Sequence record: AB897757.1 | Strand: one strand, 5' to 3' | Length of the DNA: 64,000 nucleotides | Origin: Klebsiella phage K64-1 | In this document: positions 1 to 64,000 of the stretch, in pieces | Layout of the letters: the number at the start of each line of letters is the position of its first letter | Numbering within the stretch: position 1 is the first letter of the stretch | Made by a program: the position numbers and the translations under genes | Notes under the pieces: generated by a model | What the model saw: the letters and a program-made list of their open reading frames with translations, nothing else | Databases searched by the model: none | Told to the model about the DNA's origin: nothing

Positions 1-195
1 AATCAATAAAGATAAAATCGTATCAATTAAAATTCTGGTATGTAATACAAATACAAATACATTTGAATACATAAAATCAGATTTTGTTATAAATGAATTT
101 ATTTGTTCTTTATTCAATGCTACCTGTCTTGTTGATAGTGTTGAGGGTTACAGCAGAATAACACGAGTACATTGTAAATTAATAGTAGGTATGTA

Positions 196-468
196 ATGCA
201 AAAATATGAATTTGACTCAGTACATATCATCATAAGTACTTTATGGGATATGGATCCTTCTTATACCACAGTGTATTATAAAATATTCTCTTCAATACAA
301 GATGATTTTAATAAAAAATACGCACAAAAAGAAGTACTCATAGAATCGAATAATAAAGTAATAAAAGAAAAAATATCGTACTACATTATTTCCTTTGGTG
401 TATTGAAATTTATTTGTACAAATACATTTAGTAGACAATACTTCAGCGACAGGTGTCAATTATTATGA
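196..468 (+). CDS. hypothetical small protein, member of a tandem paralog family with an (I/E)EYLxxKY / DDFxxKY motif
   Basis: ORF of 90 aa. It shares 'IQDDFNKKYAQK' with the 'LQDDFDSKYNG' of the next ORF. Confidence 0.35.
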   Translation: MQKYEFDSVHIIISTLWDMDPSYTTVYYKIFSSIQDDFNKKYAQKEVLIESNNKVIKEKISYYIISFGVLKFICTNTFSRQYFSDRCQLL

Positions 469-764
469 CTAAAGAAGAATATATGAAAGTTTTGTTCATT
501 AAAGAAATTTTTGTCCAAATGGTATTGGGTACTGATTATTTGTACAAAAATGCATTCATTAACATTCTTGAAGTACTACAAGATGATTTTGATTCAAAGT
601 ATAATGGAATGAAAATAAATTACAAAACATATAATCAGGATTATATTAAAATTATCAAAAAATATACAATTAATTTAAGTTCTGTAAATTTTGAAACTGC
701 ACTTGGAATGAGGTTTAAACATTTTGATTATTATTTGATTCCTATGGGATTTAAAGATGAATAA
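453..764 (+). CDS. hypothetical protein, EYLxxKY-family paralog
   Basis: ORF of 103 aa with motif 'LEVLQDDFDSKYNG'. It overlaps the upstream ORF by 16 nt. Confidence 0.4.
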   Translation: MSIIMTKEEYMKVLFIKEIFVQMVLGTDYLYKNAFINILEVLQDDFDSKYNGMKINYKTYNQDYIKIIKKYTINLSSVNFETALGMRFKHFDYYLIPMGFKDE

Positions 765-1054
765 ATTCGAATACCAATCAATACAATTAATTAAAGAGTA
801 TTCAAATTCTTTACACAGTTCTTTAATTTTTAAAAATAATAATTATTCCACTAAAATTTGTGATATAATTAATAATATAAATGTATATCTAAAGAATTTT
901 CTACAAAATATAAGAATAAAAATATAAAAACCGATGTAGATGTTTTTGTAATAGTTGGTTTCATTATACAACAAGATTTATGTGTTGTAAAATCACTAGC
1001 GAATAGTACTAATTATTTCTTTAATTGTAAATCCCTTATAGAAGGTGAACTTTT

Positions 1055-1393
1055 GTGAATAAACCAAACATTTATCTGGAATTTGATAACAACATAAAGC
1101 AAGTTAATATGTTGAGATCAATTTTAAGAGATTGTTATATAGAAGCATATTACTACAAGAACTGGAATACTAAAATGTATTCTAATACATTATATTACTC
1201 ATTCAATGAATATTTAGATTACATTTCAGAAGAATTCAATGAAAAATATAATTCAATTGTACTTACCTACAATTCAAAAGAACATGTACTGAATAATATA
1301 GAAATGAGTTTGAAATTTATCACATTACATTTATCCAGTTCAGAATCACCAACGACAATTATTATTCATCCTTCATATCTGGATAAAATATAA
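1055..1393 (+). CDS. hypothetical protein, EYLxxKY-family paralog
   Basis: ORF of 112 aa with a GTG start and motif 'NEYLDYISEEFNEKYNS'. Confidence 0.4.
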   Translation: MNKPNIYLEFDNNIKQVNMLRSILRDCYIEAYYYKNWNTKMYSNTLYYSFNEYLDYISEEFNEKYNSIVLTYNSKEHVLNNIEMSLKFITLHLSSSESPTTIIIHPSYLDKI

Positions 1394-1596
1394 TGAATGA
1401 TTTGGATTCACTGTTGTGGTATACTTTATCTGTTCTTTCATTTGAACGTGATAAACACAAAGTACGAGCTTCTAAAAATCCAGACATATTACAGAAAAAG
1501 AAAGAATACGCATTAGTGTATTCTTTGGAAAAATCATTTATTTCTATGCATCTGGAATACAGAGAATACATAACATCAAATGGTATTAAAAAATGA
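1393..1596 (+). CDS. hypothetical small protein
   Basis: ORF of 67 aa, apparently translationally coupled to its neighbours through an ATGA overlap. Confidence 0.3.
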   Translation: MNDLDSLLWYTLSVLSFERDKHKVRASKNPDILQKKKEYALVYSLEKSFISMHLEYREYITSNGIKK

Positions 1597-1928
1597 AATA
1601 TAAATCCATAGTACACAAAAGATTTAAGTCAATATATTACACGGAAATTAATGTTCATAAAAAAGTAAAAGGTATTGATTTTTATATTGATAAAGTATAT
1701 CTGGATTATGATGTAGTTACTAATACATTCGAATGTACAGACCTCTTTGATTCAATACCAGTACCTAACTTGGCTGAATTGAGTGAAGAAGAAGAATTTC
1801 AGTACTCATTAGTATATGAAGATATATGGGGATTTAAATGGGATTATTATCGAATGGTGTCTTATCAAAAAGCACTAATATCCTCTATAAAAAAACAAAA
1901 TTACTTATTAATTAATCTGGAATATTAA
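1593..1928 (+). CDS. short member of the FQYST-motif paralog family
   Basis: ORF of 111 aa containing 'SEEEEFQYSLVYEDI'. Confidence 0.45.
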   Translation: MKYKSIVHKRFKSIYYTEINVHKKVKGIDFYIDKVYLDYDVVTNTFECTDLFDSIPVPNLAELSEEEEFQYSLVYEDIWGFKWDYYRMVSYQKALISSIKKQNYLLINLEY

Positions 1929-1929
1929 T

Positions 1930-2463
1930 ATGCAAAACAAGTACAATTATAATGACCCCGAATTTGCTACACTCGCATATGATATAGCAAAAATGGTAAA
2001 AGACTTAAAGGAATGTGCTATTGGTACTAAGGATATCAGCACTGTAATGAATACCGATGTAAATTTTAAGAAGGAATTACAGGTAACTGATTCGACAAAT
2101 CCATTGGCTGCATTCAAGAATTGTGTGGTAAATTACTATGGTGTAGTACAATGTAACATCGGATATAAATCCCACGAATGTAATATAGTAACTTTTGATG
2201 CATATGGAAATCTCCATGAAATTGATATTTATAAGGGTCAAAAATTAATCATTAAATTCATGGATAGATATCAATGTAGCATATCATATCATTTCGAATT
2301 ACCAAAAATTGATGGTGCATTCATTGATAATTATGATGCTTATATTTTTCAGTTAAGCACTACAAATGAATATTACAGTATCATTGATTTTGTACTTAGA
2401 ATGAAAATGAAATTCCAGAGTAATTTGTACTTAAAAGGAAGTATCCTTGATCTGGTGTTATAA
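1930..2463 (+). CDS. FQYST-motif family paralog
   Basis: ORF of 177 aa containing 'DAYIFQLSTTNEYYSIIDFV'. Confidence 0.45.
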   Translation: MQNKYNYNDPEFATLAYDIAKMVKDLKECAIGTKDISTVMNTDVNFKKELQVTDSTNPLAAFKNCVVNYYGVVQCNIGYKSHECNIVTFDAYGNLHEIDIYKGQKLIIKFMDRYQCSISYHFELPKIDGAFIDNYDAYIFQLSTTNEYYSIIDFVLRMKMKFQSNLYLKGSILDLVL

Positions 2464-2468
2464 AATAT

Positions 2469-2648
2469 ATGAAAATTTTAACAAAAGAAGAAGTACAAAA
2501 ACGATTAATTGTGCATGAAGATTATAAAACAATGCAAAGATTTTTTGAGATTCGTTTGTTGAATTTTATTGGTACTGATTATCAGAATAATTGTGTAAAT
2601 TTTTATATAAAAATGCTTCGATCTGAAATTAAACTAAAATTAAAATGA
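2469..2648 (+). CDS. small protein of the (L/F)xGT(N/D)(F/Y)Q family; not in the supplied ORF track (59 aa)
   Basis: My translation is MKILTKEEVQKRLIVHEDYKTMQRFFEIRLLNFIGTDYQNNCVNFYIKMLRSEIKLKLK. It shares the 'LNFIGTDYQ' motif with ORFs 4649, 4842, 5038 and 6582. Confidence 0.4.
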   Translation: MKILTKEEVQKRLIVHEDYKTMQRFFEIRLLNFIGTDYQNNCVNFYIKMLRSEIKLKLK

Positions 2649-2821
2649 AAAACATTAATAGTATTCAGTACCTTAAATTGTACAAAAAAGCACTGGATGA
2701 TTCCAATACAATGTTGGAGTTTAATGAAAACTTTTTCATATACGTATTGGGAACTAACTATCAAGAAAAGTTAATGCTTCCATATTTGGAAGCTCTCTGC
2801 TATTCAATGAAGAAAAAATGA
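2645..2821 (+). CDS. small protein of the GT(N/D)(F/Y)Q family (58 aa); not in the ORF track
   Basis: My translation is MKNINSIQYLKLYKKALDDSNTMLEFNENFFIYVLGTNYQEKLMLPYLEALCYSMKKK. It has an ATGA overlap with the upstream ORF. Confidence 0.4.
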   Translation: MKNINSIQYLKLYKKALDDSNTMLEFNENFFIYVLGTNYQEKLMLPYLEALCYSMKKK

Positions 2822-3009
2822 AAATGTTAACTCCAACCGAATATGACAATGTAATAAGTTTAGTATATGTTTCTTTACCACGAAAATGTAATTCTATCAG
2901 AAAATTTGAATTATATTTAAAAGCGGTTCTTGATACCAATTATCAGGCACAAATTGCAAATATATTCATTTCAAAACTTATTCTACATATGCAAGGAAAA
3001 ATTATATAA
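2818..3009 (+). CDS. hypothetical small protein
   Basis: ORF of 63 aa immediately followed by a terminator. Confidence 0.3.
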   Translation: MKMLTPTEYDNVISLVYVSLPRKCNSIRKFELYLKAVLDTNYQAQIANIFISKLILHMQGKII

Positions 3010-3022
3010 TTTATTTGAATCG

Positions 3023-3046
3023 AAAAACCCCTTAATTGGGGTTTTT
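3023..3046 (+). terminator. rho-independent terminator
   Basis: Sequence aaaaacccc-ttaatt-ggggttttt, a GC stem followed by a T-run. Confidence 0.55.
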
Positions 3047-3114
3047 GTAATTGACTTTCTCTATAATTTAATGTACAATGACAATAAATGTTACTAACAT
3101 AGGGGTATTATGTT

Positions 3115-3438
3115 TTGAAAATCATACTAGGCGAAGATAAGTATATCAAATTTTTAATCAATTTATATCAATCATTTAATTCAATGCCAGAAGATACTGA
3201 ATATGATAGGAATATGAAATTGATTTCTATAATTATGTCAGATACCATATGTGAACCACACATTGAGTATTTGAACAAAAAATACAAAAACAAAAGAGTA
3301 ACAGACCGACTTAATCATCCATATTATATTAGATATTTTAAAAGTACCCCACTGGCCCTCTTTGCTTATACATTTACTGTTAATTTTCATATGTTCAGTT
3401 TTAAAGATTTATATTTAACCGAGGAGTATTTCGTGTGA
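3115..3438 (+). CDS. hypothetical protein, EYLxxKY-family paralog
   Basis: ORF of 107 aa with a TTG start in the track and motif 'IEYLNKKYKNKRV'. Confidence 0.4.
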   Translation: MKIILGEDKYIKFLINLYQSFNSMPEDTEYDRNMKLISIIMSDTICEPHIEYLNKKYKNKRVTDRLNHPYYIRYFKSTPLALFAYTFTVNFHMFSFKDLYLTEEYFV

Positions 3439-3728
3439 GTACGTATGAACGAATAGATAAAACAATACTAAAAACTTTACAAATGATTTATCGATTGACT
3501 AATTCAAGACACAAATACACTGAAATGTTCACTTATACATTTATTGAGTATCTTAATTCCAGATACGAATATTGTACTATAAATGATGATACATTCAGGG
3601 TGGTTGAATTTAAGATTGGGTTATTTGGTATTTTGTGTGTGATTAATTGTGAAAGAACCTGTAGAAATGAATACATTTATACCCATGATTTAGGTGATGT
3701 AGATTTTGTTGTAAAAAAAACATCATAG
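3435..3728 (+). CDS. hypothetical protein, EYLxxKY-family paralog
   Basis: ORF of 97 aa with motif 'FIEYLNSRYEY'. Confidence 0.4.
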   Translation: MSTYERIDKTILKTLQMIYRLTNSRHKYTEMFTYTFIEYLNSRYEYCTINDDTFRVVEFKIGLFGILCVINCERTCRNEYIYTHDLGDVDFVVKKTS

Positions 3729-3738
3729 AGATGATATA

Positions 3739-4056
3739 ATGAAACTATCAGAAGACAAATATTATTGTACTTTAGATTTAATTGCTGAATTATTTCTTGA
3801 TAATAAAATACGAAAAACATATGCTTCTTATACATTGAGTAAATTGCGAGGCATTCATTATGAAGAATATATTCAGTACTTATCTATGAAATACAAAAAT
3901 TCAGTATGTGATGTTTATTCTCATGGAGAAAGTGTCATTCTTGAATTTTCATATGATCAATTTGGTATTTTAATTTATTGTACTAACAATTCATACGGGT
4001 TTTGTACTAGATTGGATTTTGTGGAAATATCTTCTTATGAAAAAACTGAAAAATAG
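3739..4056 (+). CDS. hypothetical protein, EYLxxKY-family paralog
   Basis: ORF of 105 aa with motif 'YIQYLSMKYKNSVC'. Confidence 0.4.
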   Translation: MKLSEDKYYCTLDLIAELFLDNKIRKTYASYTLSKLRGIHYEEYIQYLSMKYKNSVCDVYSHGESVILEFSYDQFGILIYCTNNSYGFCTRLDFVEISSYEKTEK

Positions 4057-4363
4057 TATAGTACACAAAACAATAAAAATGATTAATACTTCTATCATTT
4101 ATACAGATTTTGTATATTGCTCACAAACATATAAAAATTTATTTGATTTACTAATGGAACCGTATATTGAATATTTGAGAGAAAAATATATCAACAAACA
4201 AGGTTCAAGTTCTTACGGTGTTTCTATGAATTATTTTATAAACATAGTTGAAATAAATTCAGATCACGACTGGTTAGTTATTATTAAAGGACAAAATAGC
4301 ACTTTATGTTCTCAAAATTATGTATATTTCTCAATTGATGATTTTATTATAAAAGATGAATAA
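4019..4363 (+). CDS. hypothetical protein, EYLxxKY-family paralog (the true start is probably internal, about 4079)
   Basis: ORF of 114 aa with motif 'IEYLREKYINKQG'. Confidence 0.4.
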   Translation: MWKYLLMKKLKNSIVHKTIKMINTSIIYTDFVYCSQTYKNLFDLLMEPYIEYLREKYINKQGSSSYGVSMNYFINIVEINSDHDWLVIIKGQNSTLCSQNYVYFSIDDFIIKDE

Positions 4364-4652
4364 AGAAAAAACACAAAGAACGATAGATTATATAGAAGAA
4401 TTACTTTTTGATGATTTGTATATGGGTAATATTATTCCACACAATGGTTCGTTTTTACATGATATAACATATGAAATATTAAAACCATTTATGGATTATC
4501 TTTATGTAAAATATACAGGAAAATTATGTTTAATTAATTCACTTAATACCTGTTCTTATATTACTTCAGTTGAAATAAGAGTTGTTGTTGGTATTGTATT
4601 CCTCACCAATTCAGAAAATAGTTACAAAATGAAGGATATAACAATAATATGA
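4356..4652 (+). CDS. hypothetical protein, EYLxxKY-family paralog
   Basis: ORF of 98 aa with motif 'FMDYLYVKYTGKL'. Confidence 0.4.
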   Translation: MNKEKTQRTIDYIEELLFDDLYMGNIIPHNGSFLHDITYEILKPFMDYLYVKYTGKLCLINSLNTCSYITSVEIRVVVGIVFLTNSENSYKMKDITII

Positions 4653-4858
4653 AAAAGATATCAGATTTGGTATATTATGAAATTTTTTATAAGTACTTTG
4701 ACCGATTTACTAATACTATTCTGGATAAACCGTACAGAAAATATGAAATTGAATTATTGGCGTTCATCGGCACCGATCAACAACAACAGTGTCAGGATGA
4801 TTATATACTAGCGTTGATTCGATACATGAGATTTTACCAAAATGATGAAGAATATTAA
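4649..4858 (+). CDS. small protein of the GT(N/D)(F/Y)Q family
   Basis: ORF of 69 aa with motif 'LAFIGTDQQQQCQDDYILALIRYM'. Confidence 0.45.
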   Translation: MKKISDLVYYEIFYKYFDRFTNTILDKPYRKYEIELLAFIGTDQQQQCQDDYILALIRYMRFYQNDEEY

Positions 4859-5036
4859 TATATTCGAAGCAGAAAAACTTCTAAACAAATATGAAAATGA
4901 ATACAAATACAACCAATGTGATAAATTAAGAAAATCCGAAATTCATTTTTTTGCGTTACTTGGTACTAATTTTCAGGATAACGTTTATAATTTTTATTTC
5001 GGTAATTTACTTAACAAAGCGAGGAATATAAATTAA
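4842..5036 (+). CDS. small protein of the GT(N/D)(F/Y)Q family
   Basis: ORF of 64 aa with motif 'FALLGTNFQDNVYNFYFGNLL'. Confidence 0.45.
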   Translation: MMKNINIFEAEKLLNKYENEYKYNQCDKLRKSEIHFFALLGTNFQDNVYNFYFGNLLNKARNIN

Positions 5037-5037
5037 T

Positions 5038-5220
5038 ATGAAACAGATTACTTTATTGGATTTATCTACCAGAAGAATAGTTGCAAGAAGATCAATGACC
5101 GAATATAATGAAATTAGATATCATGAATTAAATTTGTTTGCATCACTTGGTACTAATTTTCAGGAAAATCACAATCAGATTTATATTACTGCTTTAAAAG
5201 ATTCATTAAAGGTAAAATAA
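5038..5220 (+). CDS. small protein of the GT(N/D)(F/Y)Q family
   Basis: ORF of 60 aa with motif 'FASLGTNFQENHNQIYITAL'. Confidence 0.45.
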   Translation: MKQITLLDLSTRRIVARRSMTEYNEIRYHELNLFASLGTNFQENHNQIYITALKDSLKVK

Positions 5221-5240
5221 AAATAATTTTTAATTTAAAC

Positions 5241-5268
5241 TTGACATTTGTTAATTTTGTGATATAGT
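5241..5268 (+). promoter_or_regulatory. sigma70-like promoter, TTGACA-N16-TGTGATATAGT
   Basis: TTGACA at 5241-5246 and TATAGT at 5263-5268 with a TGn extended -10. The same architecture recurs at 43160, 52118 and 55975. Confidence 0.5.
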
Positions 5269-5346
5269 ATTAAAATGAAATTCAAGTACTGGATTTTGTA
5301 CTGAAAATATTTTGTCAAATTAAATCGACTCATTGGGGTTAATAAA

Positions 5347-5556
5347 ATGAAATACACCGTTATTGGTATTTTGGGTTCAGATATTTGTAGTACTAACACC
5401 TCGCTGGAAGCAGTACAGGTTGTATTGAAACAGATCCCTTTGAGTGAAAAAAATGCGAAAAAGTTTGAAAATCGATTACAAAATGCAAAAGAAGGCTCCA
5501 CGATTTATATTGAATATGGTGGAGCTTCATGTGCTGTTAAAGTTCACAAGAATTAA
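5347..5556 (+). CDS. hypothetical small protein
   Basis: ORF of 69 aa downstream of the promoter, preceded by a GGGG RBS-like stretch. Confidence 0.4.
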   Translation: MKYTVIGILGSDICSTNTSLEAVQVVLKQIPLSEKNAKKFENRLQNAKEGSTIYIEYGGASCAVKVHKN

Positions 5557-5564
5557 GGGTTACT

Positions 5565-5837
5565 ATGAAATTAATTAAAAATATTTTATTCTTTTTTATT
5601 TTTAGTATATGTATTACAAATAATGTATATGCCATACAAATGAATTGTGTCAATGTACAGGACAATAAATTTTGCACAAGTACAGATGAAAATGGTAATA
5701 CAGTACGTACCAACATTTATCGTTTTGGCAATATAGAAACCATCGAATCATCCGGTACTGATTCCAATGGAAACACTTTTGTTAACAAGTGTACTGTAAT
5801 TAAAATGGATAATTATAGTACTATTAATTGTAATTAA
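5565..5837 (+). CDS. secreted Cys-rich small protein
   Basis: N-terminal signal peptide MKLIKNILFFFIFSICITNNVYA followed by several Cys residues. Confidence 0.45.
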   Translation: MKLIKNILFFFIFSICITNNVYAIQMNCVNVQDNKFCTSTDENGNTVRTNIYRFGNIETIESSGTDSNGNTFVNKCTVIKMDNYSTINCN

Positions 5838-5847
5838 GGTACACTAT

Positions 5848-6243
5848 ATGTCATTTATGAAAGATAAAGAATATGCTGACATAATAATTAAAATTATAAA
5901 ACATTTAAAACAACAAAATTCTGATCTAGGAACTTCAAATTTTAATGAATATGCAAGCTTTGGATATTTGTGTTATAATTATAATGAACCAACATTGACT
6001 TATTTTTATGATAAAAAAGACAAAGATTTCGACAAGTTTTTAACTAAGATGGAAGCACTTTCATTTGATATCAGTACAGAAGAAGGTTATTTCCAGGCGT
6101 CTTTGATGTATCCAGATTCACAAATGCGAGTAATATTTTTATTTTCAGAATTGAAAAAGAATTTTAAAAATGATTCATTTGTTATTCCAATGAAGTTACT
6201 AAATGATAATTTAATATATAAAGGTTATGACTGTTATGTCTGA
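5848..6243 (+). CDS. FQYST-motif family paralog
   Basis: ORF of 131 aa containing 'TEEGYFQASLMYPDSQMRVIFLFSELKKNFK'. Confidence 0.55.
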   Translation: MSFMKDKEYADIIIKIIKHLKQQNSDLGTSNFNEYASFGYLCYNYNEPTLTYFYDKKDKDFDKFLTKMEALSFDISTEEGYFQASLMYPDSQMRVIFLFSELKKNFKNDSFVIPMKLLNDNLIYKGYDCYV

Positions 6244-6625
6244 ATTTGAAAAAATTATTAAACGTTGTGAAATGTATTTTTCTTTTATTACCAAAAATAT
6301 AGAAAAAACAGAAAGAGAATATGTTTTAAAATGCGAATACAAAGATAATGGATTTATCTGTTATACACCAGAAAATGATGAATGTTATTTTTATTTTCCA
6401 GATCCAGAATTTGGTTCTTCTGGTATAAAAACAGAAATACCAAATGATGTTCTAACCGAAGAAGGATATTTTCAGTACTCAACTATTTTTGATAATGAAA
6501 AATTATTCAGTATGGTGTTAATGAAATATTTTAAAGATAATTGTGATTTTAGATTTTCTGTAGAGGCTACTGATTGTCTTTTTGATTTCCTACAAAGAAC
6601 AGTGTACAATGAAAATACTAACTGA
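6227..6625 (+). CDS. FQYST-motif family paralog
   Basis: ORF of 132 aa containing 'TEEGYFQYSTIFDNEKLFSMVLMKYFKDNCD'. Confidence 0.55.
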   Translation: MTVMSEFEKIIKRCEMYFSFITKNIEKTEREYVLKCEYKDNGFICYTPENDECYFYFPDPEFGSSGIKTEIPNDVLTEEGYFQYSTIFDNEKLFSMVLMKYFKDNCDFRFSVEATDCLFDFLQRTVYNENTN

Positions 6626-6803
6626 TAGTGATTGCTACAGAATATGTTCTGAAGTATCTTTAAACTCAATCAATAAAAATAAAGCACAACGTGCAGAACT
6701 AATATTAGTAAGATTTATGGGTACAAACTTTGAAGGAATTGCTTTGTATAATTATATGAATTGTTTAATGGAATATTGTAATGAGTTACATAACAGAAAG
6801 TAG
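6582..6803 (+). CDS. small protein of the GT(N/D)(F/Y)Q family, embedded in the FQYST array
   Basis: ORF of 73 aa with motif 'LVRFMGTNFEGIALYNYMNCLMEY'. Confidence 0.4.
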   Translation: MISYKEQCTMKILTDSDCYRICSEVSLNSINKNKAQRAELILVRFMGTNFEGIALYNYMNCLMEYCNELHNRK

Positions 6804-7203
6804 TTACGAAAGAGATATTTTTATGTGTTCAGAAATAATGAGAATTCATGAACGATTTATTGGTCTTGATTCTTCTGCGTGGAGTTTCAGGGAGGATGCA
6901 TATTTAATTTTCAGCCCAGGAACCAAAAATCAAATACAGTACCATCTTTCATCACAAGAACGAAAAGAGTTATTTTTTAATAATTCTGCTTTTCTGAGTT
7001 CAATTGATTTGGATTATCCACTCAAAGAAGACCTTGATTTGTGTACAGAAGAAGGTTATTTTCAGGGTTCATTAATTCTTGACAAAAAATATTTAACAGT
7101 ATATACTATTTTTCAGTTCCTTGATAAAAATTGTAATTCTGCGTTCTCTATTGATATGGTACCTTTTTTGAAGGGGTTTAGACGAAAATATGAAAATAGT
7201 TGA
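6781..7203 (+). CDS. FQYST-motif family paralog
   Basis: ORF of 140 aa containing 'CTEEGYFQGSLILDKKYLTVYTIFQFLDKNCN'. Confidence 0.55.
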   Translation: MSYITESSYERDIFMCSEIMRIHERFIGLDSSAWSFREDAYLIFSPGTKNQIQYHLSSQERKELFFNNSAFLSSIDLDYPLKEDLDLCTEEGYFQGSLILDKKYLTVYTIFQFLDKNCNSAFSIDMVPFLKGFRRKYENS

Positions 7204-7585
7204 TTATGATTACCAAAGGGATCTAGCTATATCTAATATCATTTTGGAACTCTGTGAAGATGATCCTTATTATACTGTAGTTCGAGGGTATAGTAATAAT
7301 GAATACAAAAGTGATGGGTTTTTGGTTTATTCCAATGGAACACCCGTAAATGAAATTCTTGTATTTCCAATGTTCAATGAAATACTACAAAAGAACATGG
7401 TACCAAATAAACTTGTTAAATTAGTCCAAACTGATTTGTTGTCAGAAGAATCATATTTTCAACATAGTACTTTATATGATGCGTTTGAATTACATGTTAT
7501 GTTTATTTTTCAGTACTTAATGAAATATAGTACACATTCAGTATCAATGCCAATGAGATCAATCTGGAATGAATATGAAAAATAG
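7190..7585 (+). CDS. FQYST-motif family paralog
   Basis: ORF of 131 aa containing 'SEESYFQHSTLYDAFELHVMFIFQYLMKYS'. Confidence 0.55.
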   Translation: MKIVDYDYQRDLAISNIILELCEDDPYYTVVRGYSNNEYKSDGFLVYSNGTPVNEILVFPMFNEILQKNMVPNKLVKLVQTDLLSEESYFQHSTLYDAFELHVMFIFQYLMKYSTHSVSMPMRSIWNEYEK

Positions 7586-8108
7586 TTATATCTATGACGA
7601 AAAAGAAAACAAAGATGAACTAATTCAACACATGACTATACAAGAATGTTTTGAATACGCTGATAAAGTAATTGATTTATATAATATCTTACATAATAAA
7701 CCAAAAATCAAAATACTCAATTTAGCTGAACTAGAGTCGGATAAATCAAGAAAACACAAATCTTTTGAATATACAAGTAATGATGATTTGGTTTATTCAG
7801 AAGATAATCATTATTTTGTTGGTACTTCATTTATTGAGATTTATACTGGAATACGATATATTCCAGAGAGTGTTCATAAAATATTAGGTATAACATCAGG
7901 TGGTGGAACATCAAACCTTATTGATATCGGTGATGTTATCATTGAGAACACTGAAGAGGATATTTTCCAGTACAGCACAGTTTACAATGATCACGAATTG
8001 AAGCATTTGATTATTTTAAGTGCAATTAAAAAGAATAAGTGTAGAGAGTTCTTTATGGATTTGAATTATTTGGAATTTTTATTAGATTATCATTATAACT
8101 TAAATTAA
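7569..8108 (+). CDS. FQYST-motif family paralog
   Basis: ORF of 179 aa containing 'TEEDIFQYSTVYNDHELKHLIILSAIKKNKC'. Confidence 0.55.
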   Translation: MNMKNSYIYDEKENKDELIQHMTIQECFEYADKVIDLYNILHNKPKIKILNLAELESDKSRKHKSFEYTSNDDLVYSEDNHYFVGTSFIEIYTGIRYIPESVHKILGITSGGGTSNLIDIGDVIIENTEEDIFQYSTVYNDHELKHLIILSAIKKNKCREFFMDLNYLEFLLDYHYNLN

Positions 8109-8117
8109 AAAAACATC

Positions 8118-8639
8118 ATGAAATCAATTTATACTGAAAGTATTAAAATCATTAATGACATTGATGATTTCTTTAAATATGTAAATTCAAATTCTTATTA
8201 TGCACTTCATAATTTGAATATACTAATTTTTGATCATCCAGGTTCTGTTATTTCTGCATTTGAACCTAAAAATTTTTATCAAATCTGTTTAATTAGAGAT
8301 AATGTCCAGGAATCAATTTTTAAGGTATCATTGAATACAAGATATGAATACTGGAACGAATCAAAAATGTTCTATTTCGACGCGAGCAGAAATGAATTTT
8401 CAATATGTGAAAAAACAAAAATACAAAACACTGTTGATATTTTGGAATATGATAACAATATAGAAGAGTTAGCATTCCAGTACAGTACTGAAGTACAACT
8501 GGAATTTGTTCCTGTTTGTGTATTGGCTTCATACTTAAAGAAAAATCACGACCCGAAATATCCATTATTTAAACTGATACTCAATGATGTTGATTTTTTA
8601 TTAAAACGATTCAAGGAAATAGAAGATTATGATTGGTAA
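8118..8639 (+). CDS. FQYST-motif family paralog
   Basis: ORF of 173 aa containing 'IEELAFQYSTEVQLEFVPVCVLASYLKKNHD'. Confidence 0.55.
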   Translation: MKSIYTESIKIINDIDDFFKYVNSNSYYALHNLNILIFDHPGSVISAFEPKNFYQICLIRDNVQESIFKVSLNTRYEYWNESKMFYFDASRNEFSICEKTKIQNTVDILEYDNNIEELAFQYSTEVQLEFVPVCVLASYLKKNHDPKYPLFKLILNDVDFLLKRFKEIEDYDW

Positions 8640-9120
8640 TTTAGTTGATTTTGCTTCAGTATCAAAATTCTCAGAAAATTTAATTAGAATTCATAAAGCA
8701 TTTACTGATGGTTTCTTTTTGAAAGTACCGAACTTTTGTACTAAACTGGAAGAAGTACAAGGTGAGTATGAATATTCGGTTATTCAACCAATAAAATGTT
8801 CACAAATGTATACCAGTTTAACTGAAGAATATATTATTGATATTAATGATATATATTTTATATCTTTCAATCCTGATTCAGTACTTGAGATATACATTAA
8901 TGCCGTTAGATCAAAAGTACTTAGTACAAAAGATGTAAATTCATTTGATATATCAGAAGAGGGTTACTTCCAGGGAAGCACGATTTATGAACCAGCAATG
9001 TTAAATTCTATTTTCATTGCATCTGTTCTAAATCGAAGTGATTGTGATAAATTTTATTTTGATTTAGATTATTATGATCTTTGTGTTGAGTATATGGAAA
9101 AATATAATTATGTTCAATGA
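8629..9120 (+). CDS. FQYST-motif family paralog
   Basis: ORF of 163 aa containing 'SEEGYFQGSTIYEPAMLNSIFIASVLNRSDC'. Confidence 0.55.
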   Translation: MIGNLVDFASVSKFSENLIRIHKAFTDGFFLKVPNFCTKLEEVQGEYEYSVIQPIKCSQMYTSLTEEYIIDINDIYFISFNPDSVLEIYINAVRSKVLSTKDVNSFDISEEGYFQGSTIYEPAMLNSIFIASVLNRSDCDKFYFDLDYYDLCVEYMEKYNYVQ

Positions 9121-9601
9121 ACGTATCAGAACTGCACAAGAAATTATTCAAATTATAGTAGCAATAGAATCTACTGATAAAAAGTATGATGATTTCAAAA
9201 GTAATTTTACAGAAAAATATGTTCAGGACTCGGATTTTATTCAGTACTATATTAAAGGTGAAGAAAATGTATTCTATGCAAATGAAACATATATTTGTGA
9301 TTATGACAATTCTTCTAGATTTAATTACATCTGTTTTATTCCAAAATCAAATATTATAGTATTTCGCCTTTGTGATGAATTCGAAACAATATATGAGTAT
9401 GAACTTTTTAAAGATTTTTCAGAAGAACAGGCATTTCAGTACAGTACATTGTACAATTATGATATAATTGAAATGATGATTATGTTCTGGTATTTTAACC
9501 AGATCTACAATGGCTCTTTTTATATTAATATGAATTTATTTGAAAAAGCCAAAAAAATATATGAGAGATATCATGACTTCGAATACAAATCCATTAATTG
9601 A
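9074..9601 (+). CDS. FQYST-motif family paralog (the true start is probably ATG at 9110)
   Basis: ORF containing 'SEEQAFQYSTLYNYDIIEMMIMFWYFNQ'. Confidence 0.55.
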   Translation: MIFVLSIWKNIIMFNERIRTAQEIIQIIVAIESTDKKYDDFKSNFTEKYVQDSDFIQYYIKGEENVFYANETYICDYDNSSRFNYICFIPKSNIIVFRLCDEFETIYEYELFKDFSEEQAFQYSTLYNYDIIEMMIMFWYFNQIYNGSFYINMNLFEKAKKIYERYHDFEYKSIN

Positions 9602-10163
9602 TCACGATAGTCAATTTTTTTACGAAAAAATAACTAATAGTATAGAATTATTAAAAAATATAGTCACTTATTTAAATCAAAATGATATGGAATATGTTGC
9701 TCATAAAACTGGCGATTTGTATTTTTATATTACAAATGAAAACCCTCGTATTATGTCATTCCATACTGGTGAATATTCTTTTATGGATTTTTATACCAGT
9801 ACAGAAAAGAAAGATGGTAGAAATTCAGTAGACATATTCAATAATAAAAAGAAAACGTGTATAGATTTTAATATACTACAAAATACTGATTCTTTTTTTC
9901 TCTCAGATTCCAGAAATGGTGCAGCGAATGTAATTGATGCGTCAAAAATAATCGAATTGCCTATAATTAAAGTTCAAACAGAAGAAGAAAGATTTCAGTA
10001 CAGTACTGTGTATAATGATATTGAATTGCGTAGTATTGAATTGTATTATAAATTTATGAAAGAACAATTGTATTTTTACGTTACATTAGATGGTGTTGAA
10101 GAAATTCAAACTGTACTTCAAACAATACATAATGATTTACCAAAATATATAAGGAAAAAATAA
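9540..10163 (+). CDS. FQYST-motif family paralog (the true start is probably ATG at 9572)
   Basis: ORF containing 'TEEERFQYSTVYNDIELRSIELYYKFMKEQ'. Confidence 0.55.
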   Translation: MKKPKKYMRDIMTSNTNPLIDHDSQFFYEKITNSIELLKNIVTYLNQNDMEYVAHKTGDLYFYITNENPRIMSFHTGEYSFMDFYTSTEKKDGRNSVDIFNNKKKTCIDFNILQNTDSFFLSDSRNGAANVIDASKIIELPIIKVQTEEERFQYSTVYNDIELRSIELYYKFMKEQLYFYVTLDGVEEIQTVLQTIHNDLPKYIRKK

Positions 10164-10660
10164 TGAATTGTGAATATAAAAAATCTAAACATATTACAGA
10201 TTCTTTGGTAAAGTTAATCAAATCAATACTGAACGGTGAAGTCGATGAACGACTAAACTATGATGACAGTGATGACATTATTAATGTTACATTAAAATCC
10301 AACAAAAAGAGTTATAGGAATTTATTTTCTACTGGGTGGTATTATAGTGAGTACTTACTTGAAGACAACTCTTCAATGGGATATCCAGAAACCCATTATT
10401 TTGCTTTTGACCCAAATGATAGTTCTCTTGTTGTTACTATTCGACAATGTAATGGTAAAAGAACAAGAGAGAAACTTAGTACAACTGGACTTAATATAGA
10501 TACAGAAGAAGAGTGGTTCCAGTATAGTACTTTATATAATGATAATGAATTATTTTCTATTATGTTATGGTGTGCATTTAAGAAAGAAAACTTCCCATCA
10601 TGTTTAGTCGAATTTTCAGAATTTTTCAAATATTTGGAAGAAACAAATGCTATTATCTGA
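10163..10660 (+). CDS. FQYST-motif family paralog
   Basis: ORF of 165 aa containing 'TEEEWFQYSTLYNDNELFSIMLWCAFKKENF'. Confidence 0.55.
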   Translation: MNCEYKKSKHITDSLVKLIKSILNGEVDERLNYDDSDDIINVTLKSNKKSYRNLFSTGWYYSEYLLEDNSSMGYPETHYFAFDPNDSSLVVTIRQCNGKRTREKLSTTGLNIDTEEEWFQYSTLYNDNELFSIMLWCAFKKENFPSCLVEFSEFFKYLEETNAII

Positions 10661-11228
10661 TATCAAATCTTTTAGTACTGAACTGGATGTAATTAAAAAT
10701 ATCATTATTAAGATGATTGAAATTCACAGAACTAAAAGACGATATACGTCTTTTAGCGAAGAAGGTTTTGAACTTGAGCGTGGATTGTTTCATATTGATT
10801 TGATGATTAGTGATTATGAATGTATTTTTAGTTTAAGAAACGATTCGTCTCAAATGAAAAATACTGGGATTGATTTATCCATTATTCCACATCATCAAAT
10901 TATACTTGGTGGTTCTGGAAACGTATACATTTCACCCTTCGAATCTGGATTTAGTAGAAGTATAGCTTTACCAAAAAATGAAGGTAGTGAACCTTACATT
11001 TTAATTAACGATGATGCAATTGATGAATGGAAATTCCAGTTAAGTACATTATACGATCCAATAATCGTTGATATAATCAACCTAGAAGAAGAACTAAGAG
11101 AGCACTTAGCCTCTTTGGAGCACAACAATAATGTATATGCACCTTTGTTATTGGTTGTTGATTTAAAATGTTTAGAAAAGAAAAAACACGATTTGAATTC
11201 TATGCTTGAATTTTTAGAGAACATATAA
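10647..11228 (+). CDS. FQYST-motif family paralog
   Basis: ORF of 193 aa containing 'IDEWKFQLSTLYDPIIVDIINLEEEL'. Confidence 0.5.
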   Translation: MLLSDIKSFSTELDVIKNIIIKMIEIHRTKRRYTSFSEEGFELERGLFHIDLMISDYECIFSLRNDSSQMKNTGIDLSIIPHHQIILGGSGNVYISPFESGFSRSIALPKNEGSEPYILINDDAIDEWKFQLSTLYDPIIVDIINLEEELREHLASLEHNNNVYAPLLLVVDLKCLEKKKHDLNSMLEFLENI

Positions 11229-11231
11229 AAC

Positions 11232-11840
11232 ATGAAATTAGAATATTTCCCAAATTTAGAATACAAACATTGTATTGCTTATTCAATGTTTGTGGAAGAT
11301 TTAATTAACGCATTACATGATCCAGAAATACGAAGAGAATGTGGAATTATAAGAATAGAAAATGATAGATTTTATATCAACACTGGAATTAGAAAAATAG
11401 ATCTGGATATATTAAGTGTAGATACAACCTCTACACCAACATTGATTTCTTCCAGAGTTGGTAATTTCGAATTTTACTGGACTCACTGTTATGAATTCAA
11501 TAAAGATTCTAAACATGATTTTATGATAGATGGTGATTTGTGCGAAAAAATTAAGTACAGTTATGACTATACAGAAGAAATGTTCTTTCAAAACAGCTTA
11601 TTATACAAAAACTGTGATTTGTTTTATATTATATTATTCAATTATTTAAAATGTAATTTAAATCATTCATTCTGTATGGCATCTGCACCCATCCCTGAAG
11701 ATTTTTTTAAATTAATTCCAAATTTACTTTACATTGCTACCGAAAAGGGGTATTATGGTGATCTGTTAGAGTTGATGAAAAACATTCATCCAAATAACAA
11801 CGATAAAAGTTCATATCTATCAGGATTTAGCAATCTATGA
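11232..11840 (+). CDS. FQYST-motif family paralog
   Basis: ORF of 202 aa containing 'TEEMFFQNSLLYKNCDLFYIILFNYLKCN'. Confidence 0.5.
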   Translation: MKLEYFPNLEYKHCIAYSMFVEDLINALHDPEIRRECGIIRIENDRFYINTGIRKIDLDILSVDTTSTPTLISSRVGNFEFYWTHCYEFNKDSKHDFMIDGDLCEKIKYSYDYTEEMFFQNSLLYKNCDLFYIILFNYLKCNLNHSFCMASAPIPEDFFKLIPNLLYIATEKGYYGDLLELMKNIHPNNNDKSSYLSGFSNL

Positions 11841-12400
11841 CATACGAAGAATACAAAAAGACAATACCAGTACTCGCTGAAATTGTTTCATTACTAAAAA
11901 ATCATCTAAGTAAAAGAACCATATACAACGATAGATTCTTCACCTTACCCAAATCCAATTTTTATATAAAACAAATCAATGATGCTGATATTGACATAAG
12001 AATTTCAAAAAATAGTGATTCTATTATTCGCGTTGCAAAAGAATCTCAGTGTTTTGATGGAGAGATTCCTATGTTACTTCGTCAGTTCGGTGATGTATAT
12101 TGTTCATCCAGAAAACACCCAGGGTATATTAAAATATATTCAAGTGAAAGTGACATAGATTTACTTGATGTTGACTGCCCAGAAGAGCAATTATTTCAAT
12201 ACAGTACAATTCTTTCTAATATTGATCTTATCGTGCTTGAACTTGAGTTAGAACTTCAAAAAGTACTAAACGAAAATATTTACTGTGTAATTACATTGTT
12301 CTATGATAATGATTACTATAGTGAATGTGCTTCATATAATGATTATGTAAATCTACGAGATGATTTAAAAGATGAAAAAAGAACATGGGAACATTATTAA
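11837..12400 (+). CDS. FQYST-motif family paralog
   Basis: ORF of 187 aa containing 'PEEQLFQYSTILSNIDLIVLELELEL'. Confidence 0.5.
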   Translation: MTYEEYKKTIPVLAEIVSLLKNHLSKRTIYNDRFFTLPKSNFYIKQINDADIDIRISKNSDSIIRVAKESQCFDGEIPMLLRQFGDVYCSSRKHPGYIKIYSSESDIDLLDVDCPEEQLFQYSTILSNIDLIVLELELELQKVLNENIYCVITLFYDNDYYSECASYNDYVNLRDDLKDEKRTWEHY

Positions 12401-12956
12401 TAACTTAAAAGTTATTAAAGAATTAAGCACTGCTATGATTTTGTTGTACAAAAATACAGACAAAATTAATGCTGATAATTATATTCTAAGTACTACCAGA
12501 TTAAATCCATACGAAAATGGAACATTGTACTTGAGAACAAAAGCATCTCAAAATATCATTGGAATTATGAATGAATCAGTTTGCCTGGAAGAATATGCAT
12601 ACAAAGATGAAGAGGTACCTGGTAATTACAGGGTTATTATACGAGATTCGGCATTCTTCTTATGTAGTCCGATGAATCCATTTTTCAATAAAATATATGC
12701 TGATTTTAATTATACAAATGGTGTTGAAACTTTTCCTATTCCCAGTGAAGATACATGGGAAGAAGAGATGTTTCAACTATCATTAGTAGTACCAAATATG
12801 GTATGTTCCGAAGTACTGGAATTATATAAAGAAATACACAATAATATTGAAAGTCATTTTTATATTTCATATGAATATGAAAATTATGATACCACATTAT
12901 TAAAAGATGCATTAAATGACGTTAAAAAATTTATCAAGCACTACATCAACAAATGA
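12372..12956 (+). CDS. FQYST-motif family paralog
   Basis: ORF of 194 aa containing 'WEEEMFQLSLVVPNMVCSEVLELYKEIHNN'. Confidence 0.5.
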   Translation: MKKEHGNIINNLKVIKELSTAMILLYKNTDKINADNYILSTTRLNPYENGTLYLRTKASQNIIGIMNESVCLEEYAYKDEEVPGNYRVIIRDSAFFLCSPMNPFFNKIYADFNYTNGVETFPIPSEDTWEEEMFQLSLVVPNMVCSEVLELYKEIHNNIESHFYISYEYENYDTTLLKDALNDVKKFIKHYINK

Positions 12957-13494
12957 TACTGAAATGTACTTATTGTACAAAAATATTTTACTTGAATTAA
13001 AAAGATTATTGCATACTGTTAATGTACGCGATAATTATCTACATCAAGATATAAATGGTGAAATTTATTGTATAATTTCTGATGGTAAAATCGCATTATA
13101 TGCTAATTCCGAAAATATAGCATTCACTTATGTTTTATTTGCTTATTCGTTTAATTCACCAAATTACGTATCAGAAAAATATAGAGTAGAATATGATTCA
13201 TATGTATACTTTGATCGTGATAATTCAACTAATGAATATATGATTAATCACGAAACAAATAATATCATCCAATTGATTAAAGAAAATGAGTTGAGTTCAG
13301 ATGAATTAGAAAGTTTATTATTCCAACACAATACATTGTATTCAGATGAAGATAAATTTTGTATTTGGATGGATTATTATATCAGAGATTACATTGAAGA
13401 TAAACATTATTTCTGTGTAAACTATAACAAATTAAATGAATTCAGTACTGATATATATGAAAATATTCTATTGGAATTAAAGAAATATGATTGA
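12916..13494 (+). CDS. FQYST-motif family paralog (alternative start about 12958)
   Basis: ORF containing 'ELESLLFQHNTLYSDEDKFCIWMDYY'. Confidence 0.5.
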   Translation: MTLKNLSSTTSTNDTEMYLLYKNILLELKRLLHTVNVRDNYLHQDINGEIYCIISDGKIALYANSENIAFTYVLFAYSFNSPNYVSEKYRVEYDSYVYFDRDNSTNEYMINHETNNIIQLIKENELSSDELESLLFQHNTLYSDEDKFCIWMDYYIRDYIEDKHYFCVNYNKLNEFSTDIYENILLELKKYD

Positions 13495-14098
13495 ATTAAA
13501 ATTTAAAATACAAGAACTAAAAGAACTGGTAATTCACTTAAAGAATGTAAATGATAAATTCCATCTCTCAGAAAATTTCATGATTTATATTCCAGGTACC
13601 GAATCAACACTCATTCACGAAATGTCAACAAAAGGGATATATTCCAATATTACATTGAAATCAAGAGATTACAAAACTAATATCTATTACAACACCATCT
13701 CTTTAATCAGGAGTTCAGATCCCTCTGAAGAACGTATCAGGAAATCTAAAACAGTAGGTTCAATTTATAGTAGTTCATGTAATATATATTCTTTATCCGA
13801 TAATACCAAAATGCAGATTGGTATATATGAAAACTATCATAGAAAGTGTGATACCAGTGAAAATGGAACTATTGAATTGCCTGATTATGTAAAAGATTCT
13901 GATGAATTTGAAGCATTATTATTTCAATACAGTACAGAGAGTGATATTAAGTACAATAGATTATTAAAAATGCGTATCATAAAAGAAATATATGATGTAC
14001 TTCAATATGAAGAAATATCAATCGATGATACTTTATTTGATTTGGATTCAAATGATTTGAAAACAATTATACAGGAATTGAAATTAAAATTATGCTAA
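13487..14098 (+). CDS. FQYST-motif family paralog
   Basis: ORF of 203 aa containing 'EFEALLFQYSTESDIKYNRLLKMRII'. Confidence 0.5.
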   Translation: MIELKFKIQELKELVIHLKNVNDKFHLSENFMIYIPGTESTLIHEMSTKGIYSNITLKSRDYKTNIYYNTISLIRSSDPSEERIRKSKTVGSIYSSSCNIYSLSDNTKMQIGIYENYHRKCDTSENGTIELPDYVKDSDEFEALLFQYSTESDIKYNRLLKMRIIKEIYDVLQYEEISIDDTLFDLDSNDLKTIIQELKLKLC

Positions 14099-14655
14099 CA
14101 TTGTCCGAAATTCTGGAATACGATAATAAAATTATCAATCTCTTGGGTGATATATCATTTGAATTCAACAAAAAAGAAGATAAAAACAACAATAAAGCCA
14201 CTATACTGAAAGTAAATGATAGTGAATTAGTTGTATTAGAAAATAATCTTCATTTTTATTCTGTTGTACTTAAAGTGTATAATGGTATGTCAGAAACTCC
14301 GTGGTATATGGTGAAAAACACAGATGATTATGATACATTTCGTGGTATTAAACCATTCATCAACGAGTATGGTATTTTTTGTACCGCAAATGATTACGAT
14401 GTATTATATGATGAATACGATCAATTCGGTACTGTTCATAACGTACTAACAGAAGAACAGTACGCTTGTATAGAAAGCACTGCGTTTCAGTTGAGTACAG
14501 AGTTTGATTTACAAGTAGTAAGGGCATTATCAATGCAAACCAATTTGTATTACAACAAAAGACACTATCAAATAATGTGTAATACAAAAATTCAGGATCA
14601 TTTATATAATCCAAAATTAATTTTAAATCTAGAAAAATATCTGGAAACACTATGA
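14092..14655 (+). CDS. FQYST-motif family paralog
   Basis: ORF of 187 aa containing 'IESTAFQLSTEFDLQVVRALSMQTN'. Confidence 0.5.
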   Translation: MLTLSEILEYDNKIINLLGDISFEFNKKEDKNNNKATILKVNDSELVVLENNLHFYSVVLKVYNGMSETPWYMVKNTDDYDTFRGIKPFINEYGIFCTANDYDVLYDEYDQFGTVHNVLTEEQYACIESTAFQLSTEFDLQVVRALSMQTNLYYNKRHYQIMCNTKIQDHLYNPKLILNLEKYLETL

Positions 14656-15143
14656 AAGAAATTATTGAATTAATAGAATTGATGCAGTCAAGTATAAGTT
14701 CATGTAAACTTGCAACCGGTGAACATAATTTGAATGCTGATTTTGATTTAGTAGTCAATAATCAAAAGAAATGTATTCACTTGATTAAAAAATCCAGTAC
14801 TAAAGCAATCAAACATACAGCACTCATGATAGCTTCTTCACATCCTGCTAAAAAATATAATTCAAATATTGCTAATATAAGTTCACTGTACAAACCAGAA
14901 AGTACATCTTCATATATCAGTTCAATTAAAAGTGAATTAGATTTTCATAAATGCACTTTGGATTCTTATGAAGAATTAGAATTTCAGTACAGTACGGTAA
15001 TTACACGAAGTGATATTTTTATAATTCAATGCTTGTTATATTCAATTGATTTTAAAGATAATGTGTACATGACAAATGATTTTATGAAATATAATTATAT
15101 TGAAATACTCAGATCATTAAAGGACAAATTATGCCAAAATTAG
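14652..15143 (+). CDS. FQYST-motif family paralog
   Basis: ORF of 163 aa containing 'YEELEFQYSTVITRSDIFIIQCLLYSIDFKDN'. Confidence 0.5.
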   Translation: MKEIIELIELMQSSISSCKLATGEHNLNADFDLVVNNQKKCIHLIKKSSTKAIKHTALMIASSHPAKKYNSNIANISSLYKPESTSSYISSIKSELDFHKCTLDSYEELEFQYSTVITRSDIFIIQCLLYSIDFKDNVYMTNDFMKYNYIEILRSLKDKLCQN

Positions 15144-15721
15144 ATGCACAGTACTGTGATAAATTACTGAATGCATTGATTACTATACAAAAGAATATAA
15201 AAAAAGAAAAGAGTATTCAAATTTACTATAATGATAGTTATATTCTTGTACAATGCAACCCAGATGGTAATTATGTAGAGTTCAGTTTAAAGAAAGAAGA
15301 TGTTCATGATTGTATTAGTATTGATTTGCATGAAGCAACACCGCATCAAAGTTTAAAAAATATTATTAAAGCATATAAAAGAACTACTTATGCATTTGAC
15401 ACGTTAGTTCACAGATATAAAACATTTTATTGTATGTTTGATACAGACGAATATGATTTCAATTTAGTAGGATTTGATGAAAACATCATTAGCATTCCTT
15501 ATGATTTTGATGATGAATTATATTTTCAGTACAGTACTTTATATAGTTTACCACCACAGAGTGATCTTGAGCTTCACAAAAGTATTCATAAAAAATGCAA
15601 AAATGAACTACCAAATAAAAGTGTAGTTAGAATTTCATATCTATCCATCGAATTAGATCAACAAGAAATGGATGAAATTCTGGAATCTTTGTATTCATTG
15701 GTTCCTGTGTTTAAGCATTAA
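15131..15721 (+). CDS. FQYST-motif family paralog
   Basis: ORF of 196 aa containing 'DDELYFQYSTLYSLPPQSDLELHKSIHKK'. Confidence 0.5.
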   Translation: MPKLDAQYCDKLLNALITIQKNIKKEKSIQIYYNDSYILVQCNPDGNYVEFSLKKEDVHDCISIDLHEATPHQSLKNIIKAYKRTTYAFDTLVHRYKTFYCMFDTDEYDFNLVGFDENIISIPYDFDDELYFQYSTLYSLPPQSDLELHKSIHKKCKNELPNKSVVRISYLSIELDQQEMDEILESLYSLVPVFKH

Positions 15722-15747
15722 AATCCCCCTTGACTGGGGTTTTTTTA
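15722..15747 (+). terminator. weak rho-independent terminator or attenuator inside the paralog array
   Basis: Sequence aatccccc-ttgact-ggggttttttt. Confidence 0.4.
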
Positions 15748-16404
15748 TTTGTTATAATAAAAAATAGAGAATATAAAATGAAAAAAGAATCATATAACAT
15801 ACTTCGTGTATGTGAAAATTTAATATTGTTGTTACTGGCTTATAAGAAAAATATAAATTTAAGCAAGAAAATTCTTGATTATCATATTAATATTAATATT
15901 ACTTGTAGTAATCATATTTCAATATATTTAAATATTAGTAATTTTGGTTCTATTACAACAACATCATCCAACATCATTTCATTTAATGCTGATAATATTC
16001 AACCAGTTGAATTAAATTTACCAATTGAAGATATTAAAGGTGAAATGATTTATTTTGATGACCGATATTGTGAATATGATGTTAATAGTCCAAATTTAGT
16101 AGGAGCGTATTTAAAAAAATATGATCCTGATATTGATGGATACAATGAAACAAATTGCCATGAAGTAATGGAAAAGACGTATGATGAATGGGCTTTTCAG
16201 TACAGTACATTATATGATTTTGTTCCAGATAAAGAAGATTATTTTTACTTGAAAAATTTCATGCATAATTTGGGTAACGAATTCGATTATACATATTCAA
16301 ATATTTTATTTGAATCAAAAGTGGATATTGTGAATCTAAAATCTGCAATTGATATATGTACCGAAACTGTTAAAAGGAAGATTGATGAAAACTCCGATAT
16401 TTGA
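15730..16404 (+). CDS. FQYST-motif family paralog (the true start is probably ATG at 15778)
   Basis: ORF containing 'TYDEWAFQYSTLYDFVPDKEDYFYLKNFMHN'. Confidence 0.5.
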   Translation: MTGVFLFVIIKNREYKMKKESYNILRVCENLILLLLAYKKNINLSKKILDYHININITCSNHISIYLNISNFGSITTTSSNIISFNADNIQPVELNLPIEDIKGEMIYFDDRYCEYDVNSPNLVGAYLKKYDPDIDGYNETNCHEVMEKTYDEWAFQYSTLYDFVPDKEDYFYLKNFMHNLGNEFDYTYSNILFESKVDIVNLKSAIDICTETVKRKIDENSDI

Positions 16405-16900
16405 AAAATCAAAGAAATATGCACAACGTATATCTGATTGTATTGAACTTATACAATTAATGAGAAAAACTTTTTACGTAAATCACAAAGGTTCTTTTCG
16501 ATATCAACATGAAAATAATGGACTTATTACCATGAGCAGAGGCAAATCGCCTTTTGGTGAGGTTATATTAACATATGTACCAGATAATATTCATATTCCG
16601 TTCAATGATAATTATCTAATAGAAATATCAAATTATATTCCAGTACTAGATTATACAGAAGAAACCGAATTTCAATATAGTACTTTGTATAATAATGAAG
16701 AATTGTTAATGCATTATATATATTCCATTCTATGGAATTTGAACATCAAAGGGAAAATTCATATAAACCCAAAAATAAATTTAAGAACATATACAATGGC
16801 ATTGAAAAATATGTATAGTTATTTTCAGGACACAAATTATAATTTATATAAAGAATTGTGTAATAAAAAATTCAAATCAATGGAAATAAACTACTTATGA
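16349..16900 (+). CDS. FQYST-motif family paralog (the true start is probably ATG at 16385)
   Basis: ORF containing 'TEETEFQYSTLYNNEELLMHYIYSILWNLN'. Confidence 0.5.
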   Translation: MIYVPKLLKGRLMKTPIFEKSKKYAQRISDCIELIQLMRKTFYVNHKGSFRYQHENNGLITMSRGKSPFGEVILTYVPDNIHIPFNDNYLIEISNYIPVLDYTEETEFQYSTLYNNEELLMHYIYSILWNLNIKGKIHINPKINLRTYTMALKNMYSYFQDTNYNLYKELCNKKFKSMEINYL

Positions 16901-17481
16901 TTGAAAGATATGAGTTTAGTACAAGAATATTAAATGAAGCACTCAAAAAAGTTCCATCAATTGTAGAAAAACATAGTAAATTATATTCTAAGTACAATAG
17001 TAATAGTACATTCAATGTTGGTATTAAAAATCAGAATTATGAAACTAACATTGATGATAGTTCCATTGAATATGGTTCAGCAAATGGTTCTTCATGGACA
17101 ATTGAATTTGACAATTCACTCCATGATTATTATAACTGGACACCAGAATATAATGAATTTAGCTTTAATACATCATCTGTTGCTTTTTTGGTTAGTAGTG
17201 AACATATGTTGTACGCTCTTTATGATTTTAATACTGAAATTTTTATAATTGAAGACACCGATTTATCTTTTGAAGTAAATTGTATAGATTCGCTACGTGA
17301 AATGATTTTTACATTACAACTGGAGTACTCAGATATTATTGAGACTGAATTACTATGGAGTATGCTATCACCGATGATTGAGTTTAAAAAGCTGTTGACA
17401 CCTGACAAAGATGTTGCTATTATATTTGAACCACATAGACAAGAGTTTTTAGAATTAAATCCAGAGATACCAAACGTATGA
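16897..17481 (+). CDS. degenerate FQYST-family paralog or hypothetical protein
   Basis: ORF of 194 aa with only a weak 'IFTLQLEYSDIIETELLWSML' match at the motif position. Confidence 0.4.
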   Translation: MIERYEFSTRILNEALKKVPSIVEKHSKLYSKYNSNSTFNVGIKNQNYETNIDDSSIEYGSANGSSWTIEFDNSLHDYYNWTPEYNEFSFNTSSVAFLVSSEHMLYALYDFNTEIFIIEDTDLSFEVNCIDSLREMIFTLQLEYSDIIETELLWSMLSPMIEFKKLLTPDKDVAIIFEPHRQEFLELNPEIPNV

Positions 17482-17888
17482 TTCTATATCACTGTAGTAC
17501 TGTAAAAATTGACAGCTTTTATATCCCCTTTGGTGGCTTACATTTTGGTGGTATTAATAGTGCTTTAGAAGCGGCGTTACGTAAGCTGAGAAGCCCACGA
17601 AACACGTTGGATCACAAGGAGATACATATCCATAAATGTTTCGTGGAACTCGGTAAAACACAGCACAGTGAGGATTTGGGTGGTGAGGATTCGTGGAGAG
17701 CGGTGATCGATGAATGCTCACGATTAGGATTTAATTCAGTACAATATAAGAATGTATATGAACCTGATTCAGTACCTAGCTATATGATTTGGGACGCCAG
17801 TAGAGTAAAAATCATAGAAGTGGATTGTATTCATATGGATGACGCCGAACAAATACTGGAAGAATTTTATGATTCACACTGTACTTAA
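17478..17888 (+). CDS. hypothetical protein of atypical, higher-GC composition inserted in the paralog array
   Basis: ORF of 136 aa. Its codon usage is visibly GC-richer than the flanks and it lacks the FQYST motif. Confidence 0.45.
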   Translation: MILYHCSTVKIDSFYIPFGGLHFGGINSALEAALRKLRSPRNTLDHKEIHIHKCFVELGKTQHSEDLGGEDSWRAVIDECSRLGFNSVQYKNVYEPDSVPSYMIWDASRVKIIEVDCIHMDDAEQILEEFYDSHCT

Positions 17889-17908
17889 ACTAATACAGGT
17901 AACGATTC

Positions 17909-18460
17909 ATGTCAGAACCAATAGAATATTTTAAAGCATGTTCTCGTTTGGTTAATTCAATTTCAAAGGATTTTTTATCAAGAAAACCAAAAGAGTATAT
18001 TGATGATGTACTTGGATATAATTTTATATTATATTATGGTTTTAGTTCATTAAGAATTTCAGTTGATGATGAAAACGAAACACCTGTACTTACAATGTTT
18101 AATGTTGATCACATCACATGTAACCCAGAAGTATTTCATGAACCACGTTGGTGCCTACCTAATATTGTTAACAGTGGTGTTCAATGTGGTTTTGTGAAAA
18201 AAATTGACCACCGTTTTGATTCAGACGATGAACTCAGAGAACACGAGAATGATTTTAGTGCTAAGTTATTCTCTGATACTTTAACTGAAGAAGAATATTT
18301 TCAGTACAGTACGGTGATGAAATTAAATACATTGGAATATTATCTGGAATGGAATAAAACTATAATGCAAGACAATACAAATGAAAAAGTTGTTTGGCAT
18401 TGGTATTATGGTGATTTCATTTCAAAAGAAGCTATTGATGAATTATCAAAAAGAATATAA
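17909..18460 (+). CDS. FQYST-motif family paralog
   Basis: ORF of 183 aa containing 'TEEEYFQYSTVMKLNTLEYYLEWNK'. Confidence 0.5.
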   Translation: MSEPIEYFKACSRLVNSISKDFLSRKPKEYIDDVLGYNFILYYGFSSLRISVDDENETPVLTMFNVDHITCNPEVFHEPRWCLPNIVNSGVQCGFVKKIDHRFDSDDELREHENDFSAKLFSDTLTEEEYFQYSTVMKLNTLEYYLEWNKTIMQDNTNEKVVWHWYYGDFISKEAIDELSKRI

Positions 18461-18472
18461 TAAGGATTAAAA

Positions 18473-18961
18473 ATGATGCTTGACATTATCGGAAATTTAG
18501 ATATAGTTAATCAAATCATTCAATCAGCAATTGATGATATTAAGAAGAAGGAGATTGAGGTACGATGGAATTTCTTATCGTCTGATATTGGATACCTTGT
18601 TGATATTAGTGAACCAACAAAGAAACAAATGGTTGTACAAATCAATGCACTAAGTAACAGGCAATCTCTCTGTAAATTTTATATTACAAAGAATGGGATA
18701 ATTCTCAGATATAATAATAAATTGTTGTTTGAATACAAAAACAGTACTAAAACATTCATTACAAATTTATTCGATGAACCATTTTATATTGATGATTTAG
18801 AAAGTACTTTTTTTACTCAAAGATGTTTAAATTCGTTTGGTTCATTGGATAATATAGTATTTGATTATGATATCATGACTGAAACATTAAAGAAAACACA
18901 GGATTTATATTATGCCTACTTGGTGTTTACCCAAAAACGAGAAAATGCTAACACAGCCTGA
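18473..18961 (+). CDS. degenerate FQYST-family paralog
   Basis: ORF of 162 aa containing 'DDLESTFFTQRCLNSFGSLDNIVF'. Confidence 0.4.
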   Translation: MMLDIIGNLDIVNQIIQSAIDDIKKKEIEVRWNFLSSDIGYLVDISEPTKKQMVVQINALSNRQSLCKFYITKNGIILRYNNKLLFEYKNSTKTFITNLFDEPFYIDDLESTFFTQRCLNSFGSLDNIVFDYDIMTETLKKTQDLYYAYLVFTQKRENANTA

Positions 18962-19391
18962 CGATAGCGTATATAAGTGTATTGAGCATTTTGATTATTT
19001 TATTAATTCAAAAAAAGAATTTATTGTGGTTGATTGTATACCATTGTATTTCATTAAATCCGATTCAAATACAATCAAAGAATTTAATATGTACTATGGT
19101 AGTGAATTTATATCAATTAAATTAATCAATAAATGTTTGAAAAATTCTTATTCAATTGAAAGTTATTACAATGGAATATTTTTGCTCGGTATTAGCAATG
19201 AGTACATCAATTCAGTACTATTAAAATCAAACACAAATGAACCAGTTTATGCTGATCGAGAAGCATTCAATGAAATCGATTTCTTCCAGTATACATGTGG
19301 TGATGCTTATATACCATTACACACCAATACGATGTGTTTAGTTAAAGATAAATTGTTGGAGATTGAAAATGATTTCAAAAAATACTATTAA
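18912..19391 (+). CDS. FQYST-family paralog (alternative start about 18945)
   Basis: ORF of 159 aa containing 'FNEIDFFQYTCGDAYIPLH'. Confidence 0.45.
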   Translation: MPTWCLPKNEKMLTQPDDSVYKCIEHFDYFINSKKEFIVVDCIPLYFIKSDSNTIKEFNMYYGSEFISIKLINKCLKNSYSIESYYNGIFLLGISNEYINSVLLKSNTNEPVYADREAFNEIDFFQYTCGDAYIPLHTNTMCLVKDKLLEIENDFKKYY

Positions 19392-19860
19392 AACTGGAAT
19401 GCAATGTTTGATTGATTATTTTGAAAATTCTAAATTATGCCCTGAAGTGCTGAGAGGCGATCACACATTTCATTACTACGGTGATGATATTCAGATTATA
19501 GTTGGATTTCATACATTAAAACTTTGTATTATTGATAATAAAAATTCAAATTGTTTTATTTTCTCTCCAGTAAAAATGCGAGAAGATGATATTTGCACCG
19601 AATTCGGGACTATTGTTGCTGTAATTGATGATGATGGTAGAAAAACACATGTATACGATACACTATTCATTGAAAGTTCTACATTGTTTCAATTGAGTTT
19701 AATTCATGATATCAATATTGATGGATTGGATATATTGATGTATAAGTATAGTGAATTACTTGAATTACTAGGGAAATCTAAAATTAATCACAATACTAAA
19801 TACATTAAAGAAGCATGTGATAATTTATCAAAAGCTCACGTGCAATACTCTAACGAATAA
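19363..19860 (+). CDS. FQYST-family paralog, last member of the array
   Basis: ORF of 165 aa containing 'IESSTLFQLSLIHDINIDGLDILMYKYSELL'. Confidence 0.45.
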   Translation: MKMISKNTIKTGMQCLIDYFENSKLCPEVLRGDHTFHYYGDDIQIIVGFHTLKLCIIDNKNSNCFIFSPVKMREDDICTEFGTIVAVIDDDGRKTHVYDTLFIESSTLFQLSLIHDINIDGLDILMYKYSELLELLGKSKINHNTKYIKEACDNLSKAHVQYSNE

Positions 19861-19901
19861 GACACTTCAGGAAGAAGTGCATTTTTTGGAAAGGATGCCC
19901 C

Positions 19902-20378
19902 ATGGAAAAGACCAGCATCATCGAAAATGGTGATATTAACGATATTTTATCTTTGAATGGATTTAAAATTCATGATATAATGTTTTCAGTGAGAGACATA
20001 ATTCAGTGCTTATTTTTATGTAGTAAAACAATGTACGATTATTATCATAGTGATTTATGTAATATGTTTGTCATTACTATCAGTACTGAAAACTCTTTTG
20101 TATTATCTTTTCCAATGAATACCAATGAAGAATTCATTCAAGCAGTACTAAGAAATGATAATGTAACTAATGCACAAACTGAAGTTCATAGAAAGAAGAA
20201 TACTTATACAATTAAAGATGATAAAATCATTATGTTTGTTAGTAAAGGTTTTATCATGGATAACTTCATTGTTAAAGAATCTTATCATGATTTTAAAATT
20301 GAACCTGATAGTTCTAAAGTTATGATTTATGCTAGTGATATTGAATCAATTACAGTATCTGATCCTGAACTGGAGTAA
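19902..20378 (+). CDS. hypothetical protein
   Basis: ORF of 158 aa with no family motif. Confidence 0.4.
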   Translation: MEKTSIIENGDINDILSLNGFKIHDIMFSVRDIIQCLFLCSKTMYDYYHSDLCNMFVITISTENSFVLSFPMNTNEEFIQAVLRNDNVTNAQTEVHRKKNTYTIKDDKIIMFVSKGFIMDNFIVKESYHDFKIEPDSSKVMIYASDIESITVSDPELE

Positions 20379-20382
20379 TATT

Positions 20383-20523
20383 ATGTCAAAGAAAAATAAA
20401 ATAAACAACTACGTTGCAAAGTACTGCAATGAGTTCAATAAAGCTCAAACTCACGTAGATCGTAAAAAAGAATTCAAAAAGGGTAAAATCAAACACAAAG
20501 GCGGGAGTGAATACTTCCGCTAA
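20383..20523 (+). CDS. small basic protein (47 aa, MSKKNKINNYVAKYC...)
   Basis: Internal ATG of track ORF 20329..20523. The product is Lys-rich. Confidence 0.3.
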   Translation: MSKKNKINNYVAKYCNEFNKAQTHVDRKKEFKKGKIKHKGGSEYFR

Positions 20524-20557
20524 TTTTTCGCCTAAATTTCGAGAAGAATAACATAAT

Positions 20558-21451
20558 ATGAAAGACTTTTTAAATTTCTCTGTACTATCTGTAAAAGAGC
20601 ACTTTGATATAATTAAAGGAAGCTCTTTAAGCAATCCACCATTTAATTCAATTCATAAAAAAACTTATAGAAATGCAATAATTTATGAACTAATGGACTA
20701 TGATATTTGTTTTTATAAACACGACGGTGATAGTACTGAATTTAGTATTCAGGATCATTCATTTAATCTACCGTGTTATTCATTAGTTGAATCAAGAAAT
20801 TATAGTTCTTATTGTTCACATGATTATTCGTACAGAAAAGATTTATACACAAATGAATTGTCTTACAAACAATTCACATTAAATGGTATTGATTATGCAA
20901 AAAACACATTTAATGCAAGTGTAAGATATCACAGTATATCTGATAAAATCAAATACAACCGAATTCTTACTGACTATAATTACTGCATTCGTTCATTATA
21001 TAGTGATATCAATAATATAAGTGCAACTGCAATTGAATCAGAATTCTTCAACAGAAATTTTCAAATTTTAGAAAAATCTAAAATTAGTACTGGATTTGTA
21101 TTCGAATCTAATTTTGATATTAGTATACCAAAAGAAAATAATAATAAATTATTAACAAGTGTTCACGTTAATCTAAAGAAAGAAACAAAAGATAGTAACA
21201 CATTATTTGAAATGAAATGGAATTATGATGATAGATTGGTATTTGAATTAGATACACCAGATGCAAGTATTATGCATTTATATAATACACTATACACATT
21301 TCAATCTGAATTGTTGTTTGGTAAAACCGATTATTATCATTTTAAAAATTCATTAATTTATCTGGAAAAAATATTAGAGTATTATAAATCAGAATTACCC
21401 ATAATCAGTATTGTGTTAGAAAATATTAAGAGGAACAAAGATGGAAACTAA
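20558..21451 (+). CDS. hypothetical protein
   Basis: ORF of 297 aa with the RBS-like aagaataacataat upstream. Confidence 0.5.
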   Translation: MKDFLNFSVLSVKEHFDIIKGSSLSNPPFNSIHKKTYRNAIIYELMDYDICFYKHDGDSTEFSIQDHSFNLPCYSLVESRNYSSYCSHDYSYRKDLYTNELSYKQFTLNGIDYAKNTFNASVRYHSISDKIKYNRILTDYNYCIRSLYSDINNISATAIESEFFNRNFQILEKSKISTGFVFESNFDISIPKENNNKLLTSVHVNLKKETKDSNTLFEMKWNYDDRLVFELDTPDASIMHLYNTLYTFQSELLFGKTDYYHFKNSLIYLEKILEYYKSELPIISIVLENIKRNKDGN

Positions 21452-21749
21452 TTTTAAAATTGTATTCAAGGAATTTTTAATTCCATACCTTGGAAAGAGA
21501 TTTATTCCTTATAATGCAAAGAAAGTACAACACCCAGATGGTACTGAACTGTATTTGGTTGAAAGTACAGAACAAGATGCACTTGATTTATTCCTAATGC
21601 ATATCAAGAATGCAAATTCAGACGTTTATAACAAATATTTTGAGTACTTGTATAATGAATATATTCTTGAATTCCAGGATGAAAATATGTTCAGATTAGC
21701 AATGAGTGATTATTCTGAATGGTCAAATATCGTAATTGGAACAAACTAA
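21441..21749 (+). CDS. hypothetical protein
   Basis: ORF of 102 aa whose start overlaps the upstream gene. Confidence 0.45.
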   Translation: METNFKIVFKEFLIPYLGKRFIPYNAKKVQHPDGTELYLVESTEQDALDLFLMHIKNANSDVYNKYFEYLYNEYILEFQDENMFRLAMSDYSEWSNIVIGTN

Positions 21750-21772
21750 ACTAAACAAGAAGGATTAAAATT

Positions 21773-22159
21773 ATGCGTGATGAAAAGACAAGTAAAATTC
21801 TAAAAGCAATCGGTGGTGTTCTTATTATTGATGTAAAAGGAGAACCAAAACTTTGTGCTATGGAAGATCTAAAAAAATCAAAATTCTTTGATATTGGATC
21901 ACTCTTCAATGCTATCCGAGTGCTGAATAATAAAGAAGTTGAAGATTATGGTCTTAAATGGCCTACATACCGTGATGCTTCAGGTGAAATCAGCAATTCA
22001 TGGAAAACAATTCAGGAAGTACACAGTCGTTCTGATAATGATTGGGACTTTATCGTTGCTGTCTGTGAACAACTAAATGAAGAAGTACCTGAAGTACTGG
22101 AGAAATATATTGTATTACAAAATCTGGATAGTTTTCGTAATGGAACTTTGCAGTACTAA
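21773..22159 (+). CDS. hypothetical protein
   Basis: ORF of 128 aa with RBS aaggattaaaattATG. Confidence 0.5.
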   Translation: MRDEKTSKILKAIGGVLIIDVKGEPKLCAMEDLKKSKFFDIGSLFNAIRVLNNKEVEDYGLKWPTYRDASGEISNSWKTIQEVHSRSDNDWDFIVAVCEQLNEEVPEVLEKYIVLQNLDSFRNGTLQY

Positions 22160-22189
22160 TTAACAAAAAAAACATAAAGGAATATAATA

Positions 22190-22477
22190 ATGAAAGAACA
22201 AGATATGGATATGGAATACGATTTTATTAAAATTGAAGAAGGTGAAGAGAGTGAACAAGTAAGTACACAACTTGTTGCTAATACAAAACGTTCAATGATT
22301 GCCCGCAAACCAACCAGAACGCAGGAGGAATATGAATCGTTTATTGAATCAAAATACACAGAAGTCCATTATATGCAAGATGGTACACCATATGACGTCA
22401 CCGTTACAGTACTGAAACCTGAAGTTAATGATCTTGAAGGCTTAAAACAGTGCTACGCATACCAAACACGTAGTTAA
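22190..22477 (+). CDS. hypothetical acidic protein
   Basis: ORF of 95 aa, rich in Glu and Asp, with RBS aaaggaat. Confidence 0.45.
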   Translation: MKEQDMDMEYDFIKIEEGEESEQVSTQLVANTKRSMIARKPTRTQEEYESFIESKYTEVHYMQDGTPYDVTVTVLKPEVNDLEGLKQCYAYQTRS

Positions 22478-22549
22478 TATATTAAAGGCAGAGATGTACT
22501 CTTCTCTGCCAATTTTTAATTTAAAACAAAAATAAGGTTTAGTAGATAT

Positions 22550-23410
22550 ATGAAATTATATTTTTTATTTTCTTTTGCTGAAGATATGTATGGATTTGCA
22601 GAAGATGCAGAAAGTGATGGAATCTCATCACATACCAGGCATCAAAAACACCCACATGAGTTTTATAATAATTTATTCATGTTTATGCAATATAAAATTT
22701 TCTCATCTGAATTTGATAATTTAGATCACCCATGGGAATTACCTTTAATTGATATTCCAGACGAATACGTATTTCAGTTCATGTTAATGGGTCTGGAAGA
22801 CTATGACTTAGTTGTTTATAACTACAGAACTAAACGCATTATGCTTGGAACTCACGATAGTTCCATTGTATATGTTTCAAGTACTAATGATGAGTTAGCG
22901 TCTGATGAAGGTAATTATAGAAAATCTTATGGTTATATAGAAAATGATAATGATTTTATTTTAGATTTTCGTGTATCAGAAGAAGAAAGAAGAAAAAGAG
23001 AAACTTATCAAGTGGAGTTAAAACCAGATAATGGTTATAATGAAATTTTGGAAGTACTTAAACCATACTACCTTGATATTGTTTATAAGAAATATAAACG
23101 CCTGCTAAATCATCTTAGCGAAAAAGAACCAATTGGTTTTGAAACCAATTCATTACGTAATAGCATCATATTTCCACCTAGAGTAATGAAATATGGTGAA
23201 GTTTCTAAACACAAGATGAAACTATATCCAGATGATATTGAAGTTCTATATCATTCGTGGTTGAATAATGATGAACTATATGTAGAAAATAAAAAGTTAA
23301 TGCGTATAAGTAATAATGATGATAGATTGCTACAAGCGTGGTATAATGATTCATATTCTGCATTTACTGACAGTAATTCTGAGTATTGGAAGAATACAGG
23401 ACAAAACTAA
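22550..23410 (+). CDS. hypothetical protein
   Basis: ORF of 286 aa followed by a strong terminator. Confidence 0.5.
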   Translation: MKLYFLFSFAEDMYGFAEDAESDGISSHTRHQKHPHEFYNNLFMFMQYKIFSSEFDNLDHPWELPLIDIPDEYVFQFMLMGLEDYDLVVYNYRTKRIMLGTHDSSIVYVSSTNDELASDEGNYRKSYGYIENDNDFILDFRVSEEERRKRETYQVELKPDNGYNEILEVLKPYYLDIVYKKYKRLLNHLSEKEPIGFETNSLRNSIIFPPRVMKYGEVSKHKMKLYPDDIEVLYHSWLNNDELYVENKKLMRISNNDDRLLQAWYNDSYSAFTDSNSEYWKNTGQN

Positions 23411-23414
23411 ACCA

Positions 23415-23442
23415 AGGACGGCGTAAAAACCGTCCTTTTTTA
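23415..23442 (+). terminator. rho-independent terminator
   Basis: Sequence aaggacgg-cgtaaaaa-ccgtcctttttt. Confidence 0.6.
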
Positions 23443-23445
23443 ATA

Positions 23446-23453
23446 TATAAATA
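23446..23453 (+). promoter_or_regulatory. T4-late-promoter-like TATAAATA box
   Basis: Exact TATAAATA immediately upstream of the ORF-free structured region. Confidence 0.3.
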
Positions 23454-23459
23454 TCTGAA

Positions 23460-24130
23460 CGAAAAATAGATTTAAGATATAATGTATGTAATTACAAGGA
23501 TGTTGGATGCACAGGATGTGCATACACTAAAAACCTGATCCACTCGAAACAAGTAGAGGGCAGATGAGTATACCAACAATACGCCGTGTAGAGGATACCC
23601 GTTTAGGCGAGTCGACACGTTAAAGGGCAAAGGTAGCACGATTGCCCCAATCTCTCAGGAGATTGATAGGACGCGAATCCAGTTAAGTCTGGACATTAAG
23701 TGTAAAAGGGAGATTATTTTCTTTTAGATATTTTGGAAATAATCACAGTATTGAATTGCTTGAATAGTTCGGTACTGAAGTGCAAGTATGTTTAAACTTG
23801 TGACCGTTGCATGTGACTGCGATAAGGGGAAACCGGGCAACCCGCCTCTGCCTAATAAATTAAATTTATTAGAATTCGCAATTCAAGGAATTTCGACAGC
23901 TACGAGCTTCAAGGCTTAGCTTTTTTATTTCTCTTCCCCTCCCTGTGGGGGGATGAAAATATCTCGTGCAAACGCCTTCAAGTATTGAAATTCACGAAGT
24001 GAATTGAAATTACTTGTTCTGTAGTCGAACGACAGTGAGACGTGAGAACAAGTAATTTCTGCATGTATCAACGAAGTGACAACGAGTTGATACATAGCAC
24101 TTTAAAACATTATTAAATTCAATAATTAAT
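23460..24130 (+). ncRNA. candidate large structured non-coding RNA or non-coding relic; ORF-free and higher GC
   Basis: About 700 bp with no ORF of 60 aa or more on either strand, in an otherwise gene-dense genome. Composition shifts locally towards GC. Perfect hairpins include aattacttgttct/agaacaagtaatt (13 bp), gtatcaac/gttgatac, gcaca-gga-tgtgc and cccc-tccctgt-gggg. Confidence 0.3.
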
Positions 24131-24150
24131 ATTATTATGGTTTTAAAGAA

Positions 24151-24762
24151 ATGAATTTAGAAGAACAGAAAAAAATCGCTTCAAGAAAACAAAAGAAAGG
24201 AATTGATATTAAGTACTTGAATAAGGAATTTCAAATAGTTCATAATCCAGATAGCTCTTTTTGTGGTTACAGAATACGAACAGAACAAAATACATTATCT
24301 AATATAAGCGAGTATGAAAATGGTACTGAAATAGGAATTATTCATTTCAGACCAACTCAAACTCCAACAATACTCGGAGCTAGATATAAACAATATTTTG
24401 AAGAGAGATATACCAATGGAAACATTTCTATTCATTATACATTTTATAAAAGTGTATTAATTGGTGAATACAAGAAATATGATTCAGATGGGAATTTAAC
24501 ACTAAGAGAATTCTATGATGGAAATGGTGATTGTACTAAAGAAATAAAAGAATTCATTGGTTTTAATGGAACCGATGAGGAATTTATGCATTACGAATTT
24601 AAAGAAGATGAAGAATTTAATATATTAATGAGATATGGTTCTCACTTCAAATTAATAAAAGAAATAAAGTTTAAAACAGAATATTTTAATTACGTATATG
24701 AAAATTGTCTTAAACGTGGTTATATACGTAACGATTTATTGAATAAGAAACACAAACACTGA
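24151..24762 (+). CDS. hypothetical protein, possibly MORN/YwqK-like repeats
   Basis: ORF of 203 aa with repeated Y-x-N-G/D-G-N segments. Confidence 0.45.
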   Translation: MNLEEQKKIASRKQKKGIDIKYLNKEFQIVHNPDSSFCGYRIRTEQNTLSNISEYENGTEIGIIHFRPTQTPTILGARYKQYFEERYTNGNISIHYTFYKSVLIGEYKKYDSDGNLTLREFYDGNGDCTKEIKEFIGFNGTDEEFMHYEFKEDEEFNILMRYGSHFKLIKEIKFKTEYFNYVYENCLKRGYIRNDLLNKKHKH

Positions 24763-24786
24763 ACTAAAATAAAGGAAAATAACTTC

Positions 24787-25305
24787 ATGGAAAAGAAGAA
24801 AAACAAACACGCGGTACACTTCAGTACAAGAAAAAATGATCTATGGACAACACCAAAACCATTGTTTGATAAACTTAATGCTTTGTGGAATTTTACAGTA
24901 GATGTTGCTTGTACTCATGAAACTGCTTTGTGTCTTAAACATTACACACCAGAAGATGATGGTTTATCACAGGACTGGAGCAATGAAACATTTTGGTTAA
25001 ATCCACCTTATAGTGATTTATCTCCGTGGTTATCAAAAAGTGTTGAAGACTATAACAGAGGTGCTACTGGTTTGATTTTGGTTCCAGCAAGAACTGATAC
25101 CAGAGCTTTTCAGAATTTTGCTTCTCCTTTTTGTGATGCTATGTGTTTTATAAAAGGAAGGCTTAAATTTGGTAATCCATTAAAACCAGATGATAAACTA
25201 TCATCAGCACCATTTCCTTCTTGTATTATAGTACTGGATAAGAATCTAACACAAGCGAAAATAGATTGCCTAAAATCATTAGGAAACACTATGGTTAACA
25301 TATGA
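24787..25305 (+). CDS. dam: phage-type DNA N6-adenine methyltransferase (Dam, PF05869-like)
   Basis: ORF of 172 aa containing 'WTTPKPLFDKLNALWNFTVDVACT...FWLNPPYSDLSPWL...LVPARTDT'. The NPPY catalytic motif and the order of conserved blocks match the small phage Dam family. Confidence 0.65.
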   Translation: MEKKKNKHAVHFSTRKNDLWTTPKPLFDKLNALWNFTVDVACTHETALCLKHYTPEDDGLSQDWSNETFWLNPPYSDLSPWLSKSVEDYNRGATGLILVPARTDTRAFQNFASPFCDAMCFIKGRLKFGNPLKPDDKLSSAPFPSCIIVLDKNLTQAKIDCLKSLGNTMVNI

Positions 25306-25838
25306 ATAAATGTATAATTACTTTTGGTAGAATAAATCCAATTCATTTAGGTCATGGGATTTTATTCAATAAAGTACAAGATATTAGTACTGAATTAAAT
25401 GCAGATTTTCGAATTTATCTCAGTACTACACAAGATCCAAAGAAAAATCCACTTCCACCTAATCTAAAACAATATTACACTTCAAATTTTTATCCAAACA
25501 TTAAAGATGTATTGAGTACTGAAAGTAATGTGATTAATATTATGCAAGATTTGGATTCTCAGTACAGTGATATTATTTTTGTTTGTGGATCAGATCGAAT
25601 AAATTCCTTTAAAAAAGCACTTGACAGTGCCAATGGAAAATTATATAATTTCGATTCAATAGAAGTAATTCAGGCTGGGATTGAAAGAGAATGTAGCAAA
25701 TATAGTAGTACTGTAATGCGTTCGTATGCACTTGATGGTGATTACAACTCATTTAGTACCTTTTTACCTGGAAAAGATGTTTATTTAAAAGAACAGCTAT
25801 TTGAAGATGTTCGACTGTATTTGGGAGTACAAAAATGA
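25302..25838 (+). CDS. HxGH-motif nucleotidyltransferase, NMN/NaMN adenylyltransferase-like (NadM/NadR-like)
   Basis: ORF of 178 aa with 'FGRINPIHLGHGIL' (the (H/T)xGH motif) and a C-terminal 'SSTVMRS' (ISSTxIR-like). The NatV N-terminus at 49259 is homologous to it. Confidence 0.55.
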   Translation: MNKCIITFGRINPIHLGHGILFNKVQDISTELNADFRIYLSTTQDPKKNPLPPNLKQYYTSNFYPNIKDVLSTESNVINIMQDLDSQYSDIIFVCGSDRINSFKKALDSANGKLYNFDSIEVIQAGIERECSKYSSTVMRSYALDGDYNSFSTFLPGKDVYLKEQLFEDVRLYLGVQK

Positions 25839-26125
25839 TTCTGTTTAACACCAATGCACTACATTGGGATGAAAATGAAAAAACTGGATTCAGAAAAATT
25901 TCAGTACTGTATAAATCAAACAATGTATTGAATATTATTGCAAATAAAACGAATAATCAATGGATGACACAAGTGGTACCTATGGGTTATTCATATACAA
26001 AAGATGAAGTTGAATTTCTTGTTGAATTGTACAAAATTATAGTACCTGTTATGGATTTTTTAGAACAAGATATCGTAATTACACATTCCGATGTTCTTGA
26101 TTTTCTGGAATCCATAAATGTCTAA
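25835..26125 (+). CDS. hypothetical protein
   Basis: ORF of 96 aa, translationally coupled to the upstream gene. Confidence 0.4.
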   Translation: MILFNTNALHWDENEKTGFRKISVLYKSNNVLNIIANKTNNQWMTQVVPMGYSYTKDEVEFLVELYKIIVPVMDFLEQDIVITHSDVLDFLESINV

Positions 26126-26378
26126 AATAGATATTTCATCTATATTCAATGAATCATGGCTTGAGCTTCGAGATGAACTAGCTATCATTAAATGTACTGA
26201 ATTGTGGTTAATCAAGAGCCAAAAAAAATTCTCAGTAGAATTAAAACATAAATTATATCACGCATATAGAAATTCTCTACCTTGCACCATTAAAACAAAA
26301 AACATTAATTACGATGGTAAAATAATATACTTAGACGATGGTTGTATATTTTATCTGGTAAAATTTGAATACATTTAA
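26118..26378 (+). CDS. hypothetical protein
   Basis: ORF of 86 aa. Confidence 0.4.
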   Translation: MSKIDISSIFNESWLELRDELAIIKCTELWLIKSQKKFSVELKHKLYHAYRNSLPCTIKTKNINYDGKIIYLDDGCIFYLVKFEYI

Positions 26379-26387
26379 GGAATAAAA

Positions 26388-26993
26388 ATGAATACTAATA
26401 GTAATACTTATTTTCGTTATCTACGTCTGGGTCTATCTCTTCGTCCAGTACGTGGTTATTGTGATGATCTGGAAGATTTTGAATACGCGTGGGCTGTTCA
26501 TTGTGAAAATGTACAATACGTACTTAATGATTTTGGTGAATTTGAAAAAGATAATGATGCAACTTCAATGATGAATGCAATTGATAATCTTGATTGTATT
26601 GCTAATTCAGATCGTCATGAAACAGTACTTGCAGTACAGAAATATATTGAAAGCAATCTTCACAAACCGGTTTGGTGTATGGTAAGCACTGAAGAACAAC
26701 TTGGAATTACTTTTGGTAGTGAAGATGGTTATGTTGCACAATTGATTATGGATTTTAGTACTGAAGAAAAATTCATTTCTTATCGTGATAAAATTTATCA
26801 AGCACTATTACGCAGTGGTATCAGTGAAGATCAAGTACCAGAAATTGCACCAATGAAAGATTTTTTCCTTATCCCAAGTGATGAAAAATATGATGCAATG
26901 TTTTATAAAATGAATGTGCCAGGTGTTATTGTTGAACATTTTGATGATGATAATACTGAGTGGTTGGACTTGGGTGATGACGAAGACTATTGA
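26388..26993 (+). CDS. hypothetical acidic protein
   Basis: ORF of 201 aa with RBS aaggaataaaaATG. Confidence 0.5.
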   Translation: MNTNSNTYFRYLRLGLSLRPVRGYCDDLEDFEYAWAVHCENVQYVLNDFGEFEKDNDATSMMNAIDNLDCIANSDRHETVLAVQKYIESNLHKPVWCMVSTEEQLGITFGSEDGYVAQLIMDFSTEEKFISYRDKIYQALLRSGISEDQVPEIAPMKDFFLIPSDEKYDAMFYKMNVPGVIVEHFDDDNTEWLDLGDDEDY

Positions 26994-27377
26994 TGATTTT
27001 TATTGCTTTATAGAAAATACAACTGCACTATTAGAGTATTTTGACAATACTCCTTATCATAAAATATTAGTGCAGGTTTATGATGATCTTTTTTATGAAT
27101 ATGGTAACTATTTTGATTGGTTCGCACATCTTAGTACATAACTTTTTATTACTTCTTAATAACAAAATACAAATTAACTATATTTTCAGAGATGATCCTT
27201 TATATAAAAATGAAATCTCTGATATATACAAGAATATGACAACTGAAATCTATCATTATTACATGAATAAAAAATTCAAGTGCTATTATATCAAAGGAAT
27301 TGTAAAACCAGCAAGGTTATATATATGCACTAAAAATGATATGGTGAGTAAAGTTATAGATATCAAAGATTTAAAAG

Positions 27378-27710
27378 ATGAGGTTCTTAGGGATGAGTGG
27401 TGTTGAATGTGTGAAAAAGAAAATCGAATTTATACAAATGACATGTAAGGTAATTTTCGATTTAGCACACAGTAACAACATGCCAACAGCATTTAAAGAA
27501 GTACTATTATTAAGTACTGAGATTATTTTTGAAGAATATTTCAGTACTAAATTGTATTTATATTATGGTAATTTTTGCAAAATTCACGGCTTTACTATAA
27601 GTAGTTCAAATGGAAGTGTTTATATTTTAACTTCATTTGGTCATTTCGAATTAACAGAAAGTGCTGTAAAAAATTTATATGAATATCCATCAAAAATGAG
27701 AGTAAATTAA
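27378..27710 (+). CDS. hypothetical protein
   Basis: ORF of 110 aa. Confidence 0.4.
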   Translation: MRFLGMSGVECVKKKIEFIQMTCKVIFDLAHSNNMPTAFKEVLLLSTEIIFEEYFSTKLYLYYGNFCKIHGFTISSSNGSVYILTSFGHFELTESAVKNLYEYPSKMRVN

Positions 27711-27910
27711 TGAAAAAATGTTCGTGTTGTGGATCTACTCAAATTGCACGTTTTCGATTAGATTCTGATTGGGCCGTTGGTTGTGGTGATTTCTACCCAG
27801 TTAATGATGATTCAGAATATACTGAAGAACAACTGAAAGATTTTGATAATAGTTGGAGACCAGATTTTGAGTTTCTATATTGTTTGAATTGTAATTCGGT
27901 ACAGGAATGA
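27710..27910 (+). CDS. small zinc-ribbon protein
   Basis: ORF of 66 aa with Cys pairs at both ends, 'CSCCGS...YCLNCNS' (C-x-CC ... C-x2-C). Confidence 0.45.
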   Translation: MKKCSCCGSTQIARFRLDSDWAVGCGDFYPVNDDSEYTEEQLKDFDNSWRPDFEFLYCLNCNSVQE

Positions 27911-28176
27911 TTAAACCACATTATCATTGTATTCACTACTTAGGAACGACTATTTGTAATGAATTTACGAAAAATAAACATCATCAATTCAGTACTGTAA
28001 TACGTGATATATTGTTATACATTGAAAAAGAATTAACATTATTTTATAAAAATACCGTATATACTTATTGTAATAAAAAGTACAAAATACTCAATTTATC
28101 ATTTGATGATAGAGGATTTTTATATGTAATGAGTACTGAATATTATACTCATTTGGTTCTGCATACGGATTTATAA
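27907..28176 (+). CDS. hypothetical protein; tandem paralog of 28176..28445
   Basis: Both are 89 aa with similar Cys/His-rich patterns: 'HCIHYLGTTICNEF...VIRDILLYIEKELTLFY' against 'YCKVVYYLTNSVLNMN...CIRSILDNIEDELNVLY'. Confidence 0.4.
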   Translation: MIKPHYHCIHYLGTTICNEFTKNKHHQFSTVIRDILLYIEKELTLFYKNTVYTYCNKKYKILNLSFDDRGFLYVMSTEYYTHLVLHTDL

Positions 28177-28445
28177 TGAACAAACAATTATTATACTGTA
28201 AAGTGGTTTATTACTTGACTAATTCAGTACTGAATATGAATAACACACATTTTAACTATTCACTATGTATTAGAAGTATTTTAGATAACATAGAAGATGA
28301 ACTAAATGTGTTATATACTGGAAAAACATTCACAAAAAACAATATCCGACACAAATGTAATGGTATTGTTATAACATATGGGCGTATATTTGCTTTATAC
28401 GGTATACGTTACACTTGCTATTTTCATAGGGCTAAATTTAAATGA
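28176..28445 (+). CDS. hypothetical protein; tandem paralog of 27907..28176
   Basis: See the previous feature. Confidence 0.4.
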   Translation: MNKQLLYCKVVYYLTNSVLNMNNTHFNYSLCIRSILDNIEDELNVLYTGKTFTKNNIRHKCNGIVITYGRIFALYGIRYTCYFHRAKFK

Positions 28446-29059
28446 AAACAGATTATTCAAAACTAAGAACAAAACTTTATGGAATTATAGAGGGGCTATC
28501 TCTAATCGATCCAAAGTACTATGAATTGCGTCGTTTACTTGCATTCGCCGAACAATATCATTGTAATACACGAAAAGATGGTTCTGAAGAATTCTCTCAT
28601 CAATTACAAATGCTTGGATTGGCTCTTACGCTTCATGAATCGATGTGTAAGCCGTTTGAAGTATACATGGCAATTGTATCTCATGATTTAATCGAAGACT
28701 ATCCAGAAGCTTCTGAAACGCTTGAGATGTTATTCCCTGATGTAATCCAATATAGTCGCAAACTGGCTAAATTTAAAGATTCAAATACTGATGAAGATTC
28801 GTACTATGGATACTTTAATCAGCTTTCTAATTGTCAAGTATGTTCAATTGTAAAACTCGTAGATAGAGTGCACAATTTGAGTACCGCACCTGGTGTATTC
28901 AGTACTGAAAAAATTATAAGTTATTGTGATGAAACTGATAAGTATTTCTTTGATATGATAAAAAAATCCAAAGTTATGTTCAATCAACGTTCAGCATATG
29001 AAGTTCTAAAATTCATGTTGAATACCGAAGTCAGTACTATCAGGAATTTATTAAAATGA
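28442..29059 (+). CDS. HD-domain phosphohydrolase, SpoT/Mesh1-like (candidate (p)ppGpp or signalling-nucleotide hydrolase)
   Basis: ORF of 205 aa with 'FSHQLQMLGLALTL' and 'AIVSHDLIEDY', giving the H...HD...D metal-binding pattern of the RelA/SpoT hydrolase HD domain. Confidence 0.6.
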   Translation: MKTDYSKLRTKLYGIIEGLSLIDPKYYELRRLLAFAEQYHCNTRKDGSEEFSHQLQMLGLALTLHESMCKPFEVYMAIVSHDLIEDYPEASETLEMLFPDVIQYSRKLAKFKDSNTDEDSYYGYFNQLSNCQVCSIVKLVDRVHNLSTAPGVFSTEKIISYCDETDKYFFDMIKKSKVMFNQRSAYEVLKFMLNTEVSTIRNLLK

Positions 29060-29262
29060 AAATAGTTTTAGAATTTGCATTTATTATTTTTGGTTTCATT
29101 TGGTTCACTGCTATTTCAATTTTTGCTGGATATCTCATTATTAAACCGGATATGTTGATTTTCTACTGGATTTTGACTTTAATTGCATTCATCAGTGTTG
29201 TCTATTTGTCTTATAAACTGGTATATCTATATGCAGATGAAATCAAAAAATATAACACTTAG
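29056..29262 (+). CDS. small membrane protein with 2 predicted TM helices
   Basis: ORF of 68 aa that is highly hydrophobic, 'IVLEFAFIIFGFIWFTAISIFAGYLII ... ILTLIAFISVVYL'. Confidence 0.45.
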   Translation: MKIVLEFAFIIFGFIWFTAISIFAGYLIIKPDMLIFYWILTLIAFISVVYLSYKLVYLYADEIKKYNT

Positions 29263-29295
29263 TTGGTTTTATGTTGAAAAGATTTAAAATCGATA

Positions 29296-29325
29296 TTGAA
29301 TAAACATTTCTCCTTGTGATATAAT
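29296..29325 (+). promoter_or_regulatory. sigma70-like promoter with extended -10 (TGTGATATAAT)
   Basis: -35-like TTGAAT at 29296-29301, an 18-nt spacer, TGn plus TATAAT at 29317-29325. Confidence 0.45.
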
Positions 29326-29330
29326 ACTAT

Positions 29331-29349
29331 ATGTAAAAGGATTTTACAT
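29331..29349 (+). promoter_or_regulatory. perfect palindrome ATGTAAAA-GGA-TTTTACAT at the predicted transcript start (operator or 5' hairpin)
   Basis: 8-bp arms lying between the -10 and the RBS (aaggagag) of gene 29370. Confidence 0.4.
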
Positions 29350-29369
29350 AAGCACAAGGAGAGTCAAAG

Positions 29370-30098
29370 ATGATAGATAATTTAGCATTTGCATCCGAAA
29401 TGGCTAATCAGTTGAACATGAGTAATTTTCAGAGTCTTACACCAGTGATGGCGGAATATGCTGTTGCTCATGCCACCTGTGGTGAACAAGTTGGATCAGC
29501 AAATTTATTAGCTGATGTATTCAGTACTGTACAAAGTACCCAATACAGTGTTAAAATGTATAGGGATAAGTTTGTACAGTTGTATATGCTTGATGTAATA
29601 AAAGAAGAACCAGAATGGACTGATTTTATTATTGAACGTAGGATTAGTGGTGTTTCTAATCCAGATAAAGATGCAGTACAAGTATTTGATGAAATACTTC
29701 AAGATGTATATAGTAATGAACAAAAAAGTCTAAATCAATACAATGTACGTTCTACCAAGACAGTGCTCGTGGGATTTGATGAAGATGAAGAATATTACTA
29801 TTTTCGTTGTACTGAAGTAGATTTTAAATACGAAACTCCCAGTACAGTTAAAGTTAAAGAATTTACTGAAAAGAGTAAAAACTTCAAAAAACATTCTTCT
29901 AATATTAGTAATATAGTTGGTTATAATAAAGATGGTATTGACATATATCAATGGGTACACCCAAATAACTCAACTTATACCAGATGTTTAAAGAAACGTT
30001 ATAATTTAAAACAAGAAGAATCATTTTATTTTAAGATAAAGAAGCATTCCTATCAACGACCTGATGAATCAGTGTTACTTGGTATGATTTACTTCTGA
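29370..30098 (+). CDS. hypothetical protein
   Basis: ORF of 242 aa with a strong RBS (aaggagag) and a downstream terminator. Confidence 0.55.
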   Translation: MIDNLAFASEMANQLNMSNFQSLTPVMAEYAVAHATCGEQVGSANLLADVFSTVQSTQYSVKMYRDKFVQLYMLDVIKEEPEWTDFIIERRISGVSNPDKDAVQVFDEILQDVYSNEQKSLNQYNVRSTKTVLVGFDEDEEYYYFRCTEVDFKYETPSTVKVKEFTEKSKNFKKHSSNISNIVGYNKDGIDIYQWVHPNNSTYTRCLKKRYNLKQEESFYFKIKKHSYQRPDESVLLGMIYF

Positions 30099-30106
30099 TT
30101 TTAGTC

Positions 30107-30139
30107 GTCCAGTACAATATAAGTACTGGACATTTTTTT
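30107..30139 (+). terminator. rho-independent terminator built from the CAGTAC/GTACTG motif
   Basis: Sequence gtccagtac-aatataa-gtactggac followed by attttttt. Confidence 0.6.
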
Positions 30140-30149
30140 AAGGTAAAAA

Positions 30150-30428
30150 ATGAATATATTACAAAAAGTTAATCTATTTGGAAAAGCGTATACAAATGCT
30201 TTTTATGGTATTGATAAACGTTATGAATATGCTAATTTTTTAAATAGAGAAATTGAATTTAGTGGAATGAATAGGTTATTGTCTGGTAAACGTGTAACTA
30301 TTGTTTTTAATGGTTATCAGGGATATATTAATCAAATTCGTCATCTAGATGAGAAAATTTTTGCATACGTTTATACTAATAATGGAAATTTATTGATTAA
30401 TTTATCTTTTTTGGAATTGATTGAATGA
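30150..30428 (+). CDS. hypothetical protein (first of four ~95-aa ORFs with similar N-termini)
   Basis: ORF of 92 aa with 'LQKVNLFGKAYTNAFY'. Confidence 0.4.
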   Translation: MNILQKVNLFGKAYTNAFYGIDKRYEYANFLNREIEFSGMNRLLSGKRVTIVFNGYQGYINQIRHLDEKIFAYVYTNNGNLLINLSFLELIE

Positions 30429-30709
30429 AATTAATAGACCAAGTTATTCTTTATAAGAAAGTATTTGATTATATGGAAGATTTTCTTGATGGTACACATT
30501 ATGAATGTTGCATTTATGTTACATGGAAAAAGAATGTAATGGAAATAGAAAAAGCTACCATTTCTAAAATAGTGCGTATAAAAAGCCTTGATACTATTGG
30601 TACTATTATTGAACTTAATATAGGAAGATATTTTGCATTTTTTGGTGTAAAAGTACCTGAAAACGATTTTGCTCTTATAATTTCATTAGATGATATTGAG
30701 TTTCTTTGA
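30425..30709 (+). CDS. hypothetical protein
   Basis: ORF of 94 aa with 'IDQVILYKKVFDYMEDF'. Confidence 0.4.
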   Translation: MKLIDQVILYKKVFDYMEDFLDGTHYECCIYVTWKKNVMEIEKATISKIVRIKSLDTIGTIIELNIGRYFAFFGVKVPENDFALIISLDDIEFL

Positions 30710-30738
30710 GTTTTATCTATTTGGTAATATAAAATATT

Positions 30739-31050
30739 ATGGATAAATTACACAAAGCAGTATTATTTTTAAAAGCATATAGCTATGAGTACTTACAAAG
30801 TCATGGAAAATGGAATGGTAGTTATAAGGATTTATATTCATCTGTTTTTCTTAATGAAGTAAATCTTGTGATATCAGAAGTACAAAAATTATATGAAAGA
30901 AAACTTGTGCATACGAGATTTGGTATTGGAATTATTATTAGTATATTTTGCTTCACATACGGTTCCTTTTTAGTCGCAATAGAAACAATAGTAGAAGGCA
31001 AACCACAAACAATAGTATTAGAATTAAGTGAGATATATCTGGATGAATGA
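30739..31050 (+). CDS. hypothetical protein with a possible TM helix
   Basis: ORF of 103 aa with 'LHKAVLFLKAYSYEYL' and the hydrophobic 'GIGIIISIFCFTYGSFLVAI'. Confidence 0.4.
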   Translation: MDKLHKAVLFLKAYSYEYLQSHGKWNGSYKDLYSSVFLNEVNLVISEVQKLYERKLVHTRFGIGIIISIFCFTYGSFLVAIETIVEGKPQTIVLELSEIYLDE

Positions 31051-31315
31051 ACATTTTAATAGAATACAATTAATCACCCAACTTCTACAAATGGTTGATG
31101 ACACATTTGATGAATTAAAAAATAATCTTATGAATAAGAAAATCAAATGTAAGGTATATATGAATGATGGTGATTATTTCGATATGCGAGAAGTTGAAGT
31201 AACTGGAATTGTTACTAATATTACTTTATATGAATATGATCTAACTATTACAGTGAAAATCGACGAAGGTCGTGAATATTACGTTTGTAATCAACATATT
31301 GAGGTGGTTGAATGA
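31028..31315 (+). CDS. hypothetical protein
   Basis: ORF of 95 aa. Confidence 0.4.
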   Translation: MRYIWMNEHFNRIQLITQLLQMVDDTFDELKNNLMNKKIKCKVYMNDGDYFDMREVEVTGIVTNITLYEYDLTITVKIDEGREYYVCNQHIEVVE

Positions 31316-32457
31316 GTTTAGTAGAAATCTATAATGATTTAATGAATTTAGTACAAAATAATGAAGCATTTGAATATAAAGATCAGCGTTCAATTGGTGG
31401 TGGTTTGTATAGAATCTTTTCTTATCGAATGGCCTCATATACTGATTTCTGTGAACCTAATGCCAAAGAAACACGAGGTTCAATGTGGGAAATCAATGAA
31501 GATGGTACTATGATTCGTTGTGCAGCCCGTACTATGAATAAATTTTTTAACGCATATGAAAACCCATTCACAATGTTTGATAAAAATATGCTTAGTACTG
31601 AAATTGAAGTGGCGATGGATAAACGAGACGGTTCTATTATCAGTACTTTCAAGGATAATGACGGAATTATTCGTTGTAAATCTCACACTTCTCTATCTTC
31701 AGAACACGCAATTAATAGTAATGCTATCATGCGTCCTGGTTCTAGTTTATATCAATACGTAGAAGAAGCTGAACTTCAACAATATACCGTGAACCTCGAA
31801 TATACTTCACCTGAATATCGTATTGTATTGCCATATCAGAGCGAGAAACTGACTGTATTGAACGTTCGTCATCGAATCACTGGTGAACTACTGTGTGGTG
31901 AAAAACTGCGTCAGAAGTTTCCTATGCTCGCTATGCGTAGCACTAATATGATAAATGGTCAGAACATTGCAAGTAATTTTCCAATGCGTACTACAGTACT
32001 TGAAACGGTGGAAGCAGTAAAAGGAATGCGAGACATTGAAGGATTTGTGGCAGTACTGAAAGATGGCACAATGTTTAAAATTAAAACAGATTGGTACTGT
32101 GCTTTGCATTTCAATAAGGATAGTATTAATGTTGATTCTAGACTTTACGAATCAGTGCTACAAGGTGCAAGTGATGATTTAAGGCAAATGTTCTCTAATG
32201 ATCAGTATTGTCTTGATAAGATTAAAAGGATGGAAGATTTAGTATTCAGTACTTATAATTCTTTTGAAAAATTTGTTAATGATTTTTACAATGAATTTAA
32301 ACATTTAGAACGCAAAGAATATGCACTAAAAGTACAGAAACTTCTACCAAAAGAATTAAATCATCAGGGTTATGCTTTCTCTTTGTATAACAATAAACCG
32401 TTTGATTTAAAGGAAAACATGATCAAATACAGCAAAGAAGTATTAAAAGATTTCTAA
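31312..32457 (+). CDS. rnlA: RNA ligase 1 (T4 RnlA-type)
   Basis: ORF of 381 aa containing 'YRIFSYRMASYTDFCEPNAKETRGSMWE', 'NPFTMF', 'GFVAVLKDGTMFKIKTDWY' and 'GASDDLRQMF'. These line up with T4 Rnl1 blocks (YRIFSYNYASYSDW / ECRGIMFE / GYVAVMKDGSHFKIKSDWY / GASDDLKAMY). Confidence 0.9.
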   Translation: MSLVEIYNDLMNLVQNNEAFEYKDQRSIGGGLYRIFSYRMASYTDFCEPNAKETRGSMWEINEDGTMIRCAARTMNKFFNAYENPFTMFDKNMLSTEIEVAMDKRDGSIISTFKDNDGIIRCKSHTSLSSEHAINSNAIMRPGSSLYQYVEEAELQQYTVNLEYTSPEYRIVLPYQSEKLTVLNVRHRITGELLCGEKLRQKFPMLAMRSTNMINGQNIASNFPMRTTVLETVEAVKGMRDIEGFVAVLKDGTMFKIKTDWYCALHFNKDSINVDSRLYESVLQGASDDLRQMFSNDQYCLDKIKRMEDLVFSTYNSFEKFVNDFYNEFKHLERKEYALKVQKLLPKELNHQGYAFSLYNNKPFDLKENMIKYSKEVLKDF

Positions 32458-32656
32458 TAAGGACACCAAATGAAGAAAAGGAATTCGTGGAGTACTCCTG
32501 AAGAATATAGGAAGATTCAGTGTTATTTTGATACAATACACAAAGAAAAATCCAGTTCAGGAGTACGAAAAAACAGAAATAAAATTAATACTAAAAAGAA
32601 AGAACGTATATATTCTTTAGAACGTCATACAAGAGAAGCTTAAACGGGAGATTATT

Positions 32657-32869
32657 ATGAAAGTACAAATTCAGCACAGTATTGTTCAAGACATGTCAGT
32701 GATTAAATTTAACAATCTTCATGATTTTTTTAGATGCATTGACTTTCTCGATAATTCATGTTTAGAATATGATATGATAAAATACAGTTCAGTTCTTGAT
32801 ACTGCCAGTATCAGAGTGAATGAATTGGTACTACATAAATTTAGCAAACGTTTCGGGATTGGGAAATGA
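32657..32869 (+). CDS. hypothetical protein
   Basis: ORF of 70 aa with RBS gggagattattATG. Confidence 0.4.
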   Translation: MKVQIQHSIVQDMSVIKFNNLHDFFRCIDFLDNSCLEYDMIKYSSVLDTASIRVNELVLHKFSKRFGIGK

Positions 32870-33132
32870 TTATGTATGAAAAATTTATATCAACTAAAGA
32901 AATGCTTCATAGGTTGATTGACGACACTGACAAAGAAATTATAAGGTATTACACTGGAAAAAAAGTACAAATTTCTGCTGAACTCCTTGAGGAACTCGAA
33001 TTGGAATCAGAGGATGATATTGTATGGACTATATATGCAGTCACTGTATTCGATGATTGCCTATTTTTTGATGTAGAGCACGGTGATGATGACTTACAAG
33101 ATTTAGAAATAGATGATCTTATATTTCTTTGA
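32866..33132 (+). CDS. hypothetical acidic protein
   Basis: ORF of 88 aa. Confidence 0.4.
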   Translation: MIMYEKFISTKEMLHRLIDDTDKEIIRYYTGKKVQISAELLEELELESEDDIVWTIYAVTVFDDCLFFDVEHGDDDLQDLEIDDLIFL

Positions 33133-33407
33133 GAATAAAAATGAATACAGAACAAGCTATTAGTACTATTGAAAATTTAAATAACACTTTAGTAATTCTT
33201 GAAAAAATTAAGTTAGATGTTGAATATCAAGTACAAAGTTTATTTTTGAATAAGAAAGCATTATTTAAGGATGGCACAGAAGGATATATTGTCGAGTTGT
33301 TTTCTGAAAATGTAAATCTACCTTATGATTTTCAATTTCTTGTTCGTTCAGAAGGTGGATACCTAGATTATATATATGAGGTAAAAGATTTTGTGCAATT
33401 CATCTAA
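33129..33407 (+). CDS. hypothetical protein
   Basis: ORF of 92 aa. Confidence 0.4.
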   Translation: MRIKMNTEQAISTIENLNNTLVILEKIKLDVEYQVQSLFLNKKALFKDGTEGYIVELFSENVNLPYDFQFLVRSEGGYLDYIYEVKDFVQFI

Positions 33408-33633
33408 AATAATTAAGCAGTACGAACAATACGTAACTATGCTTGAAACCATGAATGCGGAATTAGAAGTTTCTGCATTTAATTCTGTACATAGATACTT
33501 TATAAATCGTCCAGTGTTATATAAAAACAATGAATATAAAATTCAAAATGTATTCAGAGATGAAGAAAGTACCATAATTTTCCTACTGTATAATAATATA
33601 TATGTGGATTATACTGAAGTAACGTTTATTTAA
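33391..33633 (+). CDS. hypothetical protein
   Basis: ORF of 80 aa. Confidence 0.35.
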   Translation: MCNSSKIIKQYEQYVTMLETMNAELEVSAFNSVHRYFINRPVLYKNNEYKIQNVFRDEESTIIFLLYNNIYVDYTEVTFI

Positions 33634-33644
33634 AGGACATAATA

Positions 33645-34589
33645 ATGCCAACAATCACATTAACAGTTGGACTTCCCGGATGTGGCAAGACTACATGGGC
33701 TGTTGAAGAAGTTCGAAGATCTAAAAGTAAAACAGTAAACATCAACCGTGATGATATGCGAGAAAGCATGGCTGGTTCTCATGAGAATTATAAGTTCAAA
33801 GATGATAATGAGAAGTACATAGACGCTATGCAAATTGCAGCAGCAGATACAGCAGCAAAGAATAAGTGGAATATTATTATTTCAGATACCAACCTAAAGT
33901 TATCTATCCGAAAGAAATGGAAAGATTGGGCTAAAGCCAATGGCTATGATTACAAAGAAAAGAATTTCTTTGATGACTTTGTAGCAAAAAGTACTTCAGG
34001 TGCAGATGTTCATCAGTACTTTAAAATTAAAGAATTTGTTAAACAATGCAAATACTATAATTTACTTCGATATAAATCAGTACCGGAATCGGTAATTGAT
34101 ACAATGGCAGATTCTTATTTGTATAGTACTATGCCAGTTCCTTCTATTCAGAAAGATTCGATGTACGATTTTAGTACTGAATATATCATTGTTGATATTG
34201 ATGGTACTTTAGCACATAGGGGAAATCGCAACCCATATGATGAAAGTACTGTACTGGAAGATACACCAGATCTTGAAGTTATTCGTTCAGTACTTGCTGA
34301 AGTGAACCATCATAAACGAAAGGTTATTATCATGAGTGGTCGTCATGAAACTTGTGCAAAAGACACTCGTTTGTGGCTTCATGAAAATGGAGTTCCATTT
34401 GAATATCTTTTTATGCGTTCAGAAAATGATAATCGCCCTGATGATGTGGTAAAATATGAATTGTACATGAAACATGTTGCACCATATTATAATGTTGTTA
34501 AAGTTTATGATGACCGACAACAAGTGTGTACGATGTGGCGTAAATTACTGAAATTGAAAGTTTTTCAAGTTGATTTTGGTAATTTTTGA
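33645..34589 (+). CDS. pseT: polynucleotide 5'-kinase/3'-phosphatase (T4 PseT/Pnk-type)
   Basis: ORF of 314 aa with the N-terminal P-loop 'LTVGLPGCGKTTWA' and 'NINRDDMRE', and the C-terminal HAD phosphatase block 'IVDIDGTLA ... DDRQQVCTMWRKL'. It is colinear with T4 Pnk (ILTIGCPGSGKSTWA ... NINRDDYRQ ... VIFDVDGTLA ... DDRTQVVEMWRRI). Confidence 0.9.
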   Translation: MPTITLTVGLPGCGKTTWAVEEVRRSKSKTVNINRDDMRESMAGSHENYKFKDDNEKYIDAMQIAAADTAAKNKWNIIISDTNLKLSIRKKWKDWAKANGYDYKEKNFFDDFVAKSTSGADVHQYFKIKEFVKQCKYYNLLRYKSVPESVIDTMADSYLYSTMPVPSIQKDSMYDFSTEYIIVDIDGTLAHRGNRNPYDESTVLEDTPDLEVIRSVLAEVNHHKRKVIIMSGRHETCAKDTRLWLHENGVPFEYLFMRSENDNRPDDVVKYELYMKHVAPYYNVVKVYDDRQQVCTMWRKLLKLKVFQVDFGNF

Positions 34590-34597
34590 TAATTATT

Positions 34598-34630
34598 GAA
34601 GGGGAACACTTGATCCCCTTCTTTTCTTTT
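34598..34630 (+). terminator. rho-independent terminator
   Basis: Sequence gaagggg-aacacttga-tccccttc followed by ttttctttt. Confidence 0.6.
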
Positions 34631-34700
34631 GTTAAAATAGAAATACAAATAGAAAAATAACATTCATCTAGATTCAGTAGTTGGGCTTGGGGATAAGAAA

Positions 34701-34967
34701 ATGAGACAATTTTATGAACACTGGAAAATGTTGTTTAATAGTACAGAGTCGTTGTACTGGAATAGATATTATTCCGTTTGTATCAATGAATTGTATAATC
34801 ATTTTTTATATGAAGCTACTTCATCATTAAAAGGACAAACAGTTCAACACAACGTACTCGGCGAATGTAGAATTACAAGAGTTTATTCTTTTTATGATGA
34901 TGAATTATTTTGTACAATATATTCGAATTTATACAGAATGGATGTAAAATTGCGAGATTTAATTTAA
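34701..34967 (+). CDS. hypothetical protein (possible paralog of the next gene)
   Basis: ORF of 88 aa. Confidence 0.4.
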   Translation: MRQFYEHWKMLFNSTESLYWNRYYSVCINELYNHFLYEATSSLKGQTVQHNVLGECRITRVYSFYDDELFCTIYSNLYRMDVKLRDLI

Positions 34968-35269
34968 TGAATTTATCAGAATGTGTAAAATTGACTAAAT
35001 TTTTAGATTCAGTGAATGATCGTATGTTTGAGGAATTTTGTGATAATTCTGAATATTTAAATATAGTAATGGGTATTTTTCATAAACATCTAAATTTGTA
35101 TATTGATGAACTGAATAAAAAACTAAAAAACAGAGAACTTTTCGTGTATGGTTTAGGTTACTGTGTAATTTATGATGTTTATCGTTCGATACGCGGTGAA
35201 TTAAAATGTACAGTAACATTTGAAAATGATTATCATAATGTCTATATGAAATACTCAAAACTCGTATGA
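34967..35269 (+). CDS. hypothetical protein (start chosen at ATG 34967 inside track ORF 34910..35269)
   Basis: ATGA overlap with the upstream stop. The C-terminal 'YGLGYCVIYDVYRSIRGELKCTVTF' resembles 'LGECRITRVYSFYDDELFCTIY' upstream. Confidence 0.4.
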   Translation: MNLSECVKLTKFLDSVNDRMFEEFCDNSEYLNIVMGIFHKHLNLYIDELNKKLKNRELFVYGLGYCVIYDVYRSIRGELKCTVTFENDYHNVYMKYSKLV

Positions 35270-35559
35270 ATAAAATAAAGTCACTTGATATTGTTTATAC
35301 CCTATTTTATATCAAAGATCATACAGATGACTCTTTTTATAAAGTTATAGTCGATTATACAGAGAATTTAATACAAGAACTTAATACAATACTTATTGGT
35401 AGTGACTGTATTGTTAAACCATCTGGTGTTGAATTCAAAGCTACAATTGATTCAATATTGTTTAGTTCTATTTCTGGTTTAGTATATAAAGTGACTGAAA
35501 ATACTAAATCATTTTATAGTTATCGTTATGTTAATCCATTAAAAATTGAGTTCTTATGA
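35266..35559 (+). CDS. hypothetical protein
   Basis: ORF of 97 aa. Confidence 0.4.
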   Translation: MNKIKSLDIVYTLFYIKDHTDDSFYKVIVDYTENLIQELNTILIGSDCIVKPSGVEFKATIDSILFSSISGLVYKVTENTKSFYSYRYVNPLKIEFL

Positions 35560-35831
35560 AATCACTCAAAGAAGATATTAATTTCAAATTATTATCAGTA
35601 CTGAAAGAACATACTATTTATAACCAAATATGTCAAGATTTACTTAATTCAATATATTATAATAAAATTACCAAATATGTTGATAGTAAATGTTATTTTA
35701 TCCATGACAAAGAAAAAGTATGCTCAACCATAAATGGGTTTTATGTATCAAAAAACGGTGATGTTTTATGTTATTTGTATCATAATAAAACATACAATTT
35801 TATAGAATTAAAGGATGTATATATTGAATAG
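35556..35831 (+). CDS. hypothetical protein
   Basis: ORF of 91 aa. Confidence 0.4.
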   Translation: MKSLKEDINFKLLSVLKEHTIYNQICQDLLNSIYYNKITKYVDSKCYFIHDKEKVCSTINGFYVSKNGDVLCYLYHNKTYNFIELKDVYIE

Positions 35832-36109
35832 TATTCAGGATGATATAGAAAGGAGAATATACTTCATTGTAGTGTGTTATAAAAGAAAATACACTACGCA
35901 GTACTATAATTTCTGGAATGCAAGATTAAATTTAGAAATTAAAAACATATTATACTATCAGAGGATATTGTGATGGATTCTTATTTAGATGAATTGATTG
36001 CTGATTTACTAGTTTCTTCAGTACTATCACGTCGCGGCGAACAAAAAGAACGCAAATATAATAAAGAAAAATTTGATGATTATTTGCGTGGTTTTCTGGG
36101 AAGATTCAG

Positions 36110-36295
36110 ATGAATCAACATCAAGATTACAAATATCATAAGCTGCTTGATGAATTCACAGAAAACACAAAAATGTATGGGGTGCTAAAACAGATAGCAA
36201 CAAAACATAAAAAAGGAGACTATTTCAATAAAAGATATAATTCAATTATAAATCGATTTGTTACAGAAAGTAATTTTATTATTAAAGGAAAATAA
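36110..36295 (+). CDS. hypothetical small basic protein
   Basis: ORF of 61 aa. Confidence 0.3.
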   Translation: MNQHQDYKYHKLLDEFTENTKMYGVLKQIATKHKKGDYFNKRYNSIINRFVTESNFIIKGK

Positions 36296-36499
36296 TTTAT
36301 GGATATTGATGATACGTATTTATATAATCTTGAATTAGTGAGAGTTGGTGTATTATTAGTAACTTATTATACTAACTACAAATGTATTAATTCTGTTATA
36401 AATTCTATACTTGATTCATGGGTACATTATAGTTCCAGATTACTATAATGATTAATTTAAATTTAAGTTACAAAACACATAACTTCGAAAGTATAAAAT

Positions 36500-36802
36500 T
36501 TGATGAATAAAATAAATGTTGCATACCATACTTGGGAAATGCTTTTTGACTTAACTGATGATTTTTATCCAAGTAACTATTCAAATGTTTATTATGAAGT
36601 ATATAAAAATTATTATTCAGAACTTAATAATTATGTCAAAGGAACTAAAGTTGAACTTATATTATTATATTCAGTGAGTCCTTCAAAACTAGGAACTGTT
36701 AATTCAATAAATGTGACACCATTTGGATTACACTTTGAAATAGAACTGTGCCATAATTCAGTAATCGTTTTCCGTGAATATTGTGAAATAAAAGAATATT
36801 AA
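36500..36802 (+). CDS. hypothetical protein
   Basis: ORF of 100 aa. Confidence 0.4.
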   Translation: MMNKINVAYHTWEMLFDLTDDFYPSNYSNVYYEVYKNYYSELNNYVKGTKVELILLYSVSPSKLGTVNSINVTPFGLHFEIELCHNSVIVFREYCEIKEY

Positions 36803-36816
36803 TATGTGGGGTTATC

Positions 36817-37077
36817 ATGAATTTAAAAACTGATATAGAATATTTCAATTTACTTATGTCATTAGTAAATGAACAATTGGAGCACATGAATAATACTTAT
36901 AAAAACACCAATGTATTAATAGATTCACATAAACAGAATTTATATGATGAAGAGGGAAATATTTTATTATTTGATATTTCGGATAAAGACGCTACATTAA
37001 TGATAAGTGTTCAGTACAGTAACGGTTGGTTTGGTCATTTAAACTCAGAATATCATGATTTTGTGATCAAAAAATAA
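36817..37077 (+). CDS. hypothetical protein
   Basis: ORF of 86 aa with RBS gggg. Confidence 0.4.
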   Translation: MNLKTDIEYFNLLMSLVNEQLEHMNNTYKNTNVLIDSHKQNLYDEEGNILLFDISDKDATLMISVQYSNGWFGHLNSEYHDFVIKK

Positions 37078-37210
37078 CAAAAAATATTGCAATGGCTTCT
37101 ATTGTGTTGTATAGTCTGTGTATCGGTCTCACCGGTGGATGTAAAATAAAAATTGAATATTTTTCGTATCAATGATATAGTGTTATAAACATATAAAAGA
37201 GGAAATAAAA

Positions 37211-37882
37211 ATGATCGCTATCTGGTTTATTATGGTTATTCTTGTCGGTGTTTGGGCTAATGCATGGGGTCGTAGTGGTATTTTATTCGGTCTGTTGTCA
37301 CTAATTTTATCACCACTGATTGGTGCAATCGTGCTTCTTTGTGCTGGTAAAAAAGTTGTTGCAACACAACCACAAAATATGCAACCAATTCAGAACATCG
37401 TAATTCATACTAACGGTACTGCTCCACCAGAAGTACAAGTAACAACTGATACTACTGTACTGGAAAAAGAAGACGAATCTGATAAAAAAAAAGATCAAAG
37501 TCTTGAACCCGTAGAAGCAACCGAAGTATCTGAAGTAGTAAATGAGGTTGTTGAATCTTCCCCAAAAGAAGATAATACGAAACCAGTACCAGTTACTAAA
37601 CAAAAGAGAGCACAACAAGCGAAAAAAGCACGTACTGTTAAAAAGAAATCAAGTACTGTTGGTGCAACTAAACAAACAAAAACAACTAAAACTGTTGTTG
37701 ATGATTTCAGTAATAAAAATACATCAAACAACAATGATATTATTGATAGTACTTCAATCGTACCTGGTGTGGCCGCCGCTGTTATTACAACCCAAATCCT
37801 AACGGAGAGTAGTTCAGTGGATAGTATCTCTTCATACGATTCTGGAAGTTGTGACAGTTCTTCAAGTTCTTCATGTGATTAA
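37211..37882 (+). CDS. membrane-anchored low-complexity protein (N-terminal TM hairpin, then a Lys/Thr/Val/Ser-rich disordered tail)
   Basis: ORF of 223 aa with strong RBS aagaggaaataaaaATG. Two hydrophobic helices lie in residues 1-45, followed by an 'AKKARTVKKKSSTVGATKQTKTTKTVV' type tail. Confidence 0.5.
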   Translation: MIAIWFIMVILVGVWANAWGRSGILFGLLSLILSPLIGAIVLLCAGKKVVATQPQNMQPIQNIVIHTNGTAPPEVQVTTDTTVLEKEDESDKKKDQSLEPVEATEVSEVVNEVVESSPKEDNTKPVPVTKQKRAQQAKKARTVKKKSSTVGATKQTKTTKTVVDDFSNKNTSNNNDIIDSTSIVPGVAAAVITTQILTESSSVDSISSYDSGSCDSSSSSSCD

Positions 37883-37889
37883 TAAACAA

Positions 37890-37918
37890 AAGAAGCCCAA
37901 ATAAGGGCTTCTTTTTAT
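37890..37918 (+). terminator. rho-independent terminator
   Basis: Sequence agaagccc-aaataa-gggcttct followed by ttttatt. Confidence 0.6.
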
Positions 37919-37944
37919 TTAAGTAAAATATATTAAGGATTAAT

Positions 37945-38691
37945 ATGAGACATTATTTACAAGTAACAGTACCGGATGAAAAGGAATTATATATTGTTGG
38001 TGATATTCATGGTAATGCAAGACTGTGGGATTTAACTAAAAAAGAATTTGGAATCACTGATAATGATGTAGTATTCAGCCTAGGTGATATTGTGGATCGT
38101 GGTAAAAATAATTCCAAATTACTATTTGAATTTCTTTTTCAAGACAATCGTTATATGATTAACGGTAATCACGAATCCATGCTCGTTGATGGATTGACTA
38201 ATCGTGAATGGTATCATTGTCATATGAGTAATGGTGGAGACAAACTATACGAAGAACTTGGTCATACTGGTGTAGAATTCTTTGCTCAGTACTTAAAAGA
38301 TTTACCCATGATCATAGAAATACATTATCGTGGTATGAAAATTGGATTAGTACACGGTTGCTGTCCTTTACGTTATACAGACTGGAACGAATTTTTAACT
38401 GATAGTTCAACGTTATCTCCAAAAATTGTTGAAGAATGCATTTGGTCCAGAAATGATTTTGACTATGCAAAACAAAACAACACTTATCATTCACCAAGAA
38501 TTTCCAATATTGATTATGTCATTTCAGGACATTCCCCTGTATTTGATCCACTAATTTATGGAAACCGATGGTGGATTGATTCACAATTTAGTACTGGAGA
38601 TTTGACTGTAGTACAACCAAACAGTGGAAAACTGAGATATTTTAGAAGAGAAAAGGATGCATATTCTTTTGATCGTAAACGTGGTTATTAA
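37945..38691 (+). CDS. Ser/Thr protein phosphatase, metallophosphoesterase (lambda-PPase/ApaH-like)
   Basis: ORF of 248 aa with the canonical calcineurin-fold motifs 'VGDIHGN', 'LGDIVDRG' and 'NGNHE'. Confidence 0.8.
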   Translation: MRHYLQVTVPDEKELYIVGDIHGNARLWDLTKKEFGITDNDVVFSLGDIVDRGKNNSKLLFEFLFQDNRYMINGNHESMLVDGLTNREWYHCHMSNGGDKLYEELGHTGVEFFAQYLKDLPMIIEIHYRGMKIGLVHGCCPLRYTDWNEFLTDSSTLSPKIVEECIWSRNDFDYAKQNNTYHSPRISNIDYVISGHSPVFDPLIYGNRWWIDSQFSTGDLTVVQPNSGKLRYFRREKDAYSFDRKRGY

Positions 38692-38703
38692 TAAGGATAA
38701 AAT

Positions 38704-39141
38704 ATGAAACTATATCTATTAGTTAACAGTTATTGTACTGGTAAACAAGCATATATTCAGGCAATGCACGCTGGTTTTGATCTACTCATGAAATACCATG
38801 ATGATTCAACCTATGGTACCAAATGTGTTGATATGATCACCGATTGGTACAATAATCATAAAACAGTAGTAGTACTGAATGCTGGTAATTCAGATATGCT
38901 TCATTATTATGAGACCATTCTTGACGCACAACAAACAGTTCCATACGATGTTTTCTGTGAACCCGGACTGGATGGTGCCATGACTGCAATTGCAGTACTC
39001 GCCAGTACTGAAATGGTGGAAGATATGAAACACATGCGTGATGGTTTATATGATGATGTTCCTGGATTTTTTGGTGTAAAATATGGTTGTGAATTAGAAG
39101 AAATCCTAACTGACATGAGTACCATGAGAACTGCGGATTAA
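38704..39141 (+). CDS. hypothetical protein
   Basis: ORF of 145 aa with RBS aaggataaaATATG. Confidence 0.45.
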   Translation: MKLYLLVNSYCTGKQAYIQAMHAGFDLLMKYHDDSTYGTKCVDMITDWYNNHKTVVVLNAGNSDMLHYYETILDAQQTVPYDVFCEPGLDGAMTAIAVLASTEMVEDMKHMRDGLYDDVPGFFGVKYGCELEEILTDMSTMRTAD

Positions 39142-39812
39142 TGAAAATTTATAATAAAGAAACTAAACTTTATAATAATGTTATAAAATTGTATAATTCT
39201 GAAATTAATTACTTAAAAAGCAAAGTTAAGAAACTCAAAAACAATCCAGTACTTAGAAATGAAATAAAACGAACCAACGAATTATACATCAAAAAGGCAA
39301 AAACTGAATTATCAAAAGAACATTACACCGCTTACAGTAACTGGATGGAAGCATCCTTAAATGTAAACAAAATAAAGCACAATTTGGGAATAAAAAGTTA
39401 TTTACAACTAATAACCGATTTAGAAACACAAAAGGAATTTGTATTAAAAGAAATAGAAAACCAGTTAGGTTCAGTTTTATTTCATTTGTGTGAATTAGAT
39501 GGTAATTCCTCAACGCATTATTCTTTCTTTAGTATGAATGGTGTATACATTTGGATTACCAACATCGCAACATCATATATTTTATATGATAATTTTGATT
39601 ATTACAGTACTGAATTATTTGAGGAACTTATAAAGTACCTTCCCAAGAAAAATTCTGAACTGAAATTCATTTTGCATGGTAAAAATAAGCATATAATTGT
39701 AAAAGATGATATTTTTATTCTTTTTGATGAAGTAAATTTTAACCATTTTAGTACAGGATCACTACAGGAACTATTTGAAGAAATTATAAGGATTAATAAT
39801 GAGTATACCTAG
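39141..39812 (+). CDS. hypothetical protein with an N-terminal coiled-coil-like region
   Basis: ORF of 223 aa. Confidence 0.45.
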   Translation: MKIYNKETKLYNNVIKLYNSEINYLKSKVKKLKNNPVLRNEIKRTNELYIKKAKTELSKEHYTAYSNWMEASLNVNKIKHNLGIKSYLQLITDLETQKEFVLKEIENQLGSVLFHLCELDGNSSTHYSFFSMNGVYIWITNIATSYILYDNFDYYSTELFEELIKYLPKKNSELKFILHGKNKHIIVKDDIFILFDEVNFNHFSTGSLQELFEEIIRINNEYT

Positions 39813-41013
39813 TAAATTATACGTAGCACGTTCATATGCTGGAACAGATAAAATAAATGGAAGTATAATCGATGCAACAAAAGATCATACTAAAGCATAT
39901 CAGGATAAAAAATCCAGAGTAGATCAACGCCACCGACATAATACACTGGCTTCACTTGAACTGGATAATGTCCCAACAAAGGGGTTCAGCGTAGTCAAAC
40001 AATATAGTTATGTCAGCCGTGAATGTTTTTTTTCTATTCATCACCCAAGAGGTTTTGAATTTAATATTTCAGTACAAAATATGATCGATTTGATTGCTAA
40101 TAATAATATAATCAATGGTTCATTTGTTGATGAAATGTACTTCGATGATAAATTACAGCTAATCAACAGTAATACTGAAGCGTTTGAAAAAATGAAAAAA
40201 CGCGAAGAAATCAAAGAAAAGAACAAAAATACAAAAGAAAATCTTAAATGTGGTAGTGGTTTTGTTTATCTGAAAAATGAATTCTATTACTGCGGTAAAG
40301 TTCATGCAATTAGTGTTCATGCAAACAAAGATTATGCATTAACTGATAAAAGTCGTTCATATGATTTAGTATATGATATTGGCAAGAAACTCTATTCTTT
40401 GTGTAATGATTTGAGTAAGTACCAAATTGAACAAAGAGCACTTCTTAATACAAAAACTGATTTAGAAACAGAAGTACAGAAAGCAAATACATATTTTCAA
40501 AGTACAGTCAAAAAAGAATATGCACCTCTTTCCGACCAAAGAGAACCAGTACTAATTCATACCAAATCATTCAAGAAATCCGACTTACGTATTCAGTACA
40601 ATGATATTTCTTATTCAGAAATGTCAAACGGTGTAAATTATTTTTGTTCTAATTTATTATACTTAGCAGAATATAATAATAACACATATAGAGTGTTCTT
40701 TGGTCTTAATAAAAACTATAAGCCAGGTGTATACCGACATTATAGTAATGATTATGATATAATCAATTCTGGTAATTTTGAGATTTACTGTGCATACCCA
40801 TGTACTGTGTCAGAAAATACATTAGAAATGGATGTTGACATTAATAGTCATTATTCTTTTGCTATGTGGGGTGCATATAAATCACCATTCTATCCACCAT
40901 CCAAGCGTTATGACGCATATAGTACCAGTTATAAAAACAAAAAGGAACTAATTCATCTTGATCCATCTAATACAGTACTAAAAGTTGGTCGTTATTATCT
41001 ACAAGGAAAGTAA
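39799..41013 (+). CDS. hypothetical protein
   Basis: ORF of 404 aa immediately upstream of DNA ligase. Confidence 0.5.
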   Translation: MSIPSKLYVARSYAGTDKINGSIIDATKDHTKAYQDKKSRVDQRHRHNTLASLELDNVPTKGFSVVKQYSYVSRECFFSIHHPRGFEFNISVQNMIDLIANNNIINGSFVDEMYFDDKLQLINSNTEAFEKMKKREEIKEKNKNTKENLKCGSGFVYLKNEFYYCGKVHAISVHANKDYALTDKSRSYDLVYDIGKKLYSLCNDLSKYQIEQRALLNTKTDLETEVQKANTYFQSTVKKEYAPLSDQREPVLIHTKSFKKSDLRIQYNDISYSEMSNGVNYFCSNLLYLAEYNNNTYRVFFGLNKNYKPGVYRHYSNDYDIINSGNFEIYCAYPCTVSENTLEMDVDINSHYSFAMWGAYKSPFYPPSKRYDAYSTSYKNKKELIHLDPSNTVLKVGRYYLQGK

Positions 41014-41015
41014 AA

Positions 41016-42419
41016 ATGAGCATTCTGTCCATTCTAAATGAAATTAAAAATACCAGCAGTACTAATGCAAAAAAAGATATCCTAAGAGAAAATAAAAATA
41101 ATATTTTACTACAAAAGGTAATCAAATACGCATTGGATCCTCTTAAAGTTTATGGATATAAAAAGCTTCCAGAACCAGTCTCAGACGGTTTCAAAATGAG
41201 CCTTAATGATGCACTGGACGCACTTGACCGTATTGCTAGTCGTGAATTTACTGGTCATACTGGCCGTGATTTTATTGCATCAGTCCTTGGTTCAGTTAAT
41301 GAAGATGATGCTGAAGTACTACGTAAAGTATTGGTTAAAAATCTAGATAATGGTATTCAAGCAAAAATGGCAAATGCTGTTTTTGGTAATATCGTTCTCG
41401 ATGAAAGTTATATGCGTTGTGATCTACTTACTGCAAAAACGGCAAAAAAAATTAATTTTAAAAAGTTTGGTTATGCAGTTAGTGAATTAAAACATGATGG
41501 TCAATATCTTTCGCATATTATCAAAGATGGAAAAGTCACGAGTACCAGTCGCAACTCCAAAATATATGACTTTTATGGAACTAAAGATGATGATATGCTA
41601 AAACTTGCTGAACTTATTCAAAGTTCCGACTCTCGTTTTAGTTCCGGTGTTGTTGTGATGGGTGAAGCATTAGTATACAGTACTGACATGATTAACCCAG
41701 AACCACGAACTACTGGTAATGGTATTATTCAGAAATTTGGTAAAAATGGTGGTACTATTGACGAAGCCCACAGGGTATTCTTTAAACTATGGGATGTTGT
41801 TCCATATGATGCGTTCATTGAAGGTGAGTGGGATGTTATTAGAAAGGAACGCCGAGAACTATTAGAAAATACATTAAATGAATTAAATTCTAACTTTGTT
41901 AAAATGACTGAGTACAGAATCGTTCATTCATTTAAAGAAGCATTTGATTATAATACAGAAGTGATGACACAAGGTTCCGAAGGTACTATCATCAAGTCTG
42001 AAGACAATATTTTCAAATCACATACATCACCAACACAACTTAAAGTCAAACTCAAGATGGAAGTTGATTTGAAAATTGTTGGATTTGAAAAAGGTGTAGG
42101 AAAACGTAAAGGAACACTTGGTTCTATTATTCTACAAAGTGATGATGGTCAATTAGTGACCAACTGTGGGACTGGTTTCACTGATAAAATGCTTGACGAA
42201 ATCTGGAAAAACAGAGATAATCTTCTTTACAAAATCGTAGCAGTTGAAGCAAATGATATAGTACTTGATAAGCGTACAAAAGTTCCAAGTTTATTCTTAC
42301 CAGTATTTGTGGAAATTCGTGAAGATAAGGATACTGCTGATACTTATAGTAGAATTCAAGAAATCAAAGAAAGTAGTATTGAAGTATTCAGTACTAAACT
42401 ATTAGAATCAATCAAATAA
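41016..42419 (+). CDS. ATP-dependent DNA ligase (T4 gp30-type)
   Basis: ORF of 467 aa. 'MSILSILNEIKNTSSTNAKKDILRENKNN' matches T4 'MILKILNEIASIGSTKQKQAILEKNKDN'. It also carries the adenylation motif 'ELKHDGQ', 'VVMGEALVY', 'EGTIIKS' and 'VKLKMEVDLKIVG', which line up with T4 'QLKADGA', 'IDGELVY', 'EGIILKN' and 'FKEVIDVDLKIVG'. Confidence 0.9.
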   Translation: MSILSILNEIKNTSSTNAKKDILRENKNNILLQKVIKYALDPLKVYGYKKLPEPVSDGFKMSLNDALDALDRIASREFTGHTGRDFIASVLGSVNEDDAEVLRKVLVKNLDNGIQAKMANAVFGNIVLDESYMRCDLLTAKTAKKINFKKFGYAVSELKHDGQYLSHIIKDGKVTSTSRNSKIYDFYGTKDDDMLKLAELIQSSDSRFSSGVVVMGEALVYSTDMINPEPRTTGNGIIQKFGKNGGTIDEAHRVFFKLWDVVPYDAFIEGEWDVIRKERRELLENTLNELNSNFVKMTEYRIVHSFKEAFDYNTEVMTQGSEGTIIKSEDNIFKSHTSPTQLKVKLKMEVDLKIVGFEKGVGKRKGTLGSIILQSDDGQLVTNCGTGFTDKMLDEIWKNRDNLLYKIVAVEANDIVLDKRTKVPSLFLPVFVEIREDKDTADTYSRIQEIKESSIEVFSTKLLESIK

Positions 42420-42427
42420 GGTATATT

Positions 42428-42721
42428 ATGAAAATTAAATCACTAATTGCAGGTTTTTCATTGGCATCTATTATTTTCATTACTGGTTGTACTGACGCAA
42501 CTCAATCACAAATCATGTCACTTGGTAATATTCATCAAGTTAAATGTTATAGTGGTGGAGTAGAAATCTTTAATGATTACAGTACTGGTAAAGTGAATGA
42601 TGAAAGTGGTAATGGTATTGGATATGAATCTTACTATACTAAACAATATGTAAACACATATGCAGATTGTATTGTACATACTATGCCAAATAATTTTGTG
42701 CCTCCTTCTAAATCAGAATAA
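42428..42721 (+). CDS. small lipoprotein
   Basis: ORF of 97 aa with signal peptide plus lipobox 'ASIIFITGC'. Confidence 0.5.
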   Translation: MKIKSLIAGFSLASIIFITGCTDATQSQIMSLGNIHQVKCYSGGVEIFNDYSTGKVNDESGNGIGYESYYTKQYVNTYADCIVHTMPNNFVPPSKSE

Positions 42722-42742
42722 GGAATATTAAAATAGAGCACT

Positions 42743-43156
42743 TTGTGCTCTCTAATTTTTATGTACATAAAAATGCTAAATTTTAGGAATAATGATTTTA
42801 TATTTACATCAACTGCATCACCACAGTCGTATTTGAATATGAATAATCTACCTTATGGTATTATGTACCATTGTGATGTATCTACAATTTTTGATTCCAA
42901 TAATCCTGAATTTCATTTCGTTGAAAAATCAAGATATAATAACAATGTTGGTATTATCAATGGTGGATTATATGAGTATGCATTTGATTACGATAAAAAT
43001 TATTATGTAGCAATACCAAATAGTAGTTTAGTGTATTCATATATGCTGACTGATATAATTGGATTACCATTCAGTACTAAATTATTGAAATTTGATTTGA
43101 GGGTGATTGAACCAGTACTATTATGGGATTTTATTTTTGCAATGAAATCGCTTTAA
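42743..43156 (+). CDS. hypothetical protein (alternative start ATG 42770)
   Basis: ORF of 137 aa. Confidence 0.4.
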   Translation: MCSLIFMYIKMLNFRNNDFIFTSTASPQSYLNMNNLPYGIMYHCDVSTIFDSNNPEFHFVEKSRYNNNVGIINGGLYEYAFDYDKNYYVAIPNSSLVYSYMLTDIIGLPFSTKLLKFDLRVIEPVLLWDFIFAMKSL

Positions 43157-43159
43157 TTC

Positions 43160-43188
43160 TTGACAAATGTAAAAATTTGTGATATAGT
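43160..43188 (+). promoter_or_regulatory. sigma70-like promoter TTGACA-N17-TGTGATATAGT
   Basis: TTGACA at 43160-43165 and TATAGT at 43183-43188, with a TG extended -10. Confidence 0.5.
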
Positions 43189-43194
43189 GATTGT

Positions 43195-43321
43195 AATGAT
43201 TGCAGTATTAAAATACGTATATGTAAAATGGAGAATATACTATGATTAATTTGACATAAGAAGAAACTGCTGTTATTATAAAAAAAATAATCAATAAGCT
43301 CACCATAAGGTGAGCATTTTT
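43195..43321 (+). ncRNA. candidate small RNA (about 125 nt) bounded by a promoter and an intrinsic terminator
   Basis: A consensus promoter at 43160-43188 and the terminator gctcacc-ataa-ggtgagc+attttt at 43298-43321 enclose only a trivial 5-codon ORF (MENIL). Confidence 0.35.
43298..43321 (+). terminator. rho-independent terminator
   Basis: Sequence gctcacc-ataa-ggtgagc followed by atttttg. Confidence 0.6.
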
Positions 43322-43370
43322 GTCTCAAAATACTTACAATTTAATAGATTAAAATATACAAAGGATTTGT

Positions 43371-44195
43371 ATGAAAGTAACAGGAAAGGGAAATCAGAAG
43401 GATGACCTATTTCATATAGATAAGTTTTTAAATACTGGTAAATTTTTACCAGGAACAATATTTTCTCGTTCAACTACTAGACAAAAGAACAATAAAGGTG
43501 TAATATCATATCCATATTGGAATTATAAATGCCCCAAATGTTCACATGATGAATTCGTTGAACATGGTTTATGTTCTGGTGTATTCGAAGGTGAATGTCA
43601 AAAACTAAAATTAGGAAAACGTAATTGTAGATGTGCTCCGACATATAGGTGGACACAAGAACAACGAGAATATCAAATACAAAAAGAAATCGATGAACGT
43701 GGTCTAGAAAATTATTTTATTGGATGGGTTGATCCTGAAGGATATAAAAATAATGGAAGTAAAATTATAATTGGATGTATAAATTCAGATGATGATGGTA
43801 CCCAACATAAAAGTTATACTATAGCAATAAATGATTTTCTCCATGGACATAAAGGTTGTGCTAAATGTGCCGGTCAAACACAAAAACATGCATATATAAA
43901 TGTTGTATATAATGAAAATAAACCAGTAGCTATAAAATTTGGAATTGCAAATGCACCACACATAAGGATTGAATTTCAAAATAGTAAAAATTTATATAAG
44001 ATGGTTCAAACGCACATTTACAAATTTTTCAGTACTGAACAATGTAAAGATGCTGAACGATATTGTAAATCAATTTATAAAAATGTTTTAACAAAAGAAC
44101 AACTATTTGATGGTTATACTGAAACCACACTATTGGAAAATATAGAAAATATTATTCAAATCTATGAAAAATATGGTGGAATCAGAACAAAATAA
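43371..44195 (+). CDS. Cys/His-rich (zinc-finger-like) protein of unknown function
   Basis: ORF of 274 aa with two similar modules, 'YKCPKCSHDEFVEHGLCSGVFEGECQ' and 'IGCINSDDDGTQHKS...HGHKGCAKCAG'. The RBS is aaggatttgtATG. Confidence 0.5.
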   Translation: MKVTGKGNQKDDLFHIDKFLNTGKFLPGTIFSRSTTRQKNNKGVISYPYWNYKCPKCSHDEFVEHGLCSGVFEGECQKLKLGKRNCRCAPTYRWTQEQREYQIQKEIDERGLENYFIGWVDPEGYKNNGSKIIIGCINSDDDGTQHKSYTIAINDFLHGHKGCAKCAGQTQKHAYINVVYNENKPVAIKFGIANAPHIRIEFQNSKNLYKMVQTHIYKFFSTEQCKDAERYCKSIYKNVLTKEQLFDGYTETTLLENIENIIQIYEKYGGIRTK

Positions 44196-44198
44196 TGA

Positions 44199-44226
44199 TT
44201 GACATTTTATTTGTTTATGTTACAAT
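44199..44226 (+). promoter_or_regulatory. sigma70-like promoter TTGACA-N16-TACAAT
   Basis: TTGACA at 44199-44204 and TACAAT at 44221-44226, upstream of the ClpP-like gene. Confidence 0.45.
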
Positions 44227-44264
44227 GTCTCTATAAATTGATTAATAAACACGAGGAAATACAA

Positions 44265-44966
44265 ATGCTAGATCAATTCACATTCGGTGGTTACTCATCC
44301 GGTACACAAATTACTAACTACAGTGTTCCAATTGTGGTAGAAAAAGAAAATGGGCAAGAGCGTTCTTATGACTTGTCTTCTCGTATGATGAAAGAACGTA
44401 TTATTTTCATCGATTCTGATTTCAATCCACAAATGGCACACATTCTAAAAATGCAACTACTTTGGCTTGACTCACAGGATGATGCACCAATTGTATTGTA
44501 TGTATCATCACCTGGTGGTTCTGTTCATGATGGTCTAGGTATTGCTGACGTTGCGAAATACTGTCGCTCTCCAATTCGTACTATTGTAATGGGATACGCC
44601 GCCAGTATGGGTGCGTTTACACAAAGTACAGTAGGTACTCCAGGTCATCGTTTTGCTGGTGAATCTGCTATGATTATGTGTCACCAAGTATCTTCAGGCA
44701 CTAAAGGTCTAATTACTGATCAGAAGATTGCTCTAAAGCATACTGAACGCCTTAATGAACTACTGATGAAACGCATTGCTGAAAGTGTTGGTGTTTCATA
44801 TGAACAACTACTTGAAGATGCTGACCGTGACTTGTGGCTAAATGCTGAAGAGTCACTAAATTATGGTACTAAAGGTTTCATTGATGGTATTATTCTTAGT
44901 GCTAAAAATGAAAAAGGTGAATTCCTAGTTCGTCGTCGCGGTGGCGTAGAAGAGTGGGTCAAATAA
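44265..44966 (+). CDS. ClpP-family serine protease (ATP-dependent Clp protease proteolytic subunit-like)
   Basis: Start chosen at the ATG 'MLDQFTFGG' with RBS gagga. 'GYAASMGAF' aligns to ClpP G(Q)AASMGA with the catalytic Ser, and 'MCHQ' to the catalytic His. The whole protein is colinear with ClpP. Confidence 0.8.
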   Translation: MLDQFTFGGYSSGTQITNYSVPIVVEKENGQERSYDLSSRMMKERIIFIDSDFNPQMAHILKMQLLWLDSQDDAPIVLYVSSPGGSVHDGLGIADVAKYCRSPIRTIVMGYAASMGAFTQSTVGTPGHRFAGESAMIMCHQVSSGTKGLITDQKIALKHTERLNELLMKRIAESVGVSYEQLLEDADRDLWLNAEESLNYGTKGFIDGIILSAKNEKGEFLVRRRGGVEEWVK

Positions 44967-44983
44967 TTTAGTACTGAATAATT

Positions 44984-45009
44984 AAAACCCTCCAATTGGA
45001 GGGTATTTT
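44984..45009 (+). terminator. rho-independent terminator
   Basis: Sequence aaaaccctcc-aatt-ggagggtatttt. Confidence 0.6.
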
Positions 45010-45023
45010 GTATAGAGAGTAAT

Positions 45024-45305
45024 ATGAAACAATTAATTCGAAACAATACAAATGAAGAATCCGAAATTCTAGATGATACTGAATTTCTCAGTACTGCATT
45101 AGAACAGATCAGTACTACTGCATTAAATCTCAAAGAAGTTGATGCAACTGATAAATTGCTTGATGGTTTTTCAGATATTCTTGAACTTCTTAGTGAAGTA
45201 CTTCTTAAAAATAATATCAATCCAAAAAATGCTTTTATTCATGCAGAAAATCTACGTCAAGAAAAGGGGACTTTTCATGACAAGAAAGCAATTAATAAAG
45301 ACTAA
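45024..45305 (+). CDS. hypothetical acidic protein
   Basis: ORF of 93 aa. Confidence 0.45.
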   Translation: MKQLIRNNTNEESEILDDTEFLSTALEQISTTALNLKEVDATDKLLDGFSDILELLSEVLLKNNINPKNAFIHAENLRQEKGTFHDKKAINKD

Positions 45306-45328
45306 CATCAATTAAAAGGAATTAGAAT

Positions 45329-45793
45329 ATGTCACAACAAGAACAATATGAACTAGGTAAAGTATCTTTCAACAACGGTATTGTATATACTCAGGAAGAA
45401 CTTAAACAATGTAATCCACTATTTCGTACTGGATATAAGGCTGCACAACAAGCAGCGATGCTACGAAATAACAACATTTTCCCCACTGTACTCTTCGATG
45501 TTCCAAAACGTCCAGAAATTTTCAAACCAACATGGGTTGATATCATGAGTGCAATGAAACGCCCACGATACCATCGCTTACATAGTAATGAAGGCCGTTG
45601 GTTGATGTTTGGTATTGCTAAGCATATTGAAACACGTACAAGTGAAATCAAGCGTTATAAAGACGTGCTCACTATGGTGGATGAAGCATTTGACTATGTT
45701 CTCCAATATGGTTATGATGAAGGTGTATTAACGGCACAGGATTGTGAGCAATATAATTACACACCAAAGCCAGTAATTGCAAATAAAGAATAA
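45329..45793 (+). CDS. hypothetical protein
   Basis: ORF of 154 aa with RBS aaaggaattagaatATG. Confidence 0.5.
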   Translation: MSQQEQYELGKVSFNNGIVYTQEELKQCNPLFRTGYKAAQQAAMLRNNNIFPTVLFDVPKRPEIFKPTWVDIMSAMKRPRYHRLHSNEGRWLMFGIAKHIETRTSEIKRYKDVLTMVDEAFDYVLQYGYDEGVLTAQDCEQYNYTPKPVIANKE

Positions 45794-45842
45794 AATAGAT
45801 CCAGTACTACACTCTATGTGGTATTTTTGAGGTAATTGTAAT

Positions 45843-46202
45843 ATGCGTAAAATTATTTGTGTTGATATGGATTATTCCGCTGACCCTCTGTGGTTAGGAA
45901 TTGAAGATGTAGATGAACCAGAAAGTATTTCATTCATCAATGAATGTTTGACTGATTACGAGGATGTTTTGAGTAATGAAGTACTACACAGTTTAACTCT
46001 ATTCCAATCCACATGGGAAAGTTTTCACAGTTCAAAATACAAATCTGTATTTTCTGCATATTCTTTTCCTGGATCATTCAGTACCAAAGAATACCTGAGT
46101 ACTTTAGCTTTTTTGTGTGCTTCACAAATTAAAAAAGAACACCCAGAATGGCGTGTATTTTATACCTCAATGTATGATTATGAAAGGACTGAATTAAAAT
46201 GA
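45843..46202 (+). CDS. hypothetical protein
   Basis: ORF of 119 aa. Confidence 0.45.
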   Translation: MRKIICVDMDYSADPLWLGIEDVDEPESISFINECLTDYEDVLSNEVLHSLTLFQSTWESFHSSKYKSVFSAYSFPGSFSTKEYLSTLAFLCASQIKKEHPEWRVFYTSMYDYERTELK

Positions 46203-46747
46203 AATTAAAAAATGCAGATGTAAAAAACATTAGTACTAAAATTGAATACTTGCATAAGCGTAGAATTGAACTTGCATATGAAATTAGTACTAAAGCATAT
46301 AATTTAGTTAAAGGGTTATATGCCGAATATGAAAAAAATTTCAAATATAGTATTTTAAATACACTTCAATTCAAACCACAATCTTTTGATAGTTTTGAGA
46401 AAGATTTGTTTGGTGGTGGAGGATTCTATAGTACCAAAAAGAAAATTGTACTTGATGTAGTTAATCAGACCAATCCAGGTGTTACTAGGGTGATATTTGT
46501 TGATGCTTTGTGGTTTAAAGTCAAATATACTATAACCAACGAAAAGGATGATGATTTTATTCATCGTGCTGATACAGTAGGTCAAATTTTTGTAGATCAC
46601 AATAAAGACTTTGATTTTTATAAAAAATTCCGTATTATTTCTGAATTGGGTGATATCGTATATGAAGATTCAGATTTATCCCGAATTACACGTTGGGAAA
46701 GAGAGATTGATAATATGGAATCAATTTTAGCGGATTACAATAAATGA
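46199..46747 (+). CDS. hypothetical protein
   Basis: ORF of 182 aa, translationally coupled to the upstream gene. Confidence 0.45.
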   Translation: MKLKNADVKNISTKIEYLHKRRIELAYEISTKAYNLVKGLYAEYEKNFKYSILNTLQFKPQSFDSFEKDLFGGGGFYSTKKKIVLDVVNQTNPGVTRVIFVDALWFKVKYTITNEKDDDFIHRADTVGQIFVDHNKDFDFYKKFRIISELGDIVYEDSDLSRITRWEREIDNMESILADYNK

Positions 46748-47271
46748 TATATCATTTAACTGAAGAACAAAGTACTGAATACTTTAACAATTTAGAAGCG
46801 GTTCTGGACTATCATAAAAAAATTCATACAGATGCATGTAATATTTTAAATTCTTGGTATACTTTTTATAAATTGAATTTTAATAACCTACCGTGGTATA
46901 TGAAATTTGGTGTTTTATCATATAAAAAGTTTTTAGCATCTATTGCTAACGATACTGGGTTAGAAATAAGAAATAAAATGTATCAATATGTAACACCACG
47001 CAATATGTCTGGATGGGTTTATAAATTAAAAATTAATAAAATCCAAAAATTAACTGGTATTGATTTAAGTACCGAAAGTATAAATTTGGTAATTCATGCA
47101 ATGCATTTTGGTTTACAATATGATAGTATGTATGATTTGTATAGAACATTAGAAAAAATAAAAAAATATGGTTCAATTCCATATACTATTGATGAATATG
47201 ATTTGAAAATTTTTGAACATGTATCATTTTTAGTACAACATTATAATATAGAGAAATATAATGAAGCATAA
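46744..47271 (+). CDS. hypothetical protein
   Basis: ORF of 175 aa. Confidence 0.45.
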   Translation: MIYHLTEEQSTEYFNNLEAVLDYHKKIHTDACNILNSWYTFYKLNFNNLPWYMKFGVLSYKKFLASIANDTGLEIRNKMYQYVTPRNMSGWVYKLKINKIQKLTGIDLSTESINLVIHAMHFGLQYDSMYDLYRTLEKIKKYGSIPYTIDEYDLKIFEHVSFLVQHYNIEKYNEA

Positions 47272-47731
47272 AACATGGTTAAATATTGCTAAAGCGGTTG
47301 CCGAGGAAAGTAAATGTATTTCACACAAAGTTGGTGCAGTAATTGTAAAGAATAACAGGATTCTCAGTACTGGGTATAATGGTACAAGTTCTGGAGCAGT
47401 TAATTGTTGTGATGCGAATAGTCATTTAATTCATAATAATGAATTTCAAAATTGGGTATCAGATGAAGCTAAACATGAACATCATGAGTGGAGTAATATT
47501 CATGAAATTCACGCAGAAATGAATGCTTTATTATATAGCTCTCCACAAGAACGACAGGGTGCAACTCTTTATAGTACAATGCAACCCTGCTATACCTGTT
47601 CTAAATTAATTGCAGGGAGTGGTATTACTAATGTAATTTATGAAAAAGAATACCCACGTACACCACCCGAAGCAATTGAAGTTTTAAAAGATGCTGGTAT
47701 TACAGTTAATAAATTATCAGATTTGGAATAA
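47261..47731 (+). CDS. cd: dCMP deaminase (cytidine/deoxycytidylate deaminase zinc-binding family)
   Basis: ORF of 156 aa with 'HEIHAEMNALLY' (the H-A-E zinc and catalytic motif) and 'PCYTCSKLIAGSGI' (PCxxC). In T-even phages cd sits in a similar neighbourhood. Confidence 0.85.
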   Translation: MKHKTWLNIAKAVAEESKCISHKVGAVIVKNNRILSTGYNGTSSGAVNCCDANSHLIHNNEFQNWVSDEAKHEHHEWSNIHEIHAEMNALLYSSPQERQGATLYSTMQPCYTCSKLIAGSGITNVIYEKEYPRTPPEAIEVLKDAGITVNKLSDLE

Positions 47732-47802
47732 TTATTTTAACATAATAAATGCACTTTTGGATTATATACAATTAGTATCTTTTGAGTTAAAATAATACAA
47801 AA

Positions 47803-47826
47803 AAGGAGAACTATAAAGTTCTCCTT
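47803..47826. terminator. bidirectional rho-independent terminator between convergent genes
   Basis: Perfect 10-bp stem aaggagaact-ataa-agttctcctt with an A-run upstream and a T-run downstream. Confidence 0.6.
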
Positions 47827-47836
47827 AATTTTTAAA

Positions 47837-48475
47837 TTATTCTACTGTGACTTCAACAGTATCAGTTTTGTTTCCATCATTGGTGGTTACAGTTATAGTT
47901 GCAGTACCAGCAGCTACATATGAAACTAGTCCAGTACTATCTACAGTACAAACACCCACTGCACTGGAAGACCATGTAACAGATTTATCGGTTGCATCCA
48001 ATGGTAGTACTGAAACGCTTAGTTGCTCGGTACCACCGACTGCACCAGTAAGAGTTTTTGGTGAAACAGTAACGCTTTCTACATGAACGACTGGTGGTTT
48101 TACGTTAGTGCGTCTAAAGATAAATCCACCATTATCCAACTTGACTTTGTTGAGTTGGTAGAGTATACTGAATCCCTCGACACCGGTTTTTGGGTCAGAT
48201 TCTTTGATACAAAAGGTATTTACTGCTAGTGAATCAGCAATATCTTCGTCAGCATCGGAATATTTTAGTGCTACCAGATTTGAATCGCGGTGAACTAGTC
48301 TAATAAATGTATAAACAGTTCCATCTGTGGAAATCAAATCATACACATCAAAAGTTCTTTGTTTGTATACAAATAGGTCGCCAACATGAACTGTACCATT
48401 AACATTTGCCGCAGTGACTTTCAATCCATCAACAACAAACGGATAATGGTTTTGTTTTGCGATAACACGTGCCAT
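47837..48475 (-). CDS. Ig-like (Big_2) domain protein, possibly a Hoc-like capsid decoration or adhesin protein
   Basis: The only convincing minus-strand gene, 212 aa. The C-terminal 80 aa, 'VSVLPLDATDKSVTWSSSAVGVCTVDSTGLVSYVAAGTATITVTTNDGNKTDTVEVTV', is a typical Big_2 Ig-like domain. Composition is GC-richer than the flanks. Confidence 0.55.
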   Translation of the reverse strand: MARVIAKQNHYPFVVDGLKVTAANVNGTVHVGDLFVYKQRTFDVYDLISTDGTVYTFIRLVHRDSNLVALKYSDADEDIADSLAVNTFCIKESDPKTGVEGFSILYQLNKVKLDNGGFIFRRTNVKPPVVHVESVTVSPKTLTGAVGGTEQLSVSVLPLDATDKSVTWSSSAVGVCTVDSTGLVSYVAAGTATITVTTNDGNKTDTVEVTVE

Positions 48476-48574
48476 TATTTTCTCCCTTTTATAAAAACTT
48501 GTAAACGTTATTAAATTTATGTTTATTATAAAATTTTATATAACCTTACTATTATTTACCAATTTAGAGGAAAT

Positions 48575-49171
48575 ATGTTTATTGTACTAAAAGAATTTTT
48601 ATATAATACATTAATTGCTTTTTCACTTATTTTCCCATCACATGATATTCAACAGAATGTAACTGTAAACGATAGTAACGTGTTAATTTTTAATACTAAA
48701 ATAAACGACGAATCAGTACAAAGAGCGGAAACATTATATAAGAAATATAAGTACAAAACCATTTCTATTACCTCACCTGGAGGTGATGTGAATTCTGGTT
48801 TTGAATTAGCAGTCTTTGCTTCTGACCATAATATTAAAGTTAATGTACCGAAGTACTGTGCAAGTGCATGTACAGTTATATTTTTTGCTGCTGATAAACA
48901 AAACAGAGTTATGGATAAAGATGCTATTATTGCTATTCATAATGTTTCGGTTGTGGCTAATAATGATATTTCTGGTAATGAAACCATATCTATCAATACT
49001 GCCATGGATTTAATGAAAGATACATCAGAAATTGTAGCAGCTATGTATAGTTTATATGCATATGTTGGTATTCCAGGTGAAATCCTGATGAGAACAAGCA
49101 CTATGCACGGAGCTGATTCTTATCAAATAACAAAAAAACAACTCCAAATGTGGGGCATTTTAGAAAAATAA
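48575..49171 (+). CDS. secreted or membrane ClpP/S49-like serine peptidase-like protein
   Basis: ORF of 198 aa with an N-terminal hydrophobic segment, 'ITSPGGDVNSGFELAVFA' (the ClpP/SppA SPGG motif) and 'YCASACTVIFFAADK', where Ser sits at the catalytic position. Confidence 0.5.
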   Translation: MFIVLKEFLYNTLIAFSLIFPSHDIQQNVTVNDSNVLIFNTKINDESVQRAETLYKKYKYKTISITSPGGDVNSGFELAVFASDHNIKVNVPKYCASACTVIFFAADKQNRVMDKDAIIAIHNVSVVANNDISGNETISINTAMDLMKDTSEIVAAMYSLYAYVGIPGEILMRTSTMHGADSYQITKKQLQMWGILEK

Positions 49172-49174
49172 ATC

Positions 49175-49202
49175 TGTACAAGAATATCATTTGTGATATA
49201 AT
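49175..49202 (+). promoter_or_regulatory. promoter with extended -10 (TTGTGATATAAT)
   Basis: TG at 49194-49195 and TATAAT at 49197-49202, with a weak -35. It lies upstream of natV. Confidence 0.4.
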
Positions 49203-49258
49203 AATTAAACAGAGAGTGATGTAGCTCTCTTTTATATAGCTTAGGGAGTACTAAGACA

Positions 49259-50323
49259 ATGAAAGAAAAAGTTTATGTATATATTGGACGTTTCCAAATT
49301 CCACATATTGGTCATGAAGAAGTCCTCAAACATGCGATCAAAATTGCAGATCGTGTTATCATTCAGGTCGGTTCAAGTGAACTGGCTCGTGATCCAAAAA
49401 ATCCATTCACGTTTGAAGAACGTAAGTCAGTACTAGAAGAAATTACAAAACGTGTAGCTCAAGATGAATGGAATAAAGGTCGAACTGTTAAAATCGATAT
49501 TATGCCATTACATGATTATGTATATGATAATAATGCATGGCTAAAAGAAGTACAGGATAATGTTAAAACATGTACTTCAAGTAATGATATTACTATTACC
49601 GGTTGTCGTAAAAATGGTGATACTAGTACTGAATATCTTAACTATTTTCCTCAATGGAAAAATGACTTCATTAACGAAGTACAAAGTAATGCAAAGGGTA
49701 CTATTAGTAGTACTGAACTACGCGAAGCTTTCTTTGTCTCTGGTAAAGTTCCAACTGAATTTGTTTCAAAAGAAACAACAGAATTTCTAGAAAATTTTGT
49801 CAGTACTAAACCGGATGTATTCGATAATCTTATTAAAGAATATGAATTCATTAATCGTTATATTGAACAAATGAAAGAAGCACTACCTTATGATATTCCA
49901 TTTTTAACAGCAGATAACATCGTCGTCAGTTGTGGTCACGTTCTTCTTATTCGTAGAAGAACATATCCAGGAAAAGGATTATTAGCTATGCCGGGTGGAT
50001 ATTTTCAATGTTGGGATGATAAAGACCAGATTGATACTGCAATTCGTGAATTAAAAGAAGAAACTAAAATCGATGTACCTGAAAAAGTGCTTCGTGGTAA
50101 TATTGTTAGTGCAACAGACTTTACTGACATGAATAGAAGTCTTCGCTGGCGAATTCTAACTAAAGCTGTTCATATTCAATTACCTGACGTCACTCTACCT
50201 AAAGTTAAAGGAAGTGATGATGCAGAAAAAGCTCAGTGGATTCCACTAAGCGATGTAGAAAAATATCGTGATCAGTTCTTTGAGGACCATTATTCTATTT
50301 TGGCTTCAGTACTGAAACTATAA
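49259..50323 (+). CDS. natV: bifunctional NMN adenylyltransferase / Nudix ADP-ribose pyrophosphatase (NatV/NadM-like)
   Basis: ORF of 354 aa. The N-terminus 'IGRFQIPHIGHEEVL' carries the HxGH nucleotidyltransferase motif. The C-terminus 'GGYFQCWDDKDQIDTAIRELKEETKI' is the Nudix box Gx5Ex7REUxEExGU. Confidence 0.85.
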   Translation: MKEKVYVYIGRFQIPHIGHEEVLKHAIKIADRVIIQVGSSELARDPKNPFTFEERKSVLEEITKRVAQDEWNKGRTVKIDIMPLHDYVYDNNAWLKEVQDNVKTCTSSNDITITGCRKNGDTSTEYLNYFPQWKNDFINEVQSNAKGTISSTELREAFFVSGKVPTEFVSKETTEFLENFVSTKPDVFDNLIKEYEFINRYIEQMKEALPYDIPFLTADNIVVSCGHVLLIRRRTYPGKGLLAMPGGYFQCWDDKDQIDTAIRELKEETKIDVPEKVLRGNIVSATDFTDMNRSLRWRILTKAVHIQLPDVTLPKVKGSDDAEKAQWIPLSDVEKYRDQFFEDHYSILASVLKL

Positions 50324-50398
50324 AGAATTATTACACAGAGTAATAATAAATCAGAGAACGTAGTAGTTCTCTAACTTAAACTAAGGGAGTCTTAGAAA

Positions 50399-51871
50399 AT
50401 GAAAAACGTAAATCCAAATGTAAACTTTATTTTAAACTGCGACAGCTATAAGATTCAACACAGAAAAATGCTCAAAAAGCATGTTGATGGTTATTACAGT
50501 ACTATTGTACCTCGTAAAAGCTCTCCACATAGCAACCATGTAGTTGTGGCTGGTTTGCAATACACAATTAATACCTATATCAATATTCAGATTACCAAAG
50601 AAGATGTTGATGAAGCTGAAATTGAAATTCGTGAACAAGGTTCACGTTTTGATAGAACTATTTGGGATAAAATCGTCAATGAGTTTGGTGGTAAAGTTCC
50701 AGTAAAAATTAGTGCTATTAAAGAAGGTACAGTTGTTCCAGTTCAATCAGTAGTTTGTGTTGTTGAAGCTAAAGATGAGTTTGCATTTTTGGCTAGTTAT
50801 ATTGAAACTTGTATTCAACGTGGTGTATGGTATAGCAGTACTGTAGCATCTGAATGTCGTGCAATGAAAAAAATTCTTGCTGATGTAATGCAACGTCATG
50901 CTGGTCATAAGAATGTAGATTATCATTTCCACAACTTTGGAGATCGTAGTGCAACTTGTTTTGAACATGCATATGTAGCTGGTATGGCACATGCAATTAT
51001 GTTCAATGGTTCGGATAGTTTAACTTCAAATCGTTATATTAAAGCTCACTATAATACTACCAAAGCGTATCTGAGTTCAGTTGACGCTACTGAACATAGC
51101 GTTATGTGCAGTAATAGTGATGCTGAACATCGCAATGATTATGGTGCAGCAGTAATGGCGGTAGATCATTGGGAAGAACAAGTTACAATGTGGGAAGAAG
51201 ATGGATTAGGTGTACCAGTAACTTCATGTGTTATTGATACTTATAATGATTATCGCTTTGTCCGTGACTTTATCGGTACTAAATTAAAAGACCGTATTGT
51301 TGAAATTGGCAAACGAGGTGGTCGCTTTGTTCTTCGTCCTGATTCACGAATTCCTAAAGAAATTTGTATTGATGTAATCGAAATTCTAATGGAAAAGTTT
51401 GGTTATACTATTAACGAACATGGTTACAAAGTACTACCACCATATATTGGAGTAATTCAAGGTGATGGTGTTAATTTCGATAGTATTCATGAAATTCTAG
51501 ATATTCTTGATGAAAAGAAATTATCCCTTGAAAACATTGTATTTGGTTGTGGTACCAAATTGGTTAACCCTGAACGTGGTCGTGATCTTTATAGTTGGTC
51601 AATGAAAGGTACTGCACAACATGTCGAAGATGAACGTGAATGGCAAGACCTATTCAAAGATCCAGCAGGTGAACCAGGCAAACGTTCACATAAAGGGCGT
51701 GTAGTAACCTGGAAATGTAAAGTATCTGGTAAGATTTTTGTTGATCGTGATGATCTTGATAAAATTAATCATTTCATTGAAAATCTACTTGTACCAATGT
51801 ATGACTGCGGTAAAATTATGAATTTCAGTACTTTTGATGAAGTTCGTGAGCGTGCTAACGCAGGTATCTAA
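50399..51871 (+). CDS. nadV: nicotinamide phosphoribosyltransferase (NAMPT/NadV)
   Basis: ORF of 490 aa with the N-terminal 'NFILNCDSYKIQH' (NAMPT 'ATDSYKVTH' block). Its length and downstream blocks such as 'GVIQGDGVN' (NAMPT 'IRPDSGD/IQGDG') also fit. Confidence 0.85.
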   Translation: MKNVNPNVNFILNCDSYKIQHRKMLKKHVDGYYSTIVPRKSSPHSNHVVVAGLQYTINTYINIQITKEDVDEAEIEIREQGSRFDRTIWDKIVNEFGGKVPVKISAIKEGTVVPVQSVVCVVEAKDEFAFLASYIETCIQRGVWYSSTVASECRAMKKILADVMQRHAGHKNVDYHFHNFGDRSATCFEHAYVAGMAHAIMFNGSDSLTSNRYIKAHYNTTKAYLSSVDATEHSVMCSNSDAEHRNDYGAAVMAVDHWEEQVTMWEEDGLGVPVTSCVIDTYNDYRFVRDFIGTKLKDRIVEIGKRGGRFVLRPDSRIPKEICIDVIEILMEKFGYTINEHGYKVLPPYIGVIQGDGVNFDSIHEILDILDEKKLSLENIVFGCGTKLVNPERGRDLYSWSMKGTAQHVEDEREWQDLFKDPAGEPGKRSHKGRVVTWKCKVSGKIFVDRDDLDKINHFIENLLVPMYDCGKIMNFSTFDEVRERANAGI

Positions 51872-51879
51872 TATATTTT

Positions 51880-51910
51880 GGAGAGTCATTATGGCTCTCC
51901 ATTCTTTTTA
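51880..51910 (+). terminator. rho-independent terminator after nadV
   Basis: Sequence ggagagtc-atta-tggctctcc followed by attcttttt. Confidence 0.5.
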
Positions 51911-52117
51911 ATTAAAGTAATAAAGGTATATAATGTGCTTATTGGTTTTAAAATAGTTATTATCTTCTTTATATGGTTTATTACATATCAAATAATTGAA
52001 GAAATCAGTACTAAATTCTCTTCAAATAATTTCTTAGTAGACGTTTGTTTATTATCCATTGCGGTACTGGGATTTTTGATCATACCGGTTATATTTTCAT
52101 ATTTTATATGAAAAATG

Positions 52118-52146
52118 TTGACATTTTTTTCTTCATAAGATATAGT
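52118..52146 (+). promoter_or_regulatory. sigma70-like promoter TTGACA-N17-TATAGT
   Basis: TTGACA at 52118-52123 and TATAGT at 52141-52146. Confidence 0.5.
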
Positions 52147-52179
52147 ATAGATATTAACAATTAATAACGGATATCAAAA

Positions 52180-52446
52180 ATGTTCCAACATCTTTTGGAT
52201 TTTTTCTGTACTGTAAACATTGAAAAACAAGCTAAGTTCATTATTGTAGAACTGGTCTGGTTTTACTTAGGTGGCCTGGTAATTACACTGTGTGCATTTT
52301 TACATAGTGATATTAATCTTGGTATTTCCTATGCAAAAAGTGAGAATAAACCATCATTACTACTCAAGTTTATTAGATGTTTATTGTACTTAGCGTATAT
52401 CTTATATATTGTTGGATTTTTTGGTGTATATTATGTAATTCATTAG
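52180..52446 (+). CDS. small membrane protein with 2-3 TM helices
   Basis: ORF of 88 aa that is hydrophobic, 'FIIVELVWFYLGGLVITLCAFL ... LLYLAYILYIVGFFGVYYVI'. Confidence 0.45.
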   Translation: MFQHLLDFFCTVNIEKQAKFIIVELVWFYLGGLVITLCAFLHSDINLGISYAKSENKPSLLLKFIRCLLYLAYILYIVGFFGVYYVIH

Positions 52447-52456
52447 GAATTAATCG

Positions 52457-53194
52457 ATGATTAGTACTAAATTCATTAAAAAAGCTGGTGATAAAAGATT
52501 ACTAATCATTTCTGGAAATGGATTGTCAATGGATAGTGGTTTTGACTTATATGACATTCCTGATAATTTTCAGATAAATGATGTATGTAATATTGCCAGT
52601 TTAGGTACAAAATATCACGTAGTTCATTCTTATTATAATACTCTTAGAGTTAAATTAAAAGATATTGAACCAAACGAAATGCATTACTATATTAAATCAT
52701 TACAAGATGAGTATGGTGATAACTTTTTACACATGACCAGTAATGTAGATGATTTATATACAAGAATTGGTGGCACTGAATTAAAATTACATGGTAATAT
52801 TAAAGAGGTTATAGAAAACTACACCGCTGATGGTTCTGAAATAGAAATAAAAGAATTAGGTTATGAACCATATATTCCATGTAGTGGTATTTTTTCTAAA
52901 CCAGGTGTTACATTAATTGGTGAGTTCCATAGTTATTTTTATGGATATAAAATCCCAATTTATGAAGAACGAAATGAAATACTAAAATCATTAAATGAAA
53001 ATGATACTGTAGTAGTAATTGGAAGTTCTGATTCAGTACTGAAATGGAGCCATTTAATAAATGAGAAATGTTACACAGTACTAATCAATATAAGAAAAAA
53101 TGAAAACGATCATCGTTTCAATGAACGAATTTATAAATCTTGTTCCAAATCTGTATTAGATTTATCTGGAATAATTTCAAAAAGGATGGTATAG
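52457..53194 (+). CDS. Sir2 (sirtuin/CobB)-family protein, divergent
   Basis: ORF of 245 aa. 'LLIISGNGLSMDSGFDLYD' aligns to the sirtuin 'VLTGAGISAESGIPTFR' block. 'PNEMHYYIKSLQDEYGDNFLHMTSNVDDLYTRIGGTELKLHGNI' aligns to CobB '[45 protein letters not shown]', which contains the catalytic His. 'VVVIGSSDSV' aligns to 'IAIGTSGHV'. The zinc ribbon is absent. Confidence 0.65.
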   Translation: MISTKFIKKAGDKRLLIISGNGLSMDSGFDLYDIPDNFQINDVCNIASLGTKYHVVHSYYNTLRVKLKDIEPNEMHYYIKSLQDEYGDNFLHMTSNVDDLYTRIGGTELKLHGNIKEVIENYTADGSEIEIKELGYEPYIPCSGIFSKPGVTLIGEFHSYFYGYKIPIYEERNEILKSLNENDTVVVIGSSDSVLKWSHLINEKCYTVLINIRKNENDHRFNERIYKSCSKSVLDLSGIISKRMV

Positions 53195-53748
53195 TGGAAA
53201 AAATTGATTTCGGTACAAGAAGTACCAGAGCCGATTTTGCTTTTTGTTGGATTTTTGCCCGAGATTGTACTCCATACTCTGGATATGATGATCAACTTGG
53301 AATTGATAAAGTAAATTTAGTACTAGCACAATTACGTTTTGATGGTTGCATTGGGGCGTGTGGTGGTATGGTGGAAAGTGATGATAATTCATTAGAAGAA
53401 GCTGTACAGCGTGAAGTACTGGAAGAAATTGGTTATACTGTTGATTTAACACATTTAAAACCACTTCTAAGCTTGCGTTTACCATCAGGCAGCCATTGCC
53501 ATAGCTATAGTTATGAAGTTGATTACAATGAATTACAAAGCATTAGAGATGGTGCTTATAGAGGAATACATTTCAATCCAGAATGTGCTGGTGTGAATCT
53601 TTTACATATTTCAAGATACACAAAAGGTTATGGAAACGAATGTGGATATAATGTATTATTAGAACAACACTGGAGTGGTACATCAAAAGAAGAATTTATG
53701 TACCTTGTAGAGACAGAAAATCTATTAATTAGTTATTTGAAGGAATGA
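53195..53748 (+). CDS. Nudix hydrolase (NudE-like)
   Basis: Start taken as GTG immediately after the Sir2 stop, with RBS aaaggatgg. The Nudix box is 'GGMVESDDNSLEEAVQREVLEEIGY'. Confidence 0.7.
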
Positions 53749-54080
53749 TAATGGGATACCAGTTATTTTTAGATGATATTCGTTACCCATCAAAATATTA
53801 TAGTACTGAAATGGTACTATGTAGATCTTATGATGAAGCTGTCAAATATGTAGAAGAACATGGAATTCCAGAATTTATCAGTTTTGACCATGACCTTGGA
53901 GATACTTCTGATAATGAAAAAACTGGTTATTCATTTGCTAAATTTTTGATTGATTATATGATTGATAATGGCATCAGTAATGAATTCAAATATAATATTC
54001 ATAGCTCAAATCCAGTAGGTGCAGATAATATCGATTCTTATCTAAAAGCTGGTTTTAAATATCTAAGAGAAAATATGTAA
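53745..54080 (+). CDS. cyclic-phosphate-processing receiver (CPR)-like domain protein
   Basis: ORF of 111 aa. 'QLFLDDIRYP', 'ISFDHDLGD', 'KTGYSFAKFL' and 'IHSSNPVGADNI' follow the order of the CPR domain consensus (xLDDeR.P ... slDHDLG ... tGyd ... HSaNpvg) as I recall it. Confidence 0.4.
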   Translation: MIMGYQLFLDDIRYPSKYYSTEMVLCRSYDEAVKYVEEHGIPEFISFDHDLGDTSDNEKTGYSFAKFLIDYMIDNGISNEFKYNIHSSNPVGADNIDSYLKAGFKYLRENM

Positions 54081-54397
54081 TGAAGATTGGTAATCATATT
54101 TTTGCATGTTTTATTAGTATATGTATCTGTTCGGTTGTTGCTGGATTGTGGTATAATTCAATGAGGTACGAAAAACACAATATTAGATATAATTCAGTTA
54201 AAGTTGTTGGTATTGGTCAATGTTCTAATAAAAGTTCGAGTACCGAGTGTTCTTTTTGGTACGAAGATGGAAATTCTACCCAATTTGCAATTTCAGATAA
54301 TCCAGTTTCAATTGGTCAAATTGTTTATCAAATGTGCTGGACAGAAAAGGCTCGTGGTGATAGATGTTATGTAAATTACCAAACGAGTAAGCAGTAA
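54080..54397 (+). CDS. small membrane or secreted Cys-containing protein
   Basis: ORF of 105 aa with the N-terminal hydrophobic segment 'IFACFISICICSVVAGLW'. Confidence 0.4.
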   Translation: MKIGNHIFACFISICICSVVAGLWYNSMRYEKHNIRYNSVKVVGIGQCSNKSSSTECSFWYEDGNSTQFAISDNPVSIGQIVYQMCWTEKARGDRCYVNYQTSKQ

Positions 54398-54474
54398 AAA
54401 AGTTGTATTTTAGCAGTTCTAAATACATATGAGAACAACATAATATTCTCCCCAACTAAGATAAGGAATATCTT

Positions 54475-55914
54475 ATGAAAAAATATACTATTGACACTAA
54501 CGTAGTACTTTCTGATCCAAATGCAATCACTGCGTTTGATGGTACATCTGTTATTCTTCCATTTAAAGTACTAGAAGAACTAGATTCTATTAAAAGTCGC
54601 AATGTTGACGTATCTCGTGATGCACGTTTTGCAATCCGAAATATTGATGCAATTCTAGCTGATGCAACTTATGAAGAGATTAGAAATACTGGTGTTGATA
54701 TTTCAAAAGTACATACGAATATGAGTGCTTCCAGTAAATTATTTGTAATTACCGATGAAGAAGCAGAAGCTTTAATTCGTACACAAGATAAAGAAGAAAA
54801 ATTAGTCACTCTTCTAAAAAGTACAGTTCCTGATGATAAAATCATTTTAGTAGCACTAGCAACTGATTCAGTACTAGTTACAAAAGATATCAATATGCGT
54901 CTAAAAGCACTATCTTATGGTGTTGAGGTTCAAGATTATCGTCATGATGTAGTACTAGAAGATAGTGATCTTATTCATGTCGGTCAACATCATCTTGACA
55001 TTGATTTTTGGGAAATGTTTAAAGATATTCCTGATGCAGAAATTAAATCCAATCAAATTGGTAGAAAATTGTATCACTATATCAGTACTGAACTATTAAA
55101 AGATTCGTTACCAACAAATATGTATATTGGTGATTATTTGTATGATAATTCTGATGTATTGTTTGTATATGATGGTATTGTTGAGCTTGATGATTCAGAA
55201 GGTAATGCAATTGAAGGTGAGTTTTTTGTATTTCAAGATGTAGGACAATCGGTTGCTTTACGTGCTAAAGTTTGGGATATTAAATCAAAAAATATCCAAC
55301 AATCATTAGCAATTAATAGTATTCTCGATCCTGACGTACATCTTACTGTACTTCTTGGTTCTGCTGGTACTGGTAAAACACTAATTACAATTGCAAGTGC
55401 ACTTGAATTAGTACTAGAGAAGAAAAAATATTCTCGTATTATTTTCTCAAAAACTCAAGATTCACAGTTTGAAGATATTGGTTTCCTACCAGGATCAGAA
55501 AGTGAAAAAGTAATTCCTTTCTGTGGTGCAGCAATTGATGCATTAGAGTTTTTACATCGTGATGACCGCGATCCACAAGGTAGTATTGAAGAAATTATGA
55601 AACGTAATGTTATTCAATTTAAAGCATTGAACTTCGTTCGTGGTCGTAGTTTCACTGATACAATTCTTGTTATCGACGAATTCCAAAATATTTCACCCGC
55701 ACAAGCGAAGACAATCTTGACACGTGCTGGACAAAACTGTAAAGTAATCATTATGGGAAACCTATCACAAATTGATAATAAATTTATTAGTGCAGTGAAT
55801 AGTGGTTTAACATATGTTACTGAAAAATTTAAAGATTGGTCCGGTTGTCGTATCATCGAGTTAGAAGGTGTTGTGCGTTCACCATTAGCCGAATTTGCTG
55901 AGAAAAATATGTAA
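54475..55914 (+). CDS. phoH: PhoH-family ATPase with an N-terminal PIN domain (PhoL/YlaK-type)
   Basis: ORF of 479 aa. The N-terminus 'KKYTIDTNVVLSDP' is a PIN-like D-rich start. The Walker A is 'LLGSAGTGKTLITIA' and the Walker B is 'ILVIDEFQN'. RBS is aaggaatatcttATG. Confidence 0.85.
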   Translation: MKKYTIDTNVVLSDPNAITAFDGTSVILPFKVLEELDSIKSRNVDVSRDARFAIRNIDAILADATYEEIRNTGVDISKVHTNMSASSKLFVITDEEAEALIRTQDKEEKLVTLLKSTVPDDKIILVALATDSVLVTKDINMRLKALSYGVEVQDYRHDVVLEDSDLIHVGQHHLDIDFWEMFKDIPDAEIKSNQIGRKLYHYISTELLKDSLPTNMYIGDYLYDNSDVLFVYDGIVELDDSEGNAIEGEFFVFQDVGQSVALRAKVWDIKSKNIQQSLAINSILDPDVHLTVLLGSAGTGKTLITIASALELVLEKKKYSRIIFSKTQDSQFEDIGFLPGSESEKVIPFCGAAIDALEFLHRDDRDPQGSIEEIMKRNVIQFKALNFVRGRSFTDTILVIDEFQNISPAQAKTILTRAGQNCKVIIMGNLSQIDNKFISAVNSGLTYVTEKFKDWSGCRIIELEGVVRSPLAEFAEKNM

Positions 55915-55921
55915 TAATATT

Positions 55922-55950
55922 TTCGGTACTGAACAACACTCAGTACCGAA
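55922..55950 (+). terminator. terminator hairpin built from the GTACTG motif
   Basis: Sequence ttcggtactg-aacaacact-cagtaccgaa followed by atttaaaat. Confidence 0.5.
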
Positions 55951-55974
55951 ATTTAAAATAATTAAAAAAAACAT

Positions 55975-56003
55975 TTGACATATCAATCGTTGTATCCTAT
56001 AAT
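55975..56003 (+). promoter_or_regulatory. sigma70-like promoter TTGACA-N17-TATAAT
   Basis: TTGACA at 55975-55980 and TATAAT at 55998-56003. Confidence 0.55.
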
Positions 56004-56050
56004 AATCTCATCAACACGAAACACAGAAACAATAAAAGAGGAAATAAAAA

Positions 56051-56347
56051 ATGGCTAAACAAGCAAAGAAAAAAGTTCAAGAAGCTCCAGTTAAAGTTAA
56101 AAAAGCAAAAACCGAAAAACTGTCCAAAGAAGAACGCGTAAGTGCACTGTACAAAGCCGAAGCACAAACAACTCTCCAAACCCTACGTAAGAAAGGTGTG
56201 TTGACCCGCCGCCAACAACGCATGATTGCGTACACAAAAGGTCTTGGTGGTGTCAAAGGTGTACCACTGGTAAATACCTATGAAGTGGAGAAAAAAGGCG
56301 ACAAAAAAGTTGTAGTTCACAAACTCCAACAATGGCATCGTATCTAA
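56051..56347 (+). CDS. highly basic small protein (Lys/Ala/Val-rich; candidate DNA-binding or internal-type protein)
   Basis: ORF of 98 aa with strong RBS aaagaggaaataaaaaATG. It has its own promoter and terminator and a codon usage distinct from its neighbours. Confidence 0.55.
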   Translation: MAKQAKKKVQEAPVKVKKAKTEKLSKEERVSALYKAEAQTTLQTLRKKGVLTRRQQRMIAYTKGLGGVKGVPLVNTYEVEKKGDKKVVVHKLQQWHRI

Positions 56348-56390
56348 TATAATTTTATAGTACTGTAATTATATTACAATACTTCACATT

Positions 56391-56416
56391 AAATCCCCAC
56401 TTTGTGGGGATTTTCC
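56391..56416 (+). terminator. rho-independent terminator
   Basis: Sequence aaatccccac-ttt-gtggggatttt. Confidence 0.6.
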
Positions 56417-56435
56417 TTATATAAGGACAATGAGT

Positions 56436-56561
56436 ATGCACCATTTATTTGAAGCTTTTTTGGATATTGTTACCTGTGTTATTCCATCTACTAAGAAAGG
56501 TACTATCATTTTTCTTGGTATTATCCTATTATTGACAATTGGCTATTTCCTCACTGCATAA
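56436..56561 (+). CDS. small hydrophobic peptide (41 aa); not in the track
   Basis: RBS aaggacaatgagtATG. The product MHHLFEAFLDIVTCVIPSTKKGTIIFLGIILLLTIGYFLTA has one TM helix. Confidence 0.3.
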   Translation: MHHLFEAFLDIVTCVIPSTKKGTIIFLGIILLLTIGYFLTA

Positions 56562-56623
56562 GGAGTTATAATGAAAAAATTAATCAGAGGTAGAATGACA
56601 TTTCATTAAGTTAAACTAACTTA

Positions 56624-57187
56624 ATGGAGATCATATACATGTTTTTCAACCAAACTTTCGTTTTGTATCATGACAACGGTAATGTAGAAATTACTGATGA
56701 TTTATTAAAAACAGTACAGAAATATGGTGGCTCAGAAAAATTTCATAGTCTAATGAAATTTAATCTAGGTTCTTTTGAAGAACGAAAAAGAAAGTATTAT
56801 CGTCCTAACGGATATTTTGATTATGAATTCACAAATCATATAGGCTTTTTTCTTTGTAATGAAAAAGGATTACTTATTTCTCCTGATTTATTTTATGGTG
56901 AATATGAAGTAATCTGGAATAAGTACTGGGAACAGAGAAATCATACTCGTACTATGCATTTCAAACATAATAGATCATGGGTTCATAAACACAATAACAC
57001 TCGTTATAAACACCCGCAAACAATGAATGCTCGTAGAGCATCATGTGCAGTATTAAAAGAAGAAGGTGAACCTGAATTTCGAGGTAAACGTAAGGTACGT
57101 TCTATTCCAACGTTGTGGGATGATAAAAAAACTCGTCACGGTACTGGATGGAAGTATAGTACAAAACGCAAACATCAATACAAATAA
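56624..57187 (+). CDS. hypothetical protein with a basic C-terminus
   Basis: ORF of 187 aa. Confidence 0.5.
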   Translation: MEIIYMFFNQTFVLYHDNGNVEITDDLLKTVQKYGGSEKFHSLMKFNLGSFEERKRKYYRPNGYFDYEFTNHIGFFLCNEKGLLISPDLFYGEYEVIWNKYWEQRNHTRTMHFKHNRSWVHKHNNTRYKHPQTMNARRASCAVLKEEGEPEFRGKRKVRSIPTLWDDKKTRHGTGWKYSTKRKHQYK

Positions 57188-57222
57188 TCCAAAAGGAGAA
57201 CATTTACGTTCTCCTTTTTCTA

Positions 57223-57588
57223 TTGGACAATTCAATGTCAAAATATAAAAAGAAAATTTTATCAAAAATAATTCATACTGAATCACTTGAAGATGATAAT
57301 TTGGATGATATTATTTCAGTACTACTACACTGGAAAGAACAATACCCAAATGAAGAATTACGTGTTGAATATGGTTCTTGTGGTTTAGACCCTTATGGTG
57401 GATATGATGAATATTATATTATCCGTGATTGTTTAGAAACTGATGAAGAATTTAATACAAGAGTTCAGTACGAAGAAGATAAATTAAGAACTAAAGAACA
57501 AAAAGAAATGGAACGTTTATTAAGATGTAAAACTTTAAACGAATCAAACAAAGAAAAGTTAATCAAATATATCGAGAAATATAAATGA
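57223..57588 (+). CDS. hypothetical protein
   Basis: ORF of 121 aa. Confidence 0.45.
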   Translation: MDNSMSKYKKKILSKIIHTESLEDDNLDDIISVLLHWKEQYPNEELRVEYGSCGLDPYGGYDEYYIIRDCLETDEEFNTRVQYEEDKLRTKEQKEMERLLRCKTLNESNKEKLIKYIEKYK

Positions 57589-58445
57589 ATCATATTACTG
57601 AAGAAAAAATTCTATATCACGCATTACATAATGGATCATTTACTTTACAAAGTTGTGATTATATTGGTCATACTCAGACATGTATTGATAATCTTTTGAA
57701 GTGTAAATTTCTTACATGGGAAACTAATAGTTTATGGAGTGATTATAAACATAATGATAGTTCTGAATATTATGACATAGCATTTCATCAGTATAAAATC
57801 ACCGAAACAGGTGAAGTTCGTTTAGCCATTTATCGTTTAGCTTATGCACATAAGAATCACAGAGATACTTCTAAACATGTGAAAAGGATGGAACAATTAA
57901 CAAAAGTATTGAAACAGTATTCTCTGGATATTGATAACTTCAAAAAGAATTGTACTAAAAATGAAGTGAAAGCAATTAATTATTATAAAGAAAACTATAA
58001 TAAAACGGTTGATATTGAAGAAGCGAAAGCTGTCGGTGATGCATTAAAACAAGCTATTCATCCAGTATTCAGTACTGAAAAAATTCAATACAAAAATTCT
58101 CATCTAAATGATATTGATTTCGGTGATGCAGTACTTAATAATATGTTCCAAATGAGTTCTATGCTTGGTGAAAAAGGTTATGATAAATCCAGAACATGGG
58201 ATTATGTTCTTCGTAAAATTAATGAAGAATTAGGTGAAATGACACTTGAAATGAATGTAGCAGATGGGTTATCATATAAAGAAGCAGGGAAAGATGGCGT
58301 AAAAGGTGAAGCCGTTGATTTAGCAATTTGTGCTATGGATATGTTTGCGTTAGAATGTCCAGGTATGAGTGCTGAAGAAATTGAGCGTGAATTTTTAACA
58401 TACATGAACATCAAACTAGCTAAATGGAGAAAATCAATACAATGA
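57585..58445 (+). CDS. hypothetical protein
   Basis: ORF of 286 aa. Confidence 0.5.
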   Translation: MNHITEEKILYHALHNGSFTLQSCDYIGHTQTCIDNLLKCKFLTWETNSLWSDYKHNDSSEYYDIAFHQYKITETGEVRLAIYRLAYAHKNHRDTSKHVKRMEQLTKVLKQYSLDIDNFKKNCTKNEVKAINYYKENYNKTVDIEEAKAVGDALKQAIHPVFSTEKIQYKNSHLNDIDFGDAVLNNMFQMSSMLGEKGYDKSRTWDYVLRKINEELGEMTLEMNVADGLSYKEAGKDGVKGEAVDLAICAMDMFALECPGMSAEEIEREFLTYMNIKLAKWRKSIQ

Positions 58446-58744
58446 ATAAATTTATTTTTGGCATGGTCTTGATTGGTACAGTACTGTTAAGTGGTTGTGT
58501 TAGTTATTTTGAATGTGATACTTATACACAATACTTACCATTTACTGCTAATGTTCCAGAAAATTGTTATCTTGTGAATAGCGAGATTACTGTTATTAAT
58601 GGTATTCCTTCGTTTGAATATATTTGCAATAAAGGAGAAGAATTACAAGAAGGTTCATCTCGTTCTCAATATTTAACTGGTTCTACCCCATATAAATGGC
58701 CTGTAAGTACTAAAGATATTATATTCATAGGTGGTGAAGAATAA
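58442..58744 (+). CDS. small lipoprotein
   Basis: Start at MNKFIF inside track ORF 58424..58744, with lipobox 'VLLSGC'. Confidence 0.45.
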   Translation: MNKFIFGMVLIGTVLLSGCVSYFECDTYTQYLPFTANVPENCYLVNSEITVINGIPSFEYICNKGEELQEGSSRSQYLTGSTPYKWPVSTKDIIFIGGEE

Positions 58745-59118
58745 TGCGTAAAATTGATTATGTAGCATTTTTATTAAAGGATGGTACTGTAATTGAAAAG
58801 CACATTATTCGTATGCCAGCGTATAATGAGAAGGGATGGTATAATAGTGTAGTTAGTATTGATGCATTCAACAATCGTGAGTCCGAACGATTTTATCAAA
58901 TTAGATGCGTTAAAAAGAAACCACTTCTTGGTTTATTATGCCATTTATATAGATTAACTGAATGGGAACGTGATACACAGTTATCAACTAATCGTATGAA
59001 AAAGTATGATCCTTCATATGAACACCCTTACAATTTAGTACCATGCATTGAGCATCAAAATGTGTTTGACTTTTATAAACACATCGGGTATGATTATAAA
59101 AAGAAGCGATACATTTAA
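58744..59118 (+). CDS. hypothetical protein
   Basis: ORF of 124 aa. Confidence 0.45.
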   Translation: MRKIDYVAFLLKDGTVIEKHIIRMPAYNEKGWYNSVVSIDAFNNRESERFYQIRCVKKKPLLGLLCHLYRLTEWERDTQLSTNRMKKYDPSYEHPYNLVPCIEHQNVFDFYKHIGYDYKKKRYI

Positions 59119-59129
59119 AGGTAAATTTA

Positions 59130-60332
59130 ATGAAACTTTGTAAGCATTGCCAGAAACCAAAATTCAAACATCAACGTGAAACACTGAATTGTCCAAGTCC
59201 AACTCGTTCATTGGCTGCGAATTTTAATAGTACAACTGTATATGATGAATATGAATCCGATCCAGTACATTATGCTATTGCACAAGTACAATTGAAAGCT
59301 GATATTGCTGAAATTACTGCTGGTCTTGATGAACTTCTTGCTAAAGGTGATATTAACGAACAATCATATAAAATGAATTTAGCAAATGCAACTGCCAATC
59401 TTACTCGTATTGCTGAAAATAGTAAGCGACCAGAAATTACAGAATCTAATTCAGTACTGTATGTTTCTTTTAACGATGTGGTGTATTTTTATGATGCACA
59501 ATGGGAAGGAAATGCAGTACTAGAAGGTGAAAAAGCAGTAGAAGATTTATATTTTTCTAATAAATTCAAAGAATATTATGATGCTGGTATTGTACCAGTA
59601 TTAGAAGTGCTAGATAATGAAAGCACTGAAATGATTAAAGTAATTTATAATGAAGAACGTGCTGAATTTATTTCTGATATTAGTCGTGATGAACATTTGA
59701 AAGAAAGAGATACAAAACAAGAAGAAGTATCTTTATCTGATTTGAATAATGATGATTTTGTACTTCCATTGCATGATAAACAATGGGTACTAAATACTAT
59801 TCGAAAAAATTCTGACGATGATTGTGATGTTGAAGAACTTGAATGTGCATTGAAAAGCTGTGATGGATCTGTTGTTCTTGGTAAACCAGATACAGAAAAC
59901 GATGGAACTTATCTAATGCTTGGTATGAAAACCAACGATGGTTTCCTTGAAAATGATTACTGTCTTCTTGATAGCATTTTGCTTAAAGAATGGAGTGTAC
60001 TTGAAAATTCAGGGTTGATTGAAATTGGTACTTTTGAAAGCCACATTGACATTGATGAAAGCAAAAATAAAGGCATTACTACTTTTATGTCTGAAGTAAT
60101 TGCACGTTCATTATTCAGTACTGAAGCATTGGATATCAAAAGTACTTCTGATTGTAAAGAATTCTTGAAATCAGAATACAATGTACAAAAAGCAAAACGC
60201 ATCAAGAAAGAAAAATGGGGTAAAATTGAGTACCGAATCTTTGAAGATGATAATGGTGAACAGTATACTATTGTCACTTACTGTGATAAGTTGATTTCAC
60301 ATTATCCATTTGCTTACAATGAGGATTATTAA
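59130..60332 (+). CDS. hypothetical protein
   Basis: ORF of 400 aa with an N-terminal 'CKHCQKP...NCPSP' Cys cluster. Confidence 0.5.
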   Translation: MKLCKHCQKPKFKHQRETLNCPSPTRSLAANFNSTTVYDEYESDPVHYAIAQVQLKADIAEITAGLDELLAKGDINEQSYKMNLANATANLTRIAENSKRPEITESNSVLYVSFNDVVYFYDAQWEGNAVLEGEKAVEDLYFSNKFKEYYDAGIVPVLEVLDNESTEMIKVIYNEERAEFISDISRDEHLKERDTKQEEVSLSDLNNDDFVLPLHDKQWVLNTIRKNSDDDCDVEELECALKSCDGSVVLGKPDTENDGTYLMLGMKTNDGFLENDYCLLDSILLKEWSVLENSGLIEIGTFESHIDIDESKNKGITTFMSEVIARSLFSTEALDIKSTSDCKEFLKSEYNVQKAKRIKKEKWGKIEYRIFEDDNGEQYTIVTYCDKLISHYPFAYNEDY

Positions 60333-60550
60333 TGATCATCTATGCTGTTCAGGAAATTGATTTTTATACTGAAGAATACGACAATCAAAAAATTCGTAAA
60401 TTATTTTTAAATTTAGACGATGCACTTAATTATGTAAAAACTACATATGATATTAAAATTACTAACGTTAATACATGTAAAACATATATAGAAAATGATG
60501 AAGAACGTGGAGAAGTTTCCGTTGGTATTTATGAAATGAGTGTGTTATAA
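60332..60550 (+). CDS. hypothetical protein
   Basis: ORF of 72 aa. Confidence 0.4.
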   Translation: MIIYAVQEIDFYTEEYDNQKIRKLFLNLDDALNYVKTTYDIKITNVNTCKTYIENDEERGEVSVGIYEMSVL

Positions 60551-60569
60551 TTAAATAATTTTTAACAAA

Positions 60570-60700
60570 CAAGAAAGTACTGTCGCCGTGCATCTGGGTA
60601 AAATCAGTATAAGTCCGTAAAGCACAATGCCAATACTCAACCATCTCCCTACTCCTTGAGATCTACCAAAGTTGAGGGTGGTAGTACTTTCACCTTTTTA
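60570..60700 (+). ncRNA. candidate structured small RNA
   Basis: About 150 bp, ORF-free and GC-richer. A long-range inverted repeat gaaagtact (60574-60582) / agtactttc (60683-60691) closes the structure and is followed by acctttttt. Confidence 0.25.
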
Positions 60701-60701
60701 G

Positions 60702-60947
60702 ATGAGAAATATTATGATTTTATTAATTATTACAGTACTGTTAGGATTTTTTAATTGTTTGATTTATTTAAGAATTGAAAAGAAAGAAGGATATTGCTTT
60801 CATAGTACAAAAGATGGTAAATTAGTTTCAATGTTTAGTATAGAATCTCCATCAATTTGTAAATTCTTTATTCTTTTACAATTCATCCCGTTTGTTAATA
60901 TTGTTTTCGCACTTTTATATTTCGTAGATATTCTTAATGGACATTAA
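60702..60947 (+). CDS. small membrane protein
   Basis: ORF of 81 aa with two hydrophobic segments. Confidence 0.4.
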   Translation: MRNIMILLIITVLLGFFNCLIYLRIEKKEGYCFHSTKDGKLVSMFSIESPSICKFFILLQFIPFVNIVFALLYFVDILNGH

Positions 60948-60949
60948 TA

Positions 60950-61606
60950 ATGAATATTAAAACAACAGCAGATAAGTACTGGTTCATTATGAACCACCCA
61001 AAATTTGTAAATAAAAATTACATTGTACCAAAAATCGAAATTGAACCACATAACGTATGTCCACAAACCAACAGAATTGAATCGTATGAATATTTGAATA
61101 CAAAAGTCCAGTACTGGATTGAATTTTATATCCCAGTGCAAGAAGATGGGAAATGGGAAATTGCACATGATTACAAACTCGATTGTGGTGGCGACACCAT
61201 AGATGAAGCAATTGACTGCTTATATAATTCAGTACTAAATGAATATGGAAATTATACACAAGAAGAACTTGACAAAAAGGAGGATGAAGTATATAATTAC
61301 AACAAATCCAAGTTTGGTAGTGCAACAATGTCATATATTTTATCTAAAATTCATGAAGACATGTTTGAATACGTAAATGATAAAATTTTGCCAGATGAAG
61401 AAGCGGAATGCTATAATCATAACACGGTTGGTTATTATGAAAAAAAAATTAAAGAATTAAAAGGAACTTTAAATTCATTGATCGAATTCAAAAGAAATTC
61501 ACCAAAAGAAATGCACAAAGTAATTGACAAAGATATAAAAAACGTAGAACATGACATTTTTGCGAATGAAATGAGTATTAAATTTATGGTGGATTTGGAT
61601 CTATGA
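60950..61606 (+). CDS. hypothetical protein
   Basis: ORF of 218 aa. Confidence 0.5.
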   Translation: MNIKTTADKYWFIMNHPKFVNKNYIVPKIEIEPHNVCPQTNRIESYEYLNTKVQYWIEFYIPVQEDGKWEIAHDYKLDCGGDTIDEAIDCLYNSVLNEYGNYTQEELDKKEDEVYNYNKSKFGSATMSYILSKIHEDMFEYVNDKILPDEEAECYNHNTVGYYEKKIKELKGTLNSLIEFKRNSPKEMHKVIDKDIKNVEHDIFANEMSIKFMVDLDL

Positions 61607-61971
61607 ATAAAGATCTTTCAAAATTAGTTGAAGACCTACGGAATATGCCGAAAATTGAACAAGTTGGTTCGTTTAAACGTTTCTTAGTTATTGCACGTGC
61701 ATTAGATAAAAAGGGACGTGTACTCAGTACCAAAACCAATTCATACACACAAACACATCCAGTACAGAAGAAGTTTGCAGTTAGGGCTGGACGGTGTGAA
61801 GCTGTATGGCTCCATGCAGAAATTCGTTGTTTGTTAGCTGCAAGAAAAGATGTTCATACATTACTAATTGCCAGAATTAACAAAGAAGGTCTTCCTGTTC
61901 CCGCAAAGCCATGTTCTGTTTGTGAACTGGCTATAAAAGAATATGGTGTAAAAAGGGTGATTTATACATGA
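61603..61971 (+). CDS. cytidine/dCMP-deaminase-fold protein (second CDA-family gene)
   Basis: ORF of 122 aa with 'WLHAEIRCLLAAR' (the H-A-E motif) and 'PCSVCELAI' (PCxxC), the minimal zinc-deaminase signature. Confidence 0.45.
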   Translation: MNKDLSKLVEDLRNMPKIEQVGSFKRFLVIARALDKKGRVLSTKTNSYTQTHPVQKKFAVRAGRCEAVWLHAEIRCLLAARKDVHTLLIARINKEGLPVPAKPCSVCELAIKEYGVKRVIYT

Positions 61972-62141
61972 AAAATATTTTTAAAAAAGAATATGATGGT
62001 GAAAGCCTTTGTGATGTTCAACGAGATGTTGTTGAAGCATTCAGTACAGTATTCAATCCAGAAATGATTGATATCCCAGTCGATGAATACGGATTTCAGG
62101 AAGGTACATTTGTTGTAAGTATTAAATGGAAGCCAGAATAA
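61968..62141 (+). CDS. hypothetical small protein (57 aa); not in the track
   Basis: ATGA overlap with the upstream gene. The product begins MKNIFKKEYDGESLCDVQRD.... Confidence 0.3.
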   Translation: MKNIFKKEYDGESLCDVQRDVVEAFSTVFNPEMIDIPVDEYGFQEGTFVVSIKWKPE

Positions 62142-62267
62142 TGCGTGATCTTATTATGTTCTTTTCTGCAATCATAGGATTATGTACTTATTATTTTTCC
62201 AATCATTATATTATAGCTATGGTATTTGCTATTATATATATTGCACTTTACAGTACTGACGACGAAT

Positions 62268-62291
62268 AAAAGCACCCCAGCGGTGCTTTTT
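62268..62291 (+). terminator. rho-independent terminator
   Basis: Sequence aaagcacc-ccagc-ggtgcttttt. Confidence 0.55.
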
Positions 62292-62350
62292 GTATTTGTA
62301 CAAAATATAATCTAAGTGACTTTTTATTGATTTAAATCAAGAATAAAATC

Positions 62351-62368
62351 ACCTTTTAGTGATATAAT
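62351..62368 (+). promoter_or_regulatory. promoter with extended -10 (TAGTGATATAAT) upstream of nrdD
   Basis: TG at 62360-62361 and TATAAT at 62363-62368. Confidence 0.4.
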
Positions 62369-62424
62369 ATGTTACGTAGCATTTAAATAAATCTACCACA
62401 TAATAAAAAAATCAAGGAAGAAAA

Positions 62425-64000
62425 ATGAATTCAAATAAATTATATGAAGATATTGAAAATTTTATTAATAATACAAATAAAGATATTACTACTGAAAATG
62501 CTAATAAAGATGCCAAAGTAGTTAATACACATAGAGATTTATTTGCTGGTATCCTTTCTAAACATTACGCCCAAGATACTATCCCAGAAGAATTTATTAA
62601 ATGGCACAATGATGGTTATGGACACTGCCACGATTTAGATTACTGGATCTCACCACTAACAAATTGCTGCCTTATTAATTATCCAGATATGCTTAGAAAT
62701 GGTTTTAAAATTGGTAGTGCTAACATTGAAGAACCAAAAAGTTTTTCTGTGGCTTGTACGGTACTAACACAGATTGTGCAAGCGGTTGCAAGTTCACAAT
62801 ATGGTGGACAATCATTAGCTCACATTGACAAATATTTAGAACCATATGTTCAAATGTCATGGAATAAACTATTAGAAAAACAAAAGAAATATAATTTAAG
62901 TACCGAATTCATTGAAGACGAATTAAAAAAAGAAGTTTATGATGGGTGTCAAACATTTTTATATCAATTAAACAGTACTGTGTCCGTGTCAGGTCAAACC
63001 CCTTTCATATCTATTAGTTTAGGTTTAAGTACTACTAAATTTGGACGTTTAATTACTGAACAATATTTAAAAGTTCATGAAAAAGGTTTAGGTAAAGATG
63101 GCATTACTCCAGTATTTCCGAAAGTTATTTTCTTTTTAGAAGATGGTATTAATACTAATAGTACTGATCCAAATTATGATTTAAAACAACAAGCATTACA
63201 TTGTAGTTCTAAAAGAATTTATCCTGATTTCGTTAGTGTTACATTGAATAAAGAAACCACAGGTAGTACTTCTGAAGCTGTTACTCCAATGGGTTGTCGT
63301 TCATTCCTTTCCAAATGGATAAATGAAGATGGTGAAGAGCAATATAATGGCCGTTGTAATTTAGGGGTGGCATCAATCAACCTACCGTTAATTGCTCTTG
63401 AAAGTACGTCAGACGCCGTTTTCTTTGACAAGTTACACCATCACATGGACATGGCATACCGCTTCTTATCACTTCGTGTAGAGCGTTTAAAAGACACAAA
63501 AGCCCGACAGAATCCAGTACTGTACATGTACGGAGCCTTAGCTCGTTTAGATCCAGATGAGACTATTGAGCAACTATTTTACAATGGTAGAAGTTCCATT
63601 AGTATTGGGTATGTTGGTTTATCTGAATGTTCTGAAATTCTTAAAGGAAAAATAGACAAAGATTTTGGATTAAAAGTACTAAAATATATGCAAATGAAAT
63701 GCAATCAATATAAAGAAGAAACTAATATCGCATATAGTTTATATGGAACACCAGCCGAGAGTTTGTGTTATAAATTTGCAAAAGCTATAAATGAGAAATA
63801 CCCCTCTGTATTGAATAGAGATTACATTAGTAATTCATTCCATTATCCAGTTCATTATGATATTTCAATTTTTGATAAATTTCAATATGAAAGTTTATTT
63901 GGAAATATCAGTTCAGGTGGTAATATTAGTTATGTTGAAACTCCAAATCTTTCTAATAATTTAAAAGCATTAGAAACAATAGTTGATTATGCTAGTACGA
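62425..64000 (+). CDS. nrdD: anaerobic ribonucleoside-triphosphate reductase (class III, NrdD), N-terminal ~525 codons; continues beyond the window
   Basis: RBS aaggaag. 'NKDITTENANKDAKVVNTHRDLFAGILSKH', 'NCCLINYPDMLRNGFKIGSANIEEPKSF', 'VASSQYGGQS', 'GITPVFPKV', 'DPNYDLKQQALHCSSKRIYPDF' and 'PMGCRSFLS' are colinear with T4 NrdD (NKDLLNENANKDSRVFPTQRDLMAGIVSKH ... NCCLVDLKGMLENGFKLGNAQIETPKSI ... VASHQYGGTT ... GITPIFPKL ... DPNYDIKQLALECASKRMYPDI ... PMGCRSFLS). There is no stop before 64000. Confidence 0.9.
   Translation, partial: MNSNKLYEDIENFINNTNKDITTENANKDAKVVNTHRDLFAGILSKHYAQDTIPEEFIKWHNDGYGHCHDLDYWISPLTNCCLINYPDMLRNGFKIGSANIEEPKSFSVACTVLTQIVQAVASSQYGGQSLAHIDKYLEPYVQMSWNKLLEKQKKYNLSTEFIEDELKKEVYDGCQTFLYQLNSTVSVSGQTPFISISLGLSTTKFGRLITEQYLKVHEKGLGKDGITPVFPKVIFFLEDGINTNSTDPNYDLKQQALHCSSKRIYPDFVSVTLNKETTGSTSEAVTPMGCRSFLSKWINEDGEEQYNGRCNLGVASINLPLIALESTSDAVFFDKLHHHMDMAYRFLSLRVERLKDTKARQNPVLYMYGALARLDPDETIEQLFYNGRSSISIGYVGLSECSEILKGKIDKDFGLKVLKYMQMKCNQYKEETNIAYSLYGTPAESLCYKFAKAINEKYPSVLNRDYISNSFHYPVHYDISIFDKFQYESLFGNISSGGNISYVETPNLSNNLKALETIVDYAST

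Follow-up and report, generated by a model that had tools for sequence, protein, structure and literature searches.

The DNA analysed here (64 kb, G+C content 29.5%; hereafter the window) is, as judged by sequence, from a Klebsiella jumbo phage of the RaK2/Muenster type, RaK2 itself belonging to the genus Alcyoneusvirus. Over the 1.9 kb surrounding the promoter-terminator unit that is our subject, the window is 99% identical to Muenster and OU509535, and 98.6% identical to vB_KleM_RaK2. All genes in this region lie on the + strand, in the order DNA ligase (41016-42419), a small gene for a putative lipoprotein of 97 aa (42428-42721), ORF487 (42761-43156), an endonuclease-like gene encoding 274 aa (43371-44195) and clpP (44265-44966), with the unit itself occupying the gap between ORF487 and the endonuclease-like gene, which follows it directly. 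A search for tRNA and tmRNA genes returned none.

Gene content also varies just upstream of this gap. The lipoprotein gene region (42428-42751) is shared by the window and Muenster, and KP13-7 has a counterpart of it; RaK2 and RCIP0023 lack it, with ORF487 coming immediately after the ligase gene, which marks another indel. A terminator-like hairpin lies at 42735-42751, 3' of the lipoprotein gene.

Two near-consensus promoters precede an intrinsic terminator

The first element of the unit, promoter P1 (43160-43188, + strand), consists of TTGACA (43160-43165), a 17-nt spacer with TG at 43180-81, and TATAGT (43183-43188). In our motif scan it matches the sigma-70 consensus at 11 of 12 positions and carries in addition the TG of an extended -10, with a predicted start at ~43195/43196. 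The initial annotation of this DNA had recognized P1 and combined it with the downstream terminator into a self-contained small RNA (sRNA) candidate. We additionally identify a second promoter missed in that annotation, P2 (43251-43279, + strand), with TTGACA at 43251-56, a 17-nt spacer and TGtTATTAT ending at 43279, such that its -10 (TATTAT) also has a TG extension and its quality equals that of P1. The predicted start of P2 (~43286/43287) falls within an A8 run, ~11 nt 5' of the terminator stem, and with P2 present besides P1, nested RNAs of ~127 nt and ~36 nt are predicted.

Promoters of this kind are not randomly distributed. Across the window, those matching the consensus at 11 or more of 12 positions number 14 on the + (coding) strand vs. 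2 on the - strand, and all 7 with a TG extended -10 are on the + strand, compared with 0.48 ± 0.67 in dinucleotide shuffles (~15-fold enrichment), in agreement with the earlier reading of P1 as a near-consensus promoter. Terminator-like sites are likewise enriched about four-fold within 38-48 kb (12 vs. 3.1 expected). Of the strong intergenic promoters in the window, P1 alone is followed by a terminator ahead of the next ORF, the others being located 30-106 nt 5' of a gene start. Near-consensus promoters also occur inside ORFs (7079, 17395, 18480, 25621, 61269 and 61388), which suggests that these may serve as internal early promoters. Our literature search found no transcriptome of a RaK2-like phage or of any Alcyoneusvirus.

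The intrinsic terminator (43298-43321, + strand) comprises a 7-bp stem with 5 G-C pairs, an AUAA loop and an AUUUUUG tail (GCTCACC-ATAA-GGTGAGC at 43298-43315, followed by ATTTTTG), and is located 50 nt 5' of the endonuclease start. Its hairpin folds at -12.9 kcal/mol (z = -4.8 vs. shuffles) and the same terminator is annotated in the Muenster record, confirming as stable the clean terminator that had been called here. In RaK2 the U tail is UUUU only, and the combination of this hairpin with a tail of 4-5 U suggests that termination may be incomplete.

As had also been noted, the endonuclease-like gene has its own ribosome-binding site, a Shine-Dalgarno sequence AAGGA at 43361-65 located 5 nt before the ATG at 43371. 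Both this sequence and the start codon are enclosed by a weak 8-bp hairpin (43355-43373, + strand) formed by a perfect inverted repeat, TATACAAA/TTTGTATG, which has a folding energy of -3.4 kcal/mol (z = -5.1 for the 25-mer) and is unstable in longer context.

The leader RNA carries no recognizable gene or structure

Between the predicted P1 start and the terminator lies an AT-rich leader of ~100 nt (43195-43297, + strand) with no significant structure and no detectable homolog. It contains no ORF of at least 30 aa on the + strand between P1 and the terminator, the longest having 5 codons. The peptide MENIL (43228-43245, + strand) had been listed as the only ORF in this interval; it is present, and nothing exceeds its length, but we find a second mini-ORF on the same strand, MINLT (43242-43259, 5 codons plus TAA), preceded by GGAG (43230-33) 8 nt before its ATG at 43242. 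No gene on the opposite strand overlaps the ~127-nt RNA.

Folding of the whole RNA gives z = -3.3, a signal that comes entirely from the terminator hairpin, as the leader body without it folds no better than shuffles (z = -1.45). The terminator is present in the minimum-energy and centroid structures alike, and we detected no antiterminator, i.e., no helix that competes with the terminator and no segment that pairs with either of its arms. Searches against Rfam gave 0 matches in the window at gathering threshold and nothing at permissive thresholds either, with the best sub-threshold score for the leader reaching 20.9 bits against a threshold of 60.

Conservation in related phages and prediction of mRNA targets had been proposed as checks on the sRNA candidate, and neither provided support. 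The leader occurs in only four genomes, namely the window, Muenster (100% identity), RaK2 (99.1%) and OU509535 (98.3%), and is absent from RCIP0023 and KP13-7. Distant blastn searches of phage records returned only short chance matches beyond these near-identical genomes, exact-pattern scans of IMG/VR returned RaK2 only, and protein-anchored scans of IMG/VR and metagenomes recovered relatives at 39% identity only, with no diverged copy of the leader; on the contig of the closest full-length endonuclease homolog, the upstream region is unrelated to it. The 64-kb window holds no second copy of the leader, the hairpin or the endonuclease. As for targets, among the 119 translation-initiation regions of the window the best pairing with the leader (-19.2 kcal/mol) did not exceed that of shuffled RNA (-21.6 ± 2.4 kcal/mol).

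The four leader-bearing genomes are 98-100% identical, which is too close to reveal purifying selection or covariation. In OU509535, identity is slightly lower in the leader than over the surrounding 1.9 kb (98.3% vs. 99.3%). The four differ by an A-to-G substitution within the P1 spacer, by AT inserted between GGAG and ATG, by A-run length (A7/A8/A9), and by T4 vs. T5 in the terminator tail. These differences alter the MENIL peptide, the frame relation to the endonuclease ORF and the Shine-Dalgarno spacing of MINLT, whose distance to its ATG grows from 8 nt to 10 nt in OU509535. The small ORFs of the leader are not conserved, and none looks selected.

The unit belongs to a mobile endonuclease cassette

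Comparison with two further close relatives reveals that most of the unit is part of an insertion. A segment of ~1017 bp (43177-44193), found in the window, Muenster, RaK2 and OU509535, is absent from RCIP0023 and KP13-7, which have ~34 bp in its place and in which ORF487 (98.7% and 94.3% identical to the window copy, respectively) is followed directly by clpP. This cassette contains the P1 -10, the leader, P2, the terminator and the 274-aa endonuclease-like gene. At the left junction, RCIP0023 and KP13-7 match the window through '...ttcttgacaaatg.aaaaat' (to 43176), inside the P1 spacer, such that P1 is split by the homology edge, with its -35 hexamer in sequence common to the insertion-free phages and its -10 in the inserted segment. 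At the right junction, homology is back at 'aatgattgac', a sequence made up of the stop codon of the endonuclease gene and the -35 of clpP's promoter. Among close relatives, the unit is gained or lost jointly with the endonuclease gene, and since 43177-44193 is missing from RCIP0023 and KP13-7, we interpret the unit as the 5' edge of a homing-endonuclease-like cassette beside clpP. A MAFFT alignment had hinted at another origin, with the unit as a vestigial copy of the promoter, 5' UTR and start of clpP; we rejected this candidate, as local-alignment scores were at chance (z ~0).

The protein encoded by the cassette combines a CapR-type zinc-finger DNA-binding domain (Pfam PF21817, E = 1e-13) with a C-terminal domain that matches phrog_681 'endonuclease' (E = 8e-45). 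The Pfam T5orf172 model (PF10544) gave no match to the C-terminal domain, and likeness to a T5orf172-containing protein is limited to the DNA-binding part. Homologs with CapR/DUF723 zinc fingers occur in hundreds of Vibrio, Escherichia, Klebsiella and other phages, and their presence varies even between near-identical phage genomes; CapR/T5orf172-type homing endonuclease genes are known to occupy boundaries of genetic exchange (PMC10448857). All homologs that we found are 390-456 aa long, with one or two extra N-terminal zinc-finger modules (CapR/DUF723), whereas the window protein begins where their last DNA-binding module starts and is ~120-180 aa shorter N-terminally. It may be a truncated, possibly domesticated, DNA-binding protein, and perhaps an inactive one.

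We also considered the leader as a decayed endonuclease N-terminus and found this unsupported. An HMM built from the N-terminal 150-220 residues of the homologs gave -0.7 bits on the leader translated in three frames (null median -0.1), and an anchored in-frame extension reached +1.3 bits, a score equalled by 18% of shuffles.

Elements resembling part of the unit recur upstream of homologous genes. Terminator-like hairpins lie just 5' of the Shine-Dalgarno sequence and start (within ~50 nt) of the endonuclease homologs of RCIP0023, JNE01 and phAPEC8, and a weak terminator-like hairpin lies 5' of the start of the KP13-7 homolog. Consensus promoters like P1 and P2 are found ahead of none of the homologous endonuclease cassettes examined.

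Two clpP alleles are associated with two different endonuclease genes

Downstream of the cassette, clpP has its own promoter (44199-44226, + strand; TTGACA, 16-nt spacer, TACAAT, with TG), which begins 4 nt past the endonuclease stop codon and has a counterpart in the insertion-free phages. The clpP gene next to the cassette shares only 73% identity with the RCIP0023 and KP13-7 allele, compared with 98-99% for the flanking genes. We thus distinguish allele A (window, RaK2 and Muenster), with endonuclease A upstream, from allele B (RCIP0023 and KP13-7), with a different endonuclease gene (311 aa; DUF723 zinc finger, phrog_559/phrog_9084) downstream of clpP; the locus spans 43371-44966 in the window, 4496-6264 in L004 and 4787-6487 in L003 (KP13-7). 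This arrangement fits the pattern expected of a homing locus, and sequence comparison gives the region around clpP the look of a homing battleground. Following the example of I-TevI autorepression, we compared the leader with both clpP alleles for operator-like similarity, finding no signal for allele B and one marginal match for allele A (p ~0.025, one of four tests).

Other exchange boundaries are visible in the same genomes. In KP13-7, a 456-aa endonuclease paralog (L003 2523-3893), in which the CapR-homology domain is matched in four stretches, sits between the ligase and lipoprotein genes; the adjoining ligase gene is only 72% identical to that of the window, vs. 98.6% in RCIP0023, marking another exchange boundary next to an endonuclease gene. 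At a second locus in the window (55921-56003), a perfect 12/12 promoter (55975-56003) comes after a 14-bp stem-loop (55921-55951), in an arrangement that resembles the promoter/stem-loop cassettes (PeSLs) of T4-type phages. RCIP0023 homology resumes at 55996, within this promoter; a full-length endonuclease paralog of 439 aa, missing from the window, is found immediately before this position in RCIP0023 and OU509535.

Discussion

The sequence elements of the unit, their non-random occurrence, the linkage of unit and cassette, and the recurrence of a terminator upstream of homologous endonuclease genes are established by these comparisons. As to what the unit does, we give an even chance to its being a cis-acting 5' control region of an inserted, free-standing homing-endonuclease-like cassette, one that throttles expression of the endonuclease. 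Host RNA polymerase would initiate early at the tandem promoters P1 and P2, both of which are presumed to be active; reliance on the host polymerase is documented for the distantly related jumbo phage PA5oct (PMC7318152), and we infer it for the present phage. Most transcripts would then halt at the constitutive terminator at 43321, making the ~127-nt and ~36-nt RNAs by-products, while a presumed read-through fraction would yield endonuclease mRNA at a low, throttled dosage. The weak hairpin over the Shine-Dalgarno sequence and AUG may cut translation further, and the promoter directly after the cassette would insulate downstream clpP. This reading is favored by the presence and absence of the cassette in relatives, the endonuclease family, the clpP allele pattern, the recurrent hairpins and the precedent of T4, together with the lack of an antiterminator fold and of any sign of selection on the RNA body.

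In T4, intrinsic terminators are found at the 5' ends of mobE and segF, and for mobE termination was measured at ~30%; an essential gene downstream has its own promoter in the interval that separates it from the endonuclease gene, and ribosome-binding-site hairpins are common (segB, mobE, I-TevI) (PMC2988022). The present locus shares with mobE and segF an intrinsic terminator at the 5' edge of an intergenic endonuclease insertion, and shares with T4 more generally a downstream gene (here clpP) whose promoter comes right after the endonuclease stop codon, a small hairpin over the Shine-Dalgarno sequence and AUG, and an insertion variably present in close relatives with a divergent allele of the neighboring gene. 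It differs in that the terminator lies upstream of the ORF rather than within it, in that two consensus early sigma-70 promoters precede the terminator, whereas T4 endonucleases are mostly middle or late, and in that the endonuclease is of the CapR/DUF723 zinc-finger family, not Seg or Mob. Similarly, the T5orf172/CapR homing endonucleases of ICP1 and others (PMC10448857, PMC8096241) share the CapR zinc-finger DNA-binding module (PF21817), a position at a sequence-exchange boundary and a number of DNA-binding repeats that varies among relatives, but here PF10544 misses the C-terminal domain and there are fewer N-terminal repeats than in all homologs. Against a throttle, two consensus promoters followed by a terminator would be wasteful, and the homologous cassettes examined do without such promoters. 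There may also be less to throttle, given that the N-terminally truncated endonuclease may be inactive or domesticated, and P1 may be an accidental fusion, given that its -35 pre-exists in insertion-free phages.

In another reading, which we consider rather unlikely, the succession of promoter, leader, promoter and terminator is non-functional debris of recombination at the cassette edge, transcribed but without purpose, and derived either from an emptied PeSL-like module whose small ORF was deleted or from the decayed 5' part of a longer endonuclease gene. The second source accords with the N-terminal shortfall of ~120-180 aa relative to all homologs, with the ATG at 43242, which has a Shine-Dalgarno sequence and in the window is in the endonuclease frame with three stop codons between, and with the family HMM reaching 15 residues upstream of Met1 in that frame; yet this remnant signal is not significant, as 18% of shuffles do as well and the HMM score of the leader is at the level of the null median. 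The first source draws on PeSLs, in which an early promoter is combined with a stem-loop and which, in T4-type phages, mediate the shuffling of modules and mark indel boundaries (PMC2839356, PMC4122927). Like these, the unit consists of near-perfect TTGACA-N17-TATAAT promoters and a terminator stem-loop, is intergenic and lies at an indel boundary of close relatives, and its breakpoint falls inside P1 just as the breakpoint at 55996 falls inside a consensus promoter, the same pattern as in PeSL shuffling. However, the stem-loop of a PeSL ends upstream transcription and its promoter drives the next gene, whereas here the order is reversed, with the promoters preceding the stem-loop and no gene between, and PeSLs are repeated, sequence-conserved motifs whereas the leader has no second copy in the window. 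The indels in A, T or AT runs that separate the four genomes, breaking the mini-ORFs and the frame relation, speak for the relic reading, but the resemblance to the promoter and 5' UTR of clpP does not exceed chance, and two 11/12 TG promoters and a clean terminator, all intact within 160 nt, are much to expect of debris.

Phages do carry short RNA genes: lambda OOP, of ~77 nt, runs from its own promoter to an intrinsic terminator, is antisense to cII and is conserved among lambdoid phages. The present unit resembles OOP in being a short, ORF-less promoter-to-terminator unit in a phage genome, but its RNA overlaps no opposite-strand gene, has no detectable target and is conserved only in near-identical genomes. 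The proposal of the initial annotation divides in two, with the anatomy supporting a short, discrete early transcript and the step from transcript to sRNA gene finding no support. An early trans-acting sRNA of ~127 nt with a nested 36-nt species, base-pairing with host or phage mRNAs and riding on the cassette, is in our view improbable, even though the unit has, as such a gene would, a strong promoter of its own, an intrinsic terminator and a non-coding stretch within 50-300 nt, the A-rich stretch before the hairpin and the U-tail may resemble Hfq-binding modules, the whole RNA folds better than shuffles (z = -3.3), and RNA-seq of PA5oct, a distantly related jumbo phage, showed ORF-less transcribed regions (PMC7318152). 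Against it, the fold signal is wholly that of the terminator, no Rfam family matches, searches of phage records, IMG/VR and metagenomes gave no copy beyond the four near-identical genomes, pairing with the start regions is no better than for shuffled RNA, the leader varies slightly more than its surroundings, and sister phages without the unit evidently manage without it. With the cassette absent from relatives and P2 abutting the terminator, cis-acting control or a recombination relic fits better than a stand-alone sRNA. We hold it to be a shade more improbable still that the ~127/~36-nt species represent a mobile sRNA gene that spreads between jumbo phages via the homing endonuclease and acts in trans, for example on a rival phage's clpP-linked endonuclease or on host transcripts, or as an Hfq sponge. 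Finally, attenuation, in which translation of MINLT or a ligand would decide between termination and read-through, is suggested by the GGAG 8 nt before the ATG at 43242, upstream of the terminator, but appears very unlikely, given that neither arm of the terminator has a segment to pair with and that the minimum-energy fold and the centroid fold each contain the terminator, that the MINLT stop lies 39 nt before the stem, that the spacing of its Shine-Dalgarno sequence drifts from 8 to 10 nt in OU509535, and that leader models, Trp_leader among them, stay far from threshold (16.4 vs. 41 bits).

These results have consequences for how such loci are read. If the throttle reading holds, then in phages rich in mobile endonucleases an ORF-less promoter-terminator pair alone is no evidence for an sRNA gene. 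For annotation, the clpP region of RaK2-like phages can be described as a hotspot of homing, where two endonuclease genes exclude each other and clpP comes in two alleles, which would be useful in engineering or comparing therapeutic-candidate Klebsiella phages. The gain in principle is small. If the unit does act as a throttle on the endonuclease, it would add, from beyond the T4 group, a case of a homing endonuclease gene that is free-standing and is both insulated and throttled within a phage genome.

Follow-up and report, generated by a model that had tools for sequence, protein, structure and literature searches.

Two adjacent operons in Klebsiella phage K64-1: NARP2 and a sirtuin-centred module with predicted NAD+-consuming RNA-end processing

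Do the genes for NAD+ synthesis, a Sir2-like protein, and ADP-ribose-processing domains that lie side by side in phage K64-1 act as one module, as the first-pass annotation of this DNA proposed? In the 64-kb stretch that we analyzed (the window), which is 96-98% identical to the Klebsiella jumbo phages RaK2, Muenster, and RCIP0023, the six ORFs of that annotation were confirmed, with their coordinates and domains, by ORF and profile searches, and both promoters and the terminator were found where it had placed them. The genes are real, yet the region has already been described in the literature and is a known finding. It comprises two transcription units, each with its own promoter and terminator signals, whose functions are predicted from sequence (Table 1).

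Table 1. Features of the two transcription units and of related genes in the window.
Feature	Position	Strand	Basis and remarks
Rnl1	31312-32457		In the window, 17-20 kb upstream (with Pnkp)
Pnkp	33645-34589		In the window, 17-20 kb upstream (with Rnl1)
Unit 1	49175-51901	+	NatV and NadV (NARP2)
Promoter, unit 1	49175-49202	+	Predicted; sigma-70-type, extended -10, TGTACA-16-TGaTATAAT
NatV-leader hairpin	49211-49230	+	7 bp, then TTTTAT; -14.9 kcal/mol, z -2.4
NatV/NadM, bifunctional NMN adenylyltransferase and Nudix (ADP-ribose pyrophosphatase type)	49259-50323	+	CTP_transf_like and NUDIX
NatV-NadV spacer hairpin	50347-50378	+	In 75-nt spacer
NadV, nicotinamide phosphoribosyltransferase (NAMPT)	50399-51871	+	NAMPT_N and NAPRTase
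Intrinsic terminator, end of unit 1	51879-51901	+	10-bp stem; -14.9 kcal/mol, z -5.3
58-aa ORF	51935-52111	+	GTG start, two hydrophobic segments; between unit 1 terminator and second promoter
Unit 2	52118 (promoter) to 55921-55951 (hairpin)	+	Membrane protein, sirtuin, Nudix, cREC, membrane protein, PIN-PhoH
Promoter, unit 2	52118-52146	+	Predicted; near-consensus sigma-70, TTGACA-17-TATAGT
88-aa membrane protein, first gene of unit 2	52180-52446	+	ORF, hydrophobicity; two hydrophobic segments
Phage-clade sirtuin, CobB-like fold	52457-53194	+	PF02146, E 2.7e-11; phrog_2162, E 2.5e-63
NUDT16/X29-like Nudix hydrolase	53194-53748	+	GTG start; PF22327 Nudt16-like, E 1e-15
cREC (cyclic-phosphate-processing receiver) protein	53745-54080	+	PF20274, E 1.9e-24
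105-aa protein, N-terminal membrane anchor, 4-Cys C-terminal domain	54080-54397	+	phrog_14661; start overlaps cREC stop
PIN-PhoH (PhoH2-type RNA helicase and PIN endoRNase), last gene of unit 2	54475-55914	+	PIN_4 and PhoH
12-bp hairpin directly 3' of PhoH stop	55921-55951	+	-17 kcal/mol, z -7.1
Consensus promoter (12/12)	55975-56003	+	Downstream of hairpin 55921-55951

Unit 1 encodes the two enzymes of NAD+ salvage, NadV and NatV, under its own extended -10 promoter and terminator, both as annotated at first pass, and the NadV of this phage is in the published NARP2 list. NatV aligns along its entire length with 2QJO, the structure of a bifunctional NMNAT/Nudix enzyme (E 1e-63), and has the HxGH (GRFQIPHIGH), ISSTELR, and Nudix helix (RELKEET) motifs. 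NadV matches human NAMPT (E about 1e-65) and keeps the equivalents of what we take to be, in human numbering, the NAMPT active-site residues F193/R196, D219, H247, R311/D313, and R392/K400. The NadV proteins of K64-1, RaK2, and Muenster are classed as Nmnat-associated (Osterman et al. Table S2; bioRxiv 10.1101/2024.02.11.579819), and that of the window is identical to the K64-1 entry over the start of the sequence shown there. As in NARP2 of vibriophage KVP40 (Lee et al. 2017; Osterman et al. 2024), where the pair abolishes Thoeris and DSR2 defence (bioRxiv 10.1101/2024.02.11.579819), NadV and NatV are encoded side by side in one orientation, with identical domain architecture and intact catalytic motifs, whereas the window NadV is only about 30% identical to those of T4-like and Vibrio phages. 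Unlike in RaK2 and Muenster, no homing endonuclease lies between NatV and NadV in the window. From orthology and intact motifs, we infer here the NARP2 activity and anti-defence phenotype shown for the KVP40 homologues. NadV would convert nicotinamide and PRPP into NMN, the N-terminal domain of NatV would adenylylate NMN to NAD+, and its Nudix domain would split ADP-ribose; together, the two enzymes would rebuild NAD+ in infection and blunt NAD+-depleting immunity.

The promoter of unit 1 lies within an 87-nt gap downstream of a ClpP-like gene, and just 3' of it, inside the NatV leader, is a terminator-like hairpin, which may terminate the upstream gene or serve as an attenuator or a processing site. 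A second, 5-bp hairpin in this leader has the Shine-Dalgarno GGGAG exposed in the loop, and another hairpin with the Shine-Dalgarno in the loop follows the first one in the NatV-NadV spacer. The terminator stem of unit 1 is followed by a U tract (tail TTCTTTTT). Promoter sites matching 11 or 12 of 12 positions are mostly on the coding strand (14/16 over the whole window). The 58-aa ORF is annotated in Muenster and gave no match in the family search. The second unit, which had been thought to end at 54080, runs on through the 105-aa protein and PIN-PhoH, and no strong promoter or terminator occurs between the cREC end and PIN-PhoH; unit 2 probably ends at the hairpin after PhoH, whose + strand U tract is weak.

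The initial domain calls in unit 2 (Sir2, Nudix, and a "CPR", i.e. cREC, receiver) are correct. The Sir2-like protein, for which a search against sirtuin, DSR, and ThsA clades had been suggested, belongs to the sirtuin family; a defence-type SIR2 of the ThsA/DSR kind was rejected, the protein being a CobB-like true sirtuin by sequence-profile and fold comparison. Its best matches are E. coli CobB and class III/U sirtuins (PDB 1S5P, 6RXJ; Sirt5; Sir2Af1), and CobB itself is hit by the family profile at E 3e-57 and gives a TM of 0.75-0.8 with the AlphaFold model. Like them, it has a Rossmann core, a catalytic His, and a TQNID-like motif, the residues kept being G20, G22, S27, G28, T94-x-N96-x-D98-D99, H112-G113, G155-E156, and G189-x-S191. 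Unlike these enzymes, it has an extra insertion of ~8 residues after the GE motif and lacks all zinc-binding cysteines, as does the whole phage sirtuin clade. In the cofactor loop, F-R is changed to Y-D, with a deletion, and GAG is changed to GNG; the loss of the near-invariant Arg and the GNG are shared with the closest relative, P0002. Loss of catalytic motifs, which the first-pass annotation had named as evidence that would count against it, is thus partial, and given these two changes the window sirtuin may be weakly active or altered. The ORF is intact and differs from that of RaK2 by 5 synonymous and 0 non-synonymous codons, too small a number to carry much weight.

The Nudix protein has an intact REUxEE catalytic helix (REVLEEIG) and hits structures of both NUDT16 and X29 (E values 3e-10 to 2e-7); by its sequence, we place it in the NUDT16/X29 family of RNA-decapping enzymes and outside the ADPRase family. 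Its GTG start shares one base with the Sir2 stop codon and was preferred to an upstream TTG, which was rejected. The cREC protein, identical to its K64-1 counterpart, has a start that in turn overlaps the Nudix stop (ATGA), and the Nudix and cREC proteins, separate in the window, are fused in the GAP32, CBB, and BF relatives. Homologues of the 88-aa protein (37% identity) and of the 105-aa protein (37-44% identity) occur, respectively, upstream of Sir2 in L005 and at the same position in L005-L007. PIN-PhoH, which has the Walker A (GSAGTGKT) and Walker B (VIDEFQ) motifs, is in the same position in every relative examined and has the PIN_4 plus PhoH architecture of mycobacterial PhoH2; PhoH2-type proteins are described, in what is cited of Andrews and Arcus, as RNA helicase/RNases. 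Unlike NUDT16/X29 and PhoH2, the window proteins represent phage-specific divergent clades, PIN-PhoH scoring 163 bits vs a PhoH2 cut-off of 680.

Unit 2 is orthologous to the neighbourhood of Serratia phage BF, whose function as an NAD+-using RNA-repair system is a computational prediction (Iyer et al. 2022, PMC9503650, section 3.7.3). Neither this published reading nor PIN-PhoH had been taken up in the first-pass annotation. Sir2, Nudix, cREC, a membrane protein, and PIN-PhoH follow the same order as in this type 1 neighbourhood, an order kept in jumbo phages with sirtuins 33-64% identical. In the window, the genes from the 88-aa to the 105-aa protein, five in all (52180-54397), overlap or have gaps of <=10 nt. 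NatV and NadV are directly upstream in BF as well (~55% protein identity), with terminators at the positions equivalent to those after NadV and after PhoH in the window. Unlike BF, the window has no 2H/Acb1-like gene, its Nudix and cREC are not fused, and its sirtuin has a degenerate cofactor loop, which is canonical in BF-type sequences. An independent link of Sir2 and cREC with RNA repair is found in the unrelated Vequintavirinae (rV5, PVP-SE1; type 2, PMC9503650), where a sirtuin of the same clade (~32% identity) and a cREC of the same family are encoded together with an Rnl1-type RNA ligase, in the order ligase, cREC, Sir2, and accompanied by a polynucleotide-kinase-like protein and a calcineurin-like phosphoesterase. 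Unlike the window, this operon has no adjoining Nudix, PIN-PhoH, or NARP2.

We favour the following mechanism for unit 2, each step of which we infer, with the chemistry drawn only from gene-neighbourhood association. Acting as Tpt1/KptA does, the sirtuin would use NAD+ to ADP-ribosylate a terminal phosphate of the RNA (e.g. a 2'-phosphate) and so set nicotinamide free. cREC would act on RNA>p or on the by-product ADP-ribose 1'',2''-cyclic phosphate, opening the cyclic phosphate, and the Nudix would convert the ADP-ribose moiety, free or RNA-linked, into AMP and ribose phosphate. PIN-PhoH would unwind and trim the RNA, and Rnl1 and Pnkp, encoded upstream, would seal the ends. The RNA 2'-phosphotransferase Tpt1/KptA, which releases nicotinamide and ADP-ribose 1'',2''-cyclic phosphate and then needs a cyclic phosphodiesterase, is a functional analogy only: it is an ART, unrelated to the sirtuin fold, and the likeness lies in the proposed use of NAD+ to ADP-ribosylate an RNA phosphate. 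Because T4-type repair by Pnkp and Rnl1 leaves no 2'-phosphate, the Tpt1-like step is without an obvious substrate, and RNA repair does not account for the two membrane proteins in the operon.

It is unlikely that unit 2 instead serves anti-defence, with Nudix and cREC degrading ADP-ribose-derived or cyclic-phosphate signals (Thoeris gcADPR, cyclic oligonucleotides) while NARP2 restores NAD+, a joint anti-defence island much like the one imagined in the first-pass annotation. It does adjoin a proven anti-defence pathway, a 148-aa match to Pfam Acb1 (anti-CBASS, E 1.2e-15) is present at this junction, just upstream of Sir2, in BF, GAP32/CBB-type, and other relatives, and Iyer et al. propose that phages use Nudix, Macro, and NADAR domains chiefly against soluble ADP-ribose signals (PMC9503650). 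Nevertheless, the Acb1-like gene is missing from the window, cleavage of gcADPR is not known in these families, the Nudix is of a NUDT16-like, RNA-decapping type, and such a role leaves no place for an NAD+-consuming sirtuin or PIN-PhoH; the recurrence of Sir2 and cREC beside RNA ligase and polynucleotide-kinase-like protein in rV5-type phages also speaks against it. The CobB match, the retained catalytic His, TQNID-like motif, and Rossmann glycines, and the GenBank records, which label the protein a deacetylase, would fit an NAD+-dependent protein lysine deacylase acting to reprogram proteins of the host or the phage, with the Nudix clearing O-acyl-ADP-ribose (Nudix hydrolases hydrolyse O-acetyl-ADP-ribose) and NadV removing the inhibitory nicotinamide. 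Such a system would be a phage version of the NAMPT-sirtuin axis. We consider it improbable, given that the zinc-ribbon cysteines missing from the phage clade shape the substrate cleft in true sirtuins, that the score of 63 bits is far under the CobB equivalog cut-offs of 220-320, and that the conserved linkage to cREC, PIN-PhoH, and RNA ligases is left unexplained. What we take to be the acyl-recognition Arg of the CobB/Sirt5 YxxR motif also aligns with Leu, even if a neighbouring Arg is conserved.

The two units might also be neighbours only by lineage synteny of the early region, with the RaK2/K64-1-type sirtuin a decaying or repurposed pseudo-enzyme, which we judge quite unlikely. The synteny spans the lineage from dCMP deaminase through GroES/TyrRS, the promoters and terminators of the two units are separate, and the junction between NARP2 and the sirtuin module is filled by variable genes, 0.3 to 4 kb of them depending on the relative. 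The Sir2 of the KVP40-type phage ValKK3 stands alone beside a topoisomerase gene, and the altered cofactor-binding residues of the window and P0002 sirtuins point the same way. However, the sirtuin ORF is intact and keeps all of its remaining catalytic positions, and the case for a real functional coupling within unit 2 draws on its gene overlaps, on the fusion of Nudix with cREC, and on the independent occurrence of a Sir2-cREC pair in Vequintavirinae.

The two modules are nonetheless separable, because Asteriusvirus phages keep Sir2-Nudix-cREC-TM-PhoH without NatV/NadV beside it, and the adjacency to NARP2 may be inherited, not functional, since the wider region is syntenic across the whole lineage. 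The initial interpretation is thus partly supported: that the locus does more than plain salvage was reasonable but had to be revised for transcription units that are separate and evolutionarily separable. On balance, we lean towards two adjacent, independent operons, NARP2 and a sirtuin-centred module predicted to consume NAD+ in RNA-end processing. A link between them, if any, would be metabolic, with NadV recycling the nicotinamide that the sirtuin releases and that inhibits it, and would be optional for the phage, not obligatory.

The best explanation of the region, which we hold with modest confidence, is a NARP2 pair (NatV and NadV, unit 1) lying beside a predicted sirtuin-centred operon (unit 2) for the processing of RNA ends or ADP-ribose. 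ORF, domain and profile matches bear out all of the ORFs and domain calls of the first-pass annotation, and the two promoters and the intervening terminator are present where it had placed them. It had also proposed a separate second unit behind its own promoter, which is retained here, but this unit does not end at 54080 and continues to the PIN-PhoH gene. The start assigned to the Nudix gene is replaced by the GTG at 53194. The promoter and terminator of unit 1 had been recognized, but a terminator-like hairpin in the NatV leader and the 58-aa ORF before the second promoter had been missed.

Features of the two units, and of the 2H/Acb1-like genes in related loci
Feature	Coordinates	Strand	Remarks
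Extended -10 promoter, unit 1	49175-49202	+	
NatV	49259-50323	+	CTP_transf_like and NUDIX domains
NadV	50399-51871	+	NAMPT_N and NAPRTase domains
Terminator after NadV	51879-51901	+	z -5.3, U tract
58-aa ORF	51935-52111	+	two hydrophobic segments; between unit 1 terminator and second promoter
Near-consensus promoter, unit 2	52118-52146	+	
88-aa protein (TM88)	52180-52446	+	two hydrophobic segments
Sir2	52457-53194	+	PF02146 and phrog_2162 matches
cREC	last ORF of the first-pass region (49175-54080)	+	cREC_REC PF20274, E 1.9e-24
105-aa protein (TM105)	54080-54397	+	N-terminal membrane anchor; C-terminal domain with four conserved cysteines
PIN-PhoH	54475-55914	+	PIN_4 E 1e-21, residues 4-156; PhoH E 7e-44, residues 269-473
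12-bp hairpin after PhoH	55921-55951	+	z -7.1; followed by a perfect consensus promoter
148-aa 2H/Acb1-like protein, contig L006	7546-7992		
148-aa 2H/Acb1-like protein, contig L007	6920-7366		
148-aa 2H/Acb1-like protein, locus L009	7273-7719		CBB_118
148-aa 2H/Acb1-like protein, locus L015	5007-5453		

The extent of the units follows from gene overlaps, from the signals, and from the positions of the terminators in Serratia phage BF (NadV about 55% identical), which occur at both equivalent places, directly after NadV and after PhoH. The stop of the 88-aa gene lies 10 nt 5' of the Sir2 start, the Sir2 stop and the Nudix start share one base, the Nudix and cREC genes overlap as ATGA, and the cREC stop overlaps the start of the 105-aa gene; no strong promoter or terminator is seen in the 77-nt spacer between the latter and PIN-PhoH. 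Of the 16 promoter matches across the window that score 11 or 12 out of 12, 14 fall on the coding strand, which makes chance matches an unlikely explanation. The leaders of NatV and NadV (49211-49258 and 50350-50398) are near-twins, each with a 7-bp hairpin of the CAGAGAG...CTCTCTG type followed by a 5-bp hairpin whose loop displays the Shine-Dalgarno sequence GGGAG just 5' of the ATG. In the NatV leader, TTTTAT directly follows the first hairpin, which also received a terminator-like score. A search with a relaxed pattern recovered the exact twin motif only at these two leaders. No riboswitch or other known RNA element reached the Rfam gathering thresholds anywhere in the window, including both leaders, and the only match within 48400-56200 was a chance one to a miRNA model (E 0.77).

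The window has a GC content of about 30% and is transcribed almost wholly from the plus strand. The 5.2 kb around the finding are 96-98% identical to RCIP0023, RaK2, KP13-7, and Muenster, Klebsiella jumbo phages of the genus Alcyoneusvirus, and the cREC protein is 100% identical to one of Klebsiella phage K64-1. The GenBank records of RaK2 and Muenster already label the cytidyltransferase/NMNAT-Nudix, nicotinamide phosphoribosyltransferase, Sir2, Nudix, and PhoH genes. Upstream of unit 1, we observe a CapR homology domain protein (43371-44195) and two ClpP-related genes (44199-44966 and 48575-49171); one of the two is a strong Clp_protease match (E 2.5e-45), and the second, directly 5' of the NatV promoter, encodes a divergent ClpP/SDH-like protease. 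Two genes show the cytidine/dCMP-deaminase fold, a clear dCMP deaminase (47261-47731) and a short divergent member (61603-61971, E 1e-6).

NatV aligns over its full length (residues 5-349) to the bifunctional NMNAT/Nudix structure 2QJO (E 1e-63), and its HxGH (GRFQIPHIGH), ISSTxxR (ISSTELR), and C-terminal Nudix helix (RELKEET) motifs are intact, as in NadM-Nudix bifunctional NMNAT/ADPR pyrophosphatases. Its score against the NCBIfam family PRK05379 is 282 bits, under the equivalog cut-off of 397. NadV aligns over its full length to human NAMPT (E ~1e-65) and keeps in this alignment what we take to be the human active-site residues (F/R, D, H, R-x-D, R/K), as expected of the Nampt-family phosphoribosyltransferase of NARP2; the adjoining NatV provides the Nmnat partner, and the ORF and domain survey of the window detected no Prs-like (Adps) gene flanking NadV. 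Osterman et al. (bioRxiv 10.1101/2024.02.11.579819) introduced the name NARP2 for the Nampt and Nmnat of KVP40, which they showed to abolish defence by Thoeris and DSR2. Their Table S2 lists NadV of K64-1 (AB897757_00513), RaK2, and Muenster as "Nmnat-associated", and the start of the K64-1 sequence given there is identical to the NadV of the window. Judged by its sequence, unit 1 is thus an already catalogued NARP2. Synthesis of NAD+ from nicotinamide, PRPP, and ATP, and rescue from NAD+-depleting defence, have been shown only for the KVP40 proteins; for K64-1, we infer the same activity from orthology and intact motifs.

The two halves of NatV diverge unequally from RaK2, with 99-100% DNA identity in the NMNAT half and about 55-85% identity, with clustered amino-acid changes, in the Nudix half (window 49859-50398; compared locus L001, 5168-6193). 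An HNH/EDxHD homing endonuclease directly follows NatV in RaK2, Muenster, and KP13-7 and is absent from the window and RCIP0023; an unrelated ORF of 170-190 aa fills this site in more distant relatives. The NatV-NadV spacer and the adjoining 3' part of NatV look like a tract of homing-endonuclease co-conversion or recombination.

For the sirtuin of unit 2, a profile of the phage clade, built from an alignment of 23 sequences, has E. coli CobB as its best match (E 3e-57), followed by Sir2Af1 and Sirt5. The AlphaFold model (pLDDT 89.9) superposes on CobB with a TM score of 0.75-0.8, so that by both sequence profile and fold all of the closest solved structures are sirtuins of the deacylase type. 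H112-G113, T94-S-N96-V-D98-D99 (TQNID-like), and the Rossmann glycines are invariant in the alignment, and the protein accordingly combines the Rossmann fold, catalytic His, and TQNID-type motif of true sirtuins. No PADLOC family, those of defence-type SIR2 (ThsA, DSR1/2, SIR2-HerA, SIR2-Ago) included, is matched at E <= 0.01, and unit 2 contains no defence-type partner such as SLOG, HerA, or Ago. The CobB and Sirt5 matches and the lack of a PADLOC family indicate a true sirtuin derivative rather than a ThsA/DSR-type NADase. Homologues of this sirtuin are present in about 970 of about 50,700 phage records, among them T5-like, rV5-like, PVP-SE1-like, phi92-like, Vibrio, and Campylobacter phages.

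This sirtuin nevertheless scores far under the CobB equivalog cut-offs. The phage clade lacks the four-cysteine zinc ribbon: CxxC pairs are absent from the stretch that separates the catalytic His from the KP(G/N)V motif. P0037 and P0040, the distant cellular members of the alignment, keep the cysteines. The cofactor loop (residues 20-38, 52514-52570) reads GNGLSMDSGFDLYD and carries a short deletion relative to the canonical GAGxSxxSGIxxFR; GAG is replaced by GNG, and F-R by Y-D. P0002, the closest relative, has GNG, Y-H in place of F-R, and the short deletion, so that the altered loop is common to these two sequences only, and GAG and FR are kept in the other 21 of the 23. Loss of the catalytic motifs had been named in the first-pass annotation as the outcome that would speak against its reading; the loop Arg and the GAG are indeed lost, but the catalytic His, the TQNID-like motif, and the Rossmann glycines remain. 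The degenerate loop may indicate altered or weakened use of NAD+ by RaK2/K64-1-type sirtuins, which, without the loop Arg, may depend on another co-substrate or serve as non-catalytic binders.

The Nudix protein of unit 2 scores 58.5 bits against the Nudt16-like family PF22327 (cut-off 27), matches the RNA-decapping enzymes NUDT16 and Xenopus X29 (E 3e-10 to 2e-7), and has an intact catalytic helix (REUxEE), with REVLEEIG aligned to RELREELG of NUDT16; it belongs with the NUDT16/X29-like family and is not close to the ADPRase family. cREC combines a receiver-like fold with a conserved acidic active site, and no histidine kinase accompanies it. In PIN-PhoH, the domain layout is that of PhoH2 and both Walker motifs (A and B) are present, at a score of 163 against an NCBIfam PhoH2 equivalog cut-off of 680. 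Every jumbo relative examined has TM105, at 37-44% identity, in the same place between the cREC and PIN-PhoH genes, and its presence is at odds with RNA repair confined to the cytoplasm. Upstream within the window lie Rnl1 (T4-type RNA ligase 1, 31312-32457), Pnkp (33645-34589), and a calcineurin-like phosphoesterase and a weak match to PTH2-like peptidyl-tRNA hydrolase (37945-38691, 38704-39141). No tRNA genes, searched for as possible support for tRNA repair, were found in the window.

The order Sir2, Nudix, cREC, membrane protein of about 100 aa, and PIN-PhoH is kept in jumbo phages whose sirtuin identity is 33-64%, as compared in the contigs L005-L007, L016, and L017 (metagenomic) and the phages CBB, BF, and phAPEC6, and in the GAP32, CBB, and BF lineage a single fused protein combines Nudix and cREC. 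Several relatives encode, immediately 5' of the sirtuin, a 148-aa protein of the 2H superfamily with a match to Pfam Acb1 (anti-CBASS), which may be a cyclic-nucleotide nuclease or an RNA cyclic phosphodiesterase; it is labelled "structural protein" in CBB and "RNA ligase" in BF. In the unrelated Vequintavirinae rV5 and PVP-SE1, the operon comprises an Rnl1-type RNA ligase, cREC, and Sir2, adjoined by a polynucleotide-kinase-like protein and a calcineurin-like phosphoesterase.

cREC was defined, and tied to RNA ligases and NAD+ systems, by Iyer, Anantharaman, Krishnan, Burroughs, and Aravind (2021, PMC7824862). Iyer, Burroughs, Anantharaman, and Aravind (2022, PMC9503650, section 3.7.3) then described in jumbo phages a neighbourhood of "sirtuin + 2H + Nudix + cREC + PIN endoRNase", with Serratia phage BF as an example. 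They proposed that a KptA/Tpt1-like sirtuin removes 2'-phosphates from RNA, with cyclic phosphates or ADP-ribose>p being handled by 2H, cREC, and Nudix; the healing of RNA ends by this type-1 sirtuin neighbourhood is their prediction. The window has the sirtuin-Nudix-cREC-PIN linkage, with the four genes in a co-oriented, mostly overlapping run (52457-55914), and tblastn with the L006 and L007 proteins found no 2H/Acb1 homologue in its 64 kb. The BF locus is orthologous, with NatV-NadV directly upstream in both, but the window differs from the published type in having no 2H gene, unfused Nudix and cREC, and a degenerate sirtuin loop.

The first-pass annotation had interpreted the region as one NAD+/ADP-ribose island. 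This interpretation is supported in part. Its NARP2, sirtuin, Nudix, and cREC calls stand; a defence-type SIR2 and an obligatory single system are rejected here. Units 1 and 2 probably do not form such a system: each has its own promoter and terminator, at positions kept across phages, and relatives carry 0.3 to 4 kb of variable genes at the junction. Synteny extends throughout the lineage over a wider region, dCMP deaminase to GroES, and the adjacency of NARP2 and unit 2 may therefore simply be inherited. Asteriusvirus 121Q-like E. coli jumbo phages (phAPEC6, MK817115.1, 250401-264949; loci L017 and L018) keep unit 2, with a syntenic slot devoid of NatV and NadV, and are absent among the strong NadV matches; they represent a natural separation of the two modules. 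Together with ValKK3, a KVP40-type phage with Sir2 alone adjoining a topoisomerase gene, and the solitary Nudix of Aeromonas T4-like phages, they rule out an obligatory NARP2-sirtuin operon coupling. Sirtuin reactions release nicotinamide, which is both a sirtuin inhibitor and the substrate of NadV, and a metabolic link of the two units through nicotinamide is plausible.

Several readings of unit 2 can be weighed on this basis. We hypothesize, tentatively, that the phage-clade sirtuin acts as an ADP-ribosyl/2'-phosphotransferase on the ends of RNA or other nucleic acids and, with cREC and the NUDT16-like Nudix, heals RNA cut by host defences, with NARP2 recycling the nicotinamide; decapping-type Nudix relatives accompany the sirtuin, and we know of no sirtuin fold for which this catalysis has been shown. 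A CobB-like deacylase whose O-acyl-ADPR is cleared by the Nudix seems improbable; its solved relatives are of the deacylase type, but the phage clade has lost the zinc-ribbon cysteines. There is likewise only a small chance that the Nudix and cREC proteins degrade immune signals; the unit lies beside an anti-immunity pair, but its Nudix is of the RNA-decapping NUDT16 type. Mere synteny, with a sirtuin decaying in RaK2/K64-1-type phages, is quite unlikely; the region is syntenic across the lineage and the loop is degenerate, and Sir2 differs from that of RaK2 by five synonymous and no non-synonymous codons, close relatives differing too little for an informative dN/dS. The favoured explanation remains NARP2 beside a predicted RNA-end or ADP-ribose processing operon.

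The idea of an RNA-acting sirtuin was published in 2022, and novelty would therefore lie only in its experimental proof; our literature search turned up no experimental study of either phage sirtuins or cREC. The region holds nothing beyond published descriptions save minor local variants, namely the lack of 2H, the unfused Nudix and cREC, the degenerate loop, and the absent homing endonuclease.

Klebsiella jumbo phages of the K64-1 group are candidates for phage therapy, and NARP2 is a proven phage route against NAD+-depleting immunity, so that its carriage is useful to know, though not new. Of the two halves of the region, the sirtuin-Nudix-cREC-PIN-PhoH operon is of greater interest, and the window, which lacks a 2H gene and encodes Nudix and cREC separately, makes a compact test case, although its sirtuin is an atypical member. 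The biochemistry of phage sirtuins and cREC is what keeps the region of interest: if the sirtuin acts on RNA, this would be a new activity for a heavily studied enzyme family and would show how large phages survive RNA-cleaving defences.
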